A DNA stretch of 64,000 bases from a virus. The DNA is taken from positions 32,001-96,000 of the IMG/VR virus record IMGVR_UViG_3300023179_000029; one strand, written 5' to 3'. The position numbers were made by a program, and so were the translations under genes. The notes below the pieces were generated by a model. It saw only the letters and a list, made by a program, of their open reading frames with translations. It had not been told where the DNA came from and did no database searches. Position 1 is the first letter of the stretch, and every line of letters begins with the position of its first letter. Below, piece by piece: positions 1 to 64,000 of this stretch.

Positions 1-1
1 C

Positions 2-1642
2 CGTAAATATTGGCTTGATATTGTTGAAATCATTACATCGCGTATTTCAGGATATGGCGTTCACCCATCAGGAGTTGTTGTTGCCGATGTGCCTCTTAAC
101 GACGAGCTTCCATGCATGTGGAACCGTCAGCAGGAAGTACAGGTAACCTGTTTTCCAATGGCCGATGTTGATAAGCGCATGTTCGTCAAACAGGATCTTC
201 TTGGTCTTCGCAACCTTGATACATTGCAGGAATGGGAGAATGAATCGGGCAATATTATTGATTGGTCAAAGCTTGATGACGGCCCAACTGAAATGTGGGA
301 GATGCTTGATCAGGGATTGACTCTGGGCGTATTCCAAATTGAGAAGGGATACGCTAGGCAGCTTTGTAAGGAGTTCAAGCCGCGATCTATCGAAGACCTT
401 GGGATTATTGTTTCTTTGAACCGTCCGGGTCCAATTCGCTCCGGTGCGCCGCAGTCATTCATCAATCGTCGTAATGGTGTTGAAGCAGTAAGTTACGATC
501 ATCCAATTCTTGAGGATATCCTTGAGCCAACTTATGGATGGTTCTTGTATCAAGAGCAGGTTATTGCTTTCTTTAACAAGCTTGGCTATTCGCTTTCTGA
601 ATCCGATGCAGTTCGTAAGATCCTTGGTAAGAAGAAGCCCGAGCAGATGGTCGCACTTTACAACGGTGAGGGTGAATGGAAGGATCGCGGGTTTGTTCAG
701 GTGTGTCTTGAAAATTATATTGATCAAAGCACCCTTGACATCATTTGGAATAAGCTGGAGGATTTTGCTAAGTATTCATTCAATAAGTCACATGCTATTG
801 CATATGCCACGATTGCCTTCAGGACGCTTTACGCTAAGTACACTGCGCCCGCTGAATTCTTGATGGCCTGTATTCGAACAAATCCCGATGCCGCTGGCGA
901 GTATGTTGCCGAGGGTCGTAGAATGGGCATTAATGTTATGCCACCAGATATCCTTAAGTCGCAAAAGGATATCGCTGTCGTTGACAATCAAATCGTTTTT
1001 GGATTCTTCAACATCAAGGGAATCGGCAAGAATGCAGCAGAGCGGATTATTGAATTCAGAGAAAAGTATGACATTACATCGCCTGAAAAGTTGTCAGACG
1101 CTATTGATCAAGAGCAGGATCTTTGGGAGTGGGCCAAGCAGGATGCAAAGAAGAAAGGTGAGCCATATAATGTTCGCTCACCCCGACAGACAGTTACAGC
1201 AAACAGGATCCCTGCTTTGTACGACGCAGGCGCATGGGATAATTACGAAACCCGTGACATCTCTTTAAGCGAAAAGCAAAAGCTAGAGCGGCAGATGCTT
1301 GGCGTCATCCTTACCGATGAAACCAATCAGGTATTTGCAATCAATCAAGATATGGTTGACGAATGTGATGAGTATGTTGATCTGGAATACGGCGAAGATG
1401 GAATCATTGTTAAACTTCCGGGCGTCGTATCTAGTTGCGTTGAAAGGTACACAAAGAAGGATGGCAAAGCAATGGGTATCGTCAATATTGAATATCAAGG
1501 CGAGGCCGTAGAGTTTGTTGTTTTCCCGAAGGATTGGGATGCATATAAGTTTGTATGGAAGGAAATGACTCCGGGTATATTTAGCTTGACAAAAACAGAA
1601 AAAGGTGTTAAATTTAATGACGCCACGGTATTAAGGAAATAA
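2..1642 (+). CDS. dnaE: DNA polymerase III alpha subunit (C-terminal part; gene begins before the window)
   Basis: Frame is open from base 2 (..GYGVHPSGVVV..). DnaE motifs KQDLLGLRNL, GVFQIE, LNRPGP, YQEQV, FAKYSFNKSHAIAY, IKGIG and a C-terminal OB fold. Confidence 0.96.
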   Translation, partial: RKYWLDIVEIITSRISGYGVHPSGVVVADVPLNDELPCMWNRQQEVQVTCFPMADVDKRMFVKQDLLGLRNLDTLQEWENESGNIIDWSKLDDGPTEMWEMLDQGLTLGVFQIEKGYARQLCKEFKPRSIEDLGIIVSLNRPGPIRSGAPQSFINRRNGVEAVSYDHPILEDILEPTYGWFLYQEQVIAFFNKLGYSLSESDAVRKILGKKKPEQMVALYNGEGEWKDRGFVQVCLENYIDQSTLDIIWNKLEDFAKYSFNKSHAIAYATIAFRTLYAKYTAPAEFLMACIRTNPDAAGEYVAEGRRMGINVMPPDILKSQKDIAVVDNQIVFGFFNIKGIGKNAAERIIEFREKYDITSPEKLSDAIDQEQDLWEWAKQDAKKKGEPYNVRSPRQTVTANRIPALYDAGAWDNYETRDISLSEKQKLERQMLGVILTDETNQVFAINQDMVDECDEYVDLEYGEDGIIVKLPGVVSSCVERYTKKDGKAMGIVNIEYQGEAVEFVVFPKDWDAYKFVWKEMTPGIFSLTKTEKGVKFNDATVLRK

Positions 1643-2721
1643 TGACAGCAAACACTAAAAAAGCACAAGATTTAGCAGCAAAGTTTGAAAAAAAGTACGG
1701 ACACAAGGCCGGTTCTACAGGAGATGCAGAATGGCCACTTGATGTAATTCCAACCGGTTCACTCAGCCTTGATTATTCTCTTGGCACTGGCGGTTGGCCG
1801 ATGGGTCATTTGATTGAGGTATTTGGACCACCGGACATTGGTAAGTCATCAGTTATTGGGCTTAATGCAATTGCTAACGCTCAGGCAATGGGCAAGTTTT
1901 GCGCCATTGTTGCAGTAGAGCCGGGGTTTGATCCCGCATGGGCCGAGCGTCACGGTGTTAATACTTCCGATCTACTAGTCGTTCGCCCAAACAACGGCCA
2001 AGAAGCATTTAACATGCTTGCAGAGATCGTTTCAGGCGGAGCTAATTTTATTCTGTTTGACTCAGTTGGCGCATTGCTTCGTGAGTCAGAGGCAGAAATT
2101 GATGGCAAGCCCGCACAGGGCGGTCGTTCTGGTCTTATTACTTGGGGCGTACATAATGTTCTACAGCCAGCTTGGAAAAACAATGTTGGCATCATGTTCA
2201 TCAACCAAATTAGAGATAAGATGAATGCTCGTATGGCTGGAGTAGTTGATTCACCCGGAGGACACGCACTTAAGCACAGTTGCAGTATCCGAGTTCAGCT
2301 AAAGGCCGCTGAGTTTTATAGAGAAAAGTTAGAGAACAAGGATGAGGCCGAGGTTGGTCATAGGCTTAAGGCTACTATCCTTCGTAACAAGTTCAGCGAA
2401 GGCTCTCGCCGTACCGCAGAATTTGATTATTACAAGATGGACACATCAACCCGTAAGGTTGGCATTGACAAGGGTGCAGATGTTGTTGATGTTGCAACTA
2501 GGCTTGGCTGTATTGAAACGGCAGGAGCTTGGTACAGACATCCTTCTTTTCCCGGCGAAAAGAATCAGCTACAAGGCAAATCTTCAGTTGCAGAATTTGT
2601 AATTGAAAATCCAAAAGTGCAAGAAGCTTTACGCAAGGAAGTTCTTGAAGCAATGGTTAAAGACTCTGGGCCAATTACAAATGTAAAACCATCAATGGAG
2701 GCCATTGAAGATGGCTCGTAA
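1642..2721 (+). CDS. recA: RecA-family recombinase
   Basis: IPTGSLSLDYSLGTGGWP, Walker A GPPDIGKS, Walker B ILFDSV, FINQIR, PGGHALKH, AGAWY. Confidence 0.96.
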   Translation: MTANTKKAQDLAAKFEKKYGHKAGSTGDAEWPLDVIPTGSLSLDYSLGTGGWPMGHLIEVFGPPDIGKSSVIGLNAIANAQAMGKFCAIVAVEPGFDPAWAERHGVNTSDLLVVRPNNGQEAFNMLAEIVSGGANFILFDSVGALLRESEAEIDGKPAQGGRSGLITWGVHNVLQPAWKNNVGIMFINQIRDKMNARMAGVVDSPGGHALKHSCSIRVQLKAAEFYREKLENKDEAEVGHRLKATILRNKFSEGSRRTAEFDYYKMDTSTRKVGIDKGADVVDVATRLGCIETAGAWYRHPSFPGEKNQLQGKSSVAEFVIENPKVQEALRKEVLEAMVKDSGPITNVKPSMEAIEDGS

Positions 2722-3079
2722 AGGTACTAAGAAAGCTAGGTCAGTAGAGCATGAAAAATTCATTGCTAAATGTTATGAAGGCCGTAGATCCCCAAGTTCA
2801 GGCGCAGCGGATCACGATGCTGGCGATGTCAAGGTCGGCAATGCTAGAGTCGGCGGTATACTCTTTGAATGTAAGACTACTGGCGATGCTGAGAAACCTG
2901 CTAAGTCAACCTTAGTAACTAGAATGGAAAAGATTGCAGACGAGGCTTGGGCGTCAGGTTTAGAACCAGCTCTTGCACTTCGTTTTTATAAACCAGACTC
3001 ACGGCTGGCAGACAGTAAGGGATTTATTGATCTGGTAGTTCGCAGGGTCGCAGACGATACGGAATCATATGGCGATTAA
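2711..3079 (+). CDS. Hjc-like PD-(D/E)XK nuclease / Holliday junction resolvase
   Basis: E...GRRSPSSGA....GDV....LFECKTT pattern of small phage Hjc-like resolvases; ATG 2711 preferred to TTG 2705. Confidence 0.7.
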   Translation: MARKGTKKARSVEHEKFIAKCYEGRRSPSSGAADHDAGDVKVGNARVGGILFECKTTGDAEKPAKSTLVTRMEKIADEAWASGLEPALALRFYKPDSRLADSKGFIDLVVRRVADDTESYGD

Positions 3080-3812
3080 GTTAACAAAACATAGCATGGC
3101 CCGCAAGTTAGTTTCAAAGACAAAGCTTGCAGTACACATTGACCGAGCCATTGAGCAAACGGGCGACTTTGAATGGAACTACAAGTATGAACCTAAGAAG
3201 GGGGATAACGCATGGCACCCTTCTGGCGACTGCACACTTTCTGCTAGAGAACTATTTGATAAGGCATGTGGTAATACTGAAAGCGACCCAATTGGCGCTG
3301 GACTGAGGAAAACTTTCCAAGTCGGGCATTTTTGGCACGGATATCTTCAACACATTGTTGTTGAACTACTTGGTTATGCTGATTGGGACGCCATTGAGCG
3401 TTCTGGTCAAAAGGTTTGGGCAGAAGAGGATGGCAAGCCTAAAGCTTACAATTGGTGTCGTGGTTCTGCCGATATCGCTCCGGTCAAGATTCCCGGACAA
3501 GGTGAGTTCCTTGTCGATTTTAAGACAATGGGCAGTTTTGACTTCAAGCGTACAGAACTTCCAGCATGGTCCGCAGCAAAGTATGAATGCCAGATGAATA
3601 TTTATATGGACTTCTTTGATCTTGATCAAGCAATTATCGTTGCTATAAACAAGGACTCTCCCCACGAACTAAAAGAGTTTATTTTTGATCGTAACCAGCC
3701 ATTAATTGATACCATTTATGACAAATGGCACTATGTTAGTGATTGTCTGGAGAACGGCACGATTCCTGATGCAACAGAAGAGTGGGAGTTACCCATCAGA
3801 GGTTCTTTATGA
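3069..3812 (+). CDS. Cas4-like / RecB-family PD-(D/E)XK exonuclease
   Basis: HPS..C, GHFWH, GSADI, LVDFKT and QMNIYM (QxxxY) motifs. Confidence 0.8.
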   Translation: MAIKLTKHSMARKLVSKTKLAVHIDRAIEQTGDFEWNYKYEPKKGDNAWHPSGDCTLSARELFDKACGNTESDPIGAGLRKTFQVGHFWHGYLQHIVVELLGYADWDAIERSGQKVWAEEDGKPKAYNWCRGSADIAPVKIPGQGEFLVDFKTMGSFDFKRTELPAWSAAKYECQMNIYMDFFDLDQAIIVAINKDSPHELKEFIFDRNQPLIDTIYDKWHYVSDCLENGTIPDATEEWELPIRGSL

Positions 3813-4354
3813 GAGTTTTGGCATTTGACCCCGGCGCTGACCGCATGGGGTATGCCTTGCTTGAAACTGGGCCTAAAGAGGTTATGTCCGGCATGGACCT
3901 ATTGCCGGGATCAGGAATTAAGGGCGTTGAAAAACAGGAGGATGAAACTTATCAGGCACATCGTTTGAGGATTATTGCCTATTGGGCGCATGCTACAAAT
4001 GATTTTATAAAAGAATTTAAACCTGATATGATAGTAAATGAAATTGTGCCACCTACGGGCGGCAATGTAGGTAATGTCATCCACAGACAAAAAGCTATGG
4101 CTGCTATTACAGCGGTACAAGTAGTTGCCATTCAAAGTGGAATAGAAATCAAGCAAATTGCAGCATCAACAGTAAAAAAGAACATTGGTGGAAGTGGAAA
4201 GGCGACTAAAGTTGCCGTAAGAAACGGGGTAATTGAATTATTACCTTCAGTTGAGAGATTTAAACCAGAGTGGAAAAAAGTGTTCGATCATAGTGATGCG
4301 TTCGCAGTTGGCCTTACAGCGTTAGGATACAAAATTGAAAAGCGAACTAAGTGA
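3809..4354 (+). CDS. ruvC: RuvC-like Holliday junction resolvase
   Basis: VLAFDPG..RMGYA, PDMIVNE, VKKNIGGSGKATK, HSDAFAVG; ATG 3809 overlaps the upstream stop (ATGA). Confidence 0.88.
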   Translation: MRVLAFDPGADRMGYALLETGPKEVMSGMDLLPGSGIKGVEKQEDETYQAHRLRIIAYWAHATNDFIKEFKPDMIVNEIVPPTGGNVGNVIHRQKAMAAITAVQVVAIQSGIEIKQIAASTVKKNIGGSGKATKVAVRNGVIELLPSVERFKPEWKKVFDHSDAFAVGLTALGYKIEKRTK

Positions 4355-4715
4355 ACCGATCCCAAAGCATCGTGTTCTAAGAGAAGTGTATAGACATTAC
4401 TATACATTTAAAGAGTTATTTGCTCAAAATGGAACTCATACAATTGAACATTCATATTGGGCGCAAGACAAAGATGGAAATAAAACCAAAGAAACAATCA
4501 ACATTTCTCTATGGGATTTACATGACGCACTAGAAACGCTCTCTGCTAGAAAAAGAGAAGCTGTTTATTACAACGTCATTTTAGATAAGAAGCAGAAGGA
4601 CGTTGCAGAGATTATGGGTATTACTACTGTTTCTGTTGGTCAGTATGTTGAGCAAGCAATGATGCAGTTATCGGATCATTATTTTGCAGAGGAGAAGCTC
4701 AATGGCGTGGCATAA
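4335..4715 (+). CDS. Sigma-70 region-4-like HTH protein
   Basis: DLHDALETLSARKREAVYY...KKQKDVAEIMGITTVSVGQY matches sigma region 4; no region 2 visible; start uncertain. Confidence 0.75.
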   Translation: MKSELSEPIPKHRVLREVYRHYYTFKELFAQNGTHTIEHSYWAQDKDGNKTKETINISLWDLHDALETLSARKREAVYYNVILDKKQKDVAEIMGITTVSVGQYVEQAMMQLSDHYFAEEKLNGVA

Positions 4716-5178
4716 TCGATGGAATAATTATGAAGAAGGTCTTGAGTATGAAGAAGGACGCAAGTATACAAATACTCAATTAAACCAACTTGCAGATGAT
4801 TTTCTAAGAGAAGATGCAAAGAAGGAAATTTGCCGCGAGTGTGAAAAAGAAGGCAAGGAAACTGGTAATAAAAACCCCACCTCCCAAAAAATCAAAGACG
4901 AAGAGGGTAATGAACTCGTCATTGATTTTCCAGAGTTTGAATGCGAAAATGGACACAAGTGGTATCAGGGCGAGGGCAAGGTTAAAGGCATCAAGGGCGA
5001 AGATCCCATCCTGTTTGAAGAGCATCTGTATCAGCGCAAGAGAAGAGAGATTTACACTGCCATTGGTACGCCCGATCCTTCTATTGTCGCAGGCATCTAC
5101 AACCGAACGCATCCTGATGGTAGAAAAGTCAATAGCGATGCTCAGCGTAAAAAGAACGGGGCTTCATACTATCGCTAG
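4702..5178 (+). CDS. Hypothetical Zn-ribbon protein
   Basis: CREC...CENGH; ATG 4702 follows a GAGGAG RBS. Confidence 0.65.
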   Translation: MAWHNRWNNYEEGLEYEEGRKYTNTQLNQLADDFLREDAKKEICRECEKEGKETGNKNPTSQKIKDEEGNELVIDFPEFECENGHKWYQGEGKVKGIKGEDPILFEEHLYQRKRREIYTAIGTPDPSIVAGIYNRTHPDGRKVNSDAQRKKNGASYYR

Positions 5179-5180
5179 TA

Positions 5181-5194
5181 TGGTATAATGAATC
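5181..5194 (+). promoter_or_regulatory. Extended -10 promoter, probably giving a leaderless mRNA
   Basis: TGgTATAAT (5181-5189) lies 5 nt before ATG 5195; no Shine-Dalgarno. Confidence 0.65.
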
Positions 5195-5791
5195 ATGGCT
5201 AAATTCAATAAACCAGAATACGACAACAGTAACAAGATCGAAAAGGTCAAAGTCAAGACCCCGGTTCATCACAGGGATCCTAGGTGCAATGTTTGCTCTA
5301 GTGATTTTGCTAAAGCCATTGATCGCATGATTGCTCTTGGCACTAGTTATTCTGAAATCAGTAGAATTTTTGGTATTAATCGACAATCAATTGGTCGTCA
5401 TGCTAAAAATCATTTGAATTATGAAGAAGCCGCTATTCGTCAAATCATTGCCAAAGAAGCGGAAGAGGCACAGGCGGACATTGAAGAAGGTGTTCAAGGT
5501 GCCATCGCAAGGCGTGTTTATATCGATGTAGCTATCCAAAAAGGATTTGAAGCTCTTCTTAATGGCGATGTACCAGTTGAAGTCAAAGACGTTGCGACTC
5601 TGATACAATTGAAAGAGAAGATGGACAGCACCCATGATGGCGCTGCACTAGATGAAGTTAAGACTCAGTTTAATGCTTTTGTTCAAGCCATTAGAGAAGT
5701 TGCCCCTCCTGAGATGTGGGAAAAGATTTTAGGTCGCACCAAAGAATTGTTACAAACGCCCGGACTACCTTCAGCGGAGAGAGATAAGTGA
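5195..5791 (+). CDS. Zn/HTH DNA-binding protein (possible terminase small subunit or regulator)
   Basis: CNVC...GTSYSEISRIFGINRQSIGRHAKNH (HTH flanked by C2/H2 ligands), followed by a helical region. Confidence 0.55.
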   Translation: MAKFNKPEYDNSNKIEKVKVKTPVHHRDPRCNVCSSDFAKAIDRMIALGTSYSEISRIFGINRQSIGRHAKNHLNYEEAAIRQIIAKEAEEAQADIEEGVQGAIARRVYIDVAIQKGFEALLNGDVPVEVKDVATLIQLKEKMDSTHDGAALDEVKTQFNAFVQAIREVAPPEMWEKILGRTKELLQTPGLPSAERDK

Positions 5792-7680
5792 AATTATTAA
5801 CATCGGATCTTCTTCTTGAAATGGACGAGAAGGGAGCCGATTACATGAAGGATTTTGTAATCCTTGATCGCCATCCCGAATTTGTAGATCAATGGCTTGT
5901 CAATGCTTTTGACGAGTCATTTTTCTATGACGTTGAGAATTTCATTGGTCGATATCGCACAGTCTCAACTGCTCGTATTGATGAATTCACAGAGCTTTGT
6001 AAACAGCTTGGCAAAGAAATCGTTTGGACAGAGGACCCTACTCCAAATATTGATAAGCATTTATCATTGAACAATGTTCCAGAAGTTGCGATTGAATCTC
6101 CGTTTGAAAACACAATCAACGGATTTCTACCTTTTCAAGTTCAAGGATTCAATTTTCTTAAAGATCTTGATGGCGGAGTTATCGAATGGTCAACTGGTGC
6201 TGGCAAAACTATTTGCGCGTCGGCATTGATCAAATATCATTACGACAAGCACAATTTTGATCTTGCTCTGTTTGTCGCCAAGAGTCATAACAAGGTAAAC
6301 GTCCAGAGAAGCCTACAGACCCTAGTAGGAATTGATTCTGCGGTTATTACAGGGGATAAGACCAAACGTAAAAAACTTTACGCAGAGGCCGATTCTGACC
6401 GAGCCGTAATCATTCTTAACTACGAAAAATTCAGAACTGATACTGAGGACATCAAAAATCTTGTCGAAGGCAAGAAGGTGCTTGTCATTTGGGACGAAAT
6501 GCCCGTCAAACTTAAGAATCGTTCATCGCAAATGTATAAGGGGGTAGTTGAGTGCTTTTACACTACTCCGCCGCCACAAGTGTCTGCGGATAAAACTCGC
6601 GCCGAGCTTCGTCAGTACATGATGTCGGCCACGCCTATTGAGAATAACCCAGAGGATTTTTTCAATTGCGTTCGTCTTATTGACCCAAATATTTACGGGA
6701 CCGTCAAAGAATTTAGAAATGAGTACGTCAAGCGGTTTGATTACTTTGATCGCAATAAACCTGCTGAATGGCATAACCTTGACAAGATGGGGTTGAAAGC
6801 ATCTCATATTATTCATCAAGTAGATAAAACTCATCCCGATATTGCCAAGATGTTCCCGAGTGTTATTTCAGAAGTTTGTTACATCGATTGGGACGACAAA
6901 CAACGGTCACTTTATGAAAAAATTCGCAAAATTGTCAGAAAGGCGGATCCTGATGATATGAACATCCTTGCCGCAATTACCATTCTGCAAATGGTTTGTG
7001 ACCTTCCGAGTATGGTTACTAACTCTGCCGCCACATACGAAGCGTTTGAAGAGGCATTTGAATACGCCATCGAAAACGGAGGGGATCTGCCAGAGAAATC
7101 GGGATCTGAGATTGCAGCAAAGCTTTTGGCAGAAATTGGAGTTGACCAAATCACTAATGACGGTCACGCCAAGCTAGAAATGCTTCAATCATTGATTACA
7201 GATGTTCATGCCGATGAAAAGATTACGGTGTTTTCCGCATTCAATAATGGCCTTATGCCCGACCTTAGAAAGTACTTTGATGAGTGGGGCGTGTCGCATG
7301 TATATTATGGCGGCTCTTCTAAGCAACGTCAGGAGGCCGAGGACAAATTCAAATCCGATCCGAGTGTCAGAGTGTTCCTTTCTTCTGACGCAGGCTCAGA
7401 TTCGATTAATCTAGAAGTCGGCTCAGTGTGCATTCATTACGACATGCCATGGAAATGGTCTACCTACACTCAGCGAGAGAATCGCATTCACCGAGTAACA
7501 TCTGAATTTGAATCAGTCAAATTTTACACTTTGCTTATGGCTAATTCTGTTGAAGACAGAAAGCGCCAAGTTATTCTGGACAAAATGGGATATCACGATG
7601 CCATTTTTAATGGAGCTATTGCCGATCAGGCAATTAGTCAAAGAATGACTAAAAAAGATTTTATGTATATATTAGGTTAG
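5788..7680 (+). CDS. SNF2-family helicase/ATPase
   Basis: FLPFQ, STGAGKT, IWDEMP, SATPIEN, SDAGSDSINL, YDMPW, QRENRIHR. Confidence 0.9.
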   Translation: MKLLTSDLLLEMDEKGADYMKDFVILDRHPEFVDQWLVNAFDESFFYDVENFIGRYRTVSTARIDEFTELCKQLGKEIVWTEDPTPNIDKHLSLNNVPEVAIESPFENTINGFLPFQVQGFNFLKDLDGGVIEWSTGAGKTICASALIKYHYDKHNFDLALFVAKSHNKVNVQRSLQTLVGIDSAVITGDKTKRKKLYAEADSDRAVIILNYEKFRTDTEDIKNLVEGKKVLVIWDEMPVKLKNRSSQMYKGVVECFYTTPPPQVSADKTRAELRQYMMSATPIENNPEDFFNCVRLIDPNIYGTVKEFRNEYVKRFDYFDRNKPAEWHNLDKMGLKASHIIHQVDKTHPDIAKMFPSVISEVCYIDWDDKQRSLYEKIRKIVRKADPDDMNILAAITILQMVCDLPSMVTNSAATYEAFEEAFEYAIENGGDLPEKSGSEIAAKLLAEIGVDQITNDGHAKLEMLQSLITDVHADEKITVFSAFNNGLMPDLRKYFDEWGVSHVYYGGSSKQRQEAEDKFKSDPSVRVFLSSDAGSDSINLEVGSVCIHYDMPWKWSTYTQRENRIHRVTSEFESVKFYTLLMANSVEDRKRQVILDKMGYHDAIFNGAIADQAISQRMTKKDFMYILG

Positions 7681-10545
7681 ATTATTATTCCAATTATTTT
7701 CTGTGTCAGCCTTTGGATATACAACGGTGTTATAAACAAAATCTCGGTTATGATTATCGGTGCCTGTTAAAACAACATGCATAAAACCATTTTGACCACC
7801 GCCGCCATCGTATTTATAATAGTGAGAAGTTTGTATAACTCCATTAATAGGCTGTTGAGCTTGATAACCCGCCGCAGTTGTTGCAAAAGCGCCCCTTGTT
7901 ACATTTTTAAATGTGACAATTAGATCTTGATTATCAATTTTTAACCAATTGGAAGAATTTTGATTAGGAGTCGTTGTTGTGGCGGCATGAGCTTGTATTG
8001 ACACGTATGGAACATTTTTATAAATTGCTAATTCGCCAACCGAAGTACCTGCGTAATGATTCGCTGCAATTGTTTCTTGTTGACCTCTTGTGCAAGTCAA
8101 AGTCGTTAAAGTTGGCCCCGGAGTCCAAAAAGAAACATTTGAAGTGGTGCTGTTAACGGCTTTATTTAAAGTTAATTGCTGCCCATTTAAAATTTTATAA
8201 TTTTTATAAATTGGAAGCGCACCACCAGTAGAGCTTGTTAAATCAGAACCCAATGTTACTTCAACCATAACATTGGCATTTTTAGTTACAACTCCGTTAG
8301 ATCCGGTAACACCGTCAGTCAAAGGATCCATTGTACTAGGGTTGCTGGTTTTTCCAACTACATTAAATTGATTAATTATAGTTTGTCCATCTATGATTTG
8401 ACTTACAATCGCAGTTACTGTAAATGTACCATTATACGCGGCAATTCTTGCATCAGAAATTGTAACAATATCATTAACAGCTAAAGTATGATTATCTGTT
8501 GTATATATACTGTACGTAGTTCCTGAGGCCGTTGCGTAAACAATGTCAAATGATGGAGTTAAACCGTCATATTTTATTTTAAATGATTTTGACAAAGAAG
8601 TTGTCGACCCAGATTGTGTACAAACGGCAGTTATCGTATTTGCGTTTGTATATCCCGTAATTGTAAATACTGCCGTGTTTGCTGTTAAAGTTCCATTAAT
8701 AATTTCTTTTGTTTTAAATGCATTTCCGGTTGTATATAAAGTATAAGTGTTGTTTTTTAGAAAAGTAAGCTCGGTTGTTAAAGTGGCGCCCGTACTGGTT
8801 GTTAAAGTACCAATAATGACCGGTTGCCCCACATCTGTTACTTGATAAGAATTAGACGTTATATAGTCTCCTATTTCAATATTATGAGGAGCAGACGTAT
8901 AATAAAAATTTTTATAAACAGCGGGAGCTGCTTCAGATAAAATAGAATTTATAAAACTCCAATTATTATTCAATGATTTATTTGTATCAATTGTAAGTTG
9001 ATTTCTTGAAGAATCATAAGCAGTAATTTTTGCAGATGTTTGATCAGAAAATACAATTGTTTTATTAACCATATTTGAATTAAAAGCGGTCATAAAACCA
9101 GACACCGTTGTTCCATTGCAAGCAATTAAACCATCATTATAAATATTTTGTTTAATATTTGATATATAAGTTTCAGTTGGTATCACAGTATTTGATGCAT
9201 CTTTAATTTGCGAACCAATTTTAAAACTTCCTGAAGTTTCTATTACGTTATTAGCGGTTAAACATTTAACCGATGCATTTGCAGCGTGTACTGCGGGGAT
9301 TGTATTATTTGCTCCTCTAGTTAAATTGATTAATTTATTTCCAGCAGTAATAAGAGTGCCATCAACTAATTTTTCAATTGTCACTCCATTAGTTGAAAGC
9401 GGTGGCTCTATACCCACCGGATCAGGAAGTTTACTAATCCAATTAATTTGCGTTAAAACTATAACTGTATTTAAAATATTATTGGTAACTTGATACCATC
9501 CATTCCATATTTCCGACCCGGTTCCGGTTGCTGATCCAAAATTGCTTAATTTTAATATTGTGCCCAAAGGATAATTGGTTGCAGGTGAATCCAAGTTTTC
9601 AACCAGAAGATTTCCAAAGCCACTACCGGTTTCTGAAAGAGTAAAGGCATCCGAGATTGTTACAACAAAGTAATCGTAATTTATCTGTTCATTATCAATT
9701 AAAACAGTTCCTGATGGCGGCAAAGTAACGTTGCTGCTCAATGTTAAAAATTGGTCTGCATCAGTTTCGGTAGCGCGATCATCGGTAATAGGAGCAATGA
9801 GTGCGCTTGACAAAGCAACAGTTGGATTATAAAAATTACCAGTGCCAGTAGCAGGCCTATTATCGGTATCAGGATTACTAGTTGTTTTTGTATAAGACAT
9901 TACCTCTTTGTCAACAACAAGATATCCAGAACTAGAAAATTTGTCTGCGTTAGTTCCTAATTCTTTAATTTGAATTGTTGTGTCAGTTTTTGAAACATCC
10001 TTGTACAAAGTTCCGTAACCATAAGATTTGGTCGATGACCAAACGGGAGTAGTCAAATTAATATTCATTTGTGAATAATTAACGTACTCATCTCCCTGCG
10101 ATCCGTTTATTAAAAGCGTTCCGACACTAGGAATTTTTATAAAATCACCATTTAAATCTAATTTTGCTTTAATTTCTGTATCTGTGCTTGATAAATTTTG
10201 ATTAAGAATCAAATTTTCTGGTCCGGAGCCTTCAATATATTCTCCGTCTCCAAATTTTAATTGCCATTTAACAATTTTGTTTGTTTTATTAGAATTAAAA
10301 GAAATAAGATAATTTACCCTGCATAAAGTTGGGTCAGTAAATGTTAAATCAAATTTTGGAACAAAATAATAATCACCAAATTGTGAATTTCTAAAAGTTG
10401 GAGTACTACGAGAGGCAATGGTTCCATTATTATCGTAATATTCGTTTAAAGCAATTGAATATTTAGGAAAATTTTTATTTTTGATACTTTTAATTCCTAA
10501 TCGTGGTTGCAAATTAATTAACATTAAATTTTGAATTTTTTTCAT
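7672..10545 (-). CDS. Virion/baseplate-associated protein: PKD-like domain split by nested beta-module insertions
   Basis: 957 aa, N/T/S-rich; WQLKFGDG ... HYYKY...VVLTGTD PKD-like halves at the two ends; last gene of the baseplate operon. Confidence 0.6.
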   Translation of the reverse strand: MKKIQNLMLINLQPRLGIKSIKNKNFPKYSIALNEYYDNNGTIASRSTPTFRNSQFGDYYFVPKFDLTFTDPTLCRVNYLISFNSNKTNKIVKWQLKFGDGEYIEGSGPENLILNQNLSSTDTEIKAKLDLNGDFIKIPSVGTLLINGSQGDEYVNYSQMNINLTTPVWSSTKSYGYGTLYKDVSKTDTTIQIKELGTNADKFSSSGYLVVDKEVMSYTKTTSNPDTDNRPATGTGNFYNPTVALSSALIAPITDDRATETDADQFLTLSSNVTLPPSGTVLIDNEQINYDYFVVTISDAFTLSETGSGFGNLLVENLDSPATNYPLGTILKLSNFGSATGTGSEIWNGWYQVTNNILNTVIVLTQINWISKLPDPVGIEPPLSTNGVTIEKLVDGTLITAGNKLINLTRGANNTIPAVHAANASVKCLTANNVIETSGSFKIGSQIKDASNTVIPTETYISNIKQNIYNDGLIACNGTTVSGFMTAFNSNMVNKTIVFSDQTSAKITAYDSSRNQLTIDTNKSLNNNWSFINSILSEAAPAVYKNFYYTSAPHNIEIGDYITSNSYQVTDVGQPVIIGTLTTSTGATLTTELTFLKNNTYTLYTTGNAFKTKEIINGTLTANTAVFTITGYTNANTITAVCTQSGSTTSLSKSFKIKYDGLTPSFDIVYATASGTTYSIYTTDNHTLAVNDIVTISDARIAAYNGTFTVTAIVSQIIDGQTIINQFNVVGKTSNPSTMDPLTDGVTGSNGVVTKNANVMVEVTLGSDLTSSTGGALPIYKNYKILNGQQLTLNKAVNSTTSNVSFWTPGPTLTTLTCTRGQQETIAANHYAGTSVGELAIYKNVPYVSIQAHAATTTTPNQNSSNWLKIDNQDLIVTFKNVTRGAFATTAAGYQAQQPINGVIQTSHYYKYDGGGGQNGFMHVVLTGTDNHNRDFVYNTVVYPKADTENNWNNNLT

Positions 10546-13322
10546 AGTTCATCTCTCCAAACAAAGTTGCCCAAGGTTGCATAAACGGGTAACGTTTTAA
10601 CGCTGTCTATAGAAGCGTAATGACTTTTAGCCCTTGCTCTAAATTGTAAATCAATATTTTTTTGATTAAAAATCACTCCATCGTTAATTTTATTTATTGT
10701 ATTTTCAAGATCTATCCAATTTTCTGAATCATAATTGATTAATGAACTTGAATCAGAGCGCATTTCCCAACTAATTAATCTTTTTTTAATTGATAAGTGA
10801 TTTATCCACCATTGGGTTTCATTTTTAGTGTAAGGTAATAAAATAGCCAATTTATAATTACCACATATAAAATCATTAGATTTAAAATAAACATTTACAT
10901 TATGCCAAGAATTTGTTTTATAATAACTTGGAATTAAAGAATGTGTCAATTTATTTTGAGAATTAATTAAAACAAATTGCAATTCATTTGTTGGAGACCA
11001 AAGATTTAAATTGATATATATATCTTGAACATCTTCAATATAAAATTCATTAGTAACTATACCTTTTACAAAAGAATTAGCGGATAAATAAGTTTTAGTG
11101 CTAATGGTATTGTTGTATTTTTCTTTATCTTCTGAAATTACGCTGTTATTATAACTAGATAAACTTTTAATTAATTCAATATTTTCTGAATAATCCGCAA
11201 ACAATCTTGCGCCTTTAACCGGGGTTCTGCTACGCATGGGCCTTGTCTTATATTCGCCGTAAACTAACCCTCTAGATTTAATTGAATTGATATAAGAATC
11301 TCCGTCTATTAAGGACGCCGACCAACCAATTCGGCTTCGCGATCTAGAAAATAATAATGTATTATAAATTTTATCCGTTTTATAAATCAATTTTGGTTGA
11401 TTATACTCGTTATACCTATACAAATAAATTTGTAATGCATCATCTTCTAAAATTGGATTAAAAATAATTTTTTGATTATTTAACAAAATTCCACTAGTTG
11501 CGGTAATTGCCGTTCCTGAAGAAATTGTACCAGTTGCGGCTGCTGACATTGTAACCGTTGTTGTGCCAATAATATTGGCAATTACAGTCCCAGAAGGAAT
11601 ATTTGATGATCCTGACAAACTTGCCCCGACTTTAAAAGTACTTGGAACAGAACTAAATGATAAAGTTTTAGAACCACTTGAGGTACTAGCACTTGTATTT
11701 GCCGCCGTAGATGTAAAAGTTGGAATTGTAAAACTATATAAAGCAGTTGATCCAGAATATGAATCTGATATTTCAATTGATCCAGCGTAACTTGTTGGAG
11801 AACTGCTGGCATTTTTATACCAATTAAAATTAATTTTTAAATAATCAATTTTATTTGAATTAATAATTTGCATTAATTCGTTTTGATTTTTTGCATCAAG
11901 CGCGCTTTGATTTAATAAATTTAAATCTTTTTGAGTTAAATTAATATAGTAATTGTCAAGCGTTTCTAAATTTTGACCAGCAGAGGTTAAATAACCTTGA
12001 TTGAAACTTGTTGGAATTGTTGCAGTAATTGATGTGTTTGAAGAGATGGTTGCAGTTGCAGGTAGAGACATGATTACTTGGTTACCTGTAACATAACTAA
12101 TTGTTGCGCCAGTCGGAACATTCGTTCCGGCAAGTGAAGCACCAACTACAAAATTTGTACCCGGAGCGCTTGCAAAATTCAAAGTACTTGAGCCAATTGC
12201 AGTTGCATTATTAGTATTTGCAGTTGTTGAAACCCCTGTACTTGGACCACCAAGATTCATTTGAGTAATTTTTTTATTATTTAAATTAAAATAAAATGCA
12301 AATTGGTTTGAATTAGCGCCGGTAGTACCGGTTTGACTTAAAGTTACGTCGCCCAATTCAATTTCAGCCGCAATCGAACCATTTAAAATTTTAGGATCAT
12401 AAGAAGTAAATAATTTATCAAAACTTCTTACAAAAACAGAATTATTATTTAATAAATCTGTACTAGGAAATGCAGCAAAATTATTTGGAAGAGTTTTTGC
12501 TATTTTATTATTAATAGTATTAATATCTAATTGGTAATTGCGCCAATCCGCGCTAACGGCACGTATACTTGCACATTGAAAATTGCAACTGCCAGTTGCC
12601 GTAATTCTAAATCTTACAGCAGTAATCGCAGAAAGGTCGCAATTTTTTAAAGTTAAATTATTTAAATCTGAAATCAAACATTTAAATTCATAATTACCAG
12701 AAGATCCAGTAATTGCAGATACTCGGCCAGTAAAAGGAATCGATGTTGTTTTATCATCTGCAAATGAGCCAGTTGCATCTGACGAAATATCTAAATAAGA
12801 AGTACTTGCAGTAATGCTTGAATTAGGGTAATTTGGAAAAGTGGCAATAATATAATCAGTTGAAGCAAAATTTGAAATATCAATTATATTTGAAGATAAA
12901 ATCGATGTTGCACTTTTTGTTCCAGACGCGCATGTTAAATTGATACCATAGAACCCATTTAATACTTTGTCATTTAGAACAGTTGAATCGCTACTAGTCC
13001 AATTTTCATTTGTTGTAGACCCAATTGATTGAACGCTACCTGATCCAGAGTTTAAAGTTCTTCCGCTTAAATAATAAACCGCATCTGTTGATGTACCAAC
13101 TTTATATTGATACAAATCATAAACAGAAATGCTATTTGTTGAAGATTTATAGAAAGATCGGATGTCTGTATGCTTTTGTAAAATTAAACGATCTGCTTGG
13201 GCAACATCATACATTGTATAATTATTCCAAAGTCCATTGTTATCTGAAAAATCATCAGAAATAGAGTCTTTGTAAATTTTTTCTAATTCTTCAAATGTGT
13301 TATAAGTCATTTTGCTTTCCAA
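10542..13322 (-). CDS. Virion/baseplate structural protein with a duplicated ~70-aa beta module
   Basis: 926 aa; two copies of GSxTLxFxSxP..FxVGASLxG..(V/I)PxG..I....MS..AT.TISS.TxITAT. Confidence 0.6.
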   Translation of the reverse strand: MESKMTYNTFEELEKIYKDSISDDFSDNNGLWNNYTMYDVAQADRLILQKHTDIRSFYKSSTNSISVYDLYQYKVGTSTDAVYYLSGRTLNSGSGSVQSIGSTTNENWTSSDSTVLNDKVLNGFYGINLTCASGTKSATSILSSNIIDISNFASTDYIIATFPNYPNSSITASTSYLDISSDATGSFADDKTTSIPFTGRVSAITGSSGNYEFKCLISDLNNLTLKNCDLSAITAVRFRITATGSCNFQCASIRAVSADWRNYQLDINTINNKIAKTLPNNFAAFPSTDLLNNNSVFVRSFDKLFTSYDPKILNGSIAAEIELGDVTLSQTGTTGANSNQFAFYFNLNNKKITQMNLGGPSTGVSTTANTNNATAIGSSTLNFASAPGTNFVVGASLAGTNVPTGATISYVTGNQVIMSLPATATISSNTSITATIPTSFNQGYLTSAGQNLETLDNYYINLTQKDLNLLNQSALDAKNQNELMQIINSNKIDYLKINFNWYKNASSSPTSYAGSIEISDSYSGSTALYSFTIPTFTSTAANTSASTSSGSKTLSFSSVPSTFKVGASLSGSSNIPSGTVIANIIGTTTVTMSAAATGTISSGTAITATSGILLNNQKIIFNPILEDDALQIYLYRYNEYNQPKLIYKTDKIYNTLLFSRSRSRIGWSASLIDGDSYINSIKSRGLVYGEYKTRPMRSRTPVKGARLFADYSENIELIKSLSSYNNSVISEDKEKYNNTISTKTYLSANSFVKGIVTNEFYIEDVQDIYINLNLWSPTNELQFVLINSQNKLTHSLIPSYYKTNSWHNVNVYFKSNDFICGNYKLAILLPYTKNETQWWINHLSIKKRLISWEMRSDSSSLINYDSENWIDLENTINKINDGVIFNQKNIDLQFRARAKSHYASIDSVKTLPVYATLGNFVWRDEL

Positions 13323-15115
13323 GATTCGTTAATTAAAACAAAATCATTGTGTTCAACATTTAACGATCCTTCGCCTATGCCATAAGTATACATTGCAGAA
13401 TCAGAAACAGAAACATGATTTGTTCTTTGAAATGCTATTTTATTAATTCCAACAAAATACGCCTTATTGTCTTCAAATTTTGCCAAAGCCTCTCTATATT
13501 GATGGCGGCATTTGATATAAAAAGACATAATCGGAAAATGTTTTTCAAATAATACGGAATCCCTGTCTAATGTTGATACAAGCATGGGATTCGCAACTGC
13601 TTTAGATGTTTGTTCAATCGGATAATTTTCAGCAGTCATAATTTTATAGCCAGTAACATTCATTCCTAAAGTAGTTGAAGCCAGTTGGTTAGCTGCTTTG
13701 CCAACAGTGGTATCCGTGTTTGCATTTGATGCAGGGTGAGAACCAAAGCGACTCAAAGATGTTTGAATTTGACTCAAAGTAGCCGAGTCAATTAATTGAG
13801 AATTATAATTATTTTTATCGGTAATAATTCCTAAAAGATCAGATTGATTTTTATCAAAATTATTAATTTCAATGGGTCCATTTGAAGTTTGTATGATGTC
13901 ACCTTTATAATAATTAAAAGCTAAATCATAAACGTCAAAATCGATTGTTGATTCGCCTTTAACAAATGGATCATATGTTTTATTACGTTCTGATTCATAA
14001 TCTGCAATAAAATAATCAAAAACCCATTGGGGGTATTTTTGATAAAGTATTGCCTTTTGAAAAGATCCTGCTGAATAGTACTGCTGTTGAAGATGAGAAA
14101 ATTCAATTTTAATAAATTTTGCAAAAACAGGCTCGGGAAAAACATAATTTTGACGTTTAGTAATTTTATAATTTCTTGGAATTCTAGTCCAAAGTAAATT
14201 GTCCCAAGATTGTCTGTCGATGCCGGGGCCGTTTTTGTCGTTAGAATAATAAACATTGCAATAGACATTTGGAGTAATGGGATCAATAAATACAGAATCA
14301 ATAGAGGTCGGAGCGTCATTTTTACTAACATCGAAATACAAACTTTCAACCGCAAATTTTGAAGGGTTTGGTTTAGATAACCAATATTCATCATCCTTTA
14401 ATGAAGTTACATTTGATGGATTTGCAACATAAATTGAAGAACGAATTTTATTATCAAAAGCATCATTTTTATCATCAACTGTTGATGATAAAATTCTAAA
14501 ACAAAAAGAAGCAGATTGATTCAATGGAGTAAATGCATTTACTCCATCAACTAATAAAGCTTTTCCATTGTTTAATGGATTGGGAGATTGATAATATAAT
14601 TTAGTAATATTGGAATTGCAAAAGATTCTAAATCTAAATTTGTTTATCAACCAATCTGAATTTAATGAAATTGGAGTAAATTTAATATTAAACCAATTAT
14701 TTTCGCTACTTGTATTAACATAGTTTCTAAATTCATTTTCAATAAATAATTGCTCTGTGCCGCTAGCAAGATTAACCCAACCACATTTTGCTGGATCATA
14801 ACGATCAAGGTAATACGTAATCGCAGCGGTATCATTTGATCCTATTAAATTATTAATAGATGAAACAAAAATTTGCAATCCATTTAATTCTGGAATAATT
14901 TGATCACTTCTGATATAATCAGAAGGAAGCATAAATTCTTGACAAGCTGAAATTAAACCATTTGTTGAAGAAATGTAATTATTTAATTGATTTTGACTTG
15001 TTGCAATGCCGCTTAATTTAATACTTGCAGTAGTTGGAGCACCCGTTGTAACGGGCACAGTGACAAGGCTGTGACCAACGCTAAATAAGCTAGCAGATCT
15101 TGAATAGCTAGACAT
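13307..15115 (-). CDS. Baseplate/minor tail protein
   Basis: 602 aa; discoidin-like segment YWLSKPNPSKFAVESLYFD...AKFIKIEF; operon context. Confidence 0.6.
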   Translation of the reverse strand: MSSYSRSASLFSVGHSLVTVPVTTGAPTTASIKLSGIATSQNQLNNYISSTNGLISACQEFMLPSDYIRSDQIIPELNGLQIFVSSINNLIGSNDTAAITYYLDRYDPAKCGWVNLASGTEQLFIENEFRNYVNTSSENNWFNIKFTPISLNSDWLINKFRFRIFCNSNITKLYYQSPNPLNNGKALLVDGVNAFTPLNQSASFCFRILSSTVDDKNDAFDNKIRSSIYVANPSNVTSLKDDEYWLSKPNPSKFAVESLYFDVSKNDAPTSIDSVFIDPITPNVYCNVYYSNDKNGPGIDRQSWDNLLWTRIPRNYKITKRQNYVFPEPVFAKFIKIEFSHLQQQYYSAGSFQKAILYQKYPQWVFDYFIADYESERNKTYDPFVKGESTIDFDVYDLAFNYYKGDIIQTSNGPIEINNFDKNQSDLLGIITDKNNYNSQLIDSATLSQIQTSLSRFGSHPASNANTDTTVGKAANQLASTTLGMNVTGYKIMTAENYPIEQTSKAVANPMLVSTLDRDSVLFEKHFPIMSFYIKCRHQYREALAKFEDNKAYFVGINKIAFQRTNHVSVSDSAMYTYGIGEGSLNVEHNDFVLINESWKAK

Positions 15116-17120
15116 TTCGACCTATCCTCAAATTTTTAATTAAAATTGGCCAAGGGTTGTCCGTTCCATCTAATTTTTTAGACAAAAATGAATCGTTTCT
15201 TCTAGTCAATTTAATTCTTAAATACCTAACAAAAGGAATTTGCCCATATTTATCTGTAAAATTATAAGTTAAATAATTCCATGGTAAACTTTTTTCACTA
15301 GGATTGAAATAAAGAGATGTTACAAATAAACTGTTAGCCTCTGGTATAACTGATTTAAAATCTCTTACAGAACCGGCACCAATTTGATCGTATGCAATTT
15401 CAATATCAATAGGTAATTTAAAAATTTGCATAGCAATAAAATTAATTGCTTTGGGAGATCCAAAATCAATTTCTAAATATTCAGACCCCGATGTTCTTTC
15501 TCCAGATGCCCAAAATTTGTAACTATTTGTATATGTATTATTATTTTGAATAATAGAATGTAAGTCGTCAGTTACAGGATACAAATCATTAATGTAGCTT
15601 GCATTGTATTCGTCTGATCTTGAAGTCACATCTAGTGGTTCTGCAAAATCGGCTAAACAATCCTTGGCTGTGTGTATTGTATTTGCATCCACTTTTTGTA
15701 AAAATGGAACATTGATAAACGCATCTGCAAACGCCTTGTTAAATGGACCAATATGTTGAGATGAATATCCGTCATTTGTAGCAATTGCAGAAAAATTAGA
15801 TAAATACGAACTATCATTTAAAGCGTTTTCTGTATAAGCAGCAACTTGAATCGGTGTATGAAAACTTCGATAATGTTGTTTTGACGCGCCTTGTACTTTT
15901 GGAGCCATTTGTTCAACATCTGATTTAATCCAATTTGTTTTACTTACAGATGGCCACGCGATTCTATTACTACCGGTTACATGGTCGATTACTTCATAGT
16001 ATGCGCTACTACTACTGACCTTGCTAACAATTTGATTTTGATAATTACTTTCACCAACAGTGTAACTGCCATAAGAATTTACTGGTTTGATTCGATCAAT
16101 TGCTTCATCAATTAAATGTCGATCATATTGATTAATACCAGCAATTTCATCTGAAGGATTATTAAATTGATAATTTTCAATGTCGACTTCAATTGAATTT
16201 TTTGTATCTAGAGCAGTAAATAATTTACTTATTACATTAAAACTTTGATCTGCTCTATCTGAGTAATTATTAAAAAACTTAATTTCAAATCCTGAAATCA
16301 AAGAACCTTTAACTGAAACATTTCCAGCGCCAATACTCGTAAATTTAATCATTGCATTATAAAAATCAAGTGATGTTATAGTTCCATTTTTTAAAAATAT
16401 TTCTTGAGATTCACCATTAAAATGAATAATAATAGAACCGGTACTAATCGGAGCAGAATTTTTAAAAGAAATTTTTTTATAAATAATTCGACTAATTTCT
16501 TGATTTGGAATCAATGTAAATTCATTCAAATCGTAATTTTTATATGATTTGTTTGTATGATAATTATCTAATCCAATCACATCGTCGCTATGTTGATCAA
16601 ACATATATTGATAATTTTCAATTAGATCTAATTCATAACCAACCGCAGATTTTGCAGCTAATTTGATTCCCTCTGTTGTTCCACCAAGTCTGGCTGCATG
16701 CAAAAAATCCAATACTCTATTTCTATAACTTTCGTCTTTTGCCCTTAAAGTATTCCATTGTTCCCTAGTTAAAACTCCAAAAGGGTCTTCAGAATAATTT
16801 TCATAAAATGGGGTACTTGTAATATTTTTACTAAATTTTAATGGATTAGTATAAAATTTTTCTAATTGATAATTTTGCAAATGAGTTGCTTCTAAAGCCA
16901 GTCTTGCTTCGTAAAAAGTTTTACGCAAAGATCCAACGCCGTTAATTCCCATTAAAGCTTCAAAGAATTTTGAAAGTACAGAATCCGGTGAAGTGTCATA
17001 AACTTCTTCAGGAAACCACCCTTGGTCAATCAACATTTTGACATTTGGAGAGCTTTTATTAGGCTCCACAAAAAATGTTTGATCTATAACCGCGCTATAT
17101 TTAGGATTATCATTTGCCAT
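15108..17120 (-). CDS. Baseplate wedge protein (gpI-like N-terminus, discoidin-like C-terminus)
   Basis: DESYRNRVLDFLHAARLGGTTEGIKLA and IDRIKPVN; follows the baseplate J gene; C-terminal FWAS..EYLEIDFG...RYLRIKL. Confidence 0.7.
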   Translation of the reverse strand: MANDNPKYSAVIDQTFFVEPNKSSPNVKMLIDQGWFPEEVYDTSPDSVLSKFFEALMGINGVGSLRKTFYEARLALEATHLQNYQLEKFYTNPLKFSKNITSTPFYENYSEDPFGVLTREQWNTLRAKDESYRNRVLDFLHAARLGGTTEGIKLAAKSAVGYELDLIENYQYMFDQHSDDVIGLDNYHTNKSYKNYDLNEFTLIPNQEISRIIYKKISFKNSAPISTGSIIIHFNGESQEIFLKNGTITSLDFYNAMIKFTSIGAGNVSVKGSLISGFEIKFFNNYSDRADQSFNVISKLFTALDTKNSIEVDIENYQFNNPSDEIAGINQYDRHLIDEAIDRIKPVNSYGSYTVGESNYQNQIVSKVSSSSAYYEVIDHVTGSNRIAWPSVSKTNWIKSDVEQMAPKVQGASKQHYRSFHTPIQVAAYTENALNDSSYLSNFSAIATNDGYSSQHIGPFNKAFADAFINVPFLQKVDANTIHTAKDCLADFAEPLDVTSRSDEYNASYINDLYPVTDDLHSIIQNNNTYTNSYKFWASGERTSGSEYLEIDFGSPKAINFIAMQIFKLPIDIEIAYDQIGAGSVRDFKSVIPEANSLFVTSLYFNPSEKSLPWNYLTYNFTDKYGQIPFVRYLRIKLTRRNDSFLSKKLDGTDNPWPILIKNLRIGRNV

Positions 17121-17134
17121 TGTTAAATCCTAAT

Positions 17135-20100
17135 TTAAACTTTGTTCCAAGTGTTTTGTGCTTTAACCCTAATGGTTATCATATTTGAAATATCGGTGCT
17201 ATCGGCCTGTGGTAAGGGCAACGAAGCCAATTGATTATCGCCAAGTAAGAAATCATTGTTAAAAACTGTACTTGATTCAATCATTAATTCAGGATTTGTA
17301 ATTGTCAACTCATTAATATCACTATTGTTGATGTAAGTAATTGTATATGGATTATCGACAGTCGGCATAGCAGATGGATCGGTTGCAGAAACTGTTGCAA
17401 AATAAGACAATTTTGCATTTAACGATGTTGCTGTAAGCCCAGCCAAAGTGACATCAATAATATTATTTAAATAATGAAATTTTAATTTACCAGAGGTATT
17501 TGAATTAGTTAAATAAAATAAATACGACGTTGGTTGAGTTCCGCCCAAATTGCCTTCGCCAATACTAACCTTTTGCAATGAATATTTTATAGTTTCTCCA
17601 TATTTATTAACTTCAGTCAATCTATTTCGAGGATTGCCATCATCGTCTGTAGAATTAGTTAAATCGTCTTTAGACCATTTAACATTGTCTACTCCACTAG
17701 TGTTGTGAATTACTTGTAAAATATCTGAAAGTTGAATGATAGAACCAAAGTATTGATTATCAAAATAAGATTTTAAACTGGTGACAATATTGTTGTTAAC
17801 AGTTGTTGGATTTTGCCCTTTATCATACATGACCGTAATATCTGGTTTAAAATATCTAATAACAGATTCGTGTACAAGTACATCCGTAGTTACCTGTTTT
17901 GCATTATCGATTGCAGCCTGAAGCGTAACAATATTTCCATTATATGTATAATTTTCAATTGAAAGGGTGTGCTCAGTAGCGTCAAATAATGTGTTAATAT
18001 TACTTTTTGCTAAATGCGCATCAGCAATTGTGGAATTGTCACCTCTAGTAGTCAAAAAGATGCGATTACCAATTTTTTCCCAATAGTAATTGTCTACATC
18101 AGGGGTTGTTGGAATTTGTTCTCCGCCAGAACCAGTGGTGTAACTGTATGAAGTTTTGCAGCGATATGCTCCATCGTTATAGCAAGCGAATGAACTGACC
18201 GTTGCTCCTAATGAATGAGCGGCGATTGTGGTTCCATTTACGCCTCTTGCTAATATTGTGAAAGTATTAGTGGAAAGCGATTTGTAAGAAATTAATTCTT
18301 CGTCAATTAACACAACAAAAGGTTTTGATTGATCGATAGGAACTGGAAATCCGGAACCTGATGTAACTGCAAATGTCGATCCATCACTTGCGGTCGCGGT
18401 TAAATTGGCAGACAAAGTGCTTGTTCCGTATTTTTGCAAAGTGTTAGTAGTCCCAAACCATATTCCCTGATCATTGGAGCTTGATGGTGAATCAATAAAT
18501 GCAAGCCACCCGCTATCTGATGGAGTTGGAGTAGCTGAAGCTTTTTTATAACCAATTTGTTCGCTATCAATAATCAGTTTTCCAAAATCTGGAAAAAGAA
18601 TTGATTCGTTGTATTTAATAATTGTGCCAATACCTGAAACAGAATCTGCACTTGCTCCAATTGACAAAGCTAGTGATGCGCTCGCCCCAGCACTATCTGT
18701 AATATATTGACCACTATACGGTCCCTCATCTGTATCTGTGCTAGACTTTGCTTTAATTTTAATTGCCCACTCAATGCCGTTCCTAGCCCGAATGGTCCCT
18801 CTTAAATCAGTGACATCTTCAACTTCCCAATAATGAACATTTTTAATAAATGTTCCATATTTGGTTGATATAGTATTTGGTAATTCGATAAGTGGCTGAT
18901 TTAAAATTGGCGTATAAACGTGCCCGGGAACTGGACAAGATTGCGTACTGTTTTTTCTTCTAAAATTTTTATAATAAAGGTAATTTGTCGCATCATCTTT
19001 AATAAATTTTTTAACAGGAACATAATTACCCGGCCGAGCCATTACAACATTTGCCAAAACCGCATCAAGGTTATCTACATAAATATCAACGCAATTGAGT
19101 ACTCCTCTTAAATAATCATTTCTTGAAGCAGAAGAAAGGTAAGAATATTCAAAAAATAAAACGTCTTTTGGACTAATTGTTTGAATATTATCTTCGTCAC
19201 CCGTGTAAACATTTGTAAATGTAATATTCGGTTGATAGATAACTGGAGTTGCTGTGCTTAAGGGATTGGAATTAATACCCTTTTGAAATTCTCGATAAGC
19301 GTCTCCTCTGTTTTTAGTAGAGGGGGTAACGTTCATTACAAAGTCGGCATCTTGTGTATATATTGTAATTAAAGAAGTTGTGTCATCAGATACATGGTAA
19401 GGCAAATTATCATAAACAAATTTTGCGTTTGTGTTTGTTGATAACGCGGTGGTATATTCTAAATCATTTCCATTTCCGCTAACATTGTCAGGCAAATCGG
19501 GCACCTGAATGTATTCTGTGTATTTTGACGACGGTCCAATAACTGTTGCTTTTTTCGACAATGTTGATAAAGCTAAAGCTAAATAATTATCCTTGGTCCC
19601 CGCTAGGTTTCTGAATGGCCCGGTAGCAGTAAATCTAGCTTTTAATTGATCATCAGATTCTTTATTAGTCCCTCCAACGATTGGAGCTTCGTTATTAATG
19701 CTGACAATGCTCCCGATGGCGGCTCCGTTCCAATCGGTGATTGTATTAGCGGGAACATTTCCTTTTTCTCCGGACTCAATGCATTCAATTGGCACAATGA
19801 CATCCTTGGTACCGGCAGCCATAATAACTGATCGGTTACTGATAAAAGTTACATCTGACCCATTGTTTACAGCTTTGGCTAAAAATTGTGTACCGGCAGG
19901 AATTCTCAATGGCGCATCGGCGTTTGTATTTCTAGATAATTTAAGAAATCCACTGGCCTTTGTGCCGACTTGTCGACCAAAACCAAAAAGGCCAAGCATA
20001 TTGTCAAGATCGGCGCCCACTTTTGCGTCAATATCAAGACCACCATTTAGAATATTTAAATCAATTTGATTTTCAGCAATGGCTTGCGCGACCGCTTCAA

Positions 20101-20200
20101 TAATTCTACGCTCAGGAGTTCCCTCAATGAGAGACATTGAGGGGACCTTAAATCTAAGGTCATTAATAATATTATCAATAATTTGCTGTTGCGTTGCCAT
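17135..20200 (-). CDS. Baseplate J-like wedge protein with insertions
   Basis: GADLDN..LFGFGR, ASGFLKLSR, IPAGTQF, GEKGNVPANTIT, GGTNKESDDQLKAR; 1021 aa. Confidence 0.9.
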   Translation of the reverse strand: MATQQQIIDNIINDLRFKVPSMSLIEGTPERRIIEAVAQAIAENQIDLNILNGGLDIDAKVGADLDNMLGLFGFGRQVGTKASGFLKLSRNTNADAPLRIPAGTQFLAKAVNNGSDVTFISNRSVIMAAGTKDVIVPIECIESGEKGNVPANTITDWNGAAIGSIVSINNEAPIVGGTNKESDDQLKARFTATGPFRNLAGTKDNYLALALSTLSKKATVIGPSSKYTEYIQVPDLPDNVSGNGNDLEYTTALSTNTNAKFVYDNLPYHVSDDTTSLITIYTQDADFVMNVTPSTKNRGDAYREFQKGINSNPLSTATPVIYQPNITFTNVYTGDEDNIQTISPKDVLFFEYSYLSSASRNDYLRGVLNCVDIYVDNLDAVLANVVMARPGNYVPVKKFIKDDATNYLYYKNFRRKNSTQSCPVPGHVYTPILNQPLIELPNTISTKYGTFIKNVHYWEVEDVTDLRGTIRARNGIEWAIKIKAKSSTDTDEGPYSGQYITDSAGASASLALSIGASADSVSGIGTIIKYNESILFPDFGKLIIDSEQIGYKKASATPTPSDSGWLAFIDSPSSSNDQGIWFGTTNTLQKYGTSTLSANLTATASDGSTFAVTSGSGFPVPIDQSKPFVVLIDEELISYKSLSTNTFTILARGVNGTTIAAHSLGATVSSFACYNDGAYRCKTSYSYTTGSGGEQIPTTPDVDNYYWEKIGNRIFLTTRGDNSTIADAHLAKSNINTLFDATEHTLSIENYTYNGNIVTLQAAIDNAKQVTTDVLVHESVIRYFKPDITVMYDKGQNPTTVNNNIVTSLKSYFDNQYFGSIIQLSDILQVIHNTSGVDNVKWSKDDLTNSTDDDGNPRNRLTEVNKYGETIKYSLQKVSIGEGNLGGTQPTSYLFYLTNSNTSGKLKFHYLNNIIDVTLAGLTATSLNAKLSYFATVSATDPSAMPTVDNPYTITYINNSDINELTITNPELMIESSTVFNNDFLLGDNQLASLPLPQADSTDISNMITIRVKAQNTWNKV

Positions 20201-20664
20201 TATAAACCTAATATAATTTCAATTGTTTCAATAGACCCAGAAGCGCTTTTTAAATGCACTTTTACATCTAATTTATCTAAATTTTGTTTAATATCAATAG
20301 CTTCAATTCCGGCCAAAACCTCTCCCTTGGTCAAAGATTGGGAGTTATATTTCATTTTGTCAGCTTTCGCTCTAGCCAATTGTCTGGATTGATAATTTCC
20401 TACAATTCTTAAAATTTCAGACCTTACTCTTAAATCTACCATTGATAAGTCGGTATCGCCAATAATACTTTCGTAAATGACTCCATCAGAGTTTACGCCT
20501 CCATCAATTAACGAACCGTATGAAGGGTTGTTTAAATCAGATCCCATAGGTTGTTTTAACTCAAGAGTTAAATCTTGAATCATTTTGTTTTCGTTATCGA
20601 CGGTTTCTAAACCTTTTGGACCAATTGCTAAATCTCCATTTTGTAATTTTAAACTCCAAGTCAT
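20200..20664 (-). CDS. Baseplate wedge / sheath initiator (gp25/gpW-like)
   Basis: SLKLQNGDL..., QDL..EL..PMGSD..NPSYGS; immediately upstream of baseplate J. Confidence 0.75.
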   Translation of the reverse strand: MTWSLKLQNGDLAIGPKGLETVDNENKMIQDLTLELKQPMGSDLNNPSYGSLIDGGVNSDGVIYESIIGDTDLSMVDLRVRSEILRIVGNYQSRQLARAKADKMKYNSQSLTKGEVLAGIEAIDIKQNLDKLDVKVHLKSASGSIETIEIILGL

Positions 20665-20703
20665 CCTATTAATTAACCTGTCGGAATATAATGTTCGGGA
20701 GTA

Positions 20704-22491
20704 TTATGGAATTAAAACTGTTAAAGTAATTTTTAAAGTACCGTAGCCAACAAAATTGTCACTTGTCGGATTCCAAATCCAGTAAAACAAATTTCCGCTT
20801 ACGTTTTTGCCTGCTCCGCAAAGAAGTGGAAAAGTTCCGGCTAATCTAAAATATTGAGCGCCATAATTAGCACTATTTGAAATAGGATCATATTCGTCAG
20901 GAGGATTGAAACCTCCGGAGTTATCATAATGTCCGCCTGCTAAACCTCTGGGAAAAGTTACAAAACCCGAAGTTGTCGTTCCAATGCTTAAAGGAATTGT
21001 TAATTCATAATATCGACAAATATCACTTGCACCGCTTGGATCAAAATCAACTTTTCGCCATATAGCATTAGATTGTACTCCTTCAACATTATTATTAGGA
21101 TTGGCATCATTTTTATAAGCGGTGCCAACATTTGAACTGTTGCTAGTAACATAAGATTGAGTTGCTAGTGGATTACTAGTTCCCGATCCAATGTAAAAAG
21201 CTCCACCTCTAATGTTTCCACTTCCCGCATCGATGCCGCCATTAGCGGTAACGACGTTTCCTCCGCTGGTATTTAATCCGCCAGTTGTTATCCCTTGAGT
21301 AGATGTAAAATCATTAGTTGTAATTGTTCCTTGAAAATTTGCATTACCGTTACTGGCATATAAATGAATCTTGTTAGTTTCCCCATTTTTAAGATAAACA
21401 TCTCCTTGAAAAGAGGCTGATCCATCATTTCCTTCAAGGTGAATCGTGTTACTGGCTCCATTTTTAAGATAAACATCTCCTTGAAAAGAGGCTGATCCAT
21501 CATTTCCTTCAAGGTGAATCGTGTTACTGGCTCCAACGTACATGTCATTTGTCGCTTTAACATAGTTACTAGCCGTAATGTTTCCACTCGCGCTAATATT
21601 GGTTGTGTCAATGTTACTAATATTGAGATCATTTGCAGAAATGTCACCGTAAATTGTAACACTGTCGTCAATTACTAATTGATCATTAATTTGAATTTTT
21701 GGTGTTTTATAAAATGTTATCGATGCCGTATTTGAAGCACCAATAAAAATTTCGCCTGCAACCGTAGAACTTGTATTTTCACTTGTTGAACTATTAAGAC
21801 GAATAGACGCTAAAGATTTAAATTCTATTGTTCCTTGTTTTGAAAATTGAATTAAACCATTGTTATCAAATACGATTGAAGATTTTTTAGCAAGTGCTTC
21901 TGGCGTTAAATCAGTCGGGTTTGCAGCAGCAAGGTTGATTTTGCCGGTTCCACCGTCTAAAATGATATATCTTGAATTTTGTGTTTCAATTAATTCCAAA
22001 CGTCCAGTGCCAAGGGTACCAGTTTGAGAAGTTGTAGAAATTTGAGCGCCACTTTCCAAAATCACTTTTTCAGTCACGCTAAGGCTATTAATTTTTAAAT
22101 CAATGCTTGGTTGCCAAGTTTCATCTATATAAGACAAAAGGGCATTATTGGCAGCATTTGTATCGTCAGTAATCACAACCGATTTGCCAGTAGGCGTTTT
22201 AACTACATCTGCTGCAATTTTACCGTGCCCGGGAGCAAGATCGTTAATTTTAACATCATCGGTGCTATCAGCGCGACGATCTAATACCCAAATACCGTTT
22301 GCTTGTTGAATGATCCAACTTTCGCCTACTTTTGGCCAAACAAAAAATTCGCGAGTATCAAAAACCGCAATTTGAACCACTGTTTGATCTTTTAAAGCTG
22401 CTTCTATTTTTCTAGTTTTTGGATGAACTGTAGTAATAGTGCATGCTCTTCGGGATCCATATCCCGGCTTCATATGATCTTGTACAGCCAT
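20704..22491 (-). CDS. Baseplate central spike-like protein with beta-helical repeats
   Basis: N-terminal OB-like segment with WPKVGESWII, then G/N/T-rich beta repeats; lies between hub and wedge genes. Confidence 0.6.
   Translation of the reverse strand: MAVQDHMKPGYGSRRACTITTVHPKTRKIEAALKDQTVVQIAVFDTREFFVWPKVGESWIIQQANGIWVLDRRADSTDDVKINDLAPGHGKIAADVVKTPTGKSVVITDDTNAANNALLSYIDETWQPSIDLKINSLSVTEKVILESGAQISTTSQTGTLGTGRLELIETQNSRYIILDGGTGKINLAAANPTDLTPEALAKKSSIVFDNNGLIQFSKQGTIEFKSLASIRLNSSTSENTSSTVAGEIFIGASNTASITFYKTPKIQINDQLVIDDSVTIYGDISANDLNISNIDTTNISASGNITASNYVKATNDMYVGASNTIHLEGNDGSASFQGDVYLKNGASNTIHLEGNDGSASFQGDVYLKNGETNKIHLYASNGNANFQGTITTNDFTSTQGITTGGLNTSGGNVVTANGGIDAGSGNIRGGAFYIGSGTSNPLATQSYVTSNSSNVGTAYKNDANPNNNVEGVQSNAIWRKVDFDPSGASDICRYYELTIPLSIGTTTSGFVTFPRGLAGGHYDNSGGFNPPDEYDPISNSANYGAQYFRLAGTFPLLCGAGKNVSGNLFYWIWNPTSDNFVGYGTLKITLTVLIP
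21383..21535. repeat. Perfect 75-bp tandem duplication (2 copies)
   Basis: Identical units start at 21383 and 21458; encodes GASNTIHLEGNDGSASFQGDVYLKN twice. Confidence 0.95.
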
Positions 22492-22501
22492 AACCTATCC
22501 T

Positions 22502-23998
22502 TTAATATGCGCCTTTAGGAGCGCCAATTTCATCTGAACTTGGATTATCCCAAGCTCTAATCATTCCTGCGTGAACCCAAGATTTATTTGGATTATTTGG
22601 ATTACCCGAGGCGTCTTTTGTAGCAGCGGGCGCACTCAATTCGGCCGTAGTTGTAAACCCAGATTCATAAGATCCATTATGCACAACCCGTTCAATATAA
22701 CATTGCAATCCATGCTCTTCAAATTCAACAATCCCGCCGGGATAAAGTTCTGGCATAAAAGTAAATTCAAATGTTGTTTTAAATTGTTTGGCCCACATAT
22801 AACAAAACCTTTGATAAGCCAAAAAGGTTTCATAAATTGGCGACCTAATTGCCGCCACCTCTTCAGTCAACGGTCTAGCTCCATATTTTTGAAGAAATTT
22901 GATCGCATCTTCTTTTTTCTGCAAACTGGGCTTAGTAGAATCCATACCAGATTCGCTTGAAGAAGTTGATGGGCCGTTAACAAAATCTGCCATAAATGCA
23001 TTAAATACATTAATCACTCCGGCCGTATTAATCCTATCAATATAATCAATAGTTCCGTATCCAATTCCGCTTTCACTTCCCATTGTGTCACCAACTACAT
23101 ACATATGAGTAACTAATTCATCATCAGATAAATCGATTTTTCCATCCATGATTTCGATATCTTTAATGACCCAATATGCGGTTTTACCAAGTCCACCAAA
23201 ATAATCTGGGTAAAATGCGTAAAAATCGCCGTTAGGAAGAGACATAAATTCTCTTAAAGACCCGGCCGCAATTTGTTCTACGAATGGAAGAAGCGGTTTA
23301 TCATTAAGAAGACTCCTCTGCCCAGTGAGCAGAATTGCCTCTTTCATTTCCATAATGCTTGGCAATGTAAAATAGGAAGAAAATGCTGCGGCAGTAGCTA
23401 TTTCTCCGGGCGTTTTGCCACTGCCAGCTCCACCCGAACTCGGATCTGGGACTTGTGTTCCATCGACCTTTTCACCATAAATAGACGTATACAACGATGC
23501 CTCTCCGGCAAGTTCGTTATCAATTCCGCCGTTTGCACTAGATCCAAGGGCAACTCTAACATAGGCGACATCAGAACCGACTTCTCCAATAATATTGCCA
23601 GCGGTTACTCCAGCAAGATCAAAATTACGAGGTGGATCAATTTTTACCGGATTGTTGTTTTTATCAAAAGCAGTATAAATAACTTGATCGATCTCTACCT
23701 TTGCTTTTGAATTATGATCCGATGTATATACCAAAGGATTTGTTAAAGTTAAAGAAATACTCTTTGTTGAAGACGATCCATTATATTCTTGATACTCATA
23801 GCCCGTTCCAACAACCCCGTCGTACATTGCAAGTAAATGGTGGGAGCCATTATTTGTTGTATATGTTGACGCCCCGGCTCTGCCCAAACCAAATGATGGT
23901 TTTACACCAGATCCTTTTGGAAATGGATAAATTGTTCTAGCATCCTTACTATTTGGCGCTTTTGTTCTTAATCTTCCTTTTAAATTAGAAATTGCCAT
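22502..23998 (-). CDS. Baseplate hub C-terminal half with a degenerate M23-like N-terminal domain
   Basis: C-terminal FMSLPNGDFYAFYPDYFG, THMYVVG, YGARP, FMPELYPG...YIERVVH..FTTTAEL (hub-type ending); N-terminal YPFP...AMYDGVV...VTAGNIIGEVG. Confidence 0.7.
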   Translation of the reverse strand: MAISNLKGRLRTKAPNSKDARTIYPFPKGSGVKPSFGLGRAGASTYTTNNGSHHLLAMYDGVVGTGYEYQEYNGSSSTKSISLTLTNPLVYTSDHNSKAKVEIDQVIYTAFDKNNNPVKIDPPRNFDLAGVTAGNIIGEVGSDVAYVRVALGSSANGGIDNELAGEASLYTSIYGEKVDGTQVPDPSSGGAGSGKTPGEIATAAAFSSYFTLPSIMEMKEAILLTGQRSLLNDKPLLPFVEQIAAGSLREFMSLPNGDFYAFYPDYFGGLGKTAYWVIKDIEIMDGKIDLSDDELVTHMYVVGDTMGSESGIGYGTIDYIDRINTAGVINVFNAFMADFVNGPSTSSSESGMDSTKPSLQKKEDAIKFLQKYGARPLTEEVAAIRSPIYETFLAYQRFCYMWAKQFKTTFEFTFMPELYPGGIVEFEEHGLQCYIERVVHNGSYESGFTTTAELSAPAATKDASGNPNNPNKSWVHAGMIRAWDNPSSDEIGAPKGAY

Positions 23999-24023
23999 TT
24001 AACTAACCTTTCGATCTTTATAA

Positions 24024-25205
24024 TTAATTGGTGGGTTCTTTACCATTGTATCGTTTATACAAACCATAAATGGCTTTTGCTGCTTCTTCCGCATCAGTAA
24101 CAAAGTCACCAGATGTTCCAACATATCTACTTTTTACGGGACCGAGATTGGTATTTCCGGGGTATTTATAAGTTAAACCAAAATTTGGGGTCTTTGCATA
24201 ATTTCCTTTGTATTTACCAAATTCACTTTCATGACCATATACTCCCCATAAAACGGTAAAAGGAATTTTCCATTTTTTGGCCTTTTCTGCAATGACCTTT
24301 CGATCATTTGGATTACCGCCATTCGCGCCGTTGCTCAATGCTTTTCTATAAACCTGTTCAGCATCATATTTTCCATCAGAATAATGGTTAACTGTCGATA
24401 TCCAATCAGAGCCTATATTTTTAACAGCGTTATCGCCCGAACCTTCACCAGAATTATTTGAACTTTGATCGTTATTGGCATAAGTTGAATTACCATATTT
24501 GGAAGCACCAATAATATTATTTAAATATTGATGAAATTCTTTAATAGAAGACGCGCTTTCTTTTGCCGCATCAGCGTATAATTTCCTAACAATTTCTGAA
24601 ATTTGTTCGCCCGGCAGTTCTTGAATATAAATATTATCACCGTTCCAACCTCCAATTTCAGTTAAAATTGAATAAAGTAAATTACCAATACTAGTGTCGT
24701 TTAAACCAGTCGTTTTGCGGGCTTCTTTTTCAGGGCTTAATGCCGTACCGTCAAGTGTCACTCCCCAACCATGTGCATCCATAAATGCTCTTACAAAAGG
24801 CAAAGCGGGGTCCCAGTATGTGTATTGCAATCTTTTAAGCGTACAAGAAGCATCTATGGCAACTATGCCCGGCAATAATTGCACATGCGGCGTTGTATCG
24901 CAATACCCCGTAAATACCTGAATGGGACGACCTTTTAATCTGGTCATTGTAATTGTAATCGGATCCATGGGATGAAACATTGGGCGAATGGATCCATCGC
25001 TTCCAATATGTTCTGTAAACATTGATCTTATTTGACCACTTGTTTCATCTGAAATTCTAGGATTTCTAAATTCGATTCTTGCATAGCTAGTTGCATTAAT
25101 CCTACGATCAACTTGTACATCCGTGATGTAAGGACTTAAATCAAAGACGCCCGAATCGGATTTAATCCAAACATTAACTGATGGTGAATAAACTAATCTC
25201 TTCAT
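24024..25205 (-). CDS. Hub N-terminal paralogue 3 + lysozyme-fold hydrolase (GH73/GH23-like)
   Basis: Shared MKRLVYSPS...CTLKRLQYTYWDP domain; C-terminal IAEKAKKWKIPFTVLWGVYGHESEFGK...NFGL. Confidence 0.7.
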   Translation of the reverse strand: MKRLVYSPSVNVWIKSDSGVFDLSPYITDVQVDRRINATSYARIEFRNPRISDETSGQIRSMFTEHIGSDGSIRPMFHPMDPITITMTRLKGRPIQVFTGYCDTTPHVQLLPGIVAIDASCTLKRLQYTYWDPALPFVRAFMDAHGWGVTLDGTALSPEKEARKTTGLNDTSIGNLLYSILTEIGGWNGDNIYIQELPGEQISEIVRKLYADAAKESASSIKEFHQYLNNIIGASKYGNSTYANNDQSSNNSGEGSGDNAVKNIGSDWISTVNHYSDGKYDAEQVYRKALSNGANGGNPNDRKVIAEKAKKWKIPFTVLWGVYGHESEFGKYKGNYAKTPNFGLTYKYPGNTNLGPVKSRYVGTSGDFVTDAEEAAKAIYGLYKRYNGKEPTN

Positions 25206-25211
25206 TTTATT

Positions 25212-26369
25212 TTAAACCGGTGATGCTATGCCAAGTTCTTTGCAAATTTTGCGAACGTAAGCAATAGTTTCATTAATTGTTTTCCATGAACCATTATCTG
25301 CTCTTACAGGGCCAGCGTTATAGGCCGCTAAAGACAGCGGAATGTCCCCATTATATTTTTTCAAATATGTTTTGAATTCTATTACTCCAGCGTCAATGTT
25401 TTTAGCATTGTCTGTACGAATTTCATTTGCACTATATCCACTTTGCTCTTCTACAAATTGAGGCATTAGCTGCATCAGCCCAACTGCCCCCGCGCCCGAT
25501 CCCGCATTTGGATTGAAATCAGATTCTGCTCTAATGATTGCGCGGATAATATTTGGATCAACCCCATGTTTTCTACAAGCTTGGGATATTAATCGCTCTA
25601 CCCAATCCGGACCTCGGCTACCAGATTTAGTTTTTTCAGTAGACACGGGGCTGCCGGTATCTGGCTCGCTTCCACCGGCCGAACCATATGCAGAGGCTCC
25701 AATTATTTGATGCAAAAATTCATGAAATTCTTTAATAGATGATGCATTCTCTTTTGCTGTGTCACTATATAATTTTTTAACGATTTCTGAAATCTGTTCA
25801 CTTGGTAATTCTTGAATATAAATATTTTTATCGTTCCAACCGCCAATTTCTTTTAAAATTTGATGTAATAAATAACCGATGCTGCCATCGTGTAATGAAC
25901 CATTGAAGCGATTATCTGTATTAAATGCAGTCCCTTCCGCAGTGACCGACCATCCCGTTTTATTCATAAAATCTCTGACAAAGGGCAAAGCGGGGTCCCA
26001 GTATGTATACTGAAGCCTTTTTAAAGTACAGGAGGCAGTAAGTTCAGCGTTACCCGGTAATAGTTGAACGTATGGCGTTGTGTCGCAATATCCGGTAAAT
26101 ACCTGAATGGGCCTGCCCTTAAGACGAGTTAAGGTGATAATGATCGGGTCCATTGGGTGAAACATTGGACCAATAGAGCCATTGATTTCATGTTCTGTAA
26201 AAAGCATTTTATTGTCGACTTTAGGATTTCTAAATTGAATGCGGGCATAACTGGTCGCATTAATTCTACGATCAATGTTAAATCCTATAATATAGGGACT
26301 TAAATCAAAAACACCTGAATCCGATTTAATCCAAACATTTATAGAAGGAGAATAAACGAGTCTTTTCAT
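25212..26369 (-). CDS. Hub N-terminal paralogue 2 + lytic transglycosylase (SLT/GH23)
   Basis: Shared N-domain; C-terminal AIIRAESDFNPNA.SGAGAVGLMQLMP...LAAYNAG...ETIAYV. Confidence 0.85.
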   Translation of the reverse strand: MKRLVYSPSINVWIKSDSGVFDLSPYIIGFNIDRRINATSYARIQFRNPKVDNKMLFTEHEINGSIGPMFHPMDPIIITLTRLKGRPIQVFTGYCDTTPYVQLLPGNAELTASCTLKRLQYTYWDPALPFVRDFMNKTGWSVTAEGTAFNTDNRFNGSLHDGSIGYLLHQILKEIGGWNDKNIYIQELPSEQISEIVKKLYSDTAKENASSIKEFHEFLHQIIGASAYGSAGGSEPDTGSPVSTEKTKSGSRGPDWVERLISQACRKHGVDPNIIRAIIRAESDFNPNAGSGAGAVGLMQLMPQFVEEQSGYSANEIRTDNAKNIDAGVIEFKTYLKKYNGDIPLSLAAYNAGPVRADNGSWKTINETIAYVRKICKELGIASPV

Positions 26370-26370
26370 T

Positions 26371-27606
26371 TTATAATCCTTCTATATGTCTAGGAGTAAA
26401 TCCGTTAGTTGGATAACTATCCATCCAACCAACTGTGTGAGTATGTCCGCCATGACCATCGGGATTTTTATTTTGAATCGAACTTGCTGTTCCAATAAAT
26501 TTAGACCCTCCATTTTTATCAGTTATTTCGGTAAAAACATGCCCGGCATTAGCCCAAACTGTCATGTACCTACCTTTTCCGGGAACACCCCAATTATTTT
26601 CAAACCAACCAGAAGTTTCGGCATAAGACAACCCGTATTTACCAATAAATTTCATCATATAAGAAGTAAAACTTGAACAATCAAAATAATAGGCGCCATT
26701 TAAAGCTTTTGGCGGATTTGTTAAATGATCCGGTGTTATTCTTGCGGCAACTTGCGAATAAACGGTCGTATGATTATGAATTCTATTCGCCTCATTAATC
26801 CATTGTTGCACTAATGCTGGGGCATCTTGCGGCGCTACCGGGCTATTACCCGGATTGCTACTAGACGACGAATTATCCGCTTGTCCAGATAACGAACCGT
26901 AAGCTGACGCTCCGATCAAGTTATGCAAAAATTCATGAAATTCTTTAACTGATTTTGCATTTTCTTTTGAAGTATCTTCGTATAATTTAGCCACAATGTT
27001 TTTTATGCTATCTGGCAACCCCTCAATATAAATGTTTTTATCATTCCAACCGCCAATCTCTTTTAAAATGTTTAAAAGTAAAGATCCCATGCTGCTATCT
27101 TTACTAGTATTTGCCTTTTCTTCAACACTAAAATTGATGGCCGTACCATCATCTTTGACACCCCATCCATTAGCGATCATAAAATCTCTGACAAAGGGCA
27201 AAGCGGGGTCCCAATATGTGTGCTGTAATCTTTTTAAAGTACAGGAGGCCTGTATTTGAGCCATTCCCGGCAATAATTGGATATATGGCGTTGTGTCACA
27301 GTAACCGGTAAATACCTGAATGGGCCTACCTTTTAAACGAGTTAAGGTGATGATGATTGGATCCATGGGATGAAACATTGGGCGAATGGATCCATCTGGG
27401 TAGATATGCTCGGTAAATAAAAATCTGGTCTGATTAGCATTCCTTTCATCAGCAACTTTTGGGTTTCTAAAATCAATAGAAGCATAGCTAGTTGCGTTGA
27501 TTCTACGATCAACTGCAAATGAAGTGACATAGGGGCTTAAATCAAAAACGCCCGTGTCAGATTTTACCCAAACATTAACCGATGGGGAATAAACTAATCT
27601 TTTCAT
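26371..27606 (-). CDS. Hub N-terminal paralogue 1 + NlpC/P60 cysteine peptidase
   Basis: Shared N-domain; C-terminal YSQ...FDCSSFTSY...WANAGHVF (Cys/His dyad). Confidence 0.85.
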   Translation of the reverse strand: MKRLVYSPSVNVWVKSDTGVFDLSPYVTSFAVDRRINATSYASIDFRNPKVADERNANQTRFLFTEHIYPDGSIRPMFHPMDPIIITLTRLKGRPIQVFTGYCDTTPYIQLLPGMAQIQASCTLKRLQHTYWDPALPFVRDFMIANGWGVKDDGTAINFSVEEKANTSKDSSMGSLLLNILKEIGGWNDKNIYIEGLPDSIKNIVAKLYEDTSKENAKSVKEFHEFLHNLIGASAYGSLSGQADNSSSSSNPGNSPVAPQDAPALVQQWINEANRIHNHTTVYSQVAARITPDHLTNPPKALNGAYYFDCSSFTSYMMKFIGKYGLSYAETSGWFENNWGVPGKGRYMTVWANAGHVFTEITDKNGGSKFIGTASSIQNKNPDGHGGHTHTVGWMDSYPTNGFTPRHIEGL

Positions 27607-28628
27607 TTATTATGACCACCATACCCACCCCTAGATCTATTGCTAGCATAGTGATTAGAATACTGAGGGCCTGTAGTATGTTTTCCAGACCCTACGGTGC
27701 CTTTTTTAATTGAATCTGCCCAGCGTTTACGATCTCTTATAATATTTGGATTGGCTTCACCAAAACTTCCAACCGGTACGGGCGATGCTCCAACCGTAGT
27801 TGACTGTGGATTTTTAACAGGTTGACCAGAAGCAATTGGTTGATTTGGATTTTTTTGTTGAGGACCAATAATCCTAAAAATTTCCATCCATGATGAAATT
27901 TGGCTACCATCATCTTCGACATCTTCATAAATACCAATTTTATCCGCTTTCATAGTAGAATACGCGGGAATAAATTCAAATTGAAAATCAGGAGCAAAAT
28001 TAAATTTTGTTGCCCCAGCTGCAATATTTGTGATATATCCTTCGACTTTTAAAGGTAGGTGTCCTCCCTTGGTATGCCTTGGAGCCGATTTAACAACTTT
28101 TGGTCCCGAGTCTTTAACCAATAGCGTGATCGTTTGAGCGCTAACACTTGCGCCTTTTCGTGCTTTATCTGGATTGCCGTCTTTATTATCATAAAGATCT
28201 TGGTTTCCGGTAACCGCAGCAAAATGACATTCTCTAATAAAAGATGCAAGCCTGTTATATTCTTTTTGATTTGGCATTGTGCCAGAAACTGTCATTTTTG
28301 GTTGATTAAATGCTCTTGGAAAAAATTGTCTACGATAACGACTTTGACCAGTCACCCCGGTCAAAGAAAAATCAATATTAATTTCATTTACCCAAAGTTT
28401 CATGTATGCCCCAAATGGAGCCAAAAGAGCAACATTCCAATTTTGCCCTTTACTATCAGGACTAACATTGGGAATATTAACTGCATAACCCTTATCGGAT
28501 CTATTTTCAAGAATTTTTAATTCTTTAGATTCATATTGATTTGATTGCCTGTATGCATTGTTTTTATATAGACCATCATTAATGCGTCTTTTTGGCGATC
28601 TAGGATGTGTTTTCTTTTCTTTTGCCAT
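27603..28628 (-). CDS. Tail tube initiator / baseplate protein
   Basis: 341 aa between tape measure and hub genes; beta-rich core. Confidence 0.5.
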   Translation of the reverse strand: MAKEKKTHPRSPKRRINDGLYKNNAYRQSNQYESKELKILENRSDKGYAVNIPNVSPDSKGQNWNVALLAPFGAYMKLWVNEINIDFSLTGVTGQSRYRRQFFPRAFNQPKMTVSGTMPNQKEYNRLASFIRECHFAAVTGNQDLYDNKDGNPDKARKGASVSAQTITLLVKDSGPKVVKSAPRHTKGGHLPLKVEGYITNIAAGATKFNFAPDFQFEFIPAYSTMKADKIGIYEDVEDDGSQISSWMEIFRIIGPQQKNPNQPIASGQPVKNPQSTTVGASPVPVGSFGEANPNIIRDRKRWADSIKKGTVGSGKHTTGPQYSNHYASNRSRGGYGGHNK

Positions 28629-29323
28629 TATGAACTCTTATTTTGTCCCCATTTAGGTATCGAAACGTCGGCTCCTAAAGATGAAAAATCTGCGTTGTCA
28701 AGCCAAGATGGAAGAATCTTGCCATAAAATTGTACGGTTTCATTATCCCATCTTTTGGGATCGTTTTGTTTATATTGTTTATTTGTCGGAGCGCTCCAAG
28801 GATTGTTTTCATGAAATCCTATTTCCGCAGTGGCTGTACCAAAGGGGCTAAATTCTCCTTCGGTGGAAACTCCTGCAAAATCTTGAGAAGATAAAACGGA
28901 ATCTTCAAATCTATCATCAAATTCAGAAACCGCCGCTTGTAATTCCCATGTAGGTGCAGTCACCTCTGTCCCATATTTAAAACCGGGCAAATTTTTAGGC
29001 CAAATAGAGAATTTCCAATCTCTATGTGGGTAATACATTTCCACGGGTCTGCTATCATATTTAGGATCACCAGCGCGACCCTGCGTTGCATTTTGCATGT
29101 AAGAAATAAACCATTTGTAAATAACTTCAATGTCTCTATATGTTCTAACCTCTCCACTAATATTTAAATCGTCAACATACATAGATAAAATTTGTACAAC
29201 TTCGCCGCCATATGTCGGATAATTAGCGGTATTTAATCCATATGACCAAACAATTTCATTCGGTTTAACACGAACAACTAAATCATCTGTCATAGAAGGG
29301 TGTTTAAAAATTAATTCATTCAT
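28628..29323 (-). CDS. Tail tube initiator / baseplate protein
   Basis: VKPNEIVWSYGLNTANYPTYGGEVVQILS; directly downstream of the tape measure gene. Confidence 0.6.
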   Translation of the reverse strand: MNELIFKHPSMTDDLVVRVKPNEIVWSYGLNTANYPTYGGEVVQILSMYVDDLNISGEVRTYRDIEVIYKWFISYMQNATQGRAGDPKYDSRPVEMYYPHRDWKFSIWPKNLPGFKYGTEVTAPTWELQAAVSEFDDRFEDSVLSSQDFAGVSTEGEFSPFGTATAEIGFHENNPWSAPTNKQYKQNDPKRWDNETVQFYGKILPSWLDNADFSSLGADVSIPKWGQNKSS

Positions 29324-31050
29324 CAGCTTGAACCGCCCGTGGTTTTGCCTGTTCTTCTATAAGGCGGTGCGTGGCCACGCGAAGCGGTGCGAGCGCCTCC
29401 AGAACCTACAGTAACTTTAGTTTCTCCGCTGGGGTCCCCATCAATTTCGAGATATCTTCTAGAAGCATCTGATAATCTAATCGTCACAACATTATTCCCC
29501 TGTGGTACATTTTCTTCTTGCTCTTGATTTCCCAATATTTCTTCATATTTATGTTTTTGAGCGTAAGCTCTTTTAACCATTTGGCTGGCTGTTAAATTAG
29601 GTCCATGCGGGCCAGCAGCTAAAACTTCGTTAATTTGCTTAGTATCAAGACCAGAGGCTTGCATGGCTTTAACTAAACCGGAATTTGACCCCCCTTGACT
29701 GGTAATTAATGCTTTAAGCGCATTAGGATTGGTTTTAGCAAGTTGCGAAGCATTTTGAGAATAAGCTTGAAATCCGGATTCTACAGCAGCTCTTTTTTTA
29801 GAAATTTCTTCAGTCCGTCTCATTTTTTGTAAATCGGCAGTGTCGATGCCAAGCATATATGCAACATCGGCATCGCGCTTATCTTGACCAAATTGAGTTA
29901 CCTTAAGTCCAGTGACGGGATCTCTGCTTACTGTGTCCTTTGGTGCCGGACCCATTTGGTTATAAAGCATGTCAATAGTTTGATACATCGCGTTATTTCT
30001 TTGTGCATATGTCGCTAGGCCTAATTGCCATGGATTTAAATTTCCGCCTCTCATCAAATTTGCTTGCACTAATCCATTATTTTGTAAACGATTAATTGCT
30101 AAGGCGGGTACACCAGTGGTCAAAGTCATGGCGGTCATTGTTTTGACTCCATTTAAAAACGTTCCGCCCGTTTGTCTTGATAAATCTCCAAATTGATTAA
30201 CATCGTTCATCATTTGATTGACATTGACATGAGCAGCCCTAGCCGCAGGAACTAAATCTTTCATTGCGTCAGTAAAATCTCTAACGCTGTTGGACCCGTA
30301 TCTAACGCTTTTATCAAGCATTTCATGCACCAATGGGTCGCTCGCAAATCCCGCTCCGATGCTTTTATTTAATTCGACCAATCCTGAAAAAACAGAATTA
30401 AATCCAGAGGTTCCTTGATTGTATCCAAGACCTAGAGTTGCTTTACCAAGTTCTTCCGCCTGTCCAGTAGTAATTCCGCCCCGCCACCCAGTTTTTAAAG
30501 CGCTTAATTTAAATTTAAGACCTTCTACGAGCGCAGGATTAAAAGGCGAACGAAAACCAATATCGGTTCCGGGAATAGTAACGTCGCCACTGGCGCCACT
30601 AATCCCTTGCATCTCTCCAATACTATTTAATTCGGTGGCGATAGCTCCATATTTGGCTCCCGCTTTTGAAACTGTGTCTACAACAGCCTTTGCACGGGGT
30701 ACGTAATCTGATCCCGCTTTAGAGAAAAATTGGGCGCCTTTTTCAGCAGATCTTTCTATAGCTTTTGGCGGCCGACTAATACCATCTTCTTGTTCTTGTT
30801 TGCTTCTTTTCTTTTCTAATGAAGAACTTAATTTACTAAGTCCGGCAGAAGCCAGTTTGAACATATCATTACTTTTGCCTGCGGGTGTAATGCTAGAATT
30901 AGGGGGTGTTGATTGACTGCCTTCCTCGCCTTCTGCTGCGCCAACGCCACCGCTTTTAACGCTAATGTCAATATCGGATAAAACTCCCTTGATTTCCCCT
31001 AGGAGCTTAACGACTTCAGCGTTACCGATGGCTTCTATATTGTCTGGCAT
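29323..31050 (-). CDS. Probable tape measure protein (short, 575 aa)
   Basis: A/G/S/Q-rich helical composition; next minus-strand gene after the chaperone. Confidence 0.65.
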   Translation of the reverse strand: MPDNIEAIGNAEVVKLLGEIKGVLSDIDISVKSGGVGAAEGEEGSQSTPPNSSITPAGKSNDMFKLASAGLSKLSSSLEKKRSKQEQEDGISRPPKAIERSAEKGAQFFSKAGSDYVPRAKAVVDTVSKAGAKYGAIATELNSIGEMQGISGASGDVTIPGTDIGFRSPFNPALVEGLKFKLSALKTGWRGGITTGQAEELGKATLGLGYNQGTSGFNSVFSGLVELNKSIGAGFASDPLVHEMLDKSVRYGSNSVRDFTDAMKDLVPAARAAHVNVNQMMNDVNQFGDLSRQTGGTFLNGVKTMTAMTLTTGVPALAINRLQNNGLVQANLMRGGNLNPWQLGLATYAQRNNAMYQTIDMLYNQMGPAPKDTVSRDPVTGLKVTQFGQDKRDADVAYMLGIDTADLQKMRRTEEISKKRAAVESGFQAYSQNASQLAKTNPNALKALITSQGGSNSGLVKAMQASGLDTKQINEVLAAGPHGPNLTASQMVKRAYAQKHKYEEILGNQEQEENVPQGNNVVTIRLSDASRRYLEIDGDPSGETKVTVGSGGARTASRGHAPPYRRTGKTTGGSS

Positions 31051-31069
31051 TGTAATCCCGTTCTATCTA

Positions 31070-31085
31070 TGCTATCATCATAGCT
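31070..31085 (+). promoter_or_regulatory. Extended -10 promoter, probably leaderless
   Basis: TGcTATCAT lies a few nt upstream of ATG 31086; no SD. Confidence 0.55.
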
Positions 31086-31622
31086 ATGAAACTAACTTTG
31101 AATAAAATTCTATTTTCAATTTGGATCGGATTTATATTGATTCAGAGCAATAATCCAAATCCCAATTCAACATCAAGTATGAACTTTTTGAAAATTACTG
31201 GTTTATTAATTGCTATTGCAATAATTAATTGGTGGATTTCAGAGACAATAGAGCAAAATAAGCGCTTGGAAGAACATGGAGGCGTCGACCCTTGGGAAGT
31301 TTATCGCAAATACGTTTATCAATACTATTACATGTCTGGTGAAATTGGTGGTTGGACGGTTACCTCCATTAATTTGCCGACGCCATTTGATTCAGAATAT
31401 TATAAGCACAAAGAAATATGGCATAAGCCCGGTTATTGGCAAGACGAATGGAAGGCTTTTTGTCTTGGCATGCCTTCAGTTTACACTGAAGCCAAGAGCT
31501 TGCCAGCACCTTGGCGCGGCCCGACCATGAGTTCAATCAATCCATCTATTTATTACAAGGGTACCGAACAAGAGATTCGCTCATGGCGCGAAAATCTACT
31601 TAATGACGCCCTCCCTCTTTAA
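31086..31622 (+). CDS. Membrane protein antisense to the tail operon
   Basis: Two N-terminal hydrophobic segments (ILFSIWIGFILI, ITGLLIAIAIINWWI) then a W/Y-rich domain. Confidence 0.65.
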   Translation: MKLTLNKILFSIWIGFILIQSNNPNPNSTSSMNFLKITGLLIAIAIINWWISETIEQNKRLEEHGGVDPWEVYRKYVYQYYYMSGEIGGWTVTSINLPTPFDSEYYKHKEIWHKPGYWQDEWKAFCLGMPSVYTEAKSLPAPWRGPTMSSINPSIYYKGTEQEIRSWRENLLNDALPL

Positions 31623-31958
31623 TTCAGCAAGCAGCTTATTAACATCGTCCTCTGTTTCAGGGACAACGGCATCAATTTCAAAATCGCCTTCTTCGACATC
31701 GGCTTCATTAAATAGAGCGCCATACAAATCAGGGTTAGAAATAAAGATGCTATTTTTTAACTCAGCTTCTTTTTGCTGAAGCGCATTTTTGGAATCTACG
31801 GAAATTTTGTATATAAGAAGCCTGCGTTGAACAGCATTTAATCCTGTTCTTCGGCCTCCAACATGTTCATAATTTCCGATACTGTTGATGAATCGGCCTT
31901 CGGCATCGAAGAGTCTGGCGAGGCCGTAAAGGTACTCAGACTCTCTTGTGATAAATTT
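31596..31958 (-). CDS. -1 frameshift extension of the chaperone (gpGT-like), absent from the ORF track
   Basis: In-phase A_AAT_TTA heptamer (31958-31952); the -1 frame is open for 118 codons to TAG 31598-31596 (ITRESEYLYGLAR...LKREGVIK). Confidence 0.85.
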   Translation of the reverse strand, partial: KFITRESEYLYGLARLFDAEGRFINSIGNYEHVGGRRTGLNAVQRRLLIYKISVDSKNALQQKEAELKNSIFISNPDLYGALFNEADVEEGDFEIDAVVPETEDDVNKLLAELKREGVIK

Positions 31959-32371
31959 TCCATTTCCTCCAAAACGTTCGCCTGTCTTTCAAGTAATTGC
32001 AAATAAGCGTTATAAATATGAACAATGGTTGGTTCATACCAATTACTGATTAAATAATTAAAGCGACCTCGGGCGTTGTCTTTTTTATTAAACCCGGCTT
32101 TTGGACAAAATTCTTCTTCGCCATCAACTGAAACTAATGCCAAGGCAACTTGAGCAGCTACCCAAGCTTTACCTTGACCAACTGTTTCATTGTATTCTTT
32201 AATTAATAAAGAACATAATAGCTGTTCTTCTAAACGTAGAGTTCTAATTACAAATTCATGACCGCAATAATCAACAACGTCTTCAAGATATCCTAGCCAA
32301 AGAAGGCCATTCACATCTTCTAAAACGTCGTCAGGGAACTCGTCTTTAACTTCAAAATTACTTTCCATCAT
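31838..32371 (-). CDS. Tail assembly chaperone (gpG-like)
   Basis: Between tube and tape measure genes; GHEFVIRTL; ATG 32371 follows AAGAAAGG. Confidence 0.8.
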   Translation of the reverse strand: MMESNFEVKDEFPDDVLEDVNGLLWLGYLEDVVDYCGHEFVIRTLRLEEQLLCSLLIKEYNETVGQGKAWVAAQVALALVSVDGEEEFCPKAGFNKKDNARGRFNYLISNWYEPTIVHIYNAYLQLLERQANVLEEMENLSQESLSTFTASPDSSMPKADSSTVSEIMNMLEAEEQD

Positions 32372-32417
32372 AACCTTTCTTTTAACCCCCAAAAGGGGAC
32401 TTTAAACTTTTTATAAA

Positions 32418-33065
32418 TTAACCGAATGTGGTGGTGGTAGAGTCATAAGGAGTGACTCCACCAAGGTTCGTAGACCGGCGCTGAAGCATTGGATTGCGAC
32501 CACCGCGAGTCATGAACGTATAATTTACAAGTACGTTTTTAACAATTTCAAGTTTGCCAATTTCAATTTGCTCGCCATCTTCAACATTAGAAATGACGCA
32601 ATTGTGATACTCTTCGGTATAAGGTTTCATTGTCTTGCCGCGAATTTGAGGCGGCTTAATGTATTTAACAATGCGGATTGGTCGTGGAGAGTTTGACACT
32701 GCATTAAAAATACCGACAATATCGACCGGACCATGCCCTTTACCAAGAATTGAATCTTTAGAAACTTGTGAAGTGCCTGCTGCGTCTCCGCCTAGGTAAC
32801 TTGCAAGTCGTTCCCAAACTTGAGAACCATAAAGTTCAAAAAGCTGAAGTGTAATTGCGCCCATGCCCGCTGCCTGAGAGGTAACAAGCTCTACTGGATA
32901 TGGCTCATCAAGGGGGTGAATTTCTTTAGTTGGGGTAACAGGAGTCGGAGAAGTATGATCGATCTCCTTAGCGAAAAGAATGGGCTTATCGTCCCATGTA
33001 AAAACTGTGAAACCCGAACCAGCAATTCTGATTCTATTTTTTGCGCCAATGAGGTCACTAGCCAT
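32418..33065 (-). CDS. Tail tube protein
   Basis: Immediately after the sheath; RIAGSGFT...IHPLDEPYPVELVT...YHNCVI..VEDGE. Confidence 0.8.
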   Translation of the reverse strand: MASDLIGAKNRIRIAGSGFTVFTWDDKPILFAKEIDHTSPTPVTPTKEIHPLDEPYPVELVTSQAAGMGAITLQLFELYGSQVWERLASYLGGDAAGTSQVSKDSILGKGHGPVDIVGIFNAVSNSPRPIRIVKYIKPPQIRGKTMKPYTEEYHNCVISNVEDGEQIEIGKLEIVKNVLVNYTFMTRGGRNPMLQRRSTNLGGVTPYDSTTTTFG

Positions 33066-35112
33066 TTGTCACTCCTGAGTTATTTGTATTAGTTAGTGTT
33101 AATGATCCTGATGTAAGGTCTACTGCAAATGAAACATTTACATAGTTTACTGGGAATGATGGGCGGTAACTAAACGTTACATTAATAATAGTTGGGTTAA
33201 GATCTTTGAATGTTGCGACAACATCTCCGTAACCAACAATGTCGCCGTCTGTAACAAGCGTTTGTAGCACTCCGCGAATTGCACTTTCAACAACAAGCGG
33301 AGCATTGTTGTCGGCAACAACGGTTCCAATAATCTGATTATCAATAGTTTGTAGGACTGAAAGTACCATTTTCTGTTTTGCTCTAACAACCGAAAGTTCT
33401 GATTTAGCAACAGTTTCAGTATTAACTGTTAAAGCATGTCTTACTTGAATGACCCCGTTACTATTTGTTTCAATAACAAATAGTCCATTTTGCGCATCTA
33501 GGTTCTTGTCGTCTTTACTGCGTGGATCAACATAAGTAAGACCAAGAAGGCTCTTACGAGTTAAAGTTTGTGAAGGCGCAAATCCAACCATGCGGCCTGC
33601 AATCGCGGCTGCGGCGTACTGACCGCCGATATCCACAGAGGCTCCTTTTGGAGACACAGTTTGGAATTTCGTAGGAGAAATGAGTACTGCCTGCTGGTCA
33701 TCGTCTAAAGTAGAAGCATGGCCTCGTAATGTATTTGGAAGGCCGTAATTTGGACTAGATACCCCATCTTCGCCTGCAATTAAAATTACATAATTTTGGT
33801 TAGAAGTTCTTTGAGATACGGTATATTTTTGACATTCTTTGATAATTCCAATTTGCGTATCATCTGTTAAATTAACATTGCTTCCTTGATATTGACCAAT
33901 TACAGGAACAATAACTCCAAGATTTTCCAAACTTTGTAATTTCTGTAAAGTAGGGTTCCATGTTGTAGTGGCATTGGCTATTTCAACGTCACTGGGCTGT
34001 ACGGCAACGTCATTAACTAATTTAAATAATGGTTGAATCCAAATGCGAGTCGCGCCGTTTAAGAAAGCAAGCGAGGCGGCTAAAGTGATGGGTTGGTTAA
34101 TAGTTTTTTGATCAGGTTCAACAAAAGCGGGGCCAAATTTATTAATAATGTCTGACATATTAGTATATAATTTGGCGGTAAAATGATCGCTTGGAGTATA
34201 TTTCCAAATGACTGCAACATAAATACCATCTGGGATTTGAGTTGCTCCAGTCGTGTCAGAAGCGGGGACATACACACTAATAGTACCCGGAGTCAGGACC
34301 GTACCGTAAGTAGTCGGCGTACCGGTTGTACTGTTTGCAACGGTAAAAGTATATCCATTGATGGCGGTTACTGTAAACGTGCCATTGTATCCGTCATGGG
34401 CTGAATCAAATCCACTAATAATGACGGTATTACCAACAGAATAACCATGAGTAGTAGTACCCGTTGTATAAGTTACTCCACCCGTGCCACTTCCTCCGCC
34501 TACAGCGGTTGTGGCTACAGCGCTAATAGTTGTGGCGGTTCCGTGTGATGTAGGAACATTATCAACGGTGTTCCTTGTTACTCCGGTTAACGTTACCGTG
34601 CCGGTTCCTGATTTACCAGTGTAAGTGATTGCGTCATCTTCAATAAGAATTGTCTGAGGATTGCTACTAGAAGCAGCGGGAAGTAGTGTCGCACCGGTGG
34701 TTACAGTAATTTTAATATCATCTGTTGATGTCGCAGATGAAATTGCTTTACTAAGAGTAGCACTAAAAGCGCTTGAGGCAGCCTTTGTCCTACGAATATA
34801 TTTAAGATTGTTTTCTGTTACAATCTCGTATTGAGTTCCTTGTGTATAGCCAACTGCGCTGTTATAAGCGCTGCCGCCCTTTAGAGGGTTGACAGCTGCA
34901 ACGGATTGGATTGCAAATGTACTTGATGCATTTGCTGGAACGCCTAATCTTACTTTGTTTAATCCACTTAGCTTAATTGGATTGGTGCTTACGCTTTCGT
35001 ATTCTGGAACGTAGCCAATAAGACAAATGTCGTCTGGCGTAGCAATGAGTGGCGCCACGCTAGGCTGCGTGGTTTCTTGAATTGAGACGCCGGGTGCTTG
35101 ATAAGTTGCCAT
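33058..35112 (-). CDS. Contractile tail sheath protein with inserted beta modules
   Basis: MATYQAPGVSIQE start; AAAAIAG, LTRK, IQVRHALT, ELSVVRAK, YRPSFPVNYVNVSF end. Confidence 0.93.
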   Translation of the reverse strand: MATYQAPGVSIQETTQPSVAPLIATPDDICLIGYVPEYESVSTNPIKLSGLNKVRLGVPANASSTFAIQSVAAVNPLKGGSAYNSAVGYTQGTQYEIVTENNLKYIRRTKAASSAFSATLSKAISSATSTDDIKITVTTGATLLPAASSSNPQTILIEDDAITYTGKSGTGTVTLTGVTRNTVDNVPTSHGTATTISAVATTAVGGGSGTGGVTYTTGTTTHGYSVGNTVIISGFDSAHDGYNGTFTVTAINGYTFTVANSTTGTPTTYGTVLTPGTISVYVPASDTTGATQIPDGIYVAVIWKYTPSDHFTAKLYTNMSDIINKFGPAFVEPDQKTINQPITLAASLAFLNGATRIWIQPLFKLVNDVAVQPSDVEIANATTTWNPTLQKLQSLENLGVIVPVIGQYQGSNVNLTDDTQIGIIKECQKYTVSQRTSNQNYVILIAGEDGVSSPNYGLPNTLRGHASTLDDDQQAVLISPTKFQTVSPKGASVDIGGQYAAAAIAGRMVGFAPSQTLTRKSLLGLTYVDPRSKDDKNLDAQNGLFVIETNSNGVIQVRHALTVNTETVAKSELSVVRAKQKMVLSVLQTIDNQIIGTVVADNNAPLVVESAIRGVLQTLVTDGDIVGYGDVVATFKDLNPTIINVTFSYRPSFPVNYVNVSFAVDLTSGSLTLTNTNNSGVTNG

Positions 35113-35168
35113 TAATTAAATCCTTCGGTTATTAGGTGGGAGTGCAAGTCAATAAAGAAAGGTGCGAA

Positions 35169-35825
35169 TTAATCAATTTTTGGTACTGGTTCGACTCCAT
35201 CAACATATGGATAAAGGAAAACCTTTGAAACATATTCGAATGGCATATCTGAAGGGAGGCTGTAAAACTCTCCTAAAACATTAACTCGATAAGAAGTTGT
35301 ATAAACTAGGTCATCTTCAGAATTCCATGGAACTTTATTAGTTGTTTCATTAAATCCGTTAATTTTATCTGAATTAATATTGATATAATGCCCAGCCGAA
35401 TCTGGAATTAATTCAGGCTTAGGCGGATAAATCCGATTGAAAAAATTGTTTGTGTAATCTGATAGATCCCCCATAGCAATAGTTTGGACAATGGTATCTG
35501 CAATTAAGTCTCTATCAAGAGAAGATAGGGTATTAATTGAAAATTCAATATCTCCGTTATACATATAATGTTTAAATTTCCAAATTTTTCCATCTTCGCT
35601 TTGAAATATTTCTTCGTGCCCAACTCCGACATTTTTAATTTCAGTTTCATAAAATTGAATAACAACCGCTGGAAATTTCTGCCTTTCTTTAGGAAACTCA
35701 ATGGTGACATTGGTTTCTTGTAATTTATTATCTACATGATTGGCAAAAACTGGTTTGAGTGATTCTACTAAAGCAGTTTTAATATAAGTCTTATATCGAA
35801 CTGTTTTTTCAGGCAAATAATTCAT
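35169..35825 (-). CDS. Tail terminator/completion protein
   Basis: Position upstream of the sheath; VTIEFP....FPAVVI. Confidence 0.6.
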   Translation of the reverse strand: MNYLPEKTVRYKTYIKTALVESLKPVFANHVDNKLQETNVTIEFPKERQKFPAVVIQFYETEIKNVGVGHEEIFQSEDGKIWKFKHYMYNGDIEFSINTLSSLDRDLIADTIVQTIAMGDLSDYTNNFFNRIYPPKPELIPDSAGHYININSDKINGFNETTNKVPWNSEDDLVYTTSYRVNVLGEFYSLPSDMPFEYVSKVFLYPYVDGVEPVPKID

Positions 35826-36664
35826 CGATCTATCTCAACGTTCATAAGTATATGATTACTAGGCAATAAAGTAATTTCGTAATTTTGATTAACCATATGC
35901 CTGTTTCCTAAATCGCCAGAATATTCCCTTCGACCTTTACGATCTAATCCTCTTATAGTCACGGGATTAGTTAATTTTGCTTGATATCTACGAGTTGAAT
36001 TTGCAAAAAATCCATTTTCATCTAATTCAATATTAATAATTAAATCATTATCGTTAACTTTGGGAAACCACCCCATTGTAACTTGGGCAGTCTGCACTTG
36101 TATCATTGCACCAGTTGGAGTTAAAGTGAAAAAATCTTGGGCGGAATCAGGTTGAATCAAATAAGTGACAATTCCCGGCCCATATCCTCTGTATTTAGGA
36201 GCTTGAATCCAAGAGGAATCCGGGGCTTCATCAGCCCTTATTATATTGCCATTTGATGGATCAATCCATTCATCTTCCGATTTTTCTTTTGATACAAAAC
36301 CAGATCCCCAAGAAAAATGATCATTATTTCGGGTTTGACCATAAATGTTGTCAAAATTTGGCGAACGTTCGGCAATATTATTTTCAACGTCATCAATTGT
36401 AAACATTTTTTTAATGATGACTGGTTGACCCATTCTGCGCATTAAATCATAAACTTGTCGCCGTAAGCGTTTAATATCTTGAGGTGCGGATTCTTCACCA
36501 ACGTATTTAGATAAATATAAAAGCTGATCATGAATTTTACTTTTAATGCCAAAATCCATAGCCAAAGAAGACGTAGCGTTGATTAAAGTTTCAACCGATA
36601 CGCCAGCATTTAAATTACCTTCAGTTTGAAGGATTTTTGCTGTATTATCTATATAATTAGTCAT
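35822..36664 (-). CDS. Neck / head-closure protein
   Basis: Between adaptor and tail terminator genes; FPKVNDNDLII..RRY. Confidence 0.55.
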   Translation of the reverse strand: MTNYIDNTAKILQTEGNLNAGVSVETLINATSSLAMDFGIKSKIHDQLLYLSKYVGEESAPQDIKRLRRQVYDLMRRMGQPVIIKKMFTIDDVENNIAERSPNFDNIYGQTRNNDHFSWGSGFVSKEKSEDEWIDPSNGNIIRADEAPDSSWIQAPKYRGYGPGIVTYLIQPDSAQDFFTLTPTGAMIQVQTAQVTMGWFPKVNDNDLIINIELDENGFFANSTRRYQAKLTNPVTIRGLDRKGRREYSGDLGNRHMVNQNYEITLLPSNHILMNVEIDR

Positions 36665-36672
36665 TAGACCCC

Positions 36673-37152
36673 TTAAGTTAGGGTAATGACCAAACTACCG
36701 GCGCTAATATCAAATGTGTCTCCACTGGCCATAGTTACCGGAGCAGACAAGTCGCCAAACCAAAGAAGGTTTCCGCTTGTTAATGCATCCCAAATACCCA
36801 TAGCGACAATTGGCACTGAGGCAGTTGCACCGGAAGTTCCAGCCCAATACCCGCTAGCCGAAAATGATATTTTTCCGTTAGTCACTGGAGTCGATCCGGT
36901 ATTTGATACAATTCCAGTTGTTGTATCAATGGTCCAATAAGGATTACCGCCAGCAGAAGTTGTATAGACTTGAGGGCGGCTATAGCCGCTTCCTTGAACT
37001 TCAACACCATTGGTCATAGTACCATCGCTATTAATAATAGGACTAGTAACAAATAATCCTACGTAGGTTGCTGTATGCCAAGATGGAGTTGGAGCAACTC
37101 CTAGACTTTGTTGAACTAGTCTATTTCTAAGATATGGTGTAATGTTTGCCAT
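36673..37152 (-). CDS. Small phage virion/tail-fibre-type protein
   Basis: YVGLF..P...EV.G.GYSR...ISF...IWDALTSGNLL..GDL...GDTF.I.AGSL, a common phage virion family. Confidence 0.7.
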   Translation of the reverse strand: MANITPYLRNRLVQQSLGVAPTPSWHTATYVGLFVTSPIINSDGTMTNGVEVQGSGYSRPQVYTTSAGGNPYWTIDTTTGIVSNTGSTPVTNGKISFSASGYWAGTSGATASVPIVAMGIWDALTSGNLLWFGDLSAPVTMASGDTFDISAGSLVITLT

Positions 37153-37185
37153 CGTATATTAAGGTGTCGTAATTTATGATTAATA

Positions 37186-38085
37186 CTACCAATAACCGCG
37201 TCCAACAGACCTTGCACGCATTGGCGCAGGAATAAGACGACCGGCTTTTGCAGAAACAAGAAGCTTGCTGTGGCCAAGTTGAAGAAACCCGCGTTTATAA
37301 AGAGCTACCCAACGGTCATATTGAGCTTTTTCAAGAGTATGCATTGTCTCCCAGCGTTGAAGATAATCGCGACGATCTTGAAAGGCAACTTGCGCACCAG
37401 TGGGCATGGGTTGTTCAACGTATGAACGCATAATGTGACGAAGGGCTTGAATAAATACCCCTTGCACAAGAAGAGGATAATTATTTGTTACCGTGTAAGT
37501 CGCAGGAGTCGCCCCGTCAGAATGAACGAAATCTGCAATTCCAAGATTGGTTGGAGGATTTTGATAATTAATATCAAAAAGAGCATCGTTAATAAACTTT
37601 TCCATTTTTTCTTCACGGAAAAAATTCATTGTTACATCTTGTAACCAAGGCCCTTCATGCTCGGCATCAAAACAATCTTCTAATTTAGTCCAAACGCCAT
37701 CAGCCACAACCCGAACGGGGGAATCAACAATTTCAAATGGATCAAAAATTTCAAAATCCACTCTAGTTGATTTCGAAGTTCCGTCTATTAATTCAAATGT
37801 TGCTACACCAATATGGTGCCCTAATTGCGGAACCTCGGTAATCCCATTAGTTTGATAATCACTGGGTTCAAAAATTAATAAACCGGTCCCATTTTCAAGC
37901 ACCTCTCCTTGAATTGGATTTCCATTATTAGACCTTGTTTTATCCGGATATTGAATAACAAATGAAACGGAGCCAAGGTCTTCGTAAGAATGAGGTTGGT
38001 CATTCTCGTCATAAGGACGAGCGATAAGGCGAACGGAATCGCCTAAAGCAACAATTTTTAATTGACTGTCAAATCCAAGGCTCAT
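37186..38085 (-). CDS. Head-to-tail adaptor
   Basis: LRHIMRSYVEQP...DRRDYLQRW; neck-module position; ATG 38085 preferred to TTG 38106. Confidence 0.65.
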   Translation of the reverse strand: MSLGFDSQLKIVALGDSVRLIARPYDENDQPHSYEDLGSVSFVIQYPDKTRSNNGNPIQGEVLENGTGLLIFEPSDYQTNGITEVPQLGHHIGVATFELIDGTSKSTRVDFEIFDPFEIVDSPVRVVADGVWTKLEDCFDAEHEGPWLQDVTMNFFREEKMEKFINDALFDINYQNPPTNLGIADFVHSDGATPATYTVTNNYPLLVQGVFIQALRHIMRSYVEQPMPTGAQVAFQDRRDYLQRWETMHTLEKAQYDRWVALYKRGFLQLGHSKLLVSAKAGRLIPAPMRARSVGRGYW

Positions 38086-38120
38086 GCATTTATTAACTGT
38101 TGGCAATAAATGATCTTAAA

Positions 38121-38146
38121 ATAAAAGGGCCGCACAAGGCGGCCCT
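38121..38146 (-). terminator. Intrinsic terminator (minus strand)
   Basis: AGGGCCGC-acaag-GCGGCCCT stem (38126-38146) followed by a U-tract on the minus strand. Confidence 0.8.
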
Positions 38147-38168
38147 AATACTTTAAATTCAAATAAAA

Positions 38169-38486
38169 TTACTTATCTGAATCGTCAGCAGCAGGCTCGT
38201 CAGCGGGGGCCTCTTCGGCCTTAGCGGCGGCTTTCTTTGTTGACTTCTTGGGAGCGGCCTTCTTGACCTCTTCCTTAACGGTTTCAACAACTTCTTCAGT
38301 CTTGTCAACAACGGTTTCAACGGCTGACTGCGCAACCTCTACCGAATCAGTTGCAAGACTCTTAAGAGCCTCAACGACTTCCTGAAGTTCCGCCTCTGCT
38401 TTTGCAAGGCTGGACTTGAAATGTGCAATAGTGGATGTAAGAGTCCACTCGCGTAGCTCTAGATCCCTTTGATTATTTTCGCTCAT
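38169..38486 (-). CDS. Hypothetical coiled-coil protein with K/A-rich tail
   Basis: 105 aa; AAAGGA RBS; biased codons. Confidence 0.75.
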   Translation of the reverse strand: MSENNQRDLELREWTLTSTIAHFKSSLAKAEAELQEVVEALKSLATDSVEVAQSAVETVVDKTEEVVETVKEEVKKAAPKKSTKKAAAKAEEAPADEPAADDSDK

Positions 38487-38499
38487 ATTTTTCCTTTAT

Positions 38500-39108
38500 T
38501 TATTCGCGCTCGCTGATTGGAGGCAGCGGAGCGATAGAAATGGGCTTCCCATATTCATCTAGCGAACTACCCGGAACATTAGCCCTTGCTGGCTGAACGC
38601 TGCGAGTAACTTCGATAGACTTTTCTTCATTGTTTCTACCAGAAACTTCGTTTAGCTGACCAATGGTGATACTAATATCTTCATTGGACGGAGTAAGTCC
38701 GGTGAACTCTCCTTTATTACCAAGAGGATCAGTAAGAATATCCTCTGGGCGAGGCGTTGCAAGCGATGATGCATTAGTCATCTGCTTCTCACGGATCTTG
38801 GTTGCGTCAGCTGCGGAAATGACCTCATAAAGAGTTCCAAGGTTATCAAGGAAAATTGGGTCATCCAATTCTTCTTTACTGATAGCGGCCATATCATTTC
38901 TTTGACCGCGAGCGTTTAACTGAATTCTGCGACCAGAATCGAATGTTACGCGAACGTCAACGCCGCGAACATTACGAACATACTTGGTAGTAGATGTGGA
39001 CTTCTTTGGTGCAGGCTTAGCCTTGGTCGCTGTGCGCTTAGCGGGAATCGCCTTTGCGCCAGCAGGCTCTGCACCCTGTCCATTAGGGGTTAACTTCTTA
39101 GGTGGCAT
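38500..39108 (-). CDS. Hypothetical head-module protein
   Basis: 202 aa; basic P/A/K-rich N-terminus, KYVRNVRG. Confidence 0.75.
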   Translation of the reverse strand: MPPKKLTPNGQGAEPAGAKAIPAKRTATKAKPAPKKSTSTTKYVRNVRGVDVRVTFDSGRRIQLNARGQRNDMAAISKEELDDPIFLDNLGTLYEVISAADATKIREKQMTNASSLATPRPEDILTDPLGNKGEFTGLTPSNEDISITIGQLNEVSGRNNEEKSIEVTRSVQPARANVPGSSLDEYGKPISIAPLPPISERE

Positions 39109-39136
39109 AATAAATTCTCTCTTTCTATAACAATAT

Positions 39137-39342
39137 AATACTTAACTTGATACTACAAACGAGACTTGCCACTGATTAACGATGGGAATCGAACATGTAA
39201 ATAGTAAGCCGAAAGGACGCTTGATAAACAGGATACTGTCTGGTATAGTATCTGCACAAGCCGACGTTCGGCTTTTTATTTATAAACGAACAAAGGAGAA
39301 TATTCCACTGGTCTCACTCAGCCCGTTAAGTAGTTAAGTATT
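39137..39342 (+). ncRNA. Candidate rod-like structured RNA / attenuator
   Basis: Five or six nested stems about one axis, with several G-U pairs on the + strand (details in findings). Confidence 0.5.
39221..39249 (+). promoter_or_regulatory. Sigma-70-type promoter
   Basis: TTGATA-N17-TATAGT with a TG extension. Confidence 0.6.
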
Positions 39343-39392
39343 GGGCTTGCGAAGTCAATGTAGGACAAATGAGTGTGTTCCAAGGAAATTTT

Positions 39393-40046
39393 ATGTTTAA
39401 TAACAAAATGCTCATATTAGTTGCATTTATTGCGACTATGGCACTTATTGCCATTTGTCCATCAAATGCAAATGCGGAAATTTCGCAACCAAACAAAAAC
39501 GTTATTCAATTGTTTGACAATAATGGCGGAGTTATTCCAGAACAAAAACCGCCAACTCCAATTGAAAAATGGACTGGCAAAGTAAAAATTGCCGGGATTA
39601 CCAAGAAAGTAAACACAGACAATGCTTCTAAACCCATTGTAGAGGGTTCTAAGGCAATTGTTTATAATGGCATGGCATATGCTCCCAAAACCGCTCCTAA
39701 AATTGTACAAGCGGTTATTTGGGCCGGAAATCAAATTCGTAACCTTCCTTATTTATGGGGAGGCGGTCATGCATCATTCAAAGCATCAGGATACGATTGC
39801 TCTGGATCTGTTTCATATGCTCTTTATGGCGCTAAATTAATTAAATCGCCAATGGCATCAGGTGGGTATTATTCATGGGGCGAATCTGGTCCCGGAAAAT
39901 GGATTACTATCTATACAAATAGTGGCCACATGTATATGCATATAGCTGGAATTAGATTTGATACATCAGGAGCCAATCCTTCAAGATGGCAATCTGATTT
40001 AAGGCCTAGCTCTTCATATGCGCTTAGGCATCCAAAGAACTTGTAA
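39393..40046 (+). CDS. Secreted NlpC/P60 peptidoglycan endopeptidase
   Basis: Signal peptide ending ANA-E; PYLWGGGH, GYDCSGSVSYAL, TNSGHMY; ATG 39393 after AAGGA. Confidence 0.88.
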   Translation: MFNNKMLILVAFIATMALIAICPSNANAEISQPNKNVIQLFDNNGGVIPEQKPPTPIEKWTGKVKIAGITKKVNTDNASKPIVEGSKAIVYNGMAYAPKTAPKIVQAVIWAGNQIRNLPYLWGGGHASFKASGYDCSGSVSYALYGAKLIKSPMASGGYYSWGESGPGKWITIYTNSGHMYMHIAGIRFDTSGANPSRWQSDLRPSSSYALRHPKNL

Positions 40047-40070
40047 AGTTTGCATTAAATTAAGCAAATA

Positions 40071-40098
40071 AAAAGGCCCCCATTGCTGGGGGCCTTTT
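40071..40098. terminator. Bidirectional intrinsic terminator
   Basis: AAAAGGCCCCCA-ttgc-TGGGGGCCTTTT between the convergent NlpC/P60 and capsid genes. Confidence 0.92.
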
Positions 40099-40121
40099 CT
40101 TTACCCAAAGGTAAGCTAGGA

Positions 40122-41183
40122 TCAGGCAAGGCCTGAGATGTCGAGCTTGGTTGGGGTGAATGGTACAGAACCATTCTTGACGATTCGTGAGAGGCCACGG
40201 GCGTTAAGGATAAGCATACCAACAAGCTCGTCCATGACCCATCCCTTCCAGAATGTCTCAACGGAGTGGTTCTCCTCAACGTCAAGTGAGTACATGACGG
40301 GGAATACACCGACGTAATCAGGCTCAGCGGTAAGGAAGATCTCGCCCTGTGGGACGATGATCGAACGCTGGATCTGGAATTCACCGAATGTGGTGATCTT
40401 CTCTCCACCGAATACCTTATCCTTGAACTCAAAGCCAGTTACGTTGAGATCCCAGTTGTAGAAGTCACGGGCGTCCGCAGGGTGAATGAGGATGCGACGT
40501 GCCTCTAGCTGGTTGGTCTCAATCTGTGCGACAGCGTTGTAGAAGTCGCTAGGCTCTAGTGGGTTGCCAGAACCGATGACAACAGTCTGCTCCTTGTTAG
40601 AAGCGGCCTGTGCGGCGTCACCAGCGGTCTGAACACCACCAGTTGGGGCGGTACCAACGGTACCATTTGTACGAGCGGTTGCAAGCTCCGAAATAGCAGC
40701 CTCAAGAAGAAGGATAAGACGGGCGTCTTCCTGCTTCTGGATGGCCTGACGGCTCTCGTCCTGAGCGTACTCTACCGCGTTTACACGGAGGTAGTATAGA
40801 TCTTCCTTACGGATACGAGGGAACGTAGCGATACGGAAGAGCTGAGGGAAGGCCTGCTTGCCCTCAAATGGGGTGATCTTAACTTCCGAGTCGGTCTGGT
40901 TAAGGATATAAGCCCTACCCAGATCGTCAAGGATGTCGTAAGGCATGAGGGGACCGCGCTCTAGAGTGTCCTCAATAAGAACATTACGAGTAATGCCCTC
41001 ATAACGAAGACGAATCTGGATTGGACCAATCATACCCTGACCGATGCGGCGCATAGCGTTAGAAGAATCCTTAAGGATCGACTGTAGCTTCTGAGCCTTG
41101 GCCTCCTTACTGAGCTTAGGATCGTCAGCAAGCTTTGCTTCGTAGTCGGCTGATGAAATAGCCTTGCGTGATGTTAGTTCCAT
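40122..41183 (-). CDS. Major capsid protein (Bxz1/cluster C-like)
   Basis: GQGMIGPIQIRLRYEGITRNVLIED...YDILDDLG.AY...ITPFEGK..LFRIATFP.I.KEDLYYLR recalls cluster C capsids; strongest codon bias in the window; start 41183 or 41192. Confidence 0.9.
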   Translation of the reverse strand: MELTSRKAISSADYEAKLADDPKLSKEAKAQKLQSILKDSSNAMRRIGQGMIGPIQIRLRYEGITRNVLIEDTLERGPLMPYDILDDLGRAYILNQTDSEVKITPFEGKQAFPQLFRIATFPRIRKEDLYYLRVNAVEYAQDESRQAIQKQEDARLILLLEAAISELATARTNGTVGTAPTGGVQTAGDAAQAASNKEQTVVIGSGNPLEPSDFYNAVAQIETNQLEARRILIHPADARDFYNWDLNVTGFEFKDKVFGGEKITTFGEFQIQRSIIVPQGEIFLTAEPDYVGVFPVMYSLDVEENHSVETFWKGWVMDELVGMLILNARGLSRIVKNGSVPFTPTKLDISGLA

Positions 41184-41202
41184 ATTAATCATGTTCCTTT
41201 CT

Positions 41203-41808
41203 TTATACCAGTAGGTCCACGACAATACGTGAGGCACTAACGCGCTCAACTAGACGGGCAACGGGCTTTTTGTTTGATGGCGCTGATGAAAGCGCAACAA
41301 GGCGACCATCAGGACCACCATAAAGCAGAACATCCGTACCCGGAGCGGTCGCTGCTGTAATGGCGGCAGTTAGTGACTGAGCGCCTGTAATTGAGCTACC
41401 ATCTAATAGCGTTCCGGCGTCGTTAAACGCAGGGGCGAGGATCTCAAATACGGAGTCAGGACCGCGCCAAACGCCGACTTCATTCTGTAGTGAATCGCCA
41501 GAAAAACCTTCATCAAGGTCTCCGCCAACAAAGTTAGCAAGAAGGCCAAATGCTGGTTCAGTAGCTACATCTGAGTTAGCAGCAGTAGCAGTTACAGCGA
41601 CTTGTTCCGTACCCTTAAGGCGAGTTACCACCATGCCGGGCATAAGTCCATTCTGAAGTTTCGCTGCCGCACTGGGCAATGAAAGAACACCAGATGAACG
41701 ATAAGAGTCAGAAAGCTTAGCAGCATACGGCGTAGCCTGAGTATTGGCATATAAAGGCCGACAAGTGCGCTTCTGATACTTATTAGCTAGATTCTTTAGT
41801 CTTAGCAT
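41203..41808 (-). CDS. Capsid decoration / minor capsid protein
   Basis: Between protease and capsid genes; QKRTCRPLYANTQATPYA..PGMV..FGL.ANFV..DE. Confidence 0.7.
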   Translation of the reverse strand: MLRLKNLANKYQKRTCRPLYANTQATPYAAKLSDSYRSSGVLSLPSAAAKLQNGLMPGMVVTRLKGTEQVAVTATAANSDVATEPAFGLLANFVGGDLDEGFSGDSLQNEVGVWRGPDSVFEILAPAFNDAGTLLDGSSITGAQSLTAAITAATAPGTDVLLYGGPDGRLVALSSAPSNKKPVARLVERVSASRIVVDLLV

Positions 41809-41920
41809 ATTAGTTTCCTATTTTTGTCTTTTGATTTAGTTTCACGCCTTGTGGGCGCTACGCCGTTTCAATTGTTTTTTGACGGCGGATTGTAAAAATA
41901 AAGTAATATTCTCTTATTTT

Positions 41921-44900
41921 TTACATAAACAGAGCAGAATCATCAGAATCTGCCTGAGTTGTTGCGGGAGCAGTACTTGCCTCCCTAACTAGAGACGGGA
42001 GTCTCTTAGCTGTCCGCGCCGACTTCTTGAGGCCCGCTGTCTTAACGCGATTAGCGTAAGCTAGCGAAGCTTCAACAACTGAAGGCGCTGCCTTTTCAAG
42101 CTCAGCAACTCTTGCATACTTCTGTGAAGCGTCAAGAATGCCTAGCTCAATCTCAGTGTCAGCAAGTTTAAATGCTGTCATAAGATGCGAGGACTTGTCA
42201 CCAAAGGCGTAATCCTTATCAGATACGTCAGTTGGATGATTTTCCTTACTGTTCTGATGCTCGTAGAAAGCTTCATTTTTTGGATCTACGGGATCAGCTT
42301 GACGAGTAACACCATTACCCTCGGTGCCAGTCCAAGTCTTAGTTGGGCCGGAATCCTCAGTGGTCTTGGTATGAGCATCGCCATGTGAGACTTCGATACG
42401 CTCGTCGGGGTTACCAACGGGATCGGCAGGACGAGTACCCTTAACATCAGAGACAACCCAAGTCGAAGACTTAGTTGCGGGTAGTTCGTGATGTTTAATA
42501 GGGGTAAAACTATCTGAATTAAATACCTGATAGGTACTTACGTCAGTTACAGGATCCTGCTGACCAAGTGAATCGCCCTCATTGCCATGCCAAGTATCCG
42601 TATGGATAGCTTCGATGTTCTTTGAATGCTCATCACCTTGCGTAACTTCTACTGTCTTTTCATCGCCAGTACCAACGCCAGATACGCCACCGATATCGGT
42701 AAGGTTAACCTGAGCGTCAGCCTTGGATGCCCCTGCATTAGAGGCTTCACCAACGCCACCTACACCCTCAACATCGGTATGATGATCGGGCTTGGCAACT
42801 GCTGGTGCGCTTGTTTCTGCGTCAGCGATATGTGTTTCCATGTTGTTCCTTTTTCTGTTACCAGCAGCCGCAAGGAAATCCGATGCGGTGCGAACTGATG
42901 ATGTGACGGGTTCCTTTTGGTCCTTCACAACATAGTCTTTCGGTTCATTCGACGCTGGTGGCGTCTGGACCGGAAGTATTGGTTTTTCAATTTTGTTGAT
43001 TTGTGCAGTCTTTTCGTTGGAAATAGTCCAGCCGGTATCTGTTACATGAGCGACTGTATTTAAATTATTAGTATCAACATCAATATTTGATAGAGCTTCT
43101 TCGGGAGCGCTTTCCTGTTCCTCTAATTTATCGTGCTCCTTAGCAGCGGTCAGATCTGGATCACCAAAGCCCTTAGGCTCTTTTTCGTATCCACAAACAT
43201 CGCACTGAGGACCGTCCATAATTTCACCACAAATGTCGCAAACTTCATCTTCGCGTAGCGTATCTACTTCTTCAGGTGCGCGAGTTTTAGTAAATTGCGG
43301 CTTATCGACATCGCCAGCTTCTTTTTTATTCTTTTTCTTGTTCATAGTGGCGTAAAAGACTTCCTTGCCCTTTTCTTCGCCATACTGATCAATCATTGAG
43401 TCGTAAGCCTTCTTAGCAGCACCTGTGCCGCCAAAATATTTGTCATACTCGCTGATTGGAGCAAATTTATTCATAGCAGTAACTGCGTTTTGTCCACTTT
43501 GTCGAAAATAATTAATTAATTCAGAAGGTTCTTGTAAGTATTGTTGAACAACTTTTCTAACCTGACCAGATTGTGCATACTCTGGCGGATAATATTCTAA
43601 ATACTTTTGTGCTAATTGAGGAACAATTTGTTCCAAATTTTGAGTTTGACCTTGAAGCTGGGATTGAATAAATTCGATCAAACCTTTAGTGATATTACCT
43701 TCATATTCTGTGCCGCCACCAATTGCAGGGCTGACTCTGTCAATACTATTATGTTGCGTAGAAGCTTCCTTTGCTGTGCTTGTATTTGGTTGAACAAAAG
43801 TTCCCTGATCTTGCGCTTGTTGATTTTGATTGCTTTGAATATAGTCAGACCAAACCTTGGCACCTTCATTGGCAAGATTTTGAAGTTCTTGATCGTATCC
43901 ACCTGCAAAATATTGATTAGGTTGAGTCATCTTTTTGTAATCCAAAATCCATTCTGGCAAATTTGGAAACTCATTTTTAATTAAATCACTAAGGATATAT
44001 GGGAAATTTTCTTGCTGAGGTTGATACGTAGCAGGCATTTGCATTTTTTCAGCAGCCAACTGGACGACTCTTTCATAAAATTTGTTTCTTTGCACTCCTA
44101 AATCTTTATAACGCTGTTGCATTTCATATGGATCATTGCTTGGATCGGTGATCGTGCTAACATCGGCAGTTTTATTCATAGAAGCTTCCTTTACATTAGA
44201 GCGTACTTCGCGGATAAGAGCGGTCTCATCGGCGGGATCAAATACTGCTGAAATCTCAAAGAACTTAATGCCGTAGCAATCCTCATATGACTTCTTTGAA
44301 GTCTTGTGGCCATTCTCATCGATGTAATCAAAATAAGCCCCCTTCATTTTGACATGATTACAAAACTCGTCAGGAGTAGTAGCAGAGTTCTTGCAAATAT
44401 TGCAAACAGAGCGCTCTACGTCGCAGCCCATTGAGAATCCATCAATGCCATTCTTTGCATTACGAGAACCATCGATAATGGCTTTTGCAAGCTTGGGGAA
44501 TGACTTGGCATCAACTTCAAGAAGAAGCTCAACCCAAGTTGGAGGAGTGTGATTAGCTGGAGCATCACGATAATAAGAATCTTTTTGAGCAGCAGTCTTG
44601 TGATCGTCAACATGAAGCTTGGCGTCGACAATAACCCCACGCGCACGGGAAGGATCAGAGTTATGATGATCTACGAAAATTGGCTTGCCAAGAAAAGTAG
44701 AGAAACCATACTCTGCATCTTTAGAAGCTTCAACAGTAAAACCACCTGTGCTAGAAGTGTGGTGATCAAAGATATCTTGGCTGCCCGCAAGTTCTACAGA
44801 GGGCCAGCCATCGTGATTTTTGTTTACACGGGAAGAGATGGCACGAATACGAGCATAAAGATAACCGTCTTGTGTACGGTAATCTTCAAAAGAGCTAATC

Positions 44901-44992
44901 TTAGCAAGAGATGCAGAGGTGTCTCGCTCTGGCGAACCCTTAACGTCTAAGATTTTGCTAACCTCTAAAGAGGCGTATTTTGTAAATGCCAT
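41921..44992 (-). CDS. Prohead protease fused to a long scaffold-like region
   Basis: GKPIFVDHH (His), GFSMGC (Ser), CNIC..C.H, FFEISAVFDPAD; ~750-aa low-complexity C-terminal region. Confidence 0.85.
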   Translation of the reverse strand: MAFTKYASLEVSKILDVKGSPERDTSASLAKISSFEDYRTQDGYLYARIRAISSRVNKNHDGWPSVELAGSQDIFDHHTSSTGGFTVEASKDAEYGFSTFLGKPIFVDHHNSDPSRARGVIVDAKLHVDDHKTAAQKDSYYRDAPANHTPPTWVELLLEVDAKSFPKLAKAIIDGSRNAKNGIDGFSMGCDVERSVCNICKNSATTPDEFCNHVKMKGAYFDYIDENGHKTSKKSYEDCYGIKFFEISAVFDPADETALIREVRSNVKEASMNKTADVSTITDPSNDPYEMQQRYKDLGVQRNKFYERVVQLAAEKMQMPATYQPQQENFPYILSDLIKNEFPNLPEWILDYKKMTQPNQYFAGGYDQELQNLANEGAKVWSDYIQSNQNQQAQDQGTFVQPNTSTAKEASTQHNSIDRVSPAIGGGTEYEGNITKGLIEFIQSQLQGQTQNLEQIVPQLAQKYLEYYPPEYAQSGQVRKVVQQYLQEPSELINYFRQSGQNAVTAMNKFAPISEYDKYFGGTGAAKKAYDSMIDQYGEEKGKEVFYATMNKKKNKKEAGDVDKPQFTKTRAPEEVDTLREDEVCDICGEIMDGPQCDVCGYEKEPKGFGDPDLTAAKEHDKLEEQESAPEEALSNIDVDTNNLNTVAHVTDTGWTISNEKTAQINKIEKPILPVQTPPASNEPKDYVVKDQKEPVTSSVRTASDFLAAAGNRKRNNMETHIADAETSAPAVAKPDHHTDVEGVGGVGEASNAGASKADAQVNLTDIGGVSGVGTGDEKTVEVTQGDEHSKNIEAIHTDTWHGNEGDSLGQQDPVTDVSTYQVFNSDSFTPIKHHELPATKSSTWVVSDVKGTRPADPVGNPDERIEVSHGDAHTKTTEDSGPTKTWTGTEGNGVTRQADPVDPKNEAFYEHQNSKENHPTDVSDKDYAFGDKSSHLMTAFKLADTEIELGILDASQKYARVAELEKAAPSVVEASLAYANRVKTAGLKKSARTAKRLPSLVREASTAPATTQADSDDSALFM

Positions 44993-45021
44993 ATCGCCTC
45001 TTAAGTGTGGGATAAACTAAA

Positions 45022-45192
45022 TTATTTAGTTAAAATGTCCCGAATTGACTTTTCAGCGTCATAAGTTAGCGATTTAAAAGTGGCTTTGCAACCCTTTTCT
45101 TGACGCTCGGGAAGACCCCAAGATTCAATTAAACCTAGAACTCTGCCACGAAGAGTATTAAACTCTTTGATAATAATTTCTTCGTCGCCCAT
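45022..45192 (-). CDS. 56-aa hypothetical protein (below the ORF-track cutoff)
   Basis: MGDEEIIIKEFNTLRGRVLGLIESWGLPERQEKGCKATFKSLTYDAEKSIRDILTK; ATG 3 nt after the upstream stop; fills the gap. Confidence 0.7.
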   Translation of the reverse strand: MGDEEIIIKEFNTLRGRVLGLIESWGLPERQEKGCKATFKSLTYDAEKSIRDILTK

Positions 45193-45195
45193 TTA

Positions 45196-46371
45196 TCATG
45201 CAAAGGGGTCGTTAGGATCGCTGGGAGCAGCATTCGATCCAGTTGAAGCGCCGCAAGAGCATGACCCCCTCGCTGGGTATTGGCCACCGCATTTTGAACA
45301 ATTCCACTCAATTGGCTTAAACGCATCATTGATCATTTTTTCGCGTCGCTCGCGAAGGTGCTTGGGATAAGCAATTTCTTTTTTGGTCTCATTGAAAGCA
45401 TCTTTTACAGCATCCCAGCGAGGACCGGCTTCGCGCTCCATGCGAGCATGAATGGTATCGCCTGCGCGCTTGATGCGAGCAACACGGAAACCTTCAAACT
45501 CATTCTCAAGCTGAGCTTTGGCCATTCTGATGCTTGTGCTGCGATCAGCATCAACCTTAGAAGCTGTGAAAGAAGTTACAGCATTTGCGGGAGTTGAAGT
45601 TGATGGAGACGCCGCATTTGCATTTGCTCCGCATACGCATGGGGTTTGACCGCATTGACAACCAGCGGCTGGATTAGATTCAGTTGTGCCAACAGGGGCA
45701 CCAGCACCAGTTGGAGGCATTGACATATCAGCAGTTTTAACTGAAGCAAATGAAGGCGCGCCTACAGGCGTAACGCCGGGCTTGTTAGGAACCTCGCCGG
45801 GCTTAAGCTTAGCGCCAGATCCGGGGGGAAGAGGCTCAGATTTCTTGGGACCCTCAGCAGGACCACCTTTAGGTGCAGGAGCAGCAGGAAGGTCAGCAGA
45901 AGGACCCTCAGGCTTAACATCAGGACTCTCACCCTTTTCGCTGATTCCAAGGGCATCTAAAAGCAGGTCAATTTTCTTTTCAAGTTCCTTGATTTTCTTT
46001 TCTTCTGACTGCTCATGCTTTTCTTCATGCTCTTCGTGTGCATGCTCTTCCATTTCTTCAAGAGGAGATTCGCTCTTTTCGTGCTTGTCCTCATGAAGAT
46101 CGGCAGGTGACTCATCAATGTCTTCAAAAGCACCAGCGGCAGTCTTCTTGCAATGCTGACAACCCTTATCCTCGCAATGCTCACAAGGCTCAACGTCTTC
46201 GCCAGCGGTCTTGGGAACCATAAGCTTGGCGACCCAATGACCGGCCTGATTGTGAATGCTGGCAATCTTAGTGCCGGGCTTGAAGTTGCGATTATTCTGA
46301 AGCGCTAGAAGGGCTTCGTGCTGAGTGAGGCCGGGGGCCGACTTTGCAATTTGAGTTGTATAGTGCATCAC
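45196..46371 (-). CDS. Head-associated protein with small Cys clusters and a His/Glu-rich tract
   Basis: CEHC..CQHC, CQCG..CVCG, CSKC..CSCG; EEHAHEEHEEKHE. Confidence 0.7.
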   Translation of the reverse strand: MMHYTTQIAKSAPGLTQHEALLALQNNRNFKPGTKIASIHNQAGHWVAKLMVPKTAGEDVEPCEHCEDKGCQHCKKTAAGAFEDIDESPADLHEDKHEKSESPLEEMEEHAHEEHEEKHEQSEEKKIKELEKKIDLLLDALGISEKGESPDVKPEGPSADLPAAPAPKGGPAEGPKKSEPLPPGSGAKLKPGEVPNKPGVTPVGAPSFASVKTADMSMPPTGAGAPVGTTESNPAAGCQCGQTPCVCGANANAASPSTSTPANAVTSFTASKVDADRSTSIRMAKAQLENEFEGFRVARIKRAGDTIHARMEREAGPRWDAVKDAFNETKKEIAYPKHLRERREKMINDAFKPIEWNCSKCGGQYPARGSCSCGASTGSNAAPSDPNDPFA

Positions 46372-46404
46372 TATTTATCCTTTGGGTTTAAGTTATTTTG
46401 AAGG

Positions 46405-49400
46405 TCAGCAACCGAAAAGAAAATAATCAGGATCCGATTCGGCGTAATGAGTGCCTTCTAAATTAAGTTTGTCTGCGTTGCGAGCCTCGCCGTACTCATC
46501 AATAAGTTCGCGCTGCTCCATTGGGGTATAATGCTTACCAGCTACATGGGTGAATGATTGTAAATCGGCACGGGCTGCATCCTGCATTCTTTTTTCACTA
46601 TAAATTTTTTGCATTAGTTCTTCAGAAGCCTTTACTAATGGAACATCGTGATAAGGGCATGTGCCGGGTTCAGTATCGCCACCCTGAATATTAAATTGGC
46701 AATTAGGCTGTGGGCAAGCCCAGAAATCGACATTTGCCTCTTTAGTAGAGCTACCAATTTGAATGTGCGGAGTAGAAAGATCTGAATCTTGACCGGGAGC
46801 CGTCACATTCTTGGTATCAAGGTTCTCTTCAATGCCAGCAGGATTATCCTCTGATCCGCCAGAAGTTGGGGCAAAACGATAACCATTAAGATCTGCCTCT
46901 TGGCGATCAATTTCGATTGTAGTCCTTAGACCGCCATCTGATTCAATTTCATAAACAACAGCATCAGGTTTAATTTCCTTGACTCGTCCAACATCAGGAA
47001 TCTCATAATCATGAGCATAAATTTCATATTCCTGACCCTCTTCAAGTGGCTCGCCGTTCTCATCTGTCCAAGTATGAGAAGAGTCATCAATTTCTGACTC
47101 TTCCTCAGGCTCGCTAAAAGAATCGACAGGGTTAGGCATAACTACCTCTGGCCCTTTATCAAGATTTAAAGCCTGATAAAAGCTAGCCGTGGTGCTAGAA
47201 TTACTTGAATCGCCATCGGCTTTTTCATAAGTTTCATCCTTCCATTGATGACCACAGCTATGACATCTTGATTTACCGTCCTGCTGGACCATTTTAGTAG
47301 TGTGACCATCACATTTAGGACACTTGCCAGCAACATTATCGGCGCCATATTTAAATGCGGCATGAAGCATTGAGGCCATAACTGGGGGCTGCATAGCGCC
47401 GGGACCAGCAGGATTTAAATCAGCGGGAGTAGGAGCGCCCATATCAGGGATACCGGGGGCTGCACCGGGAGGTCCGGGAGGCATACCGGGCATTCCGCCA
47501 TCCATACCGGGCATGCCAGCAGGTCCGCCGGGAGCGCCCATGCCCTGCATTTGTTCTTGCGGAGACATGCCTATATCTTCCGGGTCTTCTCCAAGCATTG
47601 GATCCTTATTTTGAATTTCTGCAAGTTCGTTGTCGTAGTCAGCGGGGTTTTCAAGCATATTTGGAATTTCATCCTCGCGACCCTGTTCAATGAGCATTTC
47701 TGCAACAGCGGCTTGCTGTTCATCTGTGTGAGGGCCTTGAGTATCAGATGCCGTGCGGCCAACAACATTTAATTCAGGTGTAAGCGTAATATTTGGCCTT
47801 TGAGCCGGAGCATATGCTTTAGCTGTGTCTGGGCTACATTGCTGACAGATTTGATCTGGACCCATTTCATTACCGCATTTAGGGCAAATGCCGCTAACTC
47901 CGATAGATGGAATTTGTTGATTTACTTGAGGTTGGACGGTTGTAGCAGATGATTTTTTGTTCATGTGTTCATCAATGGTAAGTAAAATTTTATTTTGGCC
48001 TTCAGTTGTAGCTAAATCTAAATATCCGGGGTGCTCTGATTCTAAATTTTCGTGAATCAATTTAATTGTTGGATGGTTTAAACCAGATTTTTCTGAATAG
48101 AAAAACTCCATAATTAAGGGTAAGAAGTTTAAAAATTGTTCGATAGCATTTGAAAATTCTTTAGAATCTTCGTTTTTTCCTTCAACGATTTTACGTTTAA
48201 GATTATGTTTCTCGTAATCATCTCCGCGTATATCTCTTGATTGGCCAATTTCATTAACATCTAGCATGTCATAAGCCCAATCATCGTTGCTTTCATCTGT
48301 GCGTTGATGAGGATCAATACCTCCATTAATAGGATCCTCTATCCTGCGAGTGATCGAACTAGGGTGCTCGTATTGATCTCCATAAGAAGATCGCCTTGGG
48401 CCAGCAAAATAATCCTCACCTCTTACTGGCAATTCCCACGGTTTAGTTTGCAAAGCTTTGTTTGGATTGTTAAATAGCCAATTATATATGCCGGGGATTG
48501 CGCCCATTCCATAGCCAAGCCATTTACCTCTACCGTCCTGTCCTCCTGCCGGGGCTTGAGGTTGAGGTTGTTGAGGTTGTTGAGGATTTTGAGTTTGAGG
48601 TGCGGGCTGCGTTTGTGGTTGTGACTGTGGCTGCTGAACTTGTTGCTGAGGTTCCTCTTGACCATAGCCTTCAACTTCCCAACTCATAGGTGCATCTACG
48701 CCAACAACTTCTTCGCCAGTAGTCGGATCTATTGGCATTTTTAATTTTGGTAACATAAACCTACCGGGCACGTCGGTTGTGCCGGTTCCCGGAATTTGAG
48801 GCTGACGCCTCTCCGTTGGCTCTATACCCTTCCACTTTGGACCAGTAGATACACCAGTTCCGTGACCGGTTTCCTGTGCGCGTTGAATACTTCTCTCTTG
48901 TCTTTCAATAATTTCAGATTCTGGAATTTTGCGTTCTTGCTTTGATTTTGCCAATTCTGCTGGAGTCATGACATCATGAATCTCCGGTACATAGCGATAA
49001 CGATCTGCTATTTTTTGACGCATAGCCGCCAATATTTGATTGCGCCAATTTACGTAAGCGGTTTTGGCGTAATAAGACTCATCATGAATACCTGACGGAG
49101 CTTGTTGCTGCGTAGCACCCGGGCCGCTTCCCCATCCAGTAAAATCTTTAAAGATCTCCTTTCCTGTACTTTTCGCTAATTCTTTAGTTAAATCTTTTTT
49201 GCCCAATGCTCCGCGCATTAGATTACCTACGCCACTTAAAAGTTCTCCTCCTGCTGTTTCAGCCCCAGCTGCTCCTGCCGCCTCTGCCACGGCGGCTCCG
49301 CCCGCTGCGGCTTCTCCAGCTAAGGCGGCGCCCTCAAGTGGTAAAGCAATTTCTGGAGCAAGAATTGTCCCTGCCGCAATGGCTGCGGGCATAATCCAAT

Positions 49401-50322
49401 CTGTCCATTCACTAATTTTATTTAAATGACTAGTTTTGTCTAATGCTGACAAATTATCAGTTCTGGCAACATCATTGATGATGTCCGCCATATGAGGATT
49501 TTCAACGCCGATTTGGATTGAAGAAGCGCTGCTTACCTTGGGACGAATGACAGACCAGTAATCCTTGTAAGGGCGAAGCTTGCCGTTTTCATCAGGGTTT
49601 TCGACCCAAGCATTAAGTTTAATTAAAGCTTCATGTAAATTATCGGTAATTCCCTTAGGAAGAGGCATGGAATATTTATTAGCGGCCTCTATGTGCTCCT
49701 TAGAGGGTTCTACGACATCAACGATATCCCACCCAAGATGCTCAACAGGAATATTTGAATCCAGTCCATCGTTTTTAAGCCATGAGGCGGCAGCGATTTT
49801 CTCTGTGGGATCCTCAACTTCTCCGCCTTTAGCATGCTCAAAATCTTCAACTACTTTGTCCCAAAGTTCATCCTCTGATTTTTCTTCGTCGCTTGATCGA
49901 CGTACAGAACCAACCATTTCATCGCGACCCATAGAGCGATCAGAAATTTCTCCTGATTTCCAAGCGTTATCTTTAATCGGATTCACTGTACCAAGGCCTT
50001 TGGGTTCGGTAGCTTCATCAATTTCTTCAAGACTTTCTTCATCATCTTTTTTAAGATTAGCAAAAATTCCTTCTTGAAGAGGATTACCGCCCCTGTCTTC
50101 GCTTGATCCGTCAAGCGGAGTATTACGTTCAGTCATTTCCGAATTAATCTCGGACGGTTGGCCACGATAAGGGCGCCCGCCCGTGTTTGAGCGTAAATCA
50201 TAGCCGCACTCGGGGCAGTTATTATGAACGGTCTCAGGTTGAAGTTCGCCCTGCTGAAAGAATGACCCGCACTCGGGGCATTCAATTTCGTTATAATGGT
50301 GTTCAGGACCTCTATGATCCAT
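46405..50322 (-). CDS. Large acidic head/ejection-type protein with four Zn ribbons
   Basis: 1305 aa; CPEC..CPEC, CPKC..CQQC, CPKC..CHSC, CPQPNC..CPYH; Q/P- and M/P/G-rich tracts. Confidence 0.7.
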   Translation of the reverse strand: MDHRGPEHHYNEIECPECGSFFQQGELQPETVHNNCPECGYDLRSNTGGRPYRGQPSEINSEMTERNTPLDGSSEDRGGNPLQEGIFANLKKDDEESLEEIDEATEPKGLGTVNPIKDNAWKSGEISDRSMGRDEMVGSVRRSSDEEKSEDELWDKVVEDFEHAKGGEVEDPTEKIAAASWLKNDGLDSNIPVEHLGWDIVDVVEPSKEHIEAANKYSMPLPKGITDNLHEALIKLNAWVENPDENGKLRPYKDYWSVIRPKVSSASSIQIGVENPHMADIINDVARTDNLSALDKTSHLNKISEWTDWIMPAAIAAGTILAPEIALPLEGAALAGEAAAGGAAVAEAAGAAGAETAGGELLSGVGNLMRGALGKKDLTKELAKSTGKEIFKDFTGWGSGPGATQQQAPSGIHDESYYAKTAYVNWRNQILAAMRQKIADRYRYVPEIHDVMTPAELAKSKQERKIPESEIIERQERSIQRAQETGHGTGVSTGPKWKGIEPTERRQPQIPGTGTTDVPGRFMLPKLKMPIDPTTGEEVVGVDAPMSWEVEGYGQEEPQQQVQQPQSQPQTQPAPQTQNPQQPQQPQPQAPAGGQDGRGKWLGYGMGAIPGIYNWLFNNPNKALQTKPWELPVRGEDYFAGPRRSSYGDQYEHPSSITRRIEDPINGGIDPHQRTDESNDDWAYDMLDVNEIGQSRDIRGDDYEKHNLKRKIVEGKNEDSKEFSNAIEQFLNFLPLIMEFFYSEKSGLNHPTIKLIHENLESEHPGYLDLATTEGQNKILLTIDEHMNKKSSATTVQPQVNQQIPSIGVSGICPKCGNEMGPDQICQQCSPDTAKAYAPAQRPNITLTPELNVVGRTASDTQGPHTDEQQAAVAEMLIEQGREDEIPNMLENPADYDNELAEIQNKDPMLGEDPEDIGMSPQEQMQGMGAPGGPAGMPGMDGGMPGMPPGPPGAAPGIPDMGAPTPADLNPAGPGAMQPPVMASMLHAAFKYGADNVAGKCPKCDGHTTKMVQQDGKSRCHSCGHQWKDETYEKADGDSSNSSTTASFYQALNLDKGPEVVMPNPVDSFSEPEEESEIDDSSHTWTDENGEPLEEGQEYEIYAHDYEIPDVGRVKEIKPDAVVYEIESDGGLRTTIEIDRQEADLNGYRFAPTSGGSEDNPAGIEENLDTKNVTAPGQDSDLSTPHIQIGSSTKEANVDFWACPQPNCQFNIQGGDTEPGTCPYHDVPLVKASEELMQKIYSEKRMQDAARADLQSFTHVAGKHYTPMEQRELIDEYGEARNADKLNLEGTHYAESDPDYFLFGC

Positions 50323-50329
50323 GATTCAC

Positions 50330-50719
50330 CTAATACTTGACACCAGAATCAGCAGTGCGGGCGTGAATTGAAAAAGTAGTTGGAGTGCCAGTGCCACTAC
50401 CACGAACAAATCTGATTCTCCAATAAGGAAGAATAATTTGTTCAGCAAATCCTTTAGCCACATTAGCGGTAATGGAAATGGCTGCATTAGTATTACTTGA
50501 TGCGCTATAATTAGTAATAGCTCCGCTTGCAATTGGGGTTGCAGTTGTAGAAATGCCCCAATTTATTCCATCTTGACTTTGATCGATATAAAAAGAACCG
50601 CCAACGTTACTAATAATTGAACCAGTAATTAAATCGTGAGTTTCTGTTTTTAGCCACCTTGAAGTGAAGGTATCAGTTCCACCAAAATCTGCGCTTGTGT
50701 CTGCTCCTAAAAATGCCAT
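50330..50719 (-). CDS. Small beta-sandwich virion protein
   Basis: FYIDQSQDGINW...PYWRIRF. Confidence 0.6.
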   Translation of the reverse strand: MAFLGADTSADFGGTDTFTSRWLKTETHDLITGSIISNVGGSFYIDQSQDGINWGISTTATPIASGAITNYSASSNTNAAISITANVAKGFAEQIILPYWRIRFVRGSGTGTPTTFSIHARTADSGVKY

Positions 50720-50727
50720 TCTAATAC

Positions 50728-50955
50728 TTACTCTTGCGTATCGTCGGTTTTAGTAGCCTCATCAATTACTTCACCAGATACAACCTCGTCAATAACGGTT
50801 TCTGATTCCTGAGAAATAAGCTCAGAGAGCATATTTACACGACCAAGGCGTTGAAGGCGTTCAGACTCAAGTTCCTCAAGCTTGGCCCTAACATCCTGAA
50901 TCTCTTTAACAACATTGTTATGAGCTTCAATTTCTGCATTTAACTTATCTTGCAT
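50728..50955 (-). CDS. Small coiled-coil hypothetical protein
   Basis: 75 aa; AAGGA RBS. Confidence 0.7.
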   Translation of the reverse strand: MQDKLNAEIEAHNNVVKEIQDVRAKLEELESERLQRLGRVNMLSELISQESETVIDEVVSGEVIDEATKTDDTQE

Positions 50956-51050
50956 ATTAAACTATCCTTTTCTTGCCTTATTGGGGCATTTAATGCTAAT
51001 ATTTAATCTTGCGTATCAGGTTATTTAGTAGGCTAAATGCAATGGAAATT

Positions 51051-52409
51051 TTAATAAATCAATATCCATGGAACGGGCATTGCGACATTTGTCGAATAGC
51101 TTCCGATAGTATATTTGTTAATTGTTGCCGCAGCACTTGTTGCCAATGTCACACCGGTTGAAGATGACAGCGTTTGACTTGTAGTAGTTGCTGAATTATA
51201 AGTAAACGTGATGTTATTAGCTGCTGGGATGCCGGTTGAAGAAATATAATAAGTTGTGCCATTTGTCAATCCAGTTGTGTTACTAAGGGTGATATTTGTA
51301 GAGCCAAGAGTGGAACTTACGTTTAAACCGGTAACTACGGCGTACCCGTTATTATATCGTGCGAACACGGGCGCTAATACATTAAGGCCAAGAGTGTTAG
51401 CAAAATAAGTGGGTACAGTAAAACCTTTAATAGTTGGAGCAGATGAATAAGTCAATCCCCATCCAAGCCAATAATATGTTCCGGTAGTAAGTGAGACTGA
51501 GGCAGGAAATGCTCCAGACGTAATAGACGTTGTACTAATTGATGTTATATCAGATGTTTGCGCGACAAGGGTTCCCGGCTGACCGCTGTTATCCGTCCAA
51601 ATACTTAATCTAGAACTAGTTACTGTGCCCGCAGCCGTACCAGCAATCATCGCGCCAGTGGCATTTGCAAATGCAGCATTAGTGCATAAAACTTTTACAA
51701 AATAAGTATCACCGCTTGCTAATGGAGATATTGATCCATTAGCAGTCATACGGTCCATAGTTTCCATTCTAGCCGCAGTTTTTGTAACTTGAGCATTAAA
51801 TGGAAGAGAGTAGGCATCAACAATTTTATTAGAAGAACTTATCGGATATGCGGAACCATAAAGAGATGTTGACGCGCTAATAAGTTTGTCTGACGAAATG
51901 GCGGTTGCGCTAGTAGTATTTGAATCAATATAATTTTTAGTTGCTGCGTCTTGAGCGGCAGTTGGATCTGTAACTGATACTATTTTATTATTAGCAGTAA
52001 TTGTAGAGCCGGAGTTAACGGTAAGATTTGATACAGTTGTAGTACCGGTTAATGTTGGAGACGCTAAAGTTTTATTTGTTAAAGTTTGAATGTCAGTTAA
52101 AGTCGTTGCCACACTTGTATCAATAGCAACAGTAACTCCGGTGGTACCTCCATTGAACGTAAAATTGCTGATGCCCGAACCGTTGGTTAAGGAATAGGTA
52201 GTAGTTCCGCCACCCGAACCACTTGACGCAGCAGTAACAATTCCTTTATTATTAACTGTAATACTTGCGTTAGTATAAGAACCAGAAGGATTTGGACTGA
52301 GTGTTTTTAATTTTGTTGTTTGATCAATGGCCGCACTAGTAGCAATGTCTGCGTCTACTATAGTACCATCAACAATGTCTGTAGAAGTTGTATTAGGATT
52401 ATAAGTCAT
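51051..52409 (-). CDS. Fibre-like virion protein
   Basis: IVDGTIVDADI, ITVNNKGIVTAASSG, QTLTNKTLASPT, PTAAQDAATKNYID fibre motifs. Confidence 0.75.
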   Translation of the reverse strand: MTYNPNTTSTDIVDGTIVDADIATSAAIDQTTKLKTLSPNPSGSYTNASITVNNKGIVTAASSGSGGGTTTYSLTNGSGISNFTFNGGTTGVTVAIDTSVATTLTDIQTLTNKTLASPTLTGTTTVSNLTVNSGSTITANNKIVSVTDPTAAQDAATKNYIDSNTTSATAISSDKLISASTSLYGSAYPISSSNKIVDAYSLPFNAQVTKTAARMETMDRMTANGSISPLASGDTYFVKVLCTNAAFANATGAMIAGTAAGTVTSSRLSIWTDNSGQPGTLVAQTSDITSISTTSITSGAFPASVSLTTGTYYWLGWGLTYSSAPTIKGFTVPTYFANTLGLNVLAPVFARYNNGYAVVTGLNVSSTLGSTNITLSNTTGLTNGTTYYISSTGIPAANNITFTYNSATTTSQTLSSSTGVTLATSAAATINKYTIGSYSTNVAMPVPWILIY

Positions 52410-52819
52410 TAGATAATTATCCAGTTTGATCCGTTTGATTGAACAGTTATTGATTGATATTGTTTAGAAATAGAATAAGTGGTCGCGTTATCAATATATT
52501 GCTGAGATGGAGACGTTGCCGCTACAACTGTTATTGTACCGGCGCCACTATTTTTAATATTATACACCCTGCCTGTTACTCCCACAGCCGTCGGCAAAGT
52601 AACAGCAAATGTATTAGCCGTGCAATCAACCGTATGATCGGTTCCATCAAGAGTCCTTGCTGAAGTAATAGCTCGATACGGTTTATTAATTGCCCCGCCA
52701 AAAGAAATGTAACCGGCGTTTCCGGGAAGTAGTTGGATGGTAGTAACAAGAGAGGTACCTGAATCGCCAATGATAATATCAGCTGGTCCTCCTACGGAGG
52801 GCAAATAAGCCCTCATCAT
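52409..52819 (-). CDS. Fibre tip-like protein
   Basis: VTLPTAVG..GRVYNIKNSGAGTITV...IDN...SITVQSNGSNWIII. Confidence 0.7.
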   Translation of the reverse strand: MMRAYLPSVGGPADIIIGDSGTSLVTTIQLLPGNAGYISFGGAINKPYRAITSARTLDGTDHTVDCTANTFAVTLPTAVGVTGRVYNIKNSGAGTITVVAATSPSQQYIDNATTYSISKQYQSITVQSNGSNWIII

Positions 52820-55593
52820 ATAACGTTGAGTGGATCCGTTACTAATTGAATAGAGGAAGTTTTGGGATAGGCACTTGTATCCGTGGTCGGATCTAAAACA
52901 ATTGCTTGTCCAGTTCTTCCTCCATCCGGGCTTGATGTAGCGGCTGAAAATCTTGCTCCCCCGGCAATATACCCGGCATTATTGATACTTAAAGGCGTGT
53001 AAACAATCGAATACGAAGAATTAGAGAATGTTGCAGAGGTATTAATGGTTATACTTGTTGCAGATGTCCAAGCCGTAATAGTATAAGTATTTGCGCCAAC
53101 AGTTAAAGTGCCACCAACCATTGCTGTTGTAAATGTTGTGCCCGATCCTGTAACTGTTGTAGTTCCAGATGCGGACACATTGCCAGTATTATAAATAATC
53201 TGCCATTCTTGAAGATTCGCAGTTTGAGAAGCCGCTGCTTTAACAATAACTCCCTTATGAGCGGCGCTTTGAATAACTATGCCCATCCCGTTTGTATCAT
53301 AATTTGGTTTTAGATAAGTAAGTCCGCTCGTTGTTGAAGCGAATGAGTTTGAGGTTCTTATTGCTCCAGTGGCATTAATGTCAGCCAATACGCCTCCGTT
53401 GGAATCTTGCCACTCTTGAAGACTCACGCTTTGACCATAAGCCCCTCTAGCGGTAATCGGAACGCTAGTTGTAAGCGTTGTTTCAAAATAAGCGCGACCT
53501 GATACTCCACTAATGCTAGAAGTATTTACTTGAATACCTCCGGAGCTATTTATGTAAGACGTAGCGGTACCAGAACTATTTTGCCACTCCTGAAGATTCG
53601 CAGTTTGTCCAGAAGCCCCTCTAGCGGTAATCGGAACAGCGGCGGCGCTACTAGTAATAAATAATCCTCGACCATTTGCATTACTAATAATGGTTCCGGA
53701 ACCAAAAGCAAGAGTTCCACTGCTACTAAAATATGAAAGGGTTCCGCTAGCTGCATCTTGAAATTCTAATAAGTTTGCAGTTTGTCCAGAAGAAGCTTTA
53801 ACAACAATACCCTTAACATCAGTAGCCGGGGAAATAGTTTGAGGACCAGTAGTAAAAGTATTGGCAGCATTAATTTGCGCGGCATTGGTAATACGAGAAT
53901 CATTACCCGCTGCGATAGTTCCGGCTGTTGTTCCAACATTAATTGACGCCGTTGTAACATTAGTAACGCGACCGTAACTGTCACTTGCAATCGATTGAAC
54001 AAATGAAGTTCCGGCAGATCCCGTTGGCGTGGTTTTAGTAACGGTGGCAAGGTCAATGTTGTCAGCATTAACCACAATATTGCCTGAATTGGCAGTATTA
54101 ACATCGATTGTATTACCGGTTTTTGTAAGGCCAAGACCGGCAACAAGAGTAGAGGTACCGGTAAATTGGGTAAATATGATGTCGTCACCACCGGCAGTAT
54201 TAACTTTAATAATGAGGCTTTTATCAGGATTTGAACCTACGCCAGTTTGAATAAAACCTTGATTACCATTCACAGTTGTTGATGGATTAGATGTAATAAA
54301 TACTGCATCTCCGGCCTTAACTTGTCCGGCAACACTGTTATCTGTGTCCGTGGCGCGAATCAACTTCCATAAAGATGAACCTGATCCAGCAGAAGATACG
54401 GTATAGATACCATTTTGTTTTTTTGCGTTTTCCTGATCTTTAACAAGAACTCTTTGCCCAACTGTCCAAGTTGTATTGCTATCAATTGACAAAGTTCCAT
54501 TAGTTGTTGCCTGAAGATAAGCGCCAACCCCTAGGCCGTTAGATGCATCTGCGGTACCATCGGTGTAAACAGGCGAGTTTGGAAGTACCGTAGTAGTAGC
54601 ATAATCACAAGCATCATGCCAATTCATTCCGGCAGAAATAGAATCGGCATAAGACTTAGTTACCACATCAGCAGCATCAGTAGGCGTTCCGCTAATAGTG
54701 ATTTGATTTGCTGCAATCCTGCCACTTGAATCGCGGGCTACAATTGTGTTTGCCGTATTTGCAGAAGTTGCGGTAGTGGCAGAATTAGAAACTTTGCCAG
54801 ATGTAGAAATTGTGTTTAATTTAGAATCAGGAATCGACCCTGCTAAAGTTGGGTTAGGGTAAGTTCCTGAAAGGTCTCCGCCCGCTGACCCTGTAGGAGT
54901 TCTAGAATTGGAGAGACGGGAATCGGTTGTAATAACGGCGGTACCAGTAATTTTAGAAGGAGATAATCCCGCACTTGTAATTGAAGCGTCTACAACCGAT
55001 CCTGCTGTTGGAGTACGAGTATCGCTCAATCTTGAATCAGTTGTGATAACAGCAGTGCCGGTTACTTGTGATGGACCAATAGAAATTAATGATTGATTAA
55101 TACCAATATTTGCGCTTGTAGAAGTACCGGTATTGGTGATTGGAGAAGTAACTGAAACGACTCCGGATGGACCCGGAGATCCGGTTTCACCAGTGTCACC
55201 ACGGGGAATTGTAAGGTTAAGAGTTTGATTAGGAGCAGTTCCTGTAATAGATGCCGATGCCGAAGTGCCCGCCGTAACAGTTCCAATAGTTAAAGTATTA
55301 GCGGGTCCTGTCGCACCAGCAACTCCTGCCGCCCCAGCATCGCCCTTACTAGCTAATAAATTCCAATTGTCTGTATCAAGATTTGGATATGTAGATGTAT
55401 TTACACCAGTCGTATTAACATAAGAGCTACCATTGTAAAACACAACATCGTAAATTCTGTAAGTAGTTGGATCAGCAGACCAAGCGCCCTTCCAAATAAA
55501 AGTTTGCAATTCAACATAAGTCAAATTAGGATCTTGAGCCAGTGTAAGGTTGACTGGAATAATTGGACTTTCAAGTTTAATATTGTTCGACAT
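52816..55593 (-). CDS. Long fibre protein with an N-terminal CBM5/12-like module, short collagen runs and QTANLQEWQ-type repeats
   Basis: WKGAW...Y...DVVFYNGSSY...NWNLLA; GDAGAAGVAGATGP; GQRVLVKDQ...NGIY; four QxxxLxE(W/F)Q repeats. Confidence 0.8.
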   Translation of the reverse strand: MSNNIKLESPIIPVNLTLAQDPNLTYVELQTFIWKGAWSADPTTYRIYDVVFYNGSSYVNTTGVNTSTYPNLDTDNWNLLASKGDAGAAGVAGATGPANTLTIGTVTAGTSASASITGTAPNQTLNLTIPRGDTGETGSPGPSGVVSVTSPITNTGTSTSANIGINQSLISIGPSQVTGTAVITTDSRLSDTRTPTAGSVVDASITSAGLSPSKITGTAVITTDSRLSNSRTPTGSAGGDLSGTYPNPTLAGSIPDSKLNTISTSGKVSNSATTATSANTANTIVARDSSGRIAANQITISGTPTDAADVVTKSYADSISAGMNWHDACDYATTTVLPNSPVYTDGTADASNGLGVGAYLQATTNGTLSIDSNTTWTVGQRVLVKDQENAKKQNGIYTVSSAGSGSSLWKLIRATDTDNSVAGQVKAGDAVFITSNPSTTVNGNQGFIQTGVGSNPDKSLIIKVNTAGGDDIIFTQFTGTSTLVAGLGLTKTGNTIDVNTANSGNIVVNADNIDLATVTKTTPTGSAGTSFVQSIASDSYGRVTNVTTASINVGTTAGTIAAGNDSRITNAAQINAANTFTTGPQTISPATDVKGIVVKASSGQTANLLEFQDAASGTLSYFSSSGTLAFGSGTIISNANGRGLFITSSAAAVPITARGASGQTANLQEWQNSSGTATSYINSSGGIQVNTSSISGVSGRAYFETTLTTSVPITARGAYGQSVSLQEWQDSNGGVLADINATGAIRTSNSFASTTSGLTYLKPNYDTNGMGIVIQSAAHKGVIVKAAASQTANLQEWQIIYNTGNVSASGTTTVTGSGTTFTTAMVGGTLTVGANTYTITAWTSATSITINTSATFSNSSYSIVYTPLSINNAGYIAGGARFSAATSSPDGGRTGQAIVLDPTTDTSAYPKTSSIQLVTDPLNVI

Positions 55594-55610
55594 CGTATAT
55601 TAAATGTTGG

Positions 55611-58600
55611 CTAACCCATAGAAACAATCGGGTTACCTTTTCGAGCTAAAGTTTCTTTCATTTTAACTTCTAAATACACTGTATTAATATTAAAATTAGA
55701 CACATTAAAAGTTGTATAAGATTTAGTATGGGTTGTTTGACTAGACGAATTTATCGGTTTATTGATGATAATAAACATGCTATCCAAAGTGTCTTGATAA
55801 AATTGCCCAGTATTCTGTTGTCCTAATCCATTATCAGCTTGCACCCATCCATTTGTATTATTTTTAAACGAAATTTTAGCATTGGGTTCAGCAGTAGCAA
55901 AAATATCTGTATACAAATTCATTGTTCCAAGAGTGGCATCAACGGCATCAATATTGCCATCGGTAAACTGATCTGCATAGACGGCCGCAATTGATATGTA
56001 TTTAGTTGAAGGGCGCGTATAAGTACTTGGAGTGGTATTAATTGCACTAACTCTTAAGTTTGATGGATCAAAATATGAATTGTTTGAAATTTGCTCCCCG
56101 GTGTTTACGTCTTTCCAAATACCGGTCGCACTATCTTTATAAAGAGAAATTTTAATCCAAACAAAATCAGTTGGGTTCGTGTCACAAGTTCCTATTAATT
56201 GCCAATATGAATTTGTATCATATGGATAAGTTGTATTAATACTGTAATAATTATTGTTTTGTAAACTTCTATATACTCTGTATATGCCATCATCTTGTTT
56301 GTAAGAAATTAAATCGCCAAGTGAGTAAGTAATTCGTGGATAGTCTGGGCCGGGAGGATTAGTGGCCCCAGTTTTAAGACCCTGCCTACCAGCAGAATCA
56401 GTTCCAAGAATATCTGGATTAAACCAATTGCCTTTATAGTTAATTGTTTTATAATTGGAAGACCTTGTAGAATCATAAAGTTTAATGGTGGCTGTTAAAG
56501 GCGCATTAGTTGCATTAATGTAAGCGCCGGTGTGAATATTAGATGCGGGTTTCCAAACAGTGGTTCCATCCTTGGTCATCGTCAATGTATTGTTAGATTT
56601 ACTTAAAACATAAACCCCCCGGTCGATCACTCCGGAATCGTCGGCCAAAAATGCTCCGACTCCAAAGTTGGCAATTGTTGAACTATTTGCAAAAGTTAAA
56701 ACGCCACTAGTAGTAAGGGTAGCGGCCGAGGTTTGTTGGCGGGTCGCCTTATCAGAATACCCAGTAAATAAGCAAACCCATACATCGATTTGATAAACAC
56801 TTTTACCACTTGGAAGTGATGAAGGAGTTGATAACGTCCAATCCATAAATTCAGTAGAAGAATTCGATACAGAGTTTCTAACTATGGTCGTTGCGAGAGG
56901 TGTAATGCCTCTGACTGTAGCTCCGGCGTTATGAGTTGTTGGAATAGTATTACTATAACCTCGTCCAGTTGATGGAACAGTTAAAACATTGCCAGATTTT
57001 GTGTATTTAATATATTCTTCATCAATAAGTACAACCCCAGATGCGGCGAACGCGCTTGCGCTTGCTACGGTAAACGAAATCGACCCTGCTGTGCTAGTAA
57101 TTGCCGTTGACAAGGTTGTGGTTCCCGTGCCATTAACGGCGGCGACAAAATCAGATCCCGATGGATATATCGACCATCTAGTACCGCTTTGAGTGGCAAC
57201 CGAAGGCCTTTGATTTCTAAACACCATGGCATTGGTGTTATGATTAAAATTTGCAACCGGTTTAATATAAAGAATGTCTTGATTACTACTTTTGTAAAAA
57301 CTATTAAAGTACATTGCAAGAGCGCCATCTGAATCAATTGAATTAAGGTATATAGTAGAATTTTGAGGAAGGGCGGATCCACTTTTTGTTAATTGGGTTT
57401 GAGCAGTATAAGATCCATCAATTGTGATGGTTGGTTCGTTAGTAGGAGACAATGAATCAGATTTTAAGAAACTAAATCCAGAAGAACCTTCAATGTCCCC
57501 TTCGGGAATCATGTACCTATTACCAATAATTTCCGGTTTATTTACATTTTGATCCGAAAAATTAGAAGGGCCATCATACGCTGAATGAATTGTAGAACTT
57601 TCAGGGTTATCAATTGGGGCATCATTTATAAATGGGTTTAACGAATCATAAATATACTGACTTTTATAAATATCACTAGTCCATGGATACCAACGAGAAG
57701 ACCCTAAATAAGTAAATTTATAATAACCTTGATAGCTATTTAAACCGCCAGCAAGATATCTTTTGCTGTTTAAAATATAATTAGTTGTTTGACGAACCGT
57801 AGTATTAAGTGGGAATGCGCCTTCTTCTAATATTGTCGGTTTATTATAATCTTTAAATATCGATAAATTAACTGCCAAATCAGTTGGAGCTTTGTATGAA
57901 ATTGGATATTGATGAGGTGAAAAAATATTGACTAAATCATTAATATTAGCCGGGCCAAAACCGTTTGTAAATTCACTAGATTTGCCATAAAAACTTGTGC
58001 TTGGAATGGTGATTGGTGTATACTGGTCTCCTCCAGTATTACGAATTGCATCTTTCATTTTTATAATCCAATTGCGAACAACAGTTTTACTATTGACACC
58101 TCTGGGCATAAGTGACAAATAAGGAATATAATGCCTATCTGAATTAAAAAAGGACTGTCCAACCCATTGAGTATCATTAGTAATAGTGCAGGATTCAGGC
58201 AATGAAGAAGACACTACGCCATTAGAATTTGACAATGTGACGGTATAAAGACCATTTGAATCAACAATTGTGTCGCCAGTAGTAAATGATATTCTGCCAT
58301 CTTTCGGAATTGTTTCACCATAAATGCGATAAGTCGTATTTGGCTTCAATTGTTGGCGCGAATAGGTCGCATTTTCAATTGATGGGGTGCTAGATGGCAC
58401 AGGTCCAATAACGGTAAAAATATTTGGAGAGAGAACGGTTTTAACGGTATAACTTCCATTGACGTTTGATGGTGTCGCCCCAGAAATTGTAACCTTATCG
58501 CCAATTTTTAAATAATGCGGACTACCCGTGGTATATGTATATGTGTATATTGATCCTGACGACGATACCGTGACGCCATAATCCGGCAATAGTGCATCGT

Positions 58601-61034
58601 TTTTAATAATTTTTTTATAAGTATTTAATATTTTTGTATGACCAGATGCATTCAAATTATTATTTGAATCATAATCAGAAGCTAAAATTAAATTTGTTTC
58701 TTTTGATGAATTTACATCTATGAAATAAATATTTCTATCGAAGAATTCGGCTTGTATTAATTTAGTAATCTTTTGATTCCATTTTATCATTGGTTTCAAA
58801 CCGTCTTGTGCTAATGGCACGATTGAAGTTGGAATATTATTATCAATAGAGTTTAGGAATATGGGGCGCGGATCGGACGATTCGATTTGCCAGTAATCTA
58901 AACAGGCCGTCCCGTTTGTTACATTTAAAGTGATTGTAATGGTATTTTCACCCGCAGGTAATGCGTTCAATCTTTTGACCACTGGTAATGCAAAATAGTT
59001 TGAGTCGTTTGTGCTTGGTTTATAAACATCCGTTCCAGATGTTAGACCTTGTGTATAAGTATTGCCATTAACTGAGATTGTAGCGCTAGCAGTAGATCCA
59101 TATTCCACCATGAATCCAATAGCCAGTGTTTCACCAGCAATAAAATTTAATGGTGTAGTAATTGTTACCGTAGTACTTCCGGATCCGCCAACCGGTTGAT
59201 ATCGCTGATAACTTCCTCCAGATGCGCTGTATGCGGCAGTGTTAACCGTTGAATCAACTGTTGTAAATCCACTCAAATTTGAAAATTCTGTAACATAACC
59301 GAATTTAGTAGACAATCTACTTAAAATAACTTTTAAAGATTGCGTAAAAAATCCGTCATTGTAACCTTGGCTTATTCCATATAATTTAAAGTCTTCTTTG
59401 CCAAAATTAATAGAATTAAATTTGAAATCGTTTCCATTAGGATAATTTTTTAATACCTGCCCATAACCAGTGGGAACGCCGCTGCTATGATTGTTGGAAG
59501 ACAATATTGCGTTAGACGCTCCAAAATTTTGCTCAGTTAGCAAAGGACTTAAACTACTCGCAAGTTGGCTAGAATACCTTTGAGAAATCGGCGTAGTCAA
59601 TCCTGTACCGACGATTACAGAATCTCCTACAAAACCAAAGGTGTCGATATCAGAACTGGATTGAGGTTTAAATGCCGTAGCATTAGATAAAAGGTCAATA
59701 ATCGCGGTTGTACTACCTTCTGTTGTTTGAACCAGTTTTAAATCATCAATATCTTTTTCTTTATAAATTAAAGATACATACGAACCAACGATTTCTTCTT
59801 CTGACAATTGCGGATATGAACCGTAAGCTAGGCGCTCAAATCCATTGATATTAATTGTATTACCAGAAAACGTTAAGCTTTGGTAATAAAGAAGTTCAAC
59901 TTTGTTTCCGGTCGTATCCGTCAACAGCGCAAACCCGGCGCCGTTTAATTTATCGGAAGGAAATCCGGTTCCTGACTGATTTGTTCCATAGGCATTATAT
60001 GTTCCATCGTCATTTTGTACATAATATGTGATAACAGCGTCATCAAATTGTTCAACTGGTTCGTTAATTAAACTATACCAAGCAACTGCCGGGTGAGTTT
60101 TCACAGCGTTGGCAACACTGGCCCAGAAACTAGCTTGTGCGGTCCATCTGTCGGCATCATTGGCCCAAGATAACCAATCAGGTTGGTTTCCTGCAATCCA
60201 CGAATTTACGCCGTTAATAATGACGTAAAGATCATATTTTGCAGCTAAATCACAAAAAGCATATAGGGCGTCAAGTTGACCTTGGTCAACGGCAAAAGGA
60301 TTTGTATTTACAGTCGTTGATACAATATCTGTGCCCGTACCCGTTACGGCTACATCCTCTGTATCAGTGGGGTCTATTTGACCTCCATTGGATGCATCGA
60401 TGGCTGATTGATAACCTTGGTCATCAAGCATAAATTGGTCCATTTGAAGACAAATGCGAATAATTCGTGATTTAGCAATATTTTTCATAATTGCTAAATC
60501 AAGTTCTATCGAACCCAAGCCTACTAAACATATATTGGTAATTGAAATGCCAGAAGTATTATTATTAACAAAATTTGAAAATTGTTGTTGGAACGTAATT
60601 GTATTATTAACTGTGTTAATATTAGAAATAGCTTGACGGTTATTGGCCGCATCTGTTGCAGCGCCTTCAATACTAAAAATAATTGACGCCCCATTGATAG
60701 GGCTTGTACTAGTCAAAGATGGACTTCCAGCAATAGTAACCTTATCTGTCCCAACAGTAAAAGTATCCGAGGTAAGCGGTTCATTTAATGTCAAAGTGAC
60801 GTTGTAAGTAAAAGTTGGCCCATTTCCAGAAACATATGACCAAGCTATTTTATTAACAGTAAAAACGCCGCCTTTAGCATACAGATTATCGTTCCAAACA
60901 TTTTCTATGATTTCTCCATATGCGCCGATATCTAAAATATTTAAATTGTCATAATTATGTCCCCAAGCAGGAAACAAAGAACCGTCTTGCTTAACAATAT
61001 TGGCTCCGTCTATTTTAAGCCTTTGCGTAATCAT
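55611..61034 (-). CDS. Giant virion protein: GH5-like glycoside hydrolase interrupted by SGNH-like and beta modules
   Basis: LKIDG..IV..DG...WGHNY, IIRI, FW..VA...K.HPAVAWYSLINEP, SPHQYP, KPTILEEG; FVGDS. Confidence 0.8.
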   Translation of the reverse strand: MITQRLKIDGANIVKQDGSLFPAWGHNYDNLNILDIGAYGEIIENVWNDNLYAKGGVFTVNKIAWSYVSGNGPTFTYNVTLTLNEPLTSDTFTVGTDKVTIAGSPSLTSTSPINGASIIFSIEGAATDAANNRQAISNINTVNNTITFQQQFSNFVNNNTSGISITNICLVGLGSIELDLAIMKNIAKSRIIRICLQMDQFMLDDQGYQSAIDASNGGQIDPTDTEDVAVTGTGTDIVSTTVNTNPFAVDQGQLDALYAFCDLAAKYDLYVIINGVNSWIAGNQPDWLSWANDADRWTAQASFWASVANAVKTHPAVAWYSLINEPVEQFDDAVITYYVQNDDGTYNAYGTNQSGTGFPSDKLNGAGFALLTDTTGNKVELLYYQSLTFSGNTININGFERLAYGSYPQLSEEEIVGSYVSLIYKEKDIDDLKLVQTTEGSTTAIIDLLSNATAFKPQSSSDIDTFGFVGDSVIVGTGLTTPISQRYSSQLASSLSPLLTEQNFGASNAILSSNNHSSGVPTGYGQVLKNYPNGNDFKFNSINFGKEDFKLYGISQGYNDGFFTQSLKVILSRLSTKFGYVTEFSNLSGFTTVDSTVNTAAYSASGGSYQRYQPVGGSGSTTVTITTPLNFIAGETLAIGFMVEYGSTASATISVNGNTYTQGLTSGTDVYKPSTNDSNYFALPVVKRLNALPAGENTITITLNVTNGTACLDYWQIESSDPRPIFLNSIDNNIPTSIVPLAQDGLKPMIKWNQKITKLIQAEFFDRNIYFIDVNSSKETNLILASDYDSNNNLNASGHTKILNTYKKIIKNDALLPDYGVTVSSSGSIYTYTYTTGSPHYLKIGDKVTISGATPSNVNGSYTVKTVLSPNIFTVIGPVPSSTPSIENATYSRQQLKPNTTYRIYGETIPKDGRISFTTGDTIVDSNGLYTVTLSNSNGVVSSSLPESCTITNDTQWVGQSFFNSDRHYIPYLSLMPRGVNSKTVVRNWIIKMKDAIRNTGGDQYTPITIPSTSFYGKSSEFTNGFGPANINDLVNIFSPHQYPISYKAPTDLAVNLSIFKDYNKPTILEEGAFPLNTTVRQTTNYILNSKRYLAGGLNSYQGYYKFTYLGSSRWYPWTSDIYKSQYIYDSLNPFINDAPIDNPESSTIHSAYDGPSNFSDQNVNKPEIIGNRYMIPEGDIEGSSGFSFLKSDSLSPTNEPTITIDGSYTAQTQLTKSGSALPQNSTIYLNSIDSDGALAMYFNSFYKSSNQDILYIKPVANFNHNTNAMVFRNQRPSVATQSGTRWSIYPSGSDFVAAVNGTGTTTLSTAITSTAGSISFTVASASAFAASGVVLIDEEYIKYTKSGNVLTVPSTGRGYSNTIPTTHNAGATVRGITPLATTIVRNSVSNSSTEFMDWTLSTPSSLPSGKSVYQIDVWVCLFTGYSDKATRQQTSAATLTTSGVLTFANSSTIANFGVGAFLADDSGVIDRGVYVLSKSNNTLTMTKDGTTVWKPASNIHTGAYINATNAPLTATIKLYDSTRSSNYKTINYKGNWFNPDILGTDSAGRQGLKTGATNPPGPDYPRITYSLGDLISYKQDDGIYRVYRSLQNNNYYSINTTYPYDTNSYWQLIGTCDTNPTDFVWIKISLYKDSATGIWKDVNTGEQISNNSYFDPSNLRVSAINTTPSTYTRPSTKYISIAAVYADQFTDGNIDAVDATLGTMNLYTDIFATAEPNAKISFKNNTNGWVQADNGLGQQNTGQFYQDTLDSMFIIINKPINSSSQTTHTKSYTTFNVSNFNINTVYLEVKMKETLARKGNPIVSMG

Positions 61035-61038
61035 TTAA

Positions 61039-62580
61039 TTAATTAAGTCTATGTTCAAAGACAAGAGTGACTGTAAGATTTTGAGGAGCGGTACCAGAGC
61101 TAATGCCAGTAATGTATAAACCAATTCTATTTCTATCAGTAATAGAAATTGGAGTAAAATCATTACTATCTAAATGACTAGCGGTTGATGTAGCAGTTTT
61201 TCTAGTCGTTCCACTAGCGTCACTACCAAGCGTAACGCCTCCAGTGGGCAAAATAACGCTGGTATTTGATCCAGTGTTAATTGGATTATTATCATTAATT
61301 TGATAAATTTGAAAATTAACGGCTCCACTAGAAGTTGCATAATGAACTTCAACCAATTTCATGGATGTGTCCCCTTGGGTTAATCCAGTACTTCCAGTTG
61401 GTGTAGCTGGCCACCCATGAATTGCAAAAAATTGAGGAATTGCCAAAGCGCCACTGGTGACAATATTTCCTTGAATCATAAAATTATGAGAAGTCCTAAA
61501 TACATGAGGGTGCACTCCAGCAGCAACTTGATCAGATCCTGTTCCGACATTTTTAACTGCCGAGTTTCCAAGGCCAAGATTGGTAATAGCCGCAGGTTTA
61601 TTAGTTAAATCGCTTAAATTGGAAGATATTTGAGCGGCTCCAACAATTCTTGAATCATCGCCAGCGGCAACGGTTCCAGATGTTCGGCCGATATTTTTAG
61701 AAGCTGAATTACCAGCATCGGTAATTTGACTAATAGTATGAGTATGAGAAGTTGGAGCGGCGCCTAAATCAGAATAAGACAGGTAAATATTAGATCCAAC
61801 TTTTGGAGTGCCGACTGGAACAGTAATTTGAGAAATACCGCTTGCTGCTTCTGGAAACCAGTCCGAATAATTATTATTTGTGGTTTGAAATTTAACATAA
61901 GTTCCGGGATTAGTTCCACCAGTTTTAATGATTTTGTCACCGATGTACCAAGCATGGCCATTATACGGTGAAATTGCAGCGGTATTAAATGCGGTATCAC
62001 TAGATACCGATTCGTACTGGATCGGGGTTTGAACAGGTAAATAAGACGCATCGATTTTACTACTAGAATTTAATCCAACATAACCGTTGGCCTGATTTTT
62101 CTCCGACGTATTTTGTTTACCAGTCAAAGTCGATGAAAGACTGGTAATGTCTGTAATGGCGTGAGTGTGAACTAACGGAGCCTTACCGCTTACATTAGTG
62201 GCAATAGTTGATAAATCTGAAGTTAAATTAGTAATTTTTGATTGGCTCAAAGTGCCATTAATTTTTGCATCTGTTACAGATGCGTCACTTGGAGTGCGAT
62301 CATTACTTAATCTAGTATCACTACCTAAAACGAGTTGCAGATCTCCAGTGCCAGTATCGGCACTTATTGTTCTAGTGTTACTATTGTATATAATAGGAGC
62401 ATTGGCATTAACAATGCCGACCTCGCCCATATCCCCCTTTTCTCCCTGTGGGCCTTGAGGGCCTTGAACGTATATGCCGCCAATCGCAACAGAAACTTTT
62501 TGATTTTCGGTATTTAAAGTTAAACCCTGAGAATCTTCAACAAGAAGTATCTTTTTAGTGCCATCTATTTCCAGATTCAT
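61039..62580 (-). CDS. Fibre protein with a collagen run and HxH repeats
   Basis: GPQGPQGEKGDMGE; HTHAITDIT / HTHTISQIT; NLSDLTNKPAAITNLGLG; ATG 62580 overlaps the upstream stop. Confidence 0.8.
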   Translation of the reverse strand: MNLEIDGTKKILLVEDSQGLTLNTENQKVSVAIGGIYVQGPQGPQGEKGDMGEVGIVNANAPIIYNSNTRTISADTGTGDLQLVLGSDTRLSNDRTPSDASVTDAKINGTLSQSKITNLTSDLSTIATNVSGKAPLVHTHAITDITSLSSTLTGKQNTSEKNQANGYVGLNSSSKIDASYLPVQTPIQYESVSSDTAFNTAAISPYNGHAWYIGDKIIKTGGTNPGTYVKFQTTNNNYSDWFPEAASGISQITVPVGTPKVGSNIYLSYSDLGAAPTSHTHTISQITDAGNSASKNIGRTSGTVAAGDDSRIVGAAQISSNLSDLTNKPAAITNLGLGNSAVKNVGTGSDQVAAGVHPHVFRTSHNFMIQGNIVTSGALAIPQFFAIHGWPATPTGSTGLTQGDTSMKLVEVHYATSSGAVNFQIYQINDNNPINTGSNTSVILPTGGVTLGSDASGTTRKTATSTASHLDSNDFTPISITDRNRIGLYITGISSGTAPQNLTVTLVFEHRLN

Positions 62581-62966
62581 ACGCCGACAACCTTGATTCC
62601 CCCGTAAAGCAGCGCATCCGTGATGCCATTGTGAGTTATGGTTAAATCGTAGACGCCGGATTTCCAAGTACTTGGCTTGCCAAGATTTTTTGTCACAGTG
62701 TCCGCAATCTGCAATTTAATTTGACCTTGGTTGCTGGTAGTAGTTCCAAGTGAGATCGTACAATCGGCATCCCGATTGGCGTTTTCTAATGTTGCCAAAG
62801 TTAATAATGCTCTGCCATTTGGTTTGTCTCTAATAACCATTTCCGCAGTGTAACCAGCTAAATTACGCGGGGACGTTTTATCCATTGTTTCATACAATGT
62901 TAAAACTTCAAAAAAAGTCGCGCCTTGCCAAATAGTAAAAGTATGTTTATCAGGTATCATAGTCAT
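62577..62966 (-). CDS. BppU/fibre-adaptor-like protein
   Basis: FTIWQGATF...PRNLAGYTAEMVIR...GVYDL.....LLYG.I.V. Confidence 0.65.
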   Translation of the reverse strand: MTMIPDKHTFTIWQGATFFEVLTLYETMDKTSPRNLAGYTAEMVIRDKPNGRALLTLATLENANRDADCTISLGTTTSNQGQIKLQIADTVTKNLGKPSTWKSGVYDLTITHNGITDALLYGGIKVVGV

Positions 62967-63047
62967 GCTATAAATTATTGTCCGCTTAAGCTATAAATCT
63001 ACAGCCCAATGTCTTCAGGTTCAATAATAATATCTTGAATATCCCAA

Positions 63048-63998
63048 TCAATCTCCATCGGCAGCCTCCTTTCCTATATCATCAAGGTCCAGCGTCCAAA
63101 TTTCAGGAGTAGTTAATGGCTGGTCCCCAAGCATAAGAGACTCAATAATGTGTTGCATGTAAGTTTGACCCGGGCGGCCAATAACCTTTTTCTTTGTATC
63201 TGGATGATTGTAAAATGGGGTAAGCAGTGTTGAAAATCCTGCATCAGCCTTTTTCTTAAAAGGAATCGCCCCCTTAGGATGATTGACTGCCTCTGCTTTA
63301 TCCCAATCTTTTGCCACTTGCTTACGAGCGGGTTTAGTGTCATTAAACCAACTAGGAGTCTTTGGCTTATCTGACTTTTTATCTCTTTTATCCCATGCCA
63401 CATGCTCATGCGGAGTTGGCTTGAGCGCATGCAAATGATCTTTAGAAGGATGATGGCCGGGTAAATGCAATGTGACATTCTTTAAACCTTTGGAAAATTG
63501 CGCTAGGGGCATGTGACCATATCCGGAGGCATCTCTAGCAGCCTGCAATTCTCGCTCGGCTTTGAAATAATCACGAAGATTAAGATCATCCTTTTTACGA
63601 CCAAGAATCCCTAATATCTCTGGGGTAATCATTCCAAGTTGACTAGTTTCGGGAGCAAGATAGAACCAAGCTTCATCGATTTGGTGAGGGTCCATATCTC
63701 TAGTGAAATATTGCTTCATTAGAGAAGATCTGAAATGGTGACCCCTGCCGCCTTTTTCGATATCTTCAAGCGCGGCCTTAGTGACCCCCTTGATATTTTT
63801 GGAAATATCAGAAATTGGTTTTACATGATAAGCGAGCGGCTGTGGGTAGATGGCTGAATCGGGGTGCTTAGATTCAAAAAACATTCTATTGTCACCAAAA
63901 TCATAATCTTCATGCACCTTGGCATTTGTAGCCCTTTTGAGACGCTTAATAAGGCGCTTGGTGGCCTCTCTGTGAATATCTTCAGAGGTTGCCTCAGG
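63048..63998 (-). CDS. Hypothetical protein (partial; frame open to the window end)
   Basis: No stop between 63917 and 63998. Confidence 0.65.
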   Translation of the reverse strand, partial: PEATSEDIHREATKRLIKRLKRATNAKVHEDYDFGDNRMFFESKHPDSAIYPQPLAYHVKPISDISKNIKGVTKAALEDIEKGGRGHHFRSSLMKQYFTRDMDPHQIDEAWFYLAPETSQLGMITPEILGILGRKKDDLNLRDYFKAERELQAARDASGYGHMPLAQFSKGLKNVTLHLPGHHPSKDHLHALKPTPHEHVAWDKRDKKSDKPKTPSWFNDTKPARKQVAKDWDKAEAVNHPKGAIPFKKKADAGFSTLLTPFYNHPDTKKKVIGRPGQTYMQHIIESLMLGDQPLTTPEIWTLDLDDIGKEAADGD

Positions 63999-64000
63999 AC

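Follow-up and report, generated by a model that had tools for sequence, protein, structure and literature searches.

Nested domain insertion is already known from RNA polymerase, and single-level insertion of a barrel is known from solved phage hub proteins. According to the available sections of the structural report, the trigger loop of the cyanobacterial RNA polymerase subunit β' (RpoC2) carries an insertion, Si3, which comprises eight sandwich-barrel hybrid motifs (SBHMs), four of them assembled from distant stretches of the chain, and forms an elongated body 150 Å long (PMC10895346). The portion available of a survey published in 2026, which spans 2.7 million domains, describes Si3 as a six-level nested architecture (PMC13114784). 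For the phage JBD30, the accessible text of the baseplate study describes a barrel projecting from an FN3-like domain (PMC11445458). A full-text search of a limited literature collection returned no phage protein with nested or recursive domain insertion.

The protein described here (P0001) is encoded by an open and intact frame in the window, i.e., the whole analyzed stretch of 64,000 nucleotides, and represents a mixed-fold version of the known nesting principle, the principle itself not being new. The upstream genes on the same strand match the baseplate wedge, baseplate protein, and minor tail families; the P0001 gene follows them, past a Baseplate_J-like gene and other baseplate genes, in a row of the myovirus type whose gene order is conserved in a related IMG/VR contig. 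P0001 is thus placed as a predicted virion protein (from the baseplate or the fibre region) of an uncultured myovirus-like phage of ~127 kb. The protein is made of recognizable small domains, yet its standard annotation is blank, since each domain except the innermost one is cut in two: in agreement with the initial annotation, which held that standard domain searches would miss the architecture, the whole protein matched 0 families in both Pfam (E ≤ 10) and PHROGs. Searches with blastn and tblastn against 50,697 GenBank phage records gave no match to the gene or protein, and tblastn found no second, small copy of the scaffold in the same genome.

The layers of P0001 follow each other, from the outside inward, in the order PKD, A1, CBM, A2, A3, and a further insert, with three alternating folds, namely PKD-like, barrel (module A), and CBM5/12-like (Table 1). 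The mirror-order nesting of at least five domains that the initial annotation had proposed was confirmed by the halves detected with a profile, by natural empty forms, by contacts between two separately modeled chains, and by structural alignments obtained with VIA. All 13 motif strings quoted in that annotation occur in P0001 (starting from aa 94, 142, 152, 168, 207, 279, 409, 819, 841, 866, 883, 908, and 924), and its nucleotide positions were correct within ~40 nt except for IYKNVPY, which was ~85 nt off. The proposed layout also holds with respect to A3 lying inside A2; A3 is not the innermost container, however, as the A2 loop additionally holds a block of ~380 aa (aa 431-812).

Table 1. 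Layers of P0001 and related module-A features in the window
Feature	Residues (aa)	Position	Strand	Level	Evidence and remarks
Whole P0001 gene	957 aa	7672..10545	-		Last of the baseplate/tail row; convergent with a helicase gene
Conserved N-terminal region, presumed anchor	1-72	10330..10545	-		Common to the 218- and 229-aa relatives; AF2 pLDDT <50
PKD-like β-sandwich, N-part, with WQLKFGDG	73-113	10207..10329	-	1	Pfam PKD_4; VIA
Module A1, N-half	114-161	10063..10206	-	2	HMM 8-46, 8.0 bits; contacts aa 877-901
CBM5/12-like first strand, VWSSTKSYGYG	166-176	10018..10050	-	3	W169 contacts aa 840-841
Module A2, N-half	177-224	9874..10017	-	4	HMM 5-48, 30.5 bits; contacts aa 822-839
Module A3, N-half	261-291	9673..9765	-	5	HMM 13-43, 22.1 bits
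Insert within A3	292-400	9346..9672	-	Probable 6	Missing from 4 of 6 orthologues; AF2 pLDDT <50
Module A3, C-half	401-430	9256..9345	-		HMM 46-75, 22.3 bits
Distal block of small β domains, beside A3 in the A2 loop	431-812	8110..9255	-		Orthologue comparison, AF2
Module A2, C-half	813-840	8026..8109	-		HMM 47-75, 18.8 bits
CBM5/12-like remainder (IYKNVPY...NWLKI)	841-872	7930..8025	-		Pfam CBM_5_12, E 0.0092, 16.4 bits, sub-threshold
Module A1, C-half	873-903	7837..7929	-		HMM 49-71, 11.0 bits
PKD-like sandwich, C-part (HYYKYDGG...VVLTGTDNHNR...VVYPK)	904-946	7708..7836	-		BLASTP to P0079 154-215, E 2e-9; VIA
Intact copy of module A, 1807-aa ORF	1304-1378	56901..57125	-		53.6 bits; used for the fold model
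Second nest, Baseplate_J-like ORF of the same phage	520-737	17990..18643	-		N-half aa 520-557, intact module A aa 591-671, C-half aa 706-737

Module A is an unnamed six-stranded β-barrel of ~77 aa found in phage tail and baseplate proteins, with the core GxxLIDxExIxY ... RGxxxTxAxxH, in which E, R, G, and H are invariant (A1 of P0001 has GY instead of the invariant His). A Pfam scan of nine proteins with module-A matches found no family across the module. The HMM constructed from 140 uninterrupted copies in 75 non-orthologous proteins detected in P0001 three N-halves and then three C-halves, scoring 8.0-30.5 bits. The N-halves begin at HMM positions 5, 8, or 13 and end at 43, 46, or 48, while the C-halves (matched at aa 401-430, 813-840, and 878-900) extend from 46, 47, or 49 to 71 or 75; the breakpoints of all halves are therefore confined to positions 43-49, and their coordinates are complementary. 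None of 500 shuffled versions of P0001 attained the score of the weakest half (8 bits; the maximum was 4.5), and the two adjacent large ORFs, taken as a control, scored below 0. When the halves were rejoined in silico, as the initial annotation had suggested, A1, A2, and A3 each formed a single full-length module A (37.3, 64.9, and 66.2 bits, respectively). All nine combinations of an N-half and a C-half score 37-68 bits, and the HMM has no power to assign partners.

The uninterrupted copy of module A announced near position 57010 was found in the 1807-aa ORF, and its AF2 model (pLDDT 92.5) has six strands, with the split point of the P0001 halves corresponding to the β4-β5 turn. The intact copy matches a JBD30 baseplate chain (8rk3_b, presumably gp53; TMq 0.74, rmsd 1.8, 22% identity), and entries 9n71 and 9in6 also match, while a sequence profile search of the PDB with module A gave one weak match only (8vjh_A, E 0.02). 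Interrupted copies are not confined to P0001. Besides the second nest in the same phage, a pure module-A nest of the form N-N-N-F-C-C-C, where F is an intact copy, occupies aa 1164-1452 of another protein of the match set (P0052), and at least one open N-half is present in 20 of the 136 module-A proteins.

The partners of the halves are indicated by structure prediction. Two arms of P0001 (aa 66-226 and aa 806-945) submitted as separate chains associated with ipSAE values of 0.74, 0.81, and 0.74, versus 0.00 for the best of three controls. Of 80 solved complexes, 58 attain the mark applied to this score, as do 2 of 110 mismatched pairs; these counts are only roughly valid for the two-arm run because our own alignment was supplied. 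The runs have at least 94% of contacts in common, with partner pLDDT of at least 84, and all 25 of the lowest-error contacts listed join mirror partners (14 in A1, 9 in A2, and 2 in the CBM-like unit). The full-length AF2 model is much poorer overall (mean pLDDT 53.1, pTM 0.36, 479 of 957 residues below 50), reaching pLDDT 70-86 over approximately aa 80-225 and 780-940 and giving a low-confidence fold for the A3 insert and for aa 521-778. Pairing in this model was read indirectly, from the VIA-aligned ranges together with the two-chain contact list. The phage GP4 chain 8jov_1 aligns to the model over the range 109..903 (Z 8.6, rmsd 2.2, 77 aligned residues), and the A1 unit (aa 108/109..903/905) also aligns to 9n71_B and 9in6_M. 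For A1, these alignments of the full-length model show a six-stranded barrel formed by the N-half and the C-half; the pairing in A2 comes from the two-chain contacts, and that in A3 from the orthologues. As the initial annotation anticipated, the halves pair in the models with their mirror partners and not with their sequence neighbors, and neither of the two refuting outcomes that it named occurred. A Foldseek search of the PDB with the full-length model gave no match at E ≤ 0.001, a list made uninformative by the poor global model.

Natural relatives contain the same domains with fewer interruptions. In a 218-aa protein (P0079), residues 5-145 align to aa 12-159 of P0001 (E 3e-12) and residues 154-215 to aa 884-945 (E 2e-9), and a 229-aa protein (P0064) aligns in the same way. 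Both share the N-terminus of P0001 and its PKD-like shell, and in both A1 is intact (module-A scores of 47.2 and 52.6 bits, respectively), so that 8 residues in these proteins correspond to 724 in P0001; a search of IMG/VR for the P0079 locus found none. An alignment of only six orthologues revealed differences by whole inserts at several levels, the distal block (aa 431-812) varying most. In four of the six (P0003, P0004, P0006, and P0007), A3 is uninterrupted and scores 59.7-75.0 bits. At the sequence level, the 218- and 229-aa relatives and the A3-intact orthologues provide natural before-and-after pairs for nested insertion. The A3 insert (~109 aa, 292-400), the probable sixth level of P0001 by the same orthologue comparison, matches no Pfam family and weakly resembles aa 704-776. 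By the definition of recursive domain insertion in the available part of the survey (PMC13114784), P0001 has five levels based on sequence and model.

With respect to the remaining layers, the outermost unit is, as modeled, certainly an Ig-like sandwich and only likely a PKD domain in particular. The stretch aa 66-113 alone matches PKD_4 (PF18911) with E 0.022 and 15.2 bits (cut-off 27; profile positions 19-52 of 85), the orthologues P0004 and P0006 score 16.5 and 14.8 bits, also sub-threshold, in the same register, and the C-part (aa 900-950) gave no Pfam PKD match. P0001 contains the motif WxxxFGDG, which we take to be a PKD signature. The VIA alignments include the PKD domain of ColH (4u7k_A; Z 8.0, rmsd 1.9, 70 of 86 residues aligned, 24% identity, model range 73..946) and two further PKD domains (4l9d_A, Z 7.9; 4xed_A, Z 7.5), with FN3 and other Ig-like domains close behind (Z 7.0-7.5); according to the tool, Z values of 7-8 may reflect merely a common arrangement. 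For the level-3 unit, aa 836-875 match CBM5/12 (PF02839) with 16.4 bits (cut-off 26.2; profile positions 10-43 of 44), in a register consistent with a split near position 10. The equivalent part of P0003 (20.7 bits) and a separate uninterrupted copy in P0004 (19.3-21.7 bits, positions 2-22) are sub-threshold as well. The CBM5/12 label is a putative one, based on sub-threshold Pfam matches in the right register, to which the PKD label adds a fold match. A regular-expression search of the match set for uninterrupted CBM-like copies found only three, in two proteins, not enough to build a profile from. At the N-terminus of ORF 52816-55593, the reported uninterrupted CBM-like copy can be recognized by eye, yet it matches 0 Pfam families at E ≤ 10; a CBM-like stretch in the Baseplate_J ORF likewise gave 0 families.

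Pieces of the inner block of P0001 gave no Pfam match to E1_FCCH (PF16190), while sub-threshold matches to this family occur in the orthologues P0002 (aa 744-789, within the distal block; 25.4 bits, with the cut-off at 29.5) and P0003 (15.5 bits), and an Atlas feature search for an E1_FCCH-like inner block yielded a lead of 0.88 only. A further candidate split domain, formed by aa 440-464 and ~785-800 and resembling two repeats in ORF 10542-13322, was rejected: with 3.6 bits its N-part stays below the best shuffled score of 5.1, and its C-part was not found.

The nesting order of P0001 and the mirror pairing of its halves are supported, and the protein is probably an out-and-back arm anchored at the baseplate, for which we infer a function in carrying binding domains. 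The chain passes outward through the first part of each of five domains and returns through the second. The scaffold is a small protein type, also standing alone at 218-229 aa, that consists of the presumed N-terminal anchor region and the PKD-like β-sandwich, with the six-stranded A1 barrel plugged into a loop of the sandwich. In P0001, the tip of the β4-β5 hairpin of A1 bears 724 extra residues; within them, the CBM5/12-like unit is interrupted after its first strand by the barrel A2, whose hairpin in turn bears both the barrel A3, with its own insert of ~109 aa, and the ~380-aa block of further small β domains. Both chain ends would lie together at the baseplate end, the stack of nested pairs would form a two-stranded stalk, and the innermost, most variable domains would be presented distally and bind host surface structures. 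The distal loops may accept added or swapped domains with the anchor untouched, which would be how the orthologues differ.

The nest may also be real and still serve as a structural or decorative part of the baseplate, with no role in host recognition and with the barrels acting as cement or spacers. We consider this unlikely: the P0001 gene closes the row of tail genes at its distal end, the usual location of fibres, its product contains a CBM5/12-like unit, and the inner block is the region of highest variability across the orthologues, although no binding domain of P0001 exceeds its Pfam threshold and module A matches the JBD30 baseplate chain in fold. In the accessible text on JBD30, domain VI, a small six-stranded barrel, touches domain VII and stabilizes the baseplate (PMC11445458).

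Pairing of the halves between subunits, in a domain-swapped dimer or trimer, appears improbable, as each pair forms one contiguous domain without an insert in the 218- and 229-aa relatives and in the four A3-intact orthologues. In addition, the borders are tight and linker-free (the A2 N-half at aa 177 abuts the first CBM-like part, and the second CBM-like part at aa 841 abuts the A2 C-half), which fits simple in-loop insertion. The association of the two arms as separate chains makes complementation in trans physically plausible, and many fibre proteins are trimers. Finally, a coincidental mirror order of independent short repeats that fold with adjacent sequence is hardly credible even with the low scores of the A1 halves (8.0 and 11.0 bits), in view of the complementary HMM coordinates, the failure of all 500 shuffles to attain the weakest half, the natural empty-site relatives, the mirror pairs among all 25 listed contacts, and the discontinuous structural alignments that reach both chain ends.

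P0001 provides a concrete, testable model for change in the host-recognition proteins of phages, in which whole domains would be inserted at the outer hairpin of a barrel that tolerates them, with both ends of the chain and the anchor left in place. The short natural relatives give exact insertion borders that could serve the engineering of display scaffolds and swaps of binding heads. More tentatively, and with somewhat less than even chances in our estimate, module A could serve phage virion proteins as a general "socket", a barrel whose β4-β5 hairpin takes any payload, and a baseplate accessory protein of 218 aa could have grown stepwise into a long mixed-fold adhesin arm. If so, P0001 and its 218- and 229-aa relatives would constitute a natural before-and-after series, and its six levels would equal the most complex nest in the published survey, in a virus particle and not in an enzyme.

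Phage hub proteins are among the closest known systems. The two outer layers of P0001, i.e., the Ig-like sandwich hosting module A, align to their chains as one two-domain unit in VIA. The matches are 8gtc_M (Z 10.0, 147 aligned residues), 8vjh_A (Z 8.9, 149), and 8rk3_o (Z 8.5, 157), with model ranges from 61, 69, or 70 to 944-947 and a high rmsd of 5.5-6.4 Å. The barrel of the hub proteins has no interruption and represents one level of insertion, whereas the hairpin in P0001 bears 724 residues and four more levels. P0001 also lacks other hub domains as judged by Pfam and sits in a baseplate row of the myovirus type. Relative to the gpJ-type tail hub or central fibre, recognized by Phage-tail_3 and similar families and by a tape-measure neighbor, P0001 has no Pfam or PHROGs family, and the unit of an FN3-like domain and a barrel is all that the two have in common.

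To our knowledge, module A and the SBHM have no relation in sequence or fold. As far as Si3 is described in the available texts, it shares with P0001 the recursive A1-B1-C-B2-A2 mode of insertion, and its six levels are equaled by P0001 if the A3 insert is counted as a domain. In the same descriptions Si3 nests a single fold, whereas P0001 alternates three, PKD-like, barrel, and CBM5/12-like. Si3 belongs to a transcription enzyme, in contrast to P0001, which would be a surface protein of the virion.

P0001 is encoded by an open reading frame of 957 residues (7672..10545, minus strand) and, as a whole protein, matches no family in Pfam (E ≤ 10) or PHROGs, as anticipated by the initial annotation, which held that standard domain searches miss its architecture. 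The half-motifs from which that annotation proposed domains nested in mirror order were all found, in the order it gave, at aa 94, 142/152, 168, 207, 279, 409, 819, 841/866, 883, and 908/924. To test these motifs against chance, a 77-position HMM was made for module A, an unnamed β-barrel of about 77 residues, from 140 uninterrupted copies in 75 non-orthologous proteins that a profile search among 1.84 billion representatives had returned. On P0001, this HMM detects three N-halves and afterwards three C-halves (see table). None of 500 P0001 shuffles scored 8 bits or more (maximum 4.5), and the two large ORFs neighboring P0001 scored below 0. Genome-wide, a motif scan found module A in only three ORFs, namely P0001, a Baseplate_J-like ORF, and a 1807-aa ORF. 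The choice of partner is not resolved by the HMM, all 9 joined N/C combinations scoring 37-68 bits.

On the mirror pairing of the half-domains, three kinds of evidence agree: empty-site relatives, two-chain contacts, and the ranges of the full-length model. The profile search returned two short relatives, P0079 (218 aa) and P0064 (229 aa), in which the N-terminal region and both sandwich parts (FGDG-containing and C-terminal) are as in P0001 and module A is intact (47.2 and 52.6 bits, respectively). BLASTP aligns P0079 5-145 with P0001 12-159 (E 3e-12) and P0079 154-215 with P0001 884-945 (E 2e-9), so that 724 P0001 residues correspond to eight in P0079; the alignment of P0064 follows a similar pattern. 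Among the six orthologs of P0001 (31-56% identity), four have an uninterrupted A3, the innermost module-A copy (59.7-75.0 bits).

The two-chain prediction took the outgoing arm (aa 66-226) as one chain and the returning arm (aa 806-945) as the other, each with a six-row alignment. It scored 0.74, 0.81, and 0.74, compared with 0.00 for the highest-scoring of three controls; of solved complexes, 58 of 80 pass the mark for this score, as do 2 of 110 mismatched pairs, counts that are only rough with a custom alignment. Contact agreement between runs was at least 94%, with partner pLDDT of at least 84. All 25 lowest-error contacts listed join a segment with its mirror partner (14 in A1, 9 in A2, 2 in the CBM-like unit), e.g., 125-127/877-879 in A1, 214-215/822 or 825 in A2, and 169/840-841 in the CBM-like unit, and the interface also takes in sandwich segments 74-100 and 904-944. 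These predictions support binding of the outgoing to the returning arm.

The full-length AF2 model is poor overall (pLDDT 53.1), with values of 70-86 over both arms. In its VIA alignment to 48,161 PDB representatives, where a range denotes the first and last aligned residue only, PKD domains match model range 73/74..946/947 (4u7k_A, Z 8.0, rmsd 1.9, 70 aligned, 24% identity; 4l9d_A, Z 7.9; 4xed_A, Z 7.5), and the phage barrels 8jov_1 (Z 8.6, rmsd 2.2, 77 aligned), 9n71_B, and 9in6_M match 108/109..903/905. Since a compact match of 70-80 residues extends from about residue 73 or 109 to about 946 or 903, both chain ends contribute to it. Two-domain matches were obtained with gpJ-type hub chains (8gtc_M, Z 10.0; 8vjh_A, Z 8.9; 8rk3_o, Z 8.5; 147-157 aligned, rmsd 5.5-6.4).

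Features of P0001, its orthologs, and neighboring genes (nt, window positions; aa, protein positions)
Feature	Coordinates	Strand	Remarks
P0001 anchor	aa 1-72		
PKD-like sandwich	aa 73-113 + 904-946		
A1	aa 114-161 + 873-903		
A1-N	aa 114-161		HMM 8-46, 8.0 bits
A1-C	aa 878-900		HMM 49-71, 11.0 bits
CBM-like unit	aa 166-176 + 841-872		
A2	aa 177-224 + 813-840		
A2-N	aa 177-224		HMM 5-48, 30.5 bits
A2-C	aa 813-840		HMM 47-75, 18.8 bits
A3	aa 261-291 + 401-430		in A2 hairpin after linker; insert of about 109 aa (62 in P0002)
A3-N	aa 261-291		HMM 13-43, 22.1 bits
A3-C	aa 401-430		HMM 46-75, 22.3 bits
380-aa block	aa 431-812		in A2 hairpin
P0002 insert			~90 aa, before A2
P0003 insert			~70 aa, within A1 strand 3-4 loop
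P0004 insert			extra CBM-like unit, sandwich/A1 border
P0006 insert			~100 aa, after A3
926-aa ORF	nt 10542-13322	(-)	upstream of P0001, adjoining
Baseplate_J-like gene	nt 17135-20200	as P0001	upstream; PF04865 E 4e-21; phrog_6 baseplate wedge
Second nest	nt 17990-18643	(-)	Baseplate_J-like ORF aa 520-737
Small baseplate protein gene	nt 20200-20664	as P0001	upstream
DUF7297 gene		as P0001	upstream
Gene with minor-tail-protein match		as P0001	upstream

Five nesting levels in P0001 have direct support, and there is likely a sixth, provided that the A3 insert constitutes a domain. This insert has no confident fold in the full-length model and is weakly similar to P0001 aa 704-776, which adjoin a stretch with a sub-threshold E1_FCCH match in the ortholog P0002 (25.4 bits). 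Orthologs differ by entire inserts at several levels; the outer four levels are retained in all six (P0007 without its N-terminal part). The adjoining 926-aa ORF carries two repeats of about 48 aa (aa 390-437 and 562-611) of the FKVGASLSGSSNIPSGTVIANI...TVTMSAAATGTISS type, which score 88 bits on each other's profile; A1 of P0003 holds an insertion of similar appearance, and no further copies were found in the genome or the module-A hit set.

The outermost unit is an Ig-like sandwich, probably PKD specifically, a wording chosen because FN3-type domains score almost as high as PKD domains against it. The PKD-like label rests on the fold matches, on the FGDG motif, which we take to be a PKD signature, and on sub-threshold PKD_4 matches in constant register (P0001 aa 66-113, 15.2 bits, profile 19-52/85; P0004, 16.5 bits; P0006, 14.8 bits). 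The CBM5/12-like label was likewise given because of CBM_5_12 matches under the cut-off of 26.2 bits in P0001 (aa 836-875, 16.4 bits, profile 10-43/44), the equivalent part of P0003 (20.7 bits), and the additional uninterrupted copy of P0004 (profile 2-22). Judged by sequence, this unit would be split after its first strand, and its borders are tight: A2-N starts straight after VWSSTKSYGYG, and IYKNVPY (aa 841) straight after A2-C. Elsewhere in the window, the N-terminus of a 925-aa ORF (55324-55593, minus strand) has a CBM5/12-looking W...Y..D.V.Y.G..Y...P...W motif and, after it, a collagen-like Gly-rich run (GDAGAAGVAGATGPA); this N-terminus matches no Pfam family at E ≤ 10, and other parts of the ORF match tail fiber families (phrog_8745).

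Folded with 45 aligned copies, the intact module A of the 1807-aa ORF (aa 1302-1380) forms six strands (pLDDT 92.5, pTM 0.81), and the module-A halves of P0001 share a break point at the turn between strands 4 and 5. The top Foldseek match in the PDB is the JBD30 baseplate chain 8rk3_b (E 3.2e-3, TMq 0.74, rmsd 1.8 over 77 columns, 22% identity), followed by a chain from a phage VP1 capsid entry and, further down, by the N-terminal barrels of F- and V-type ATPases (TMq ~0.55). Among the viral models of BFVD, 34 match at E ≤ 0.001; most are proteins of uncultured tailed phages, and some carry the name tail fiber. No Pfam family covers module A in nine scanned proteins. It follows that module A is a plug-in barrel common in phage tail proteins but still unnamed. 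E, R, G, and a His are invariant across the 45 copies; the His is substituted in P0001 A1 (RGAFATTAAGY, aa 884-895, 7837-7929, minus strand); the other orthologs have the A1 His (SH/NH/AH).

At least one open N-half occurs in 20 of 136 module-A proteins, and a depth of three or more in four; P0052 has a clean N-N-N-F-C-C-C series (aa 1164-1452). In the same phage, a second nest sits within the Baseplate_J-like wedge protein, where a split module A (aa 520-557 and 706-737) encloses an intact copy (aa 591-671, 59.6 bits) followed by the CBM-like stretch YRCKTSYSY...YYWEKIG. The module-A protein P0087 (1218 aa) has seven matches (aa 406-986), each ending at HMM 53-54, with no C-half detected anywhere along it, and is either a shortened barrel variant or a nest whose return strands diverged past recognition. 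Five giant proteins (P0008, P0009, P0012, P0013, and P0029; 4,227-7,633 aa) carry 12 to 28 copies, mostly tandem and uninterrupted; thus, the barrel serves beads-on-a-string arrays as well as nests.

The window belongs to one 127,398-bp contig, and neither blastn nor tblastn found relatives of P0001 among GenBank phages. P0001 is the final gene of a baseplate/tail row and convergent with a helicase gene (plus strand), the 3' ends overlapping by 9 bases (7672-7680). Also in the window are three neighboring ORFs (393, 385, and 411 aa; 24024-27606, minus strand) with their N-terminal ~240 residues in common (phrog_2810, virion structural protein); the ORF between the other two has an extra C-terminal lysozyme/transglycosylase-type domain that matches lytic tail protein families.

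The P0001 chain, in its shown or predicted course, runs out and back, so that the two termini lie at one end together with the conserved N-terminal region, and the opposite end holds the inner domains that vary. P0001 would be anchored at the baseplate periphery, with the nested pairs building a two-stranded stalk and the inner block and CBM-like unit possibly contacting host surface polymers; its putative function is host-surface contact. With insertions into distal hairpins, the phage lineage could alter what it displays and leave the contacts needed for assembly intact.

The observation made in the initial annotation is real, and its nested-domain reading is supported. A full-text literature search found no case of nested or recursive domain insertion in phage proteins. 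In the account of the JBD30 hub protein, a small six-stranded barrel, domain VI, extends from the FN3-like domain V (PMC11445458); solved phage hub proteins show one-level insertion of a module-A-type barrel in an FN3-like domain, whereas P0001 has five to six levels. Cyanobacterial RNA polymerase offers a published case of recursive nesting in its Si3 insertion, a 150-Å body of eight SBHMs, four of them discontinuous (PMC10895346), which a 2026 survey terms a six-level architecture (PMC13114784). The P0001 nest is a mixed-fold, five-to-six-level variant of this known architectural principle, and its empty-site relatives are unusually clear natural examples.
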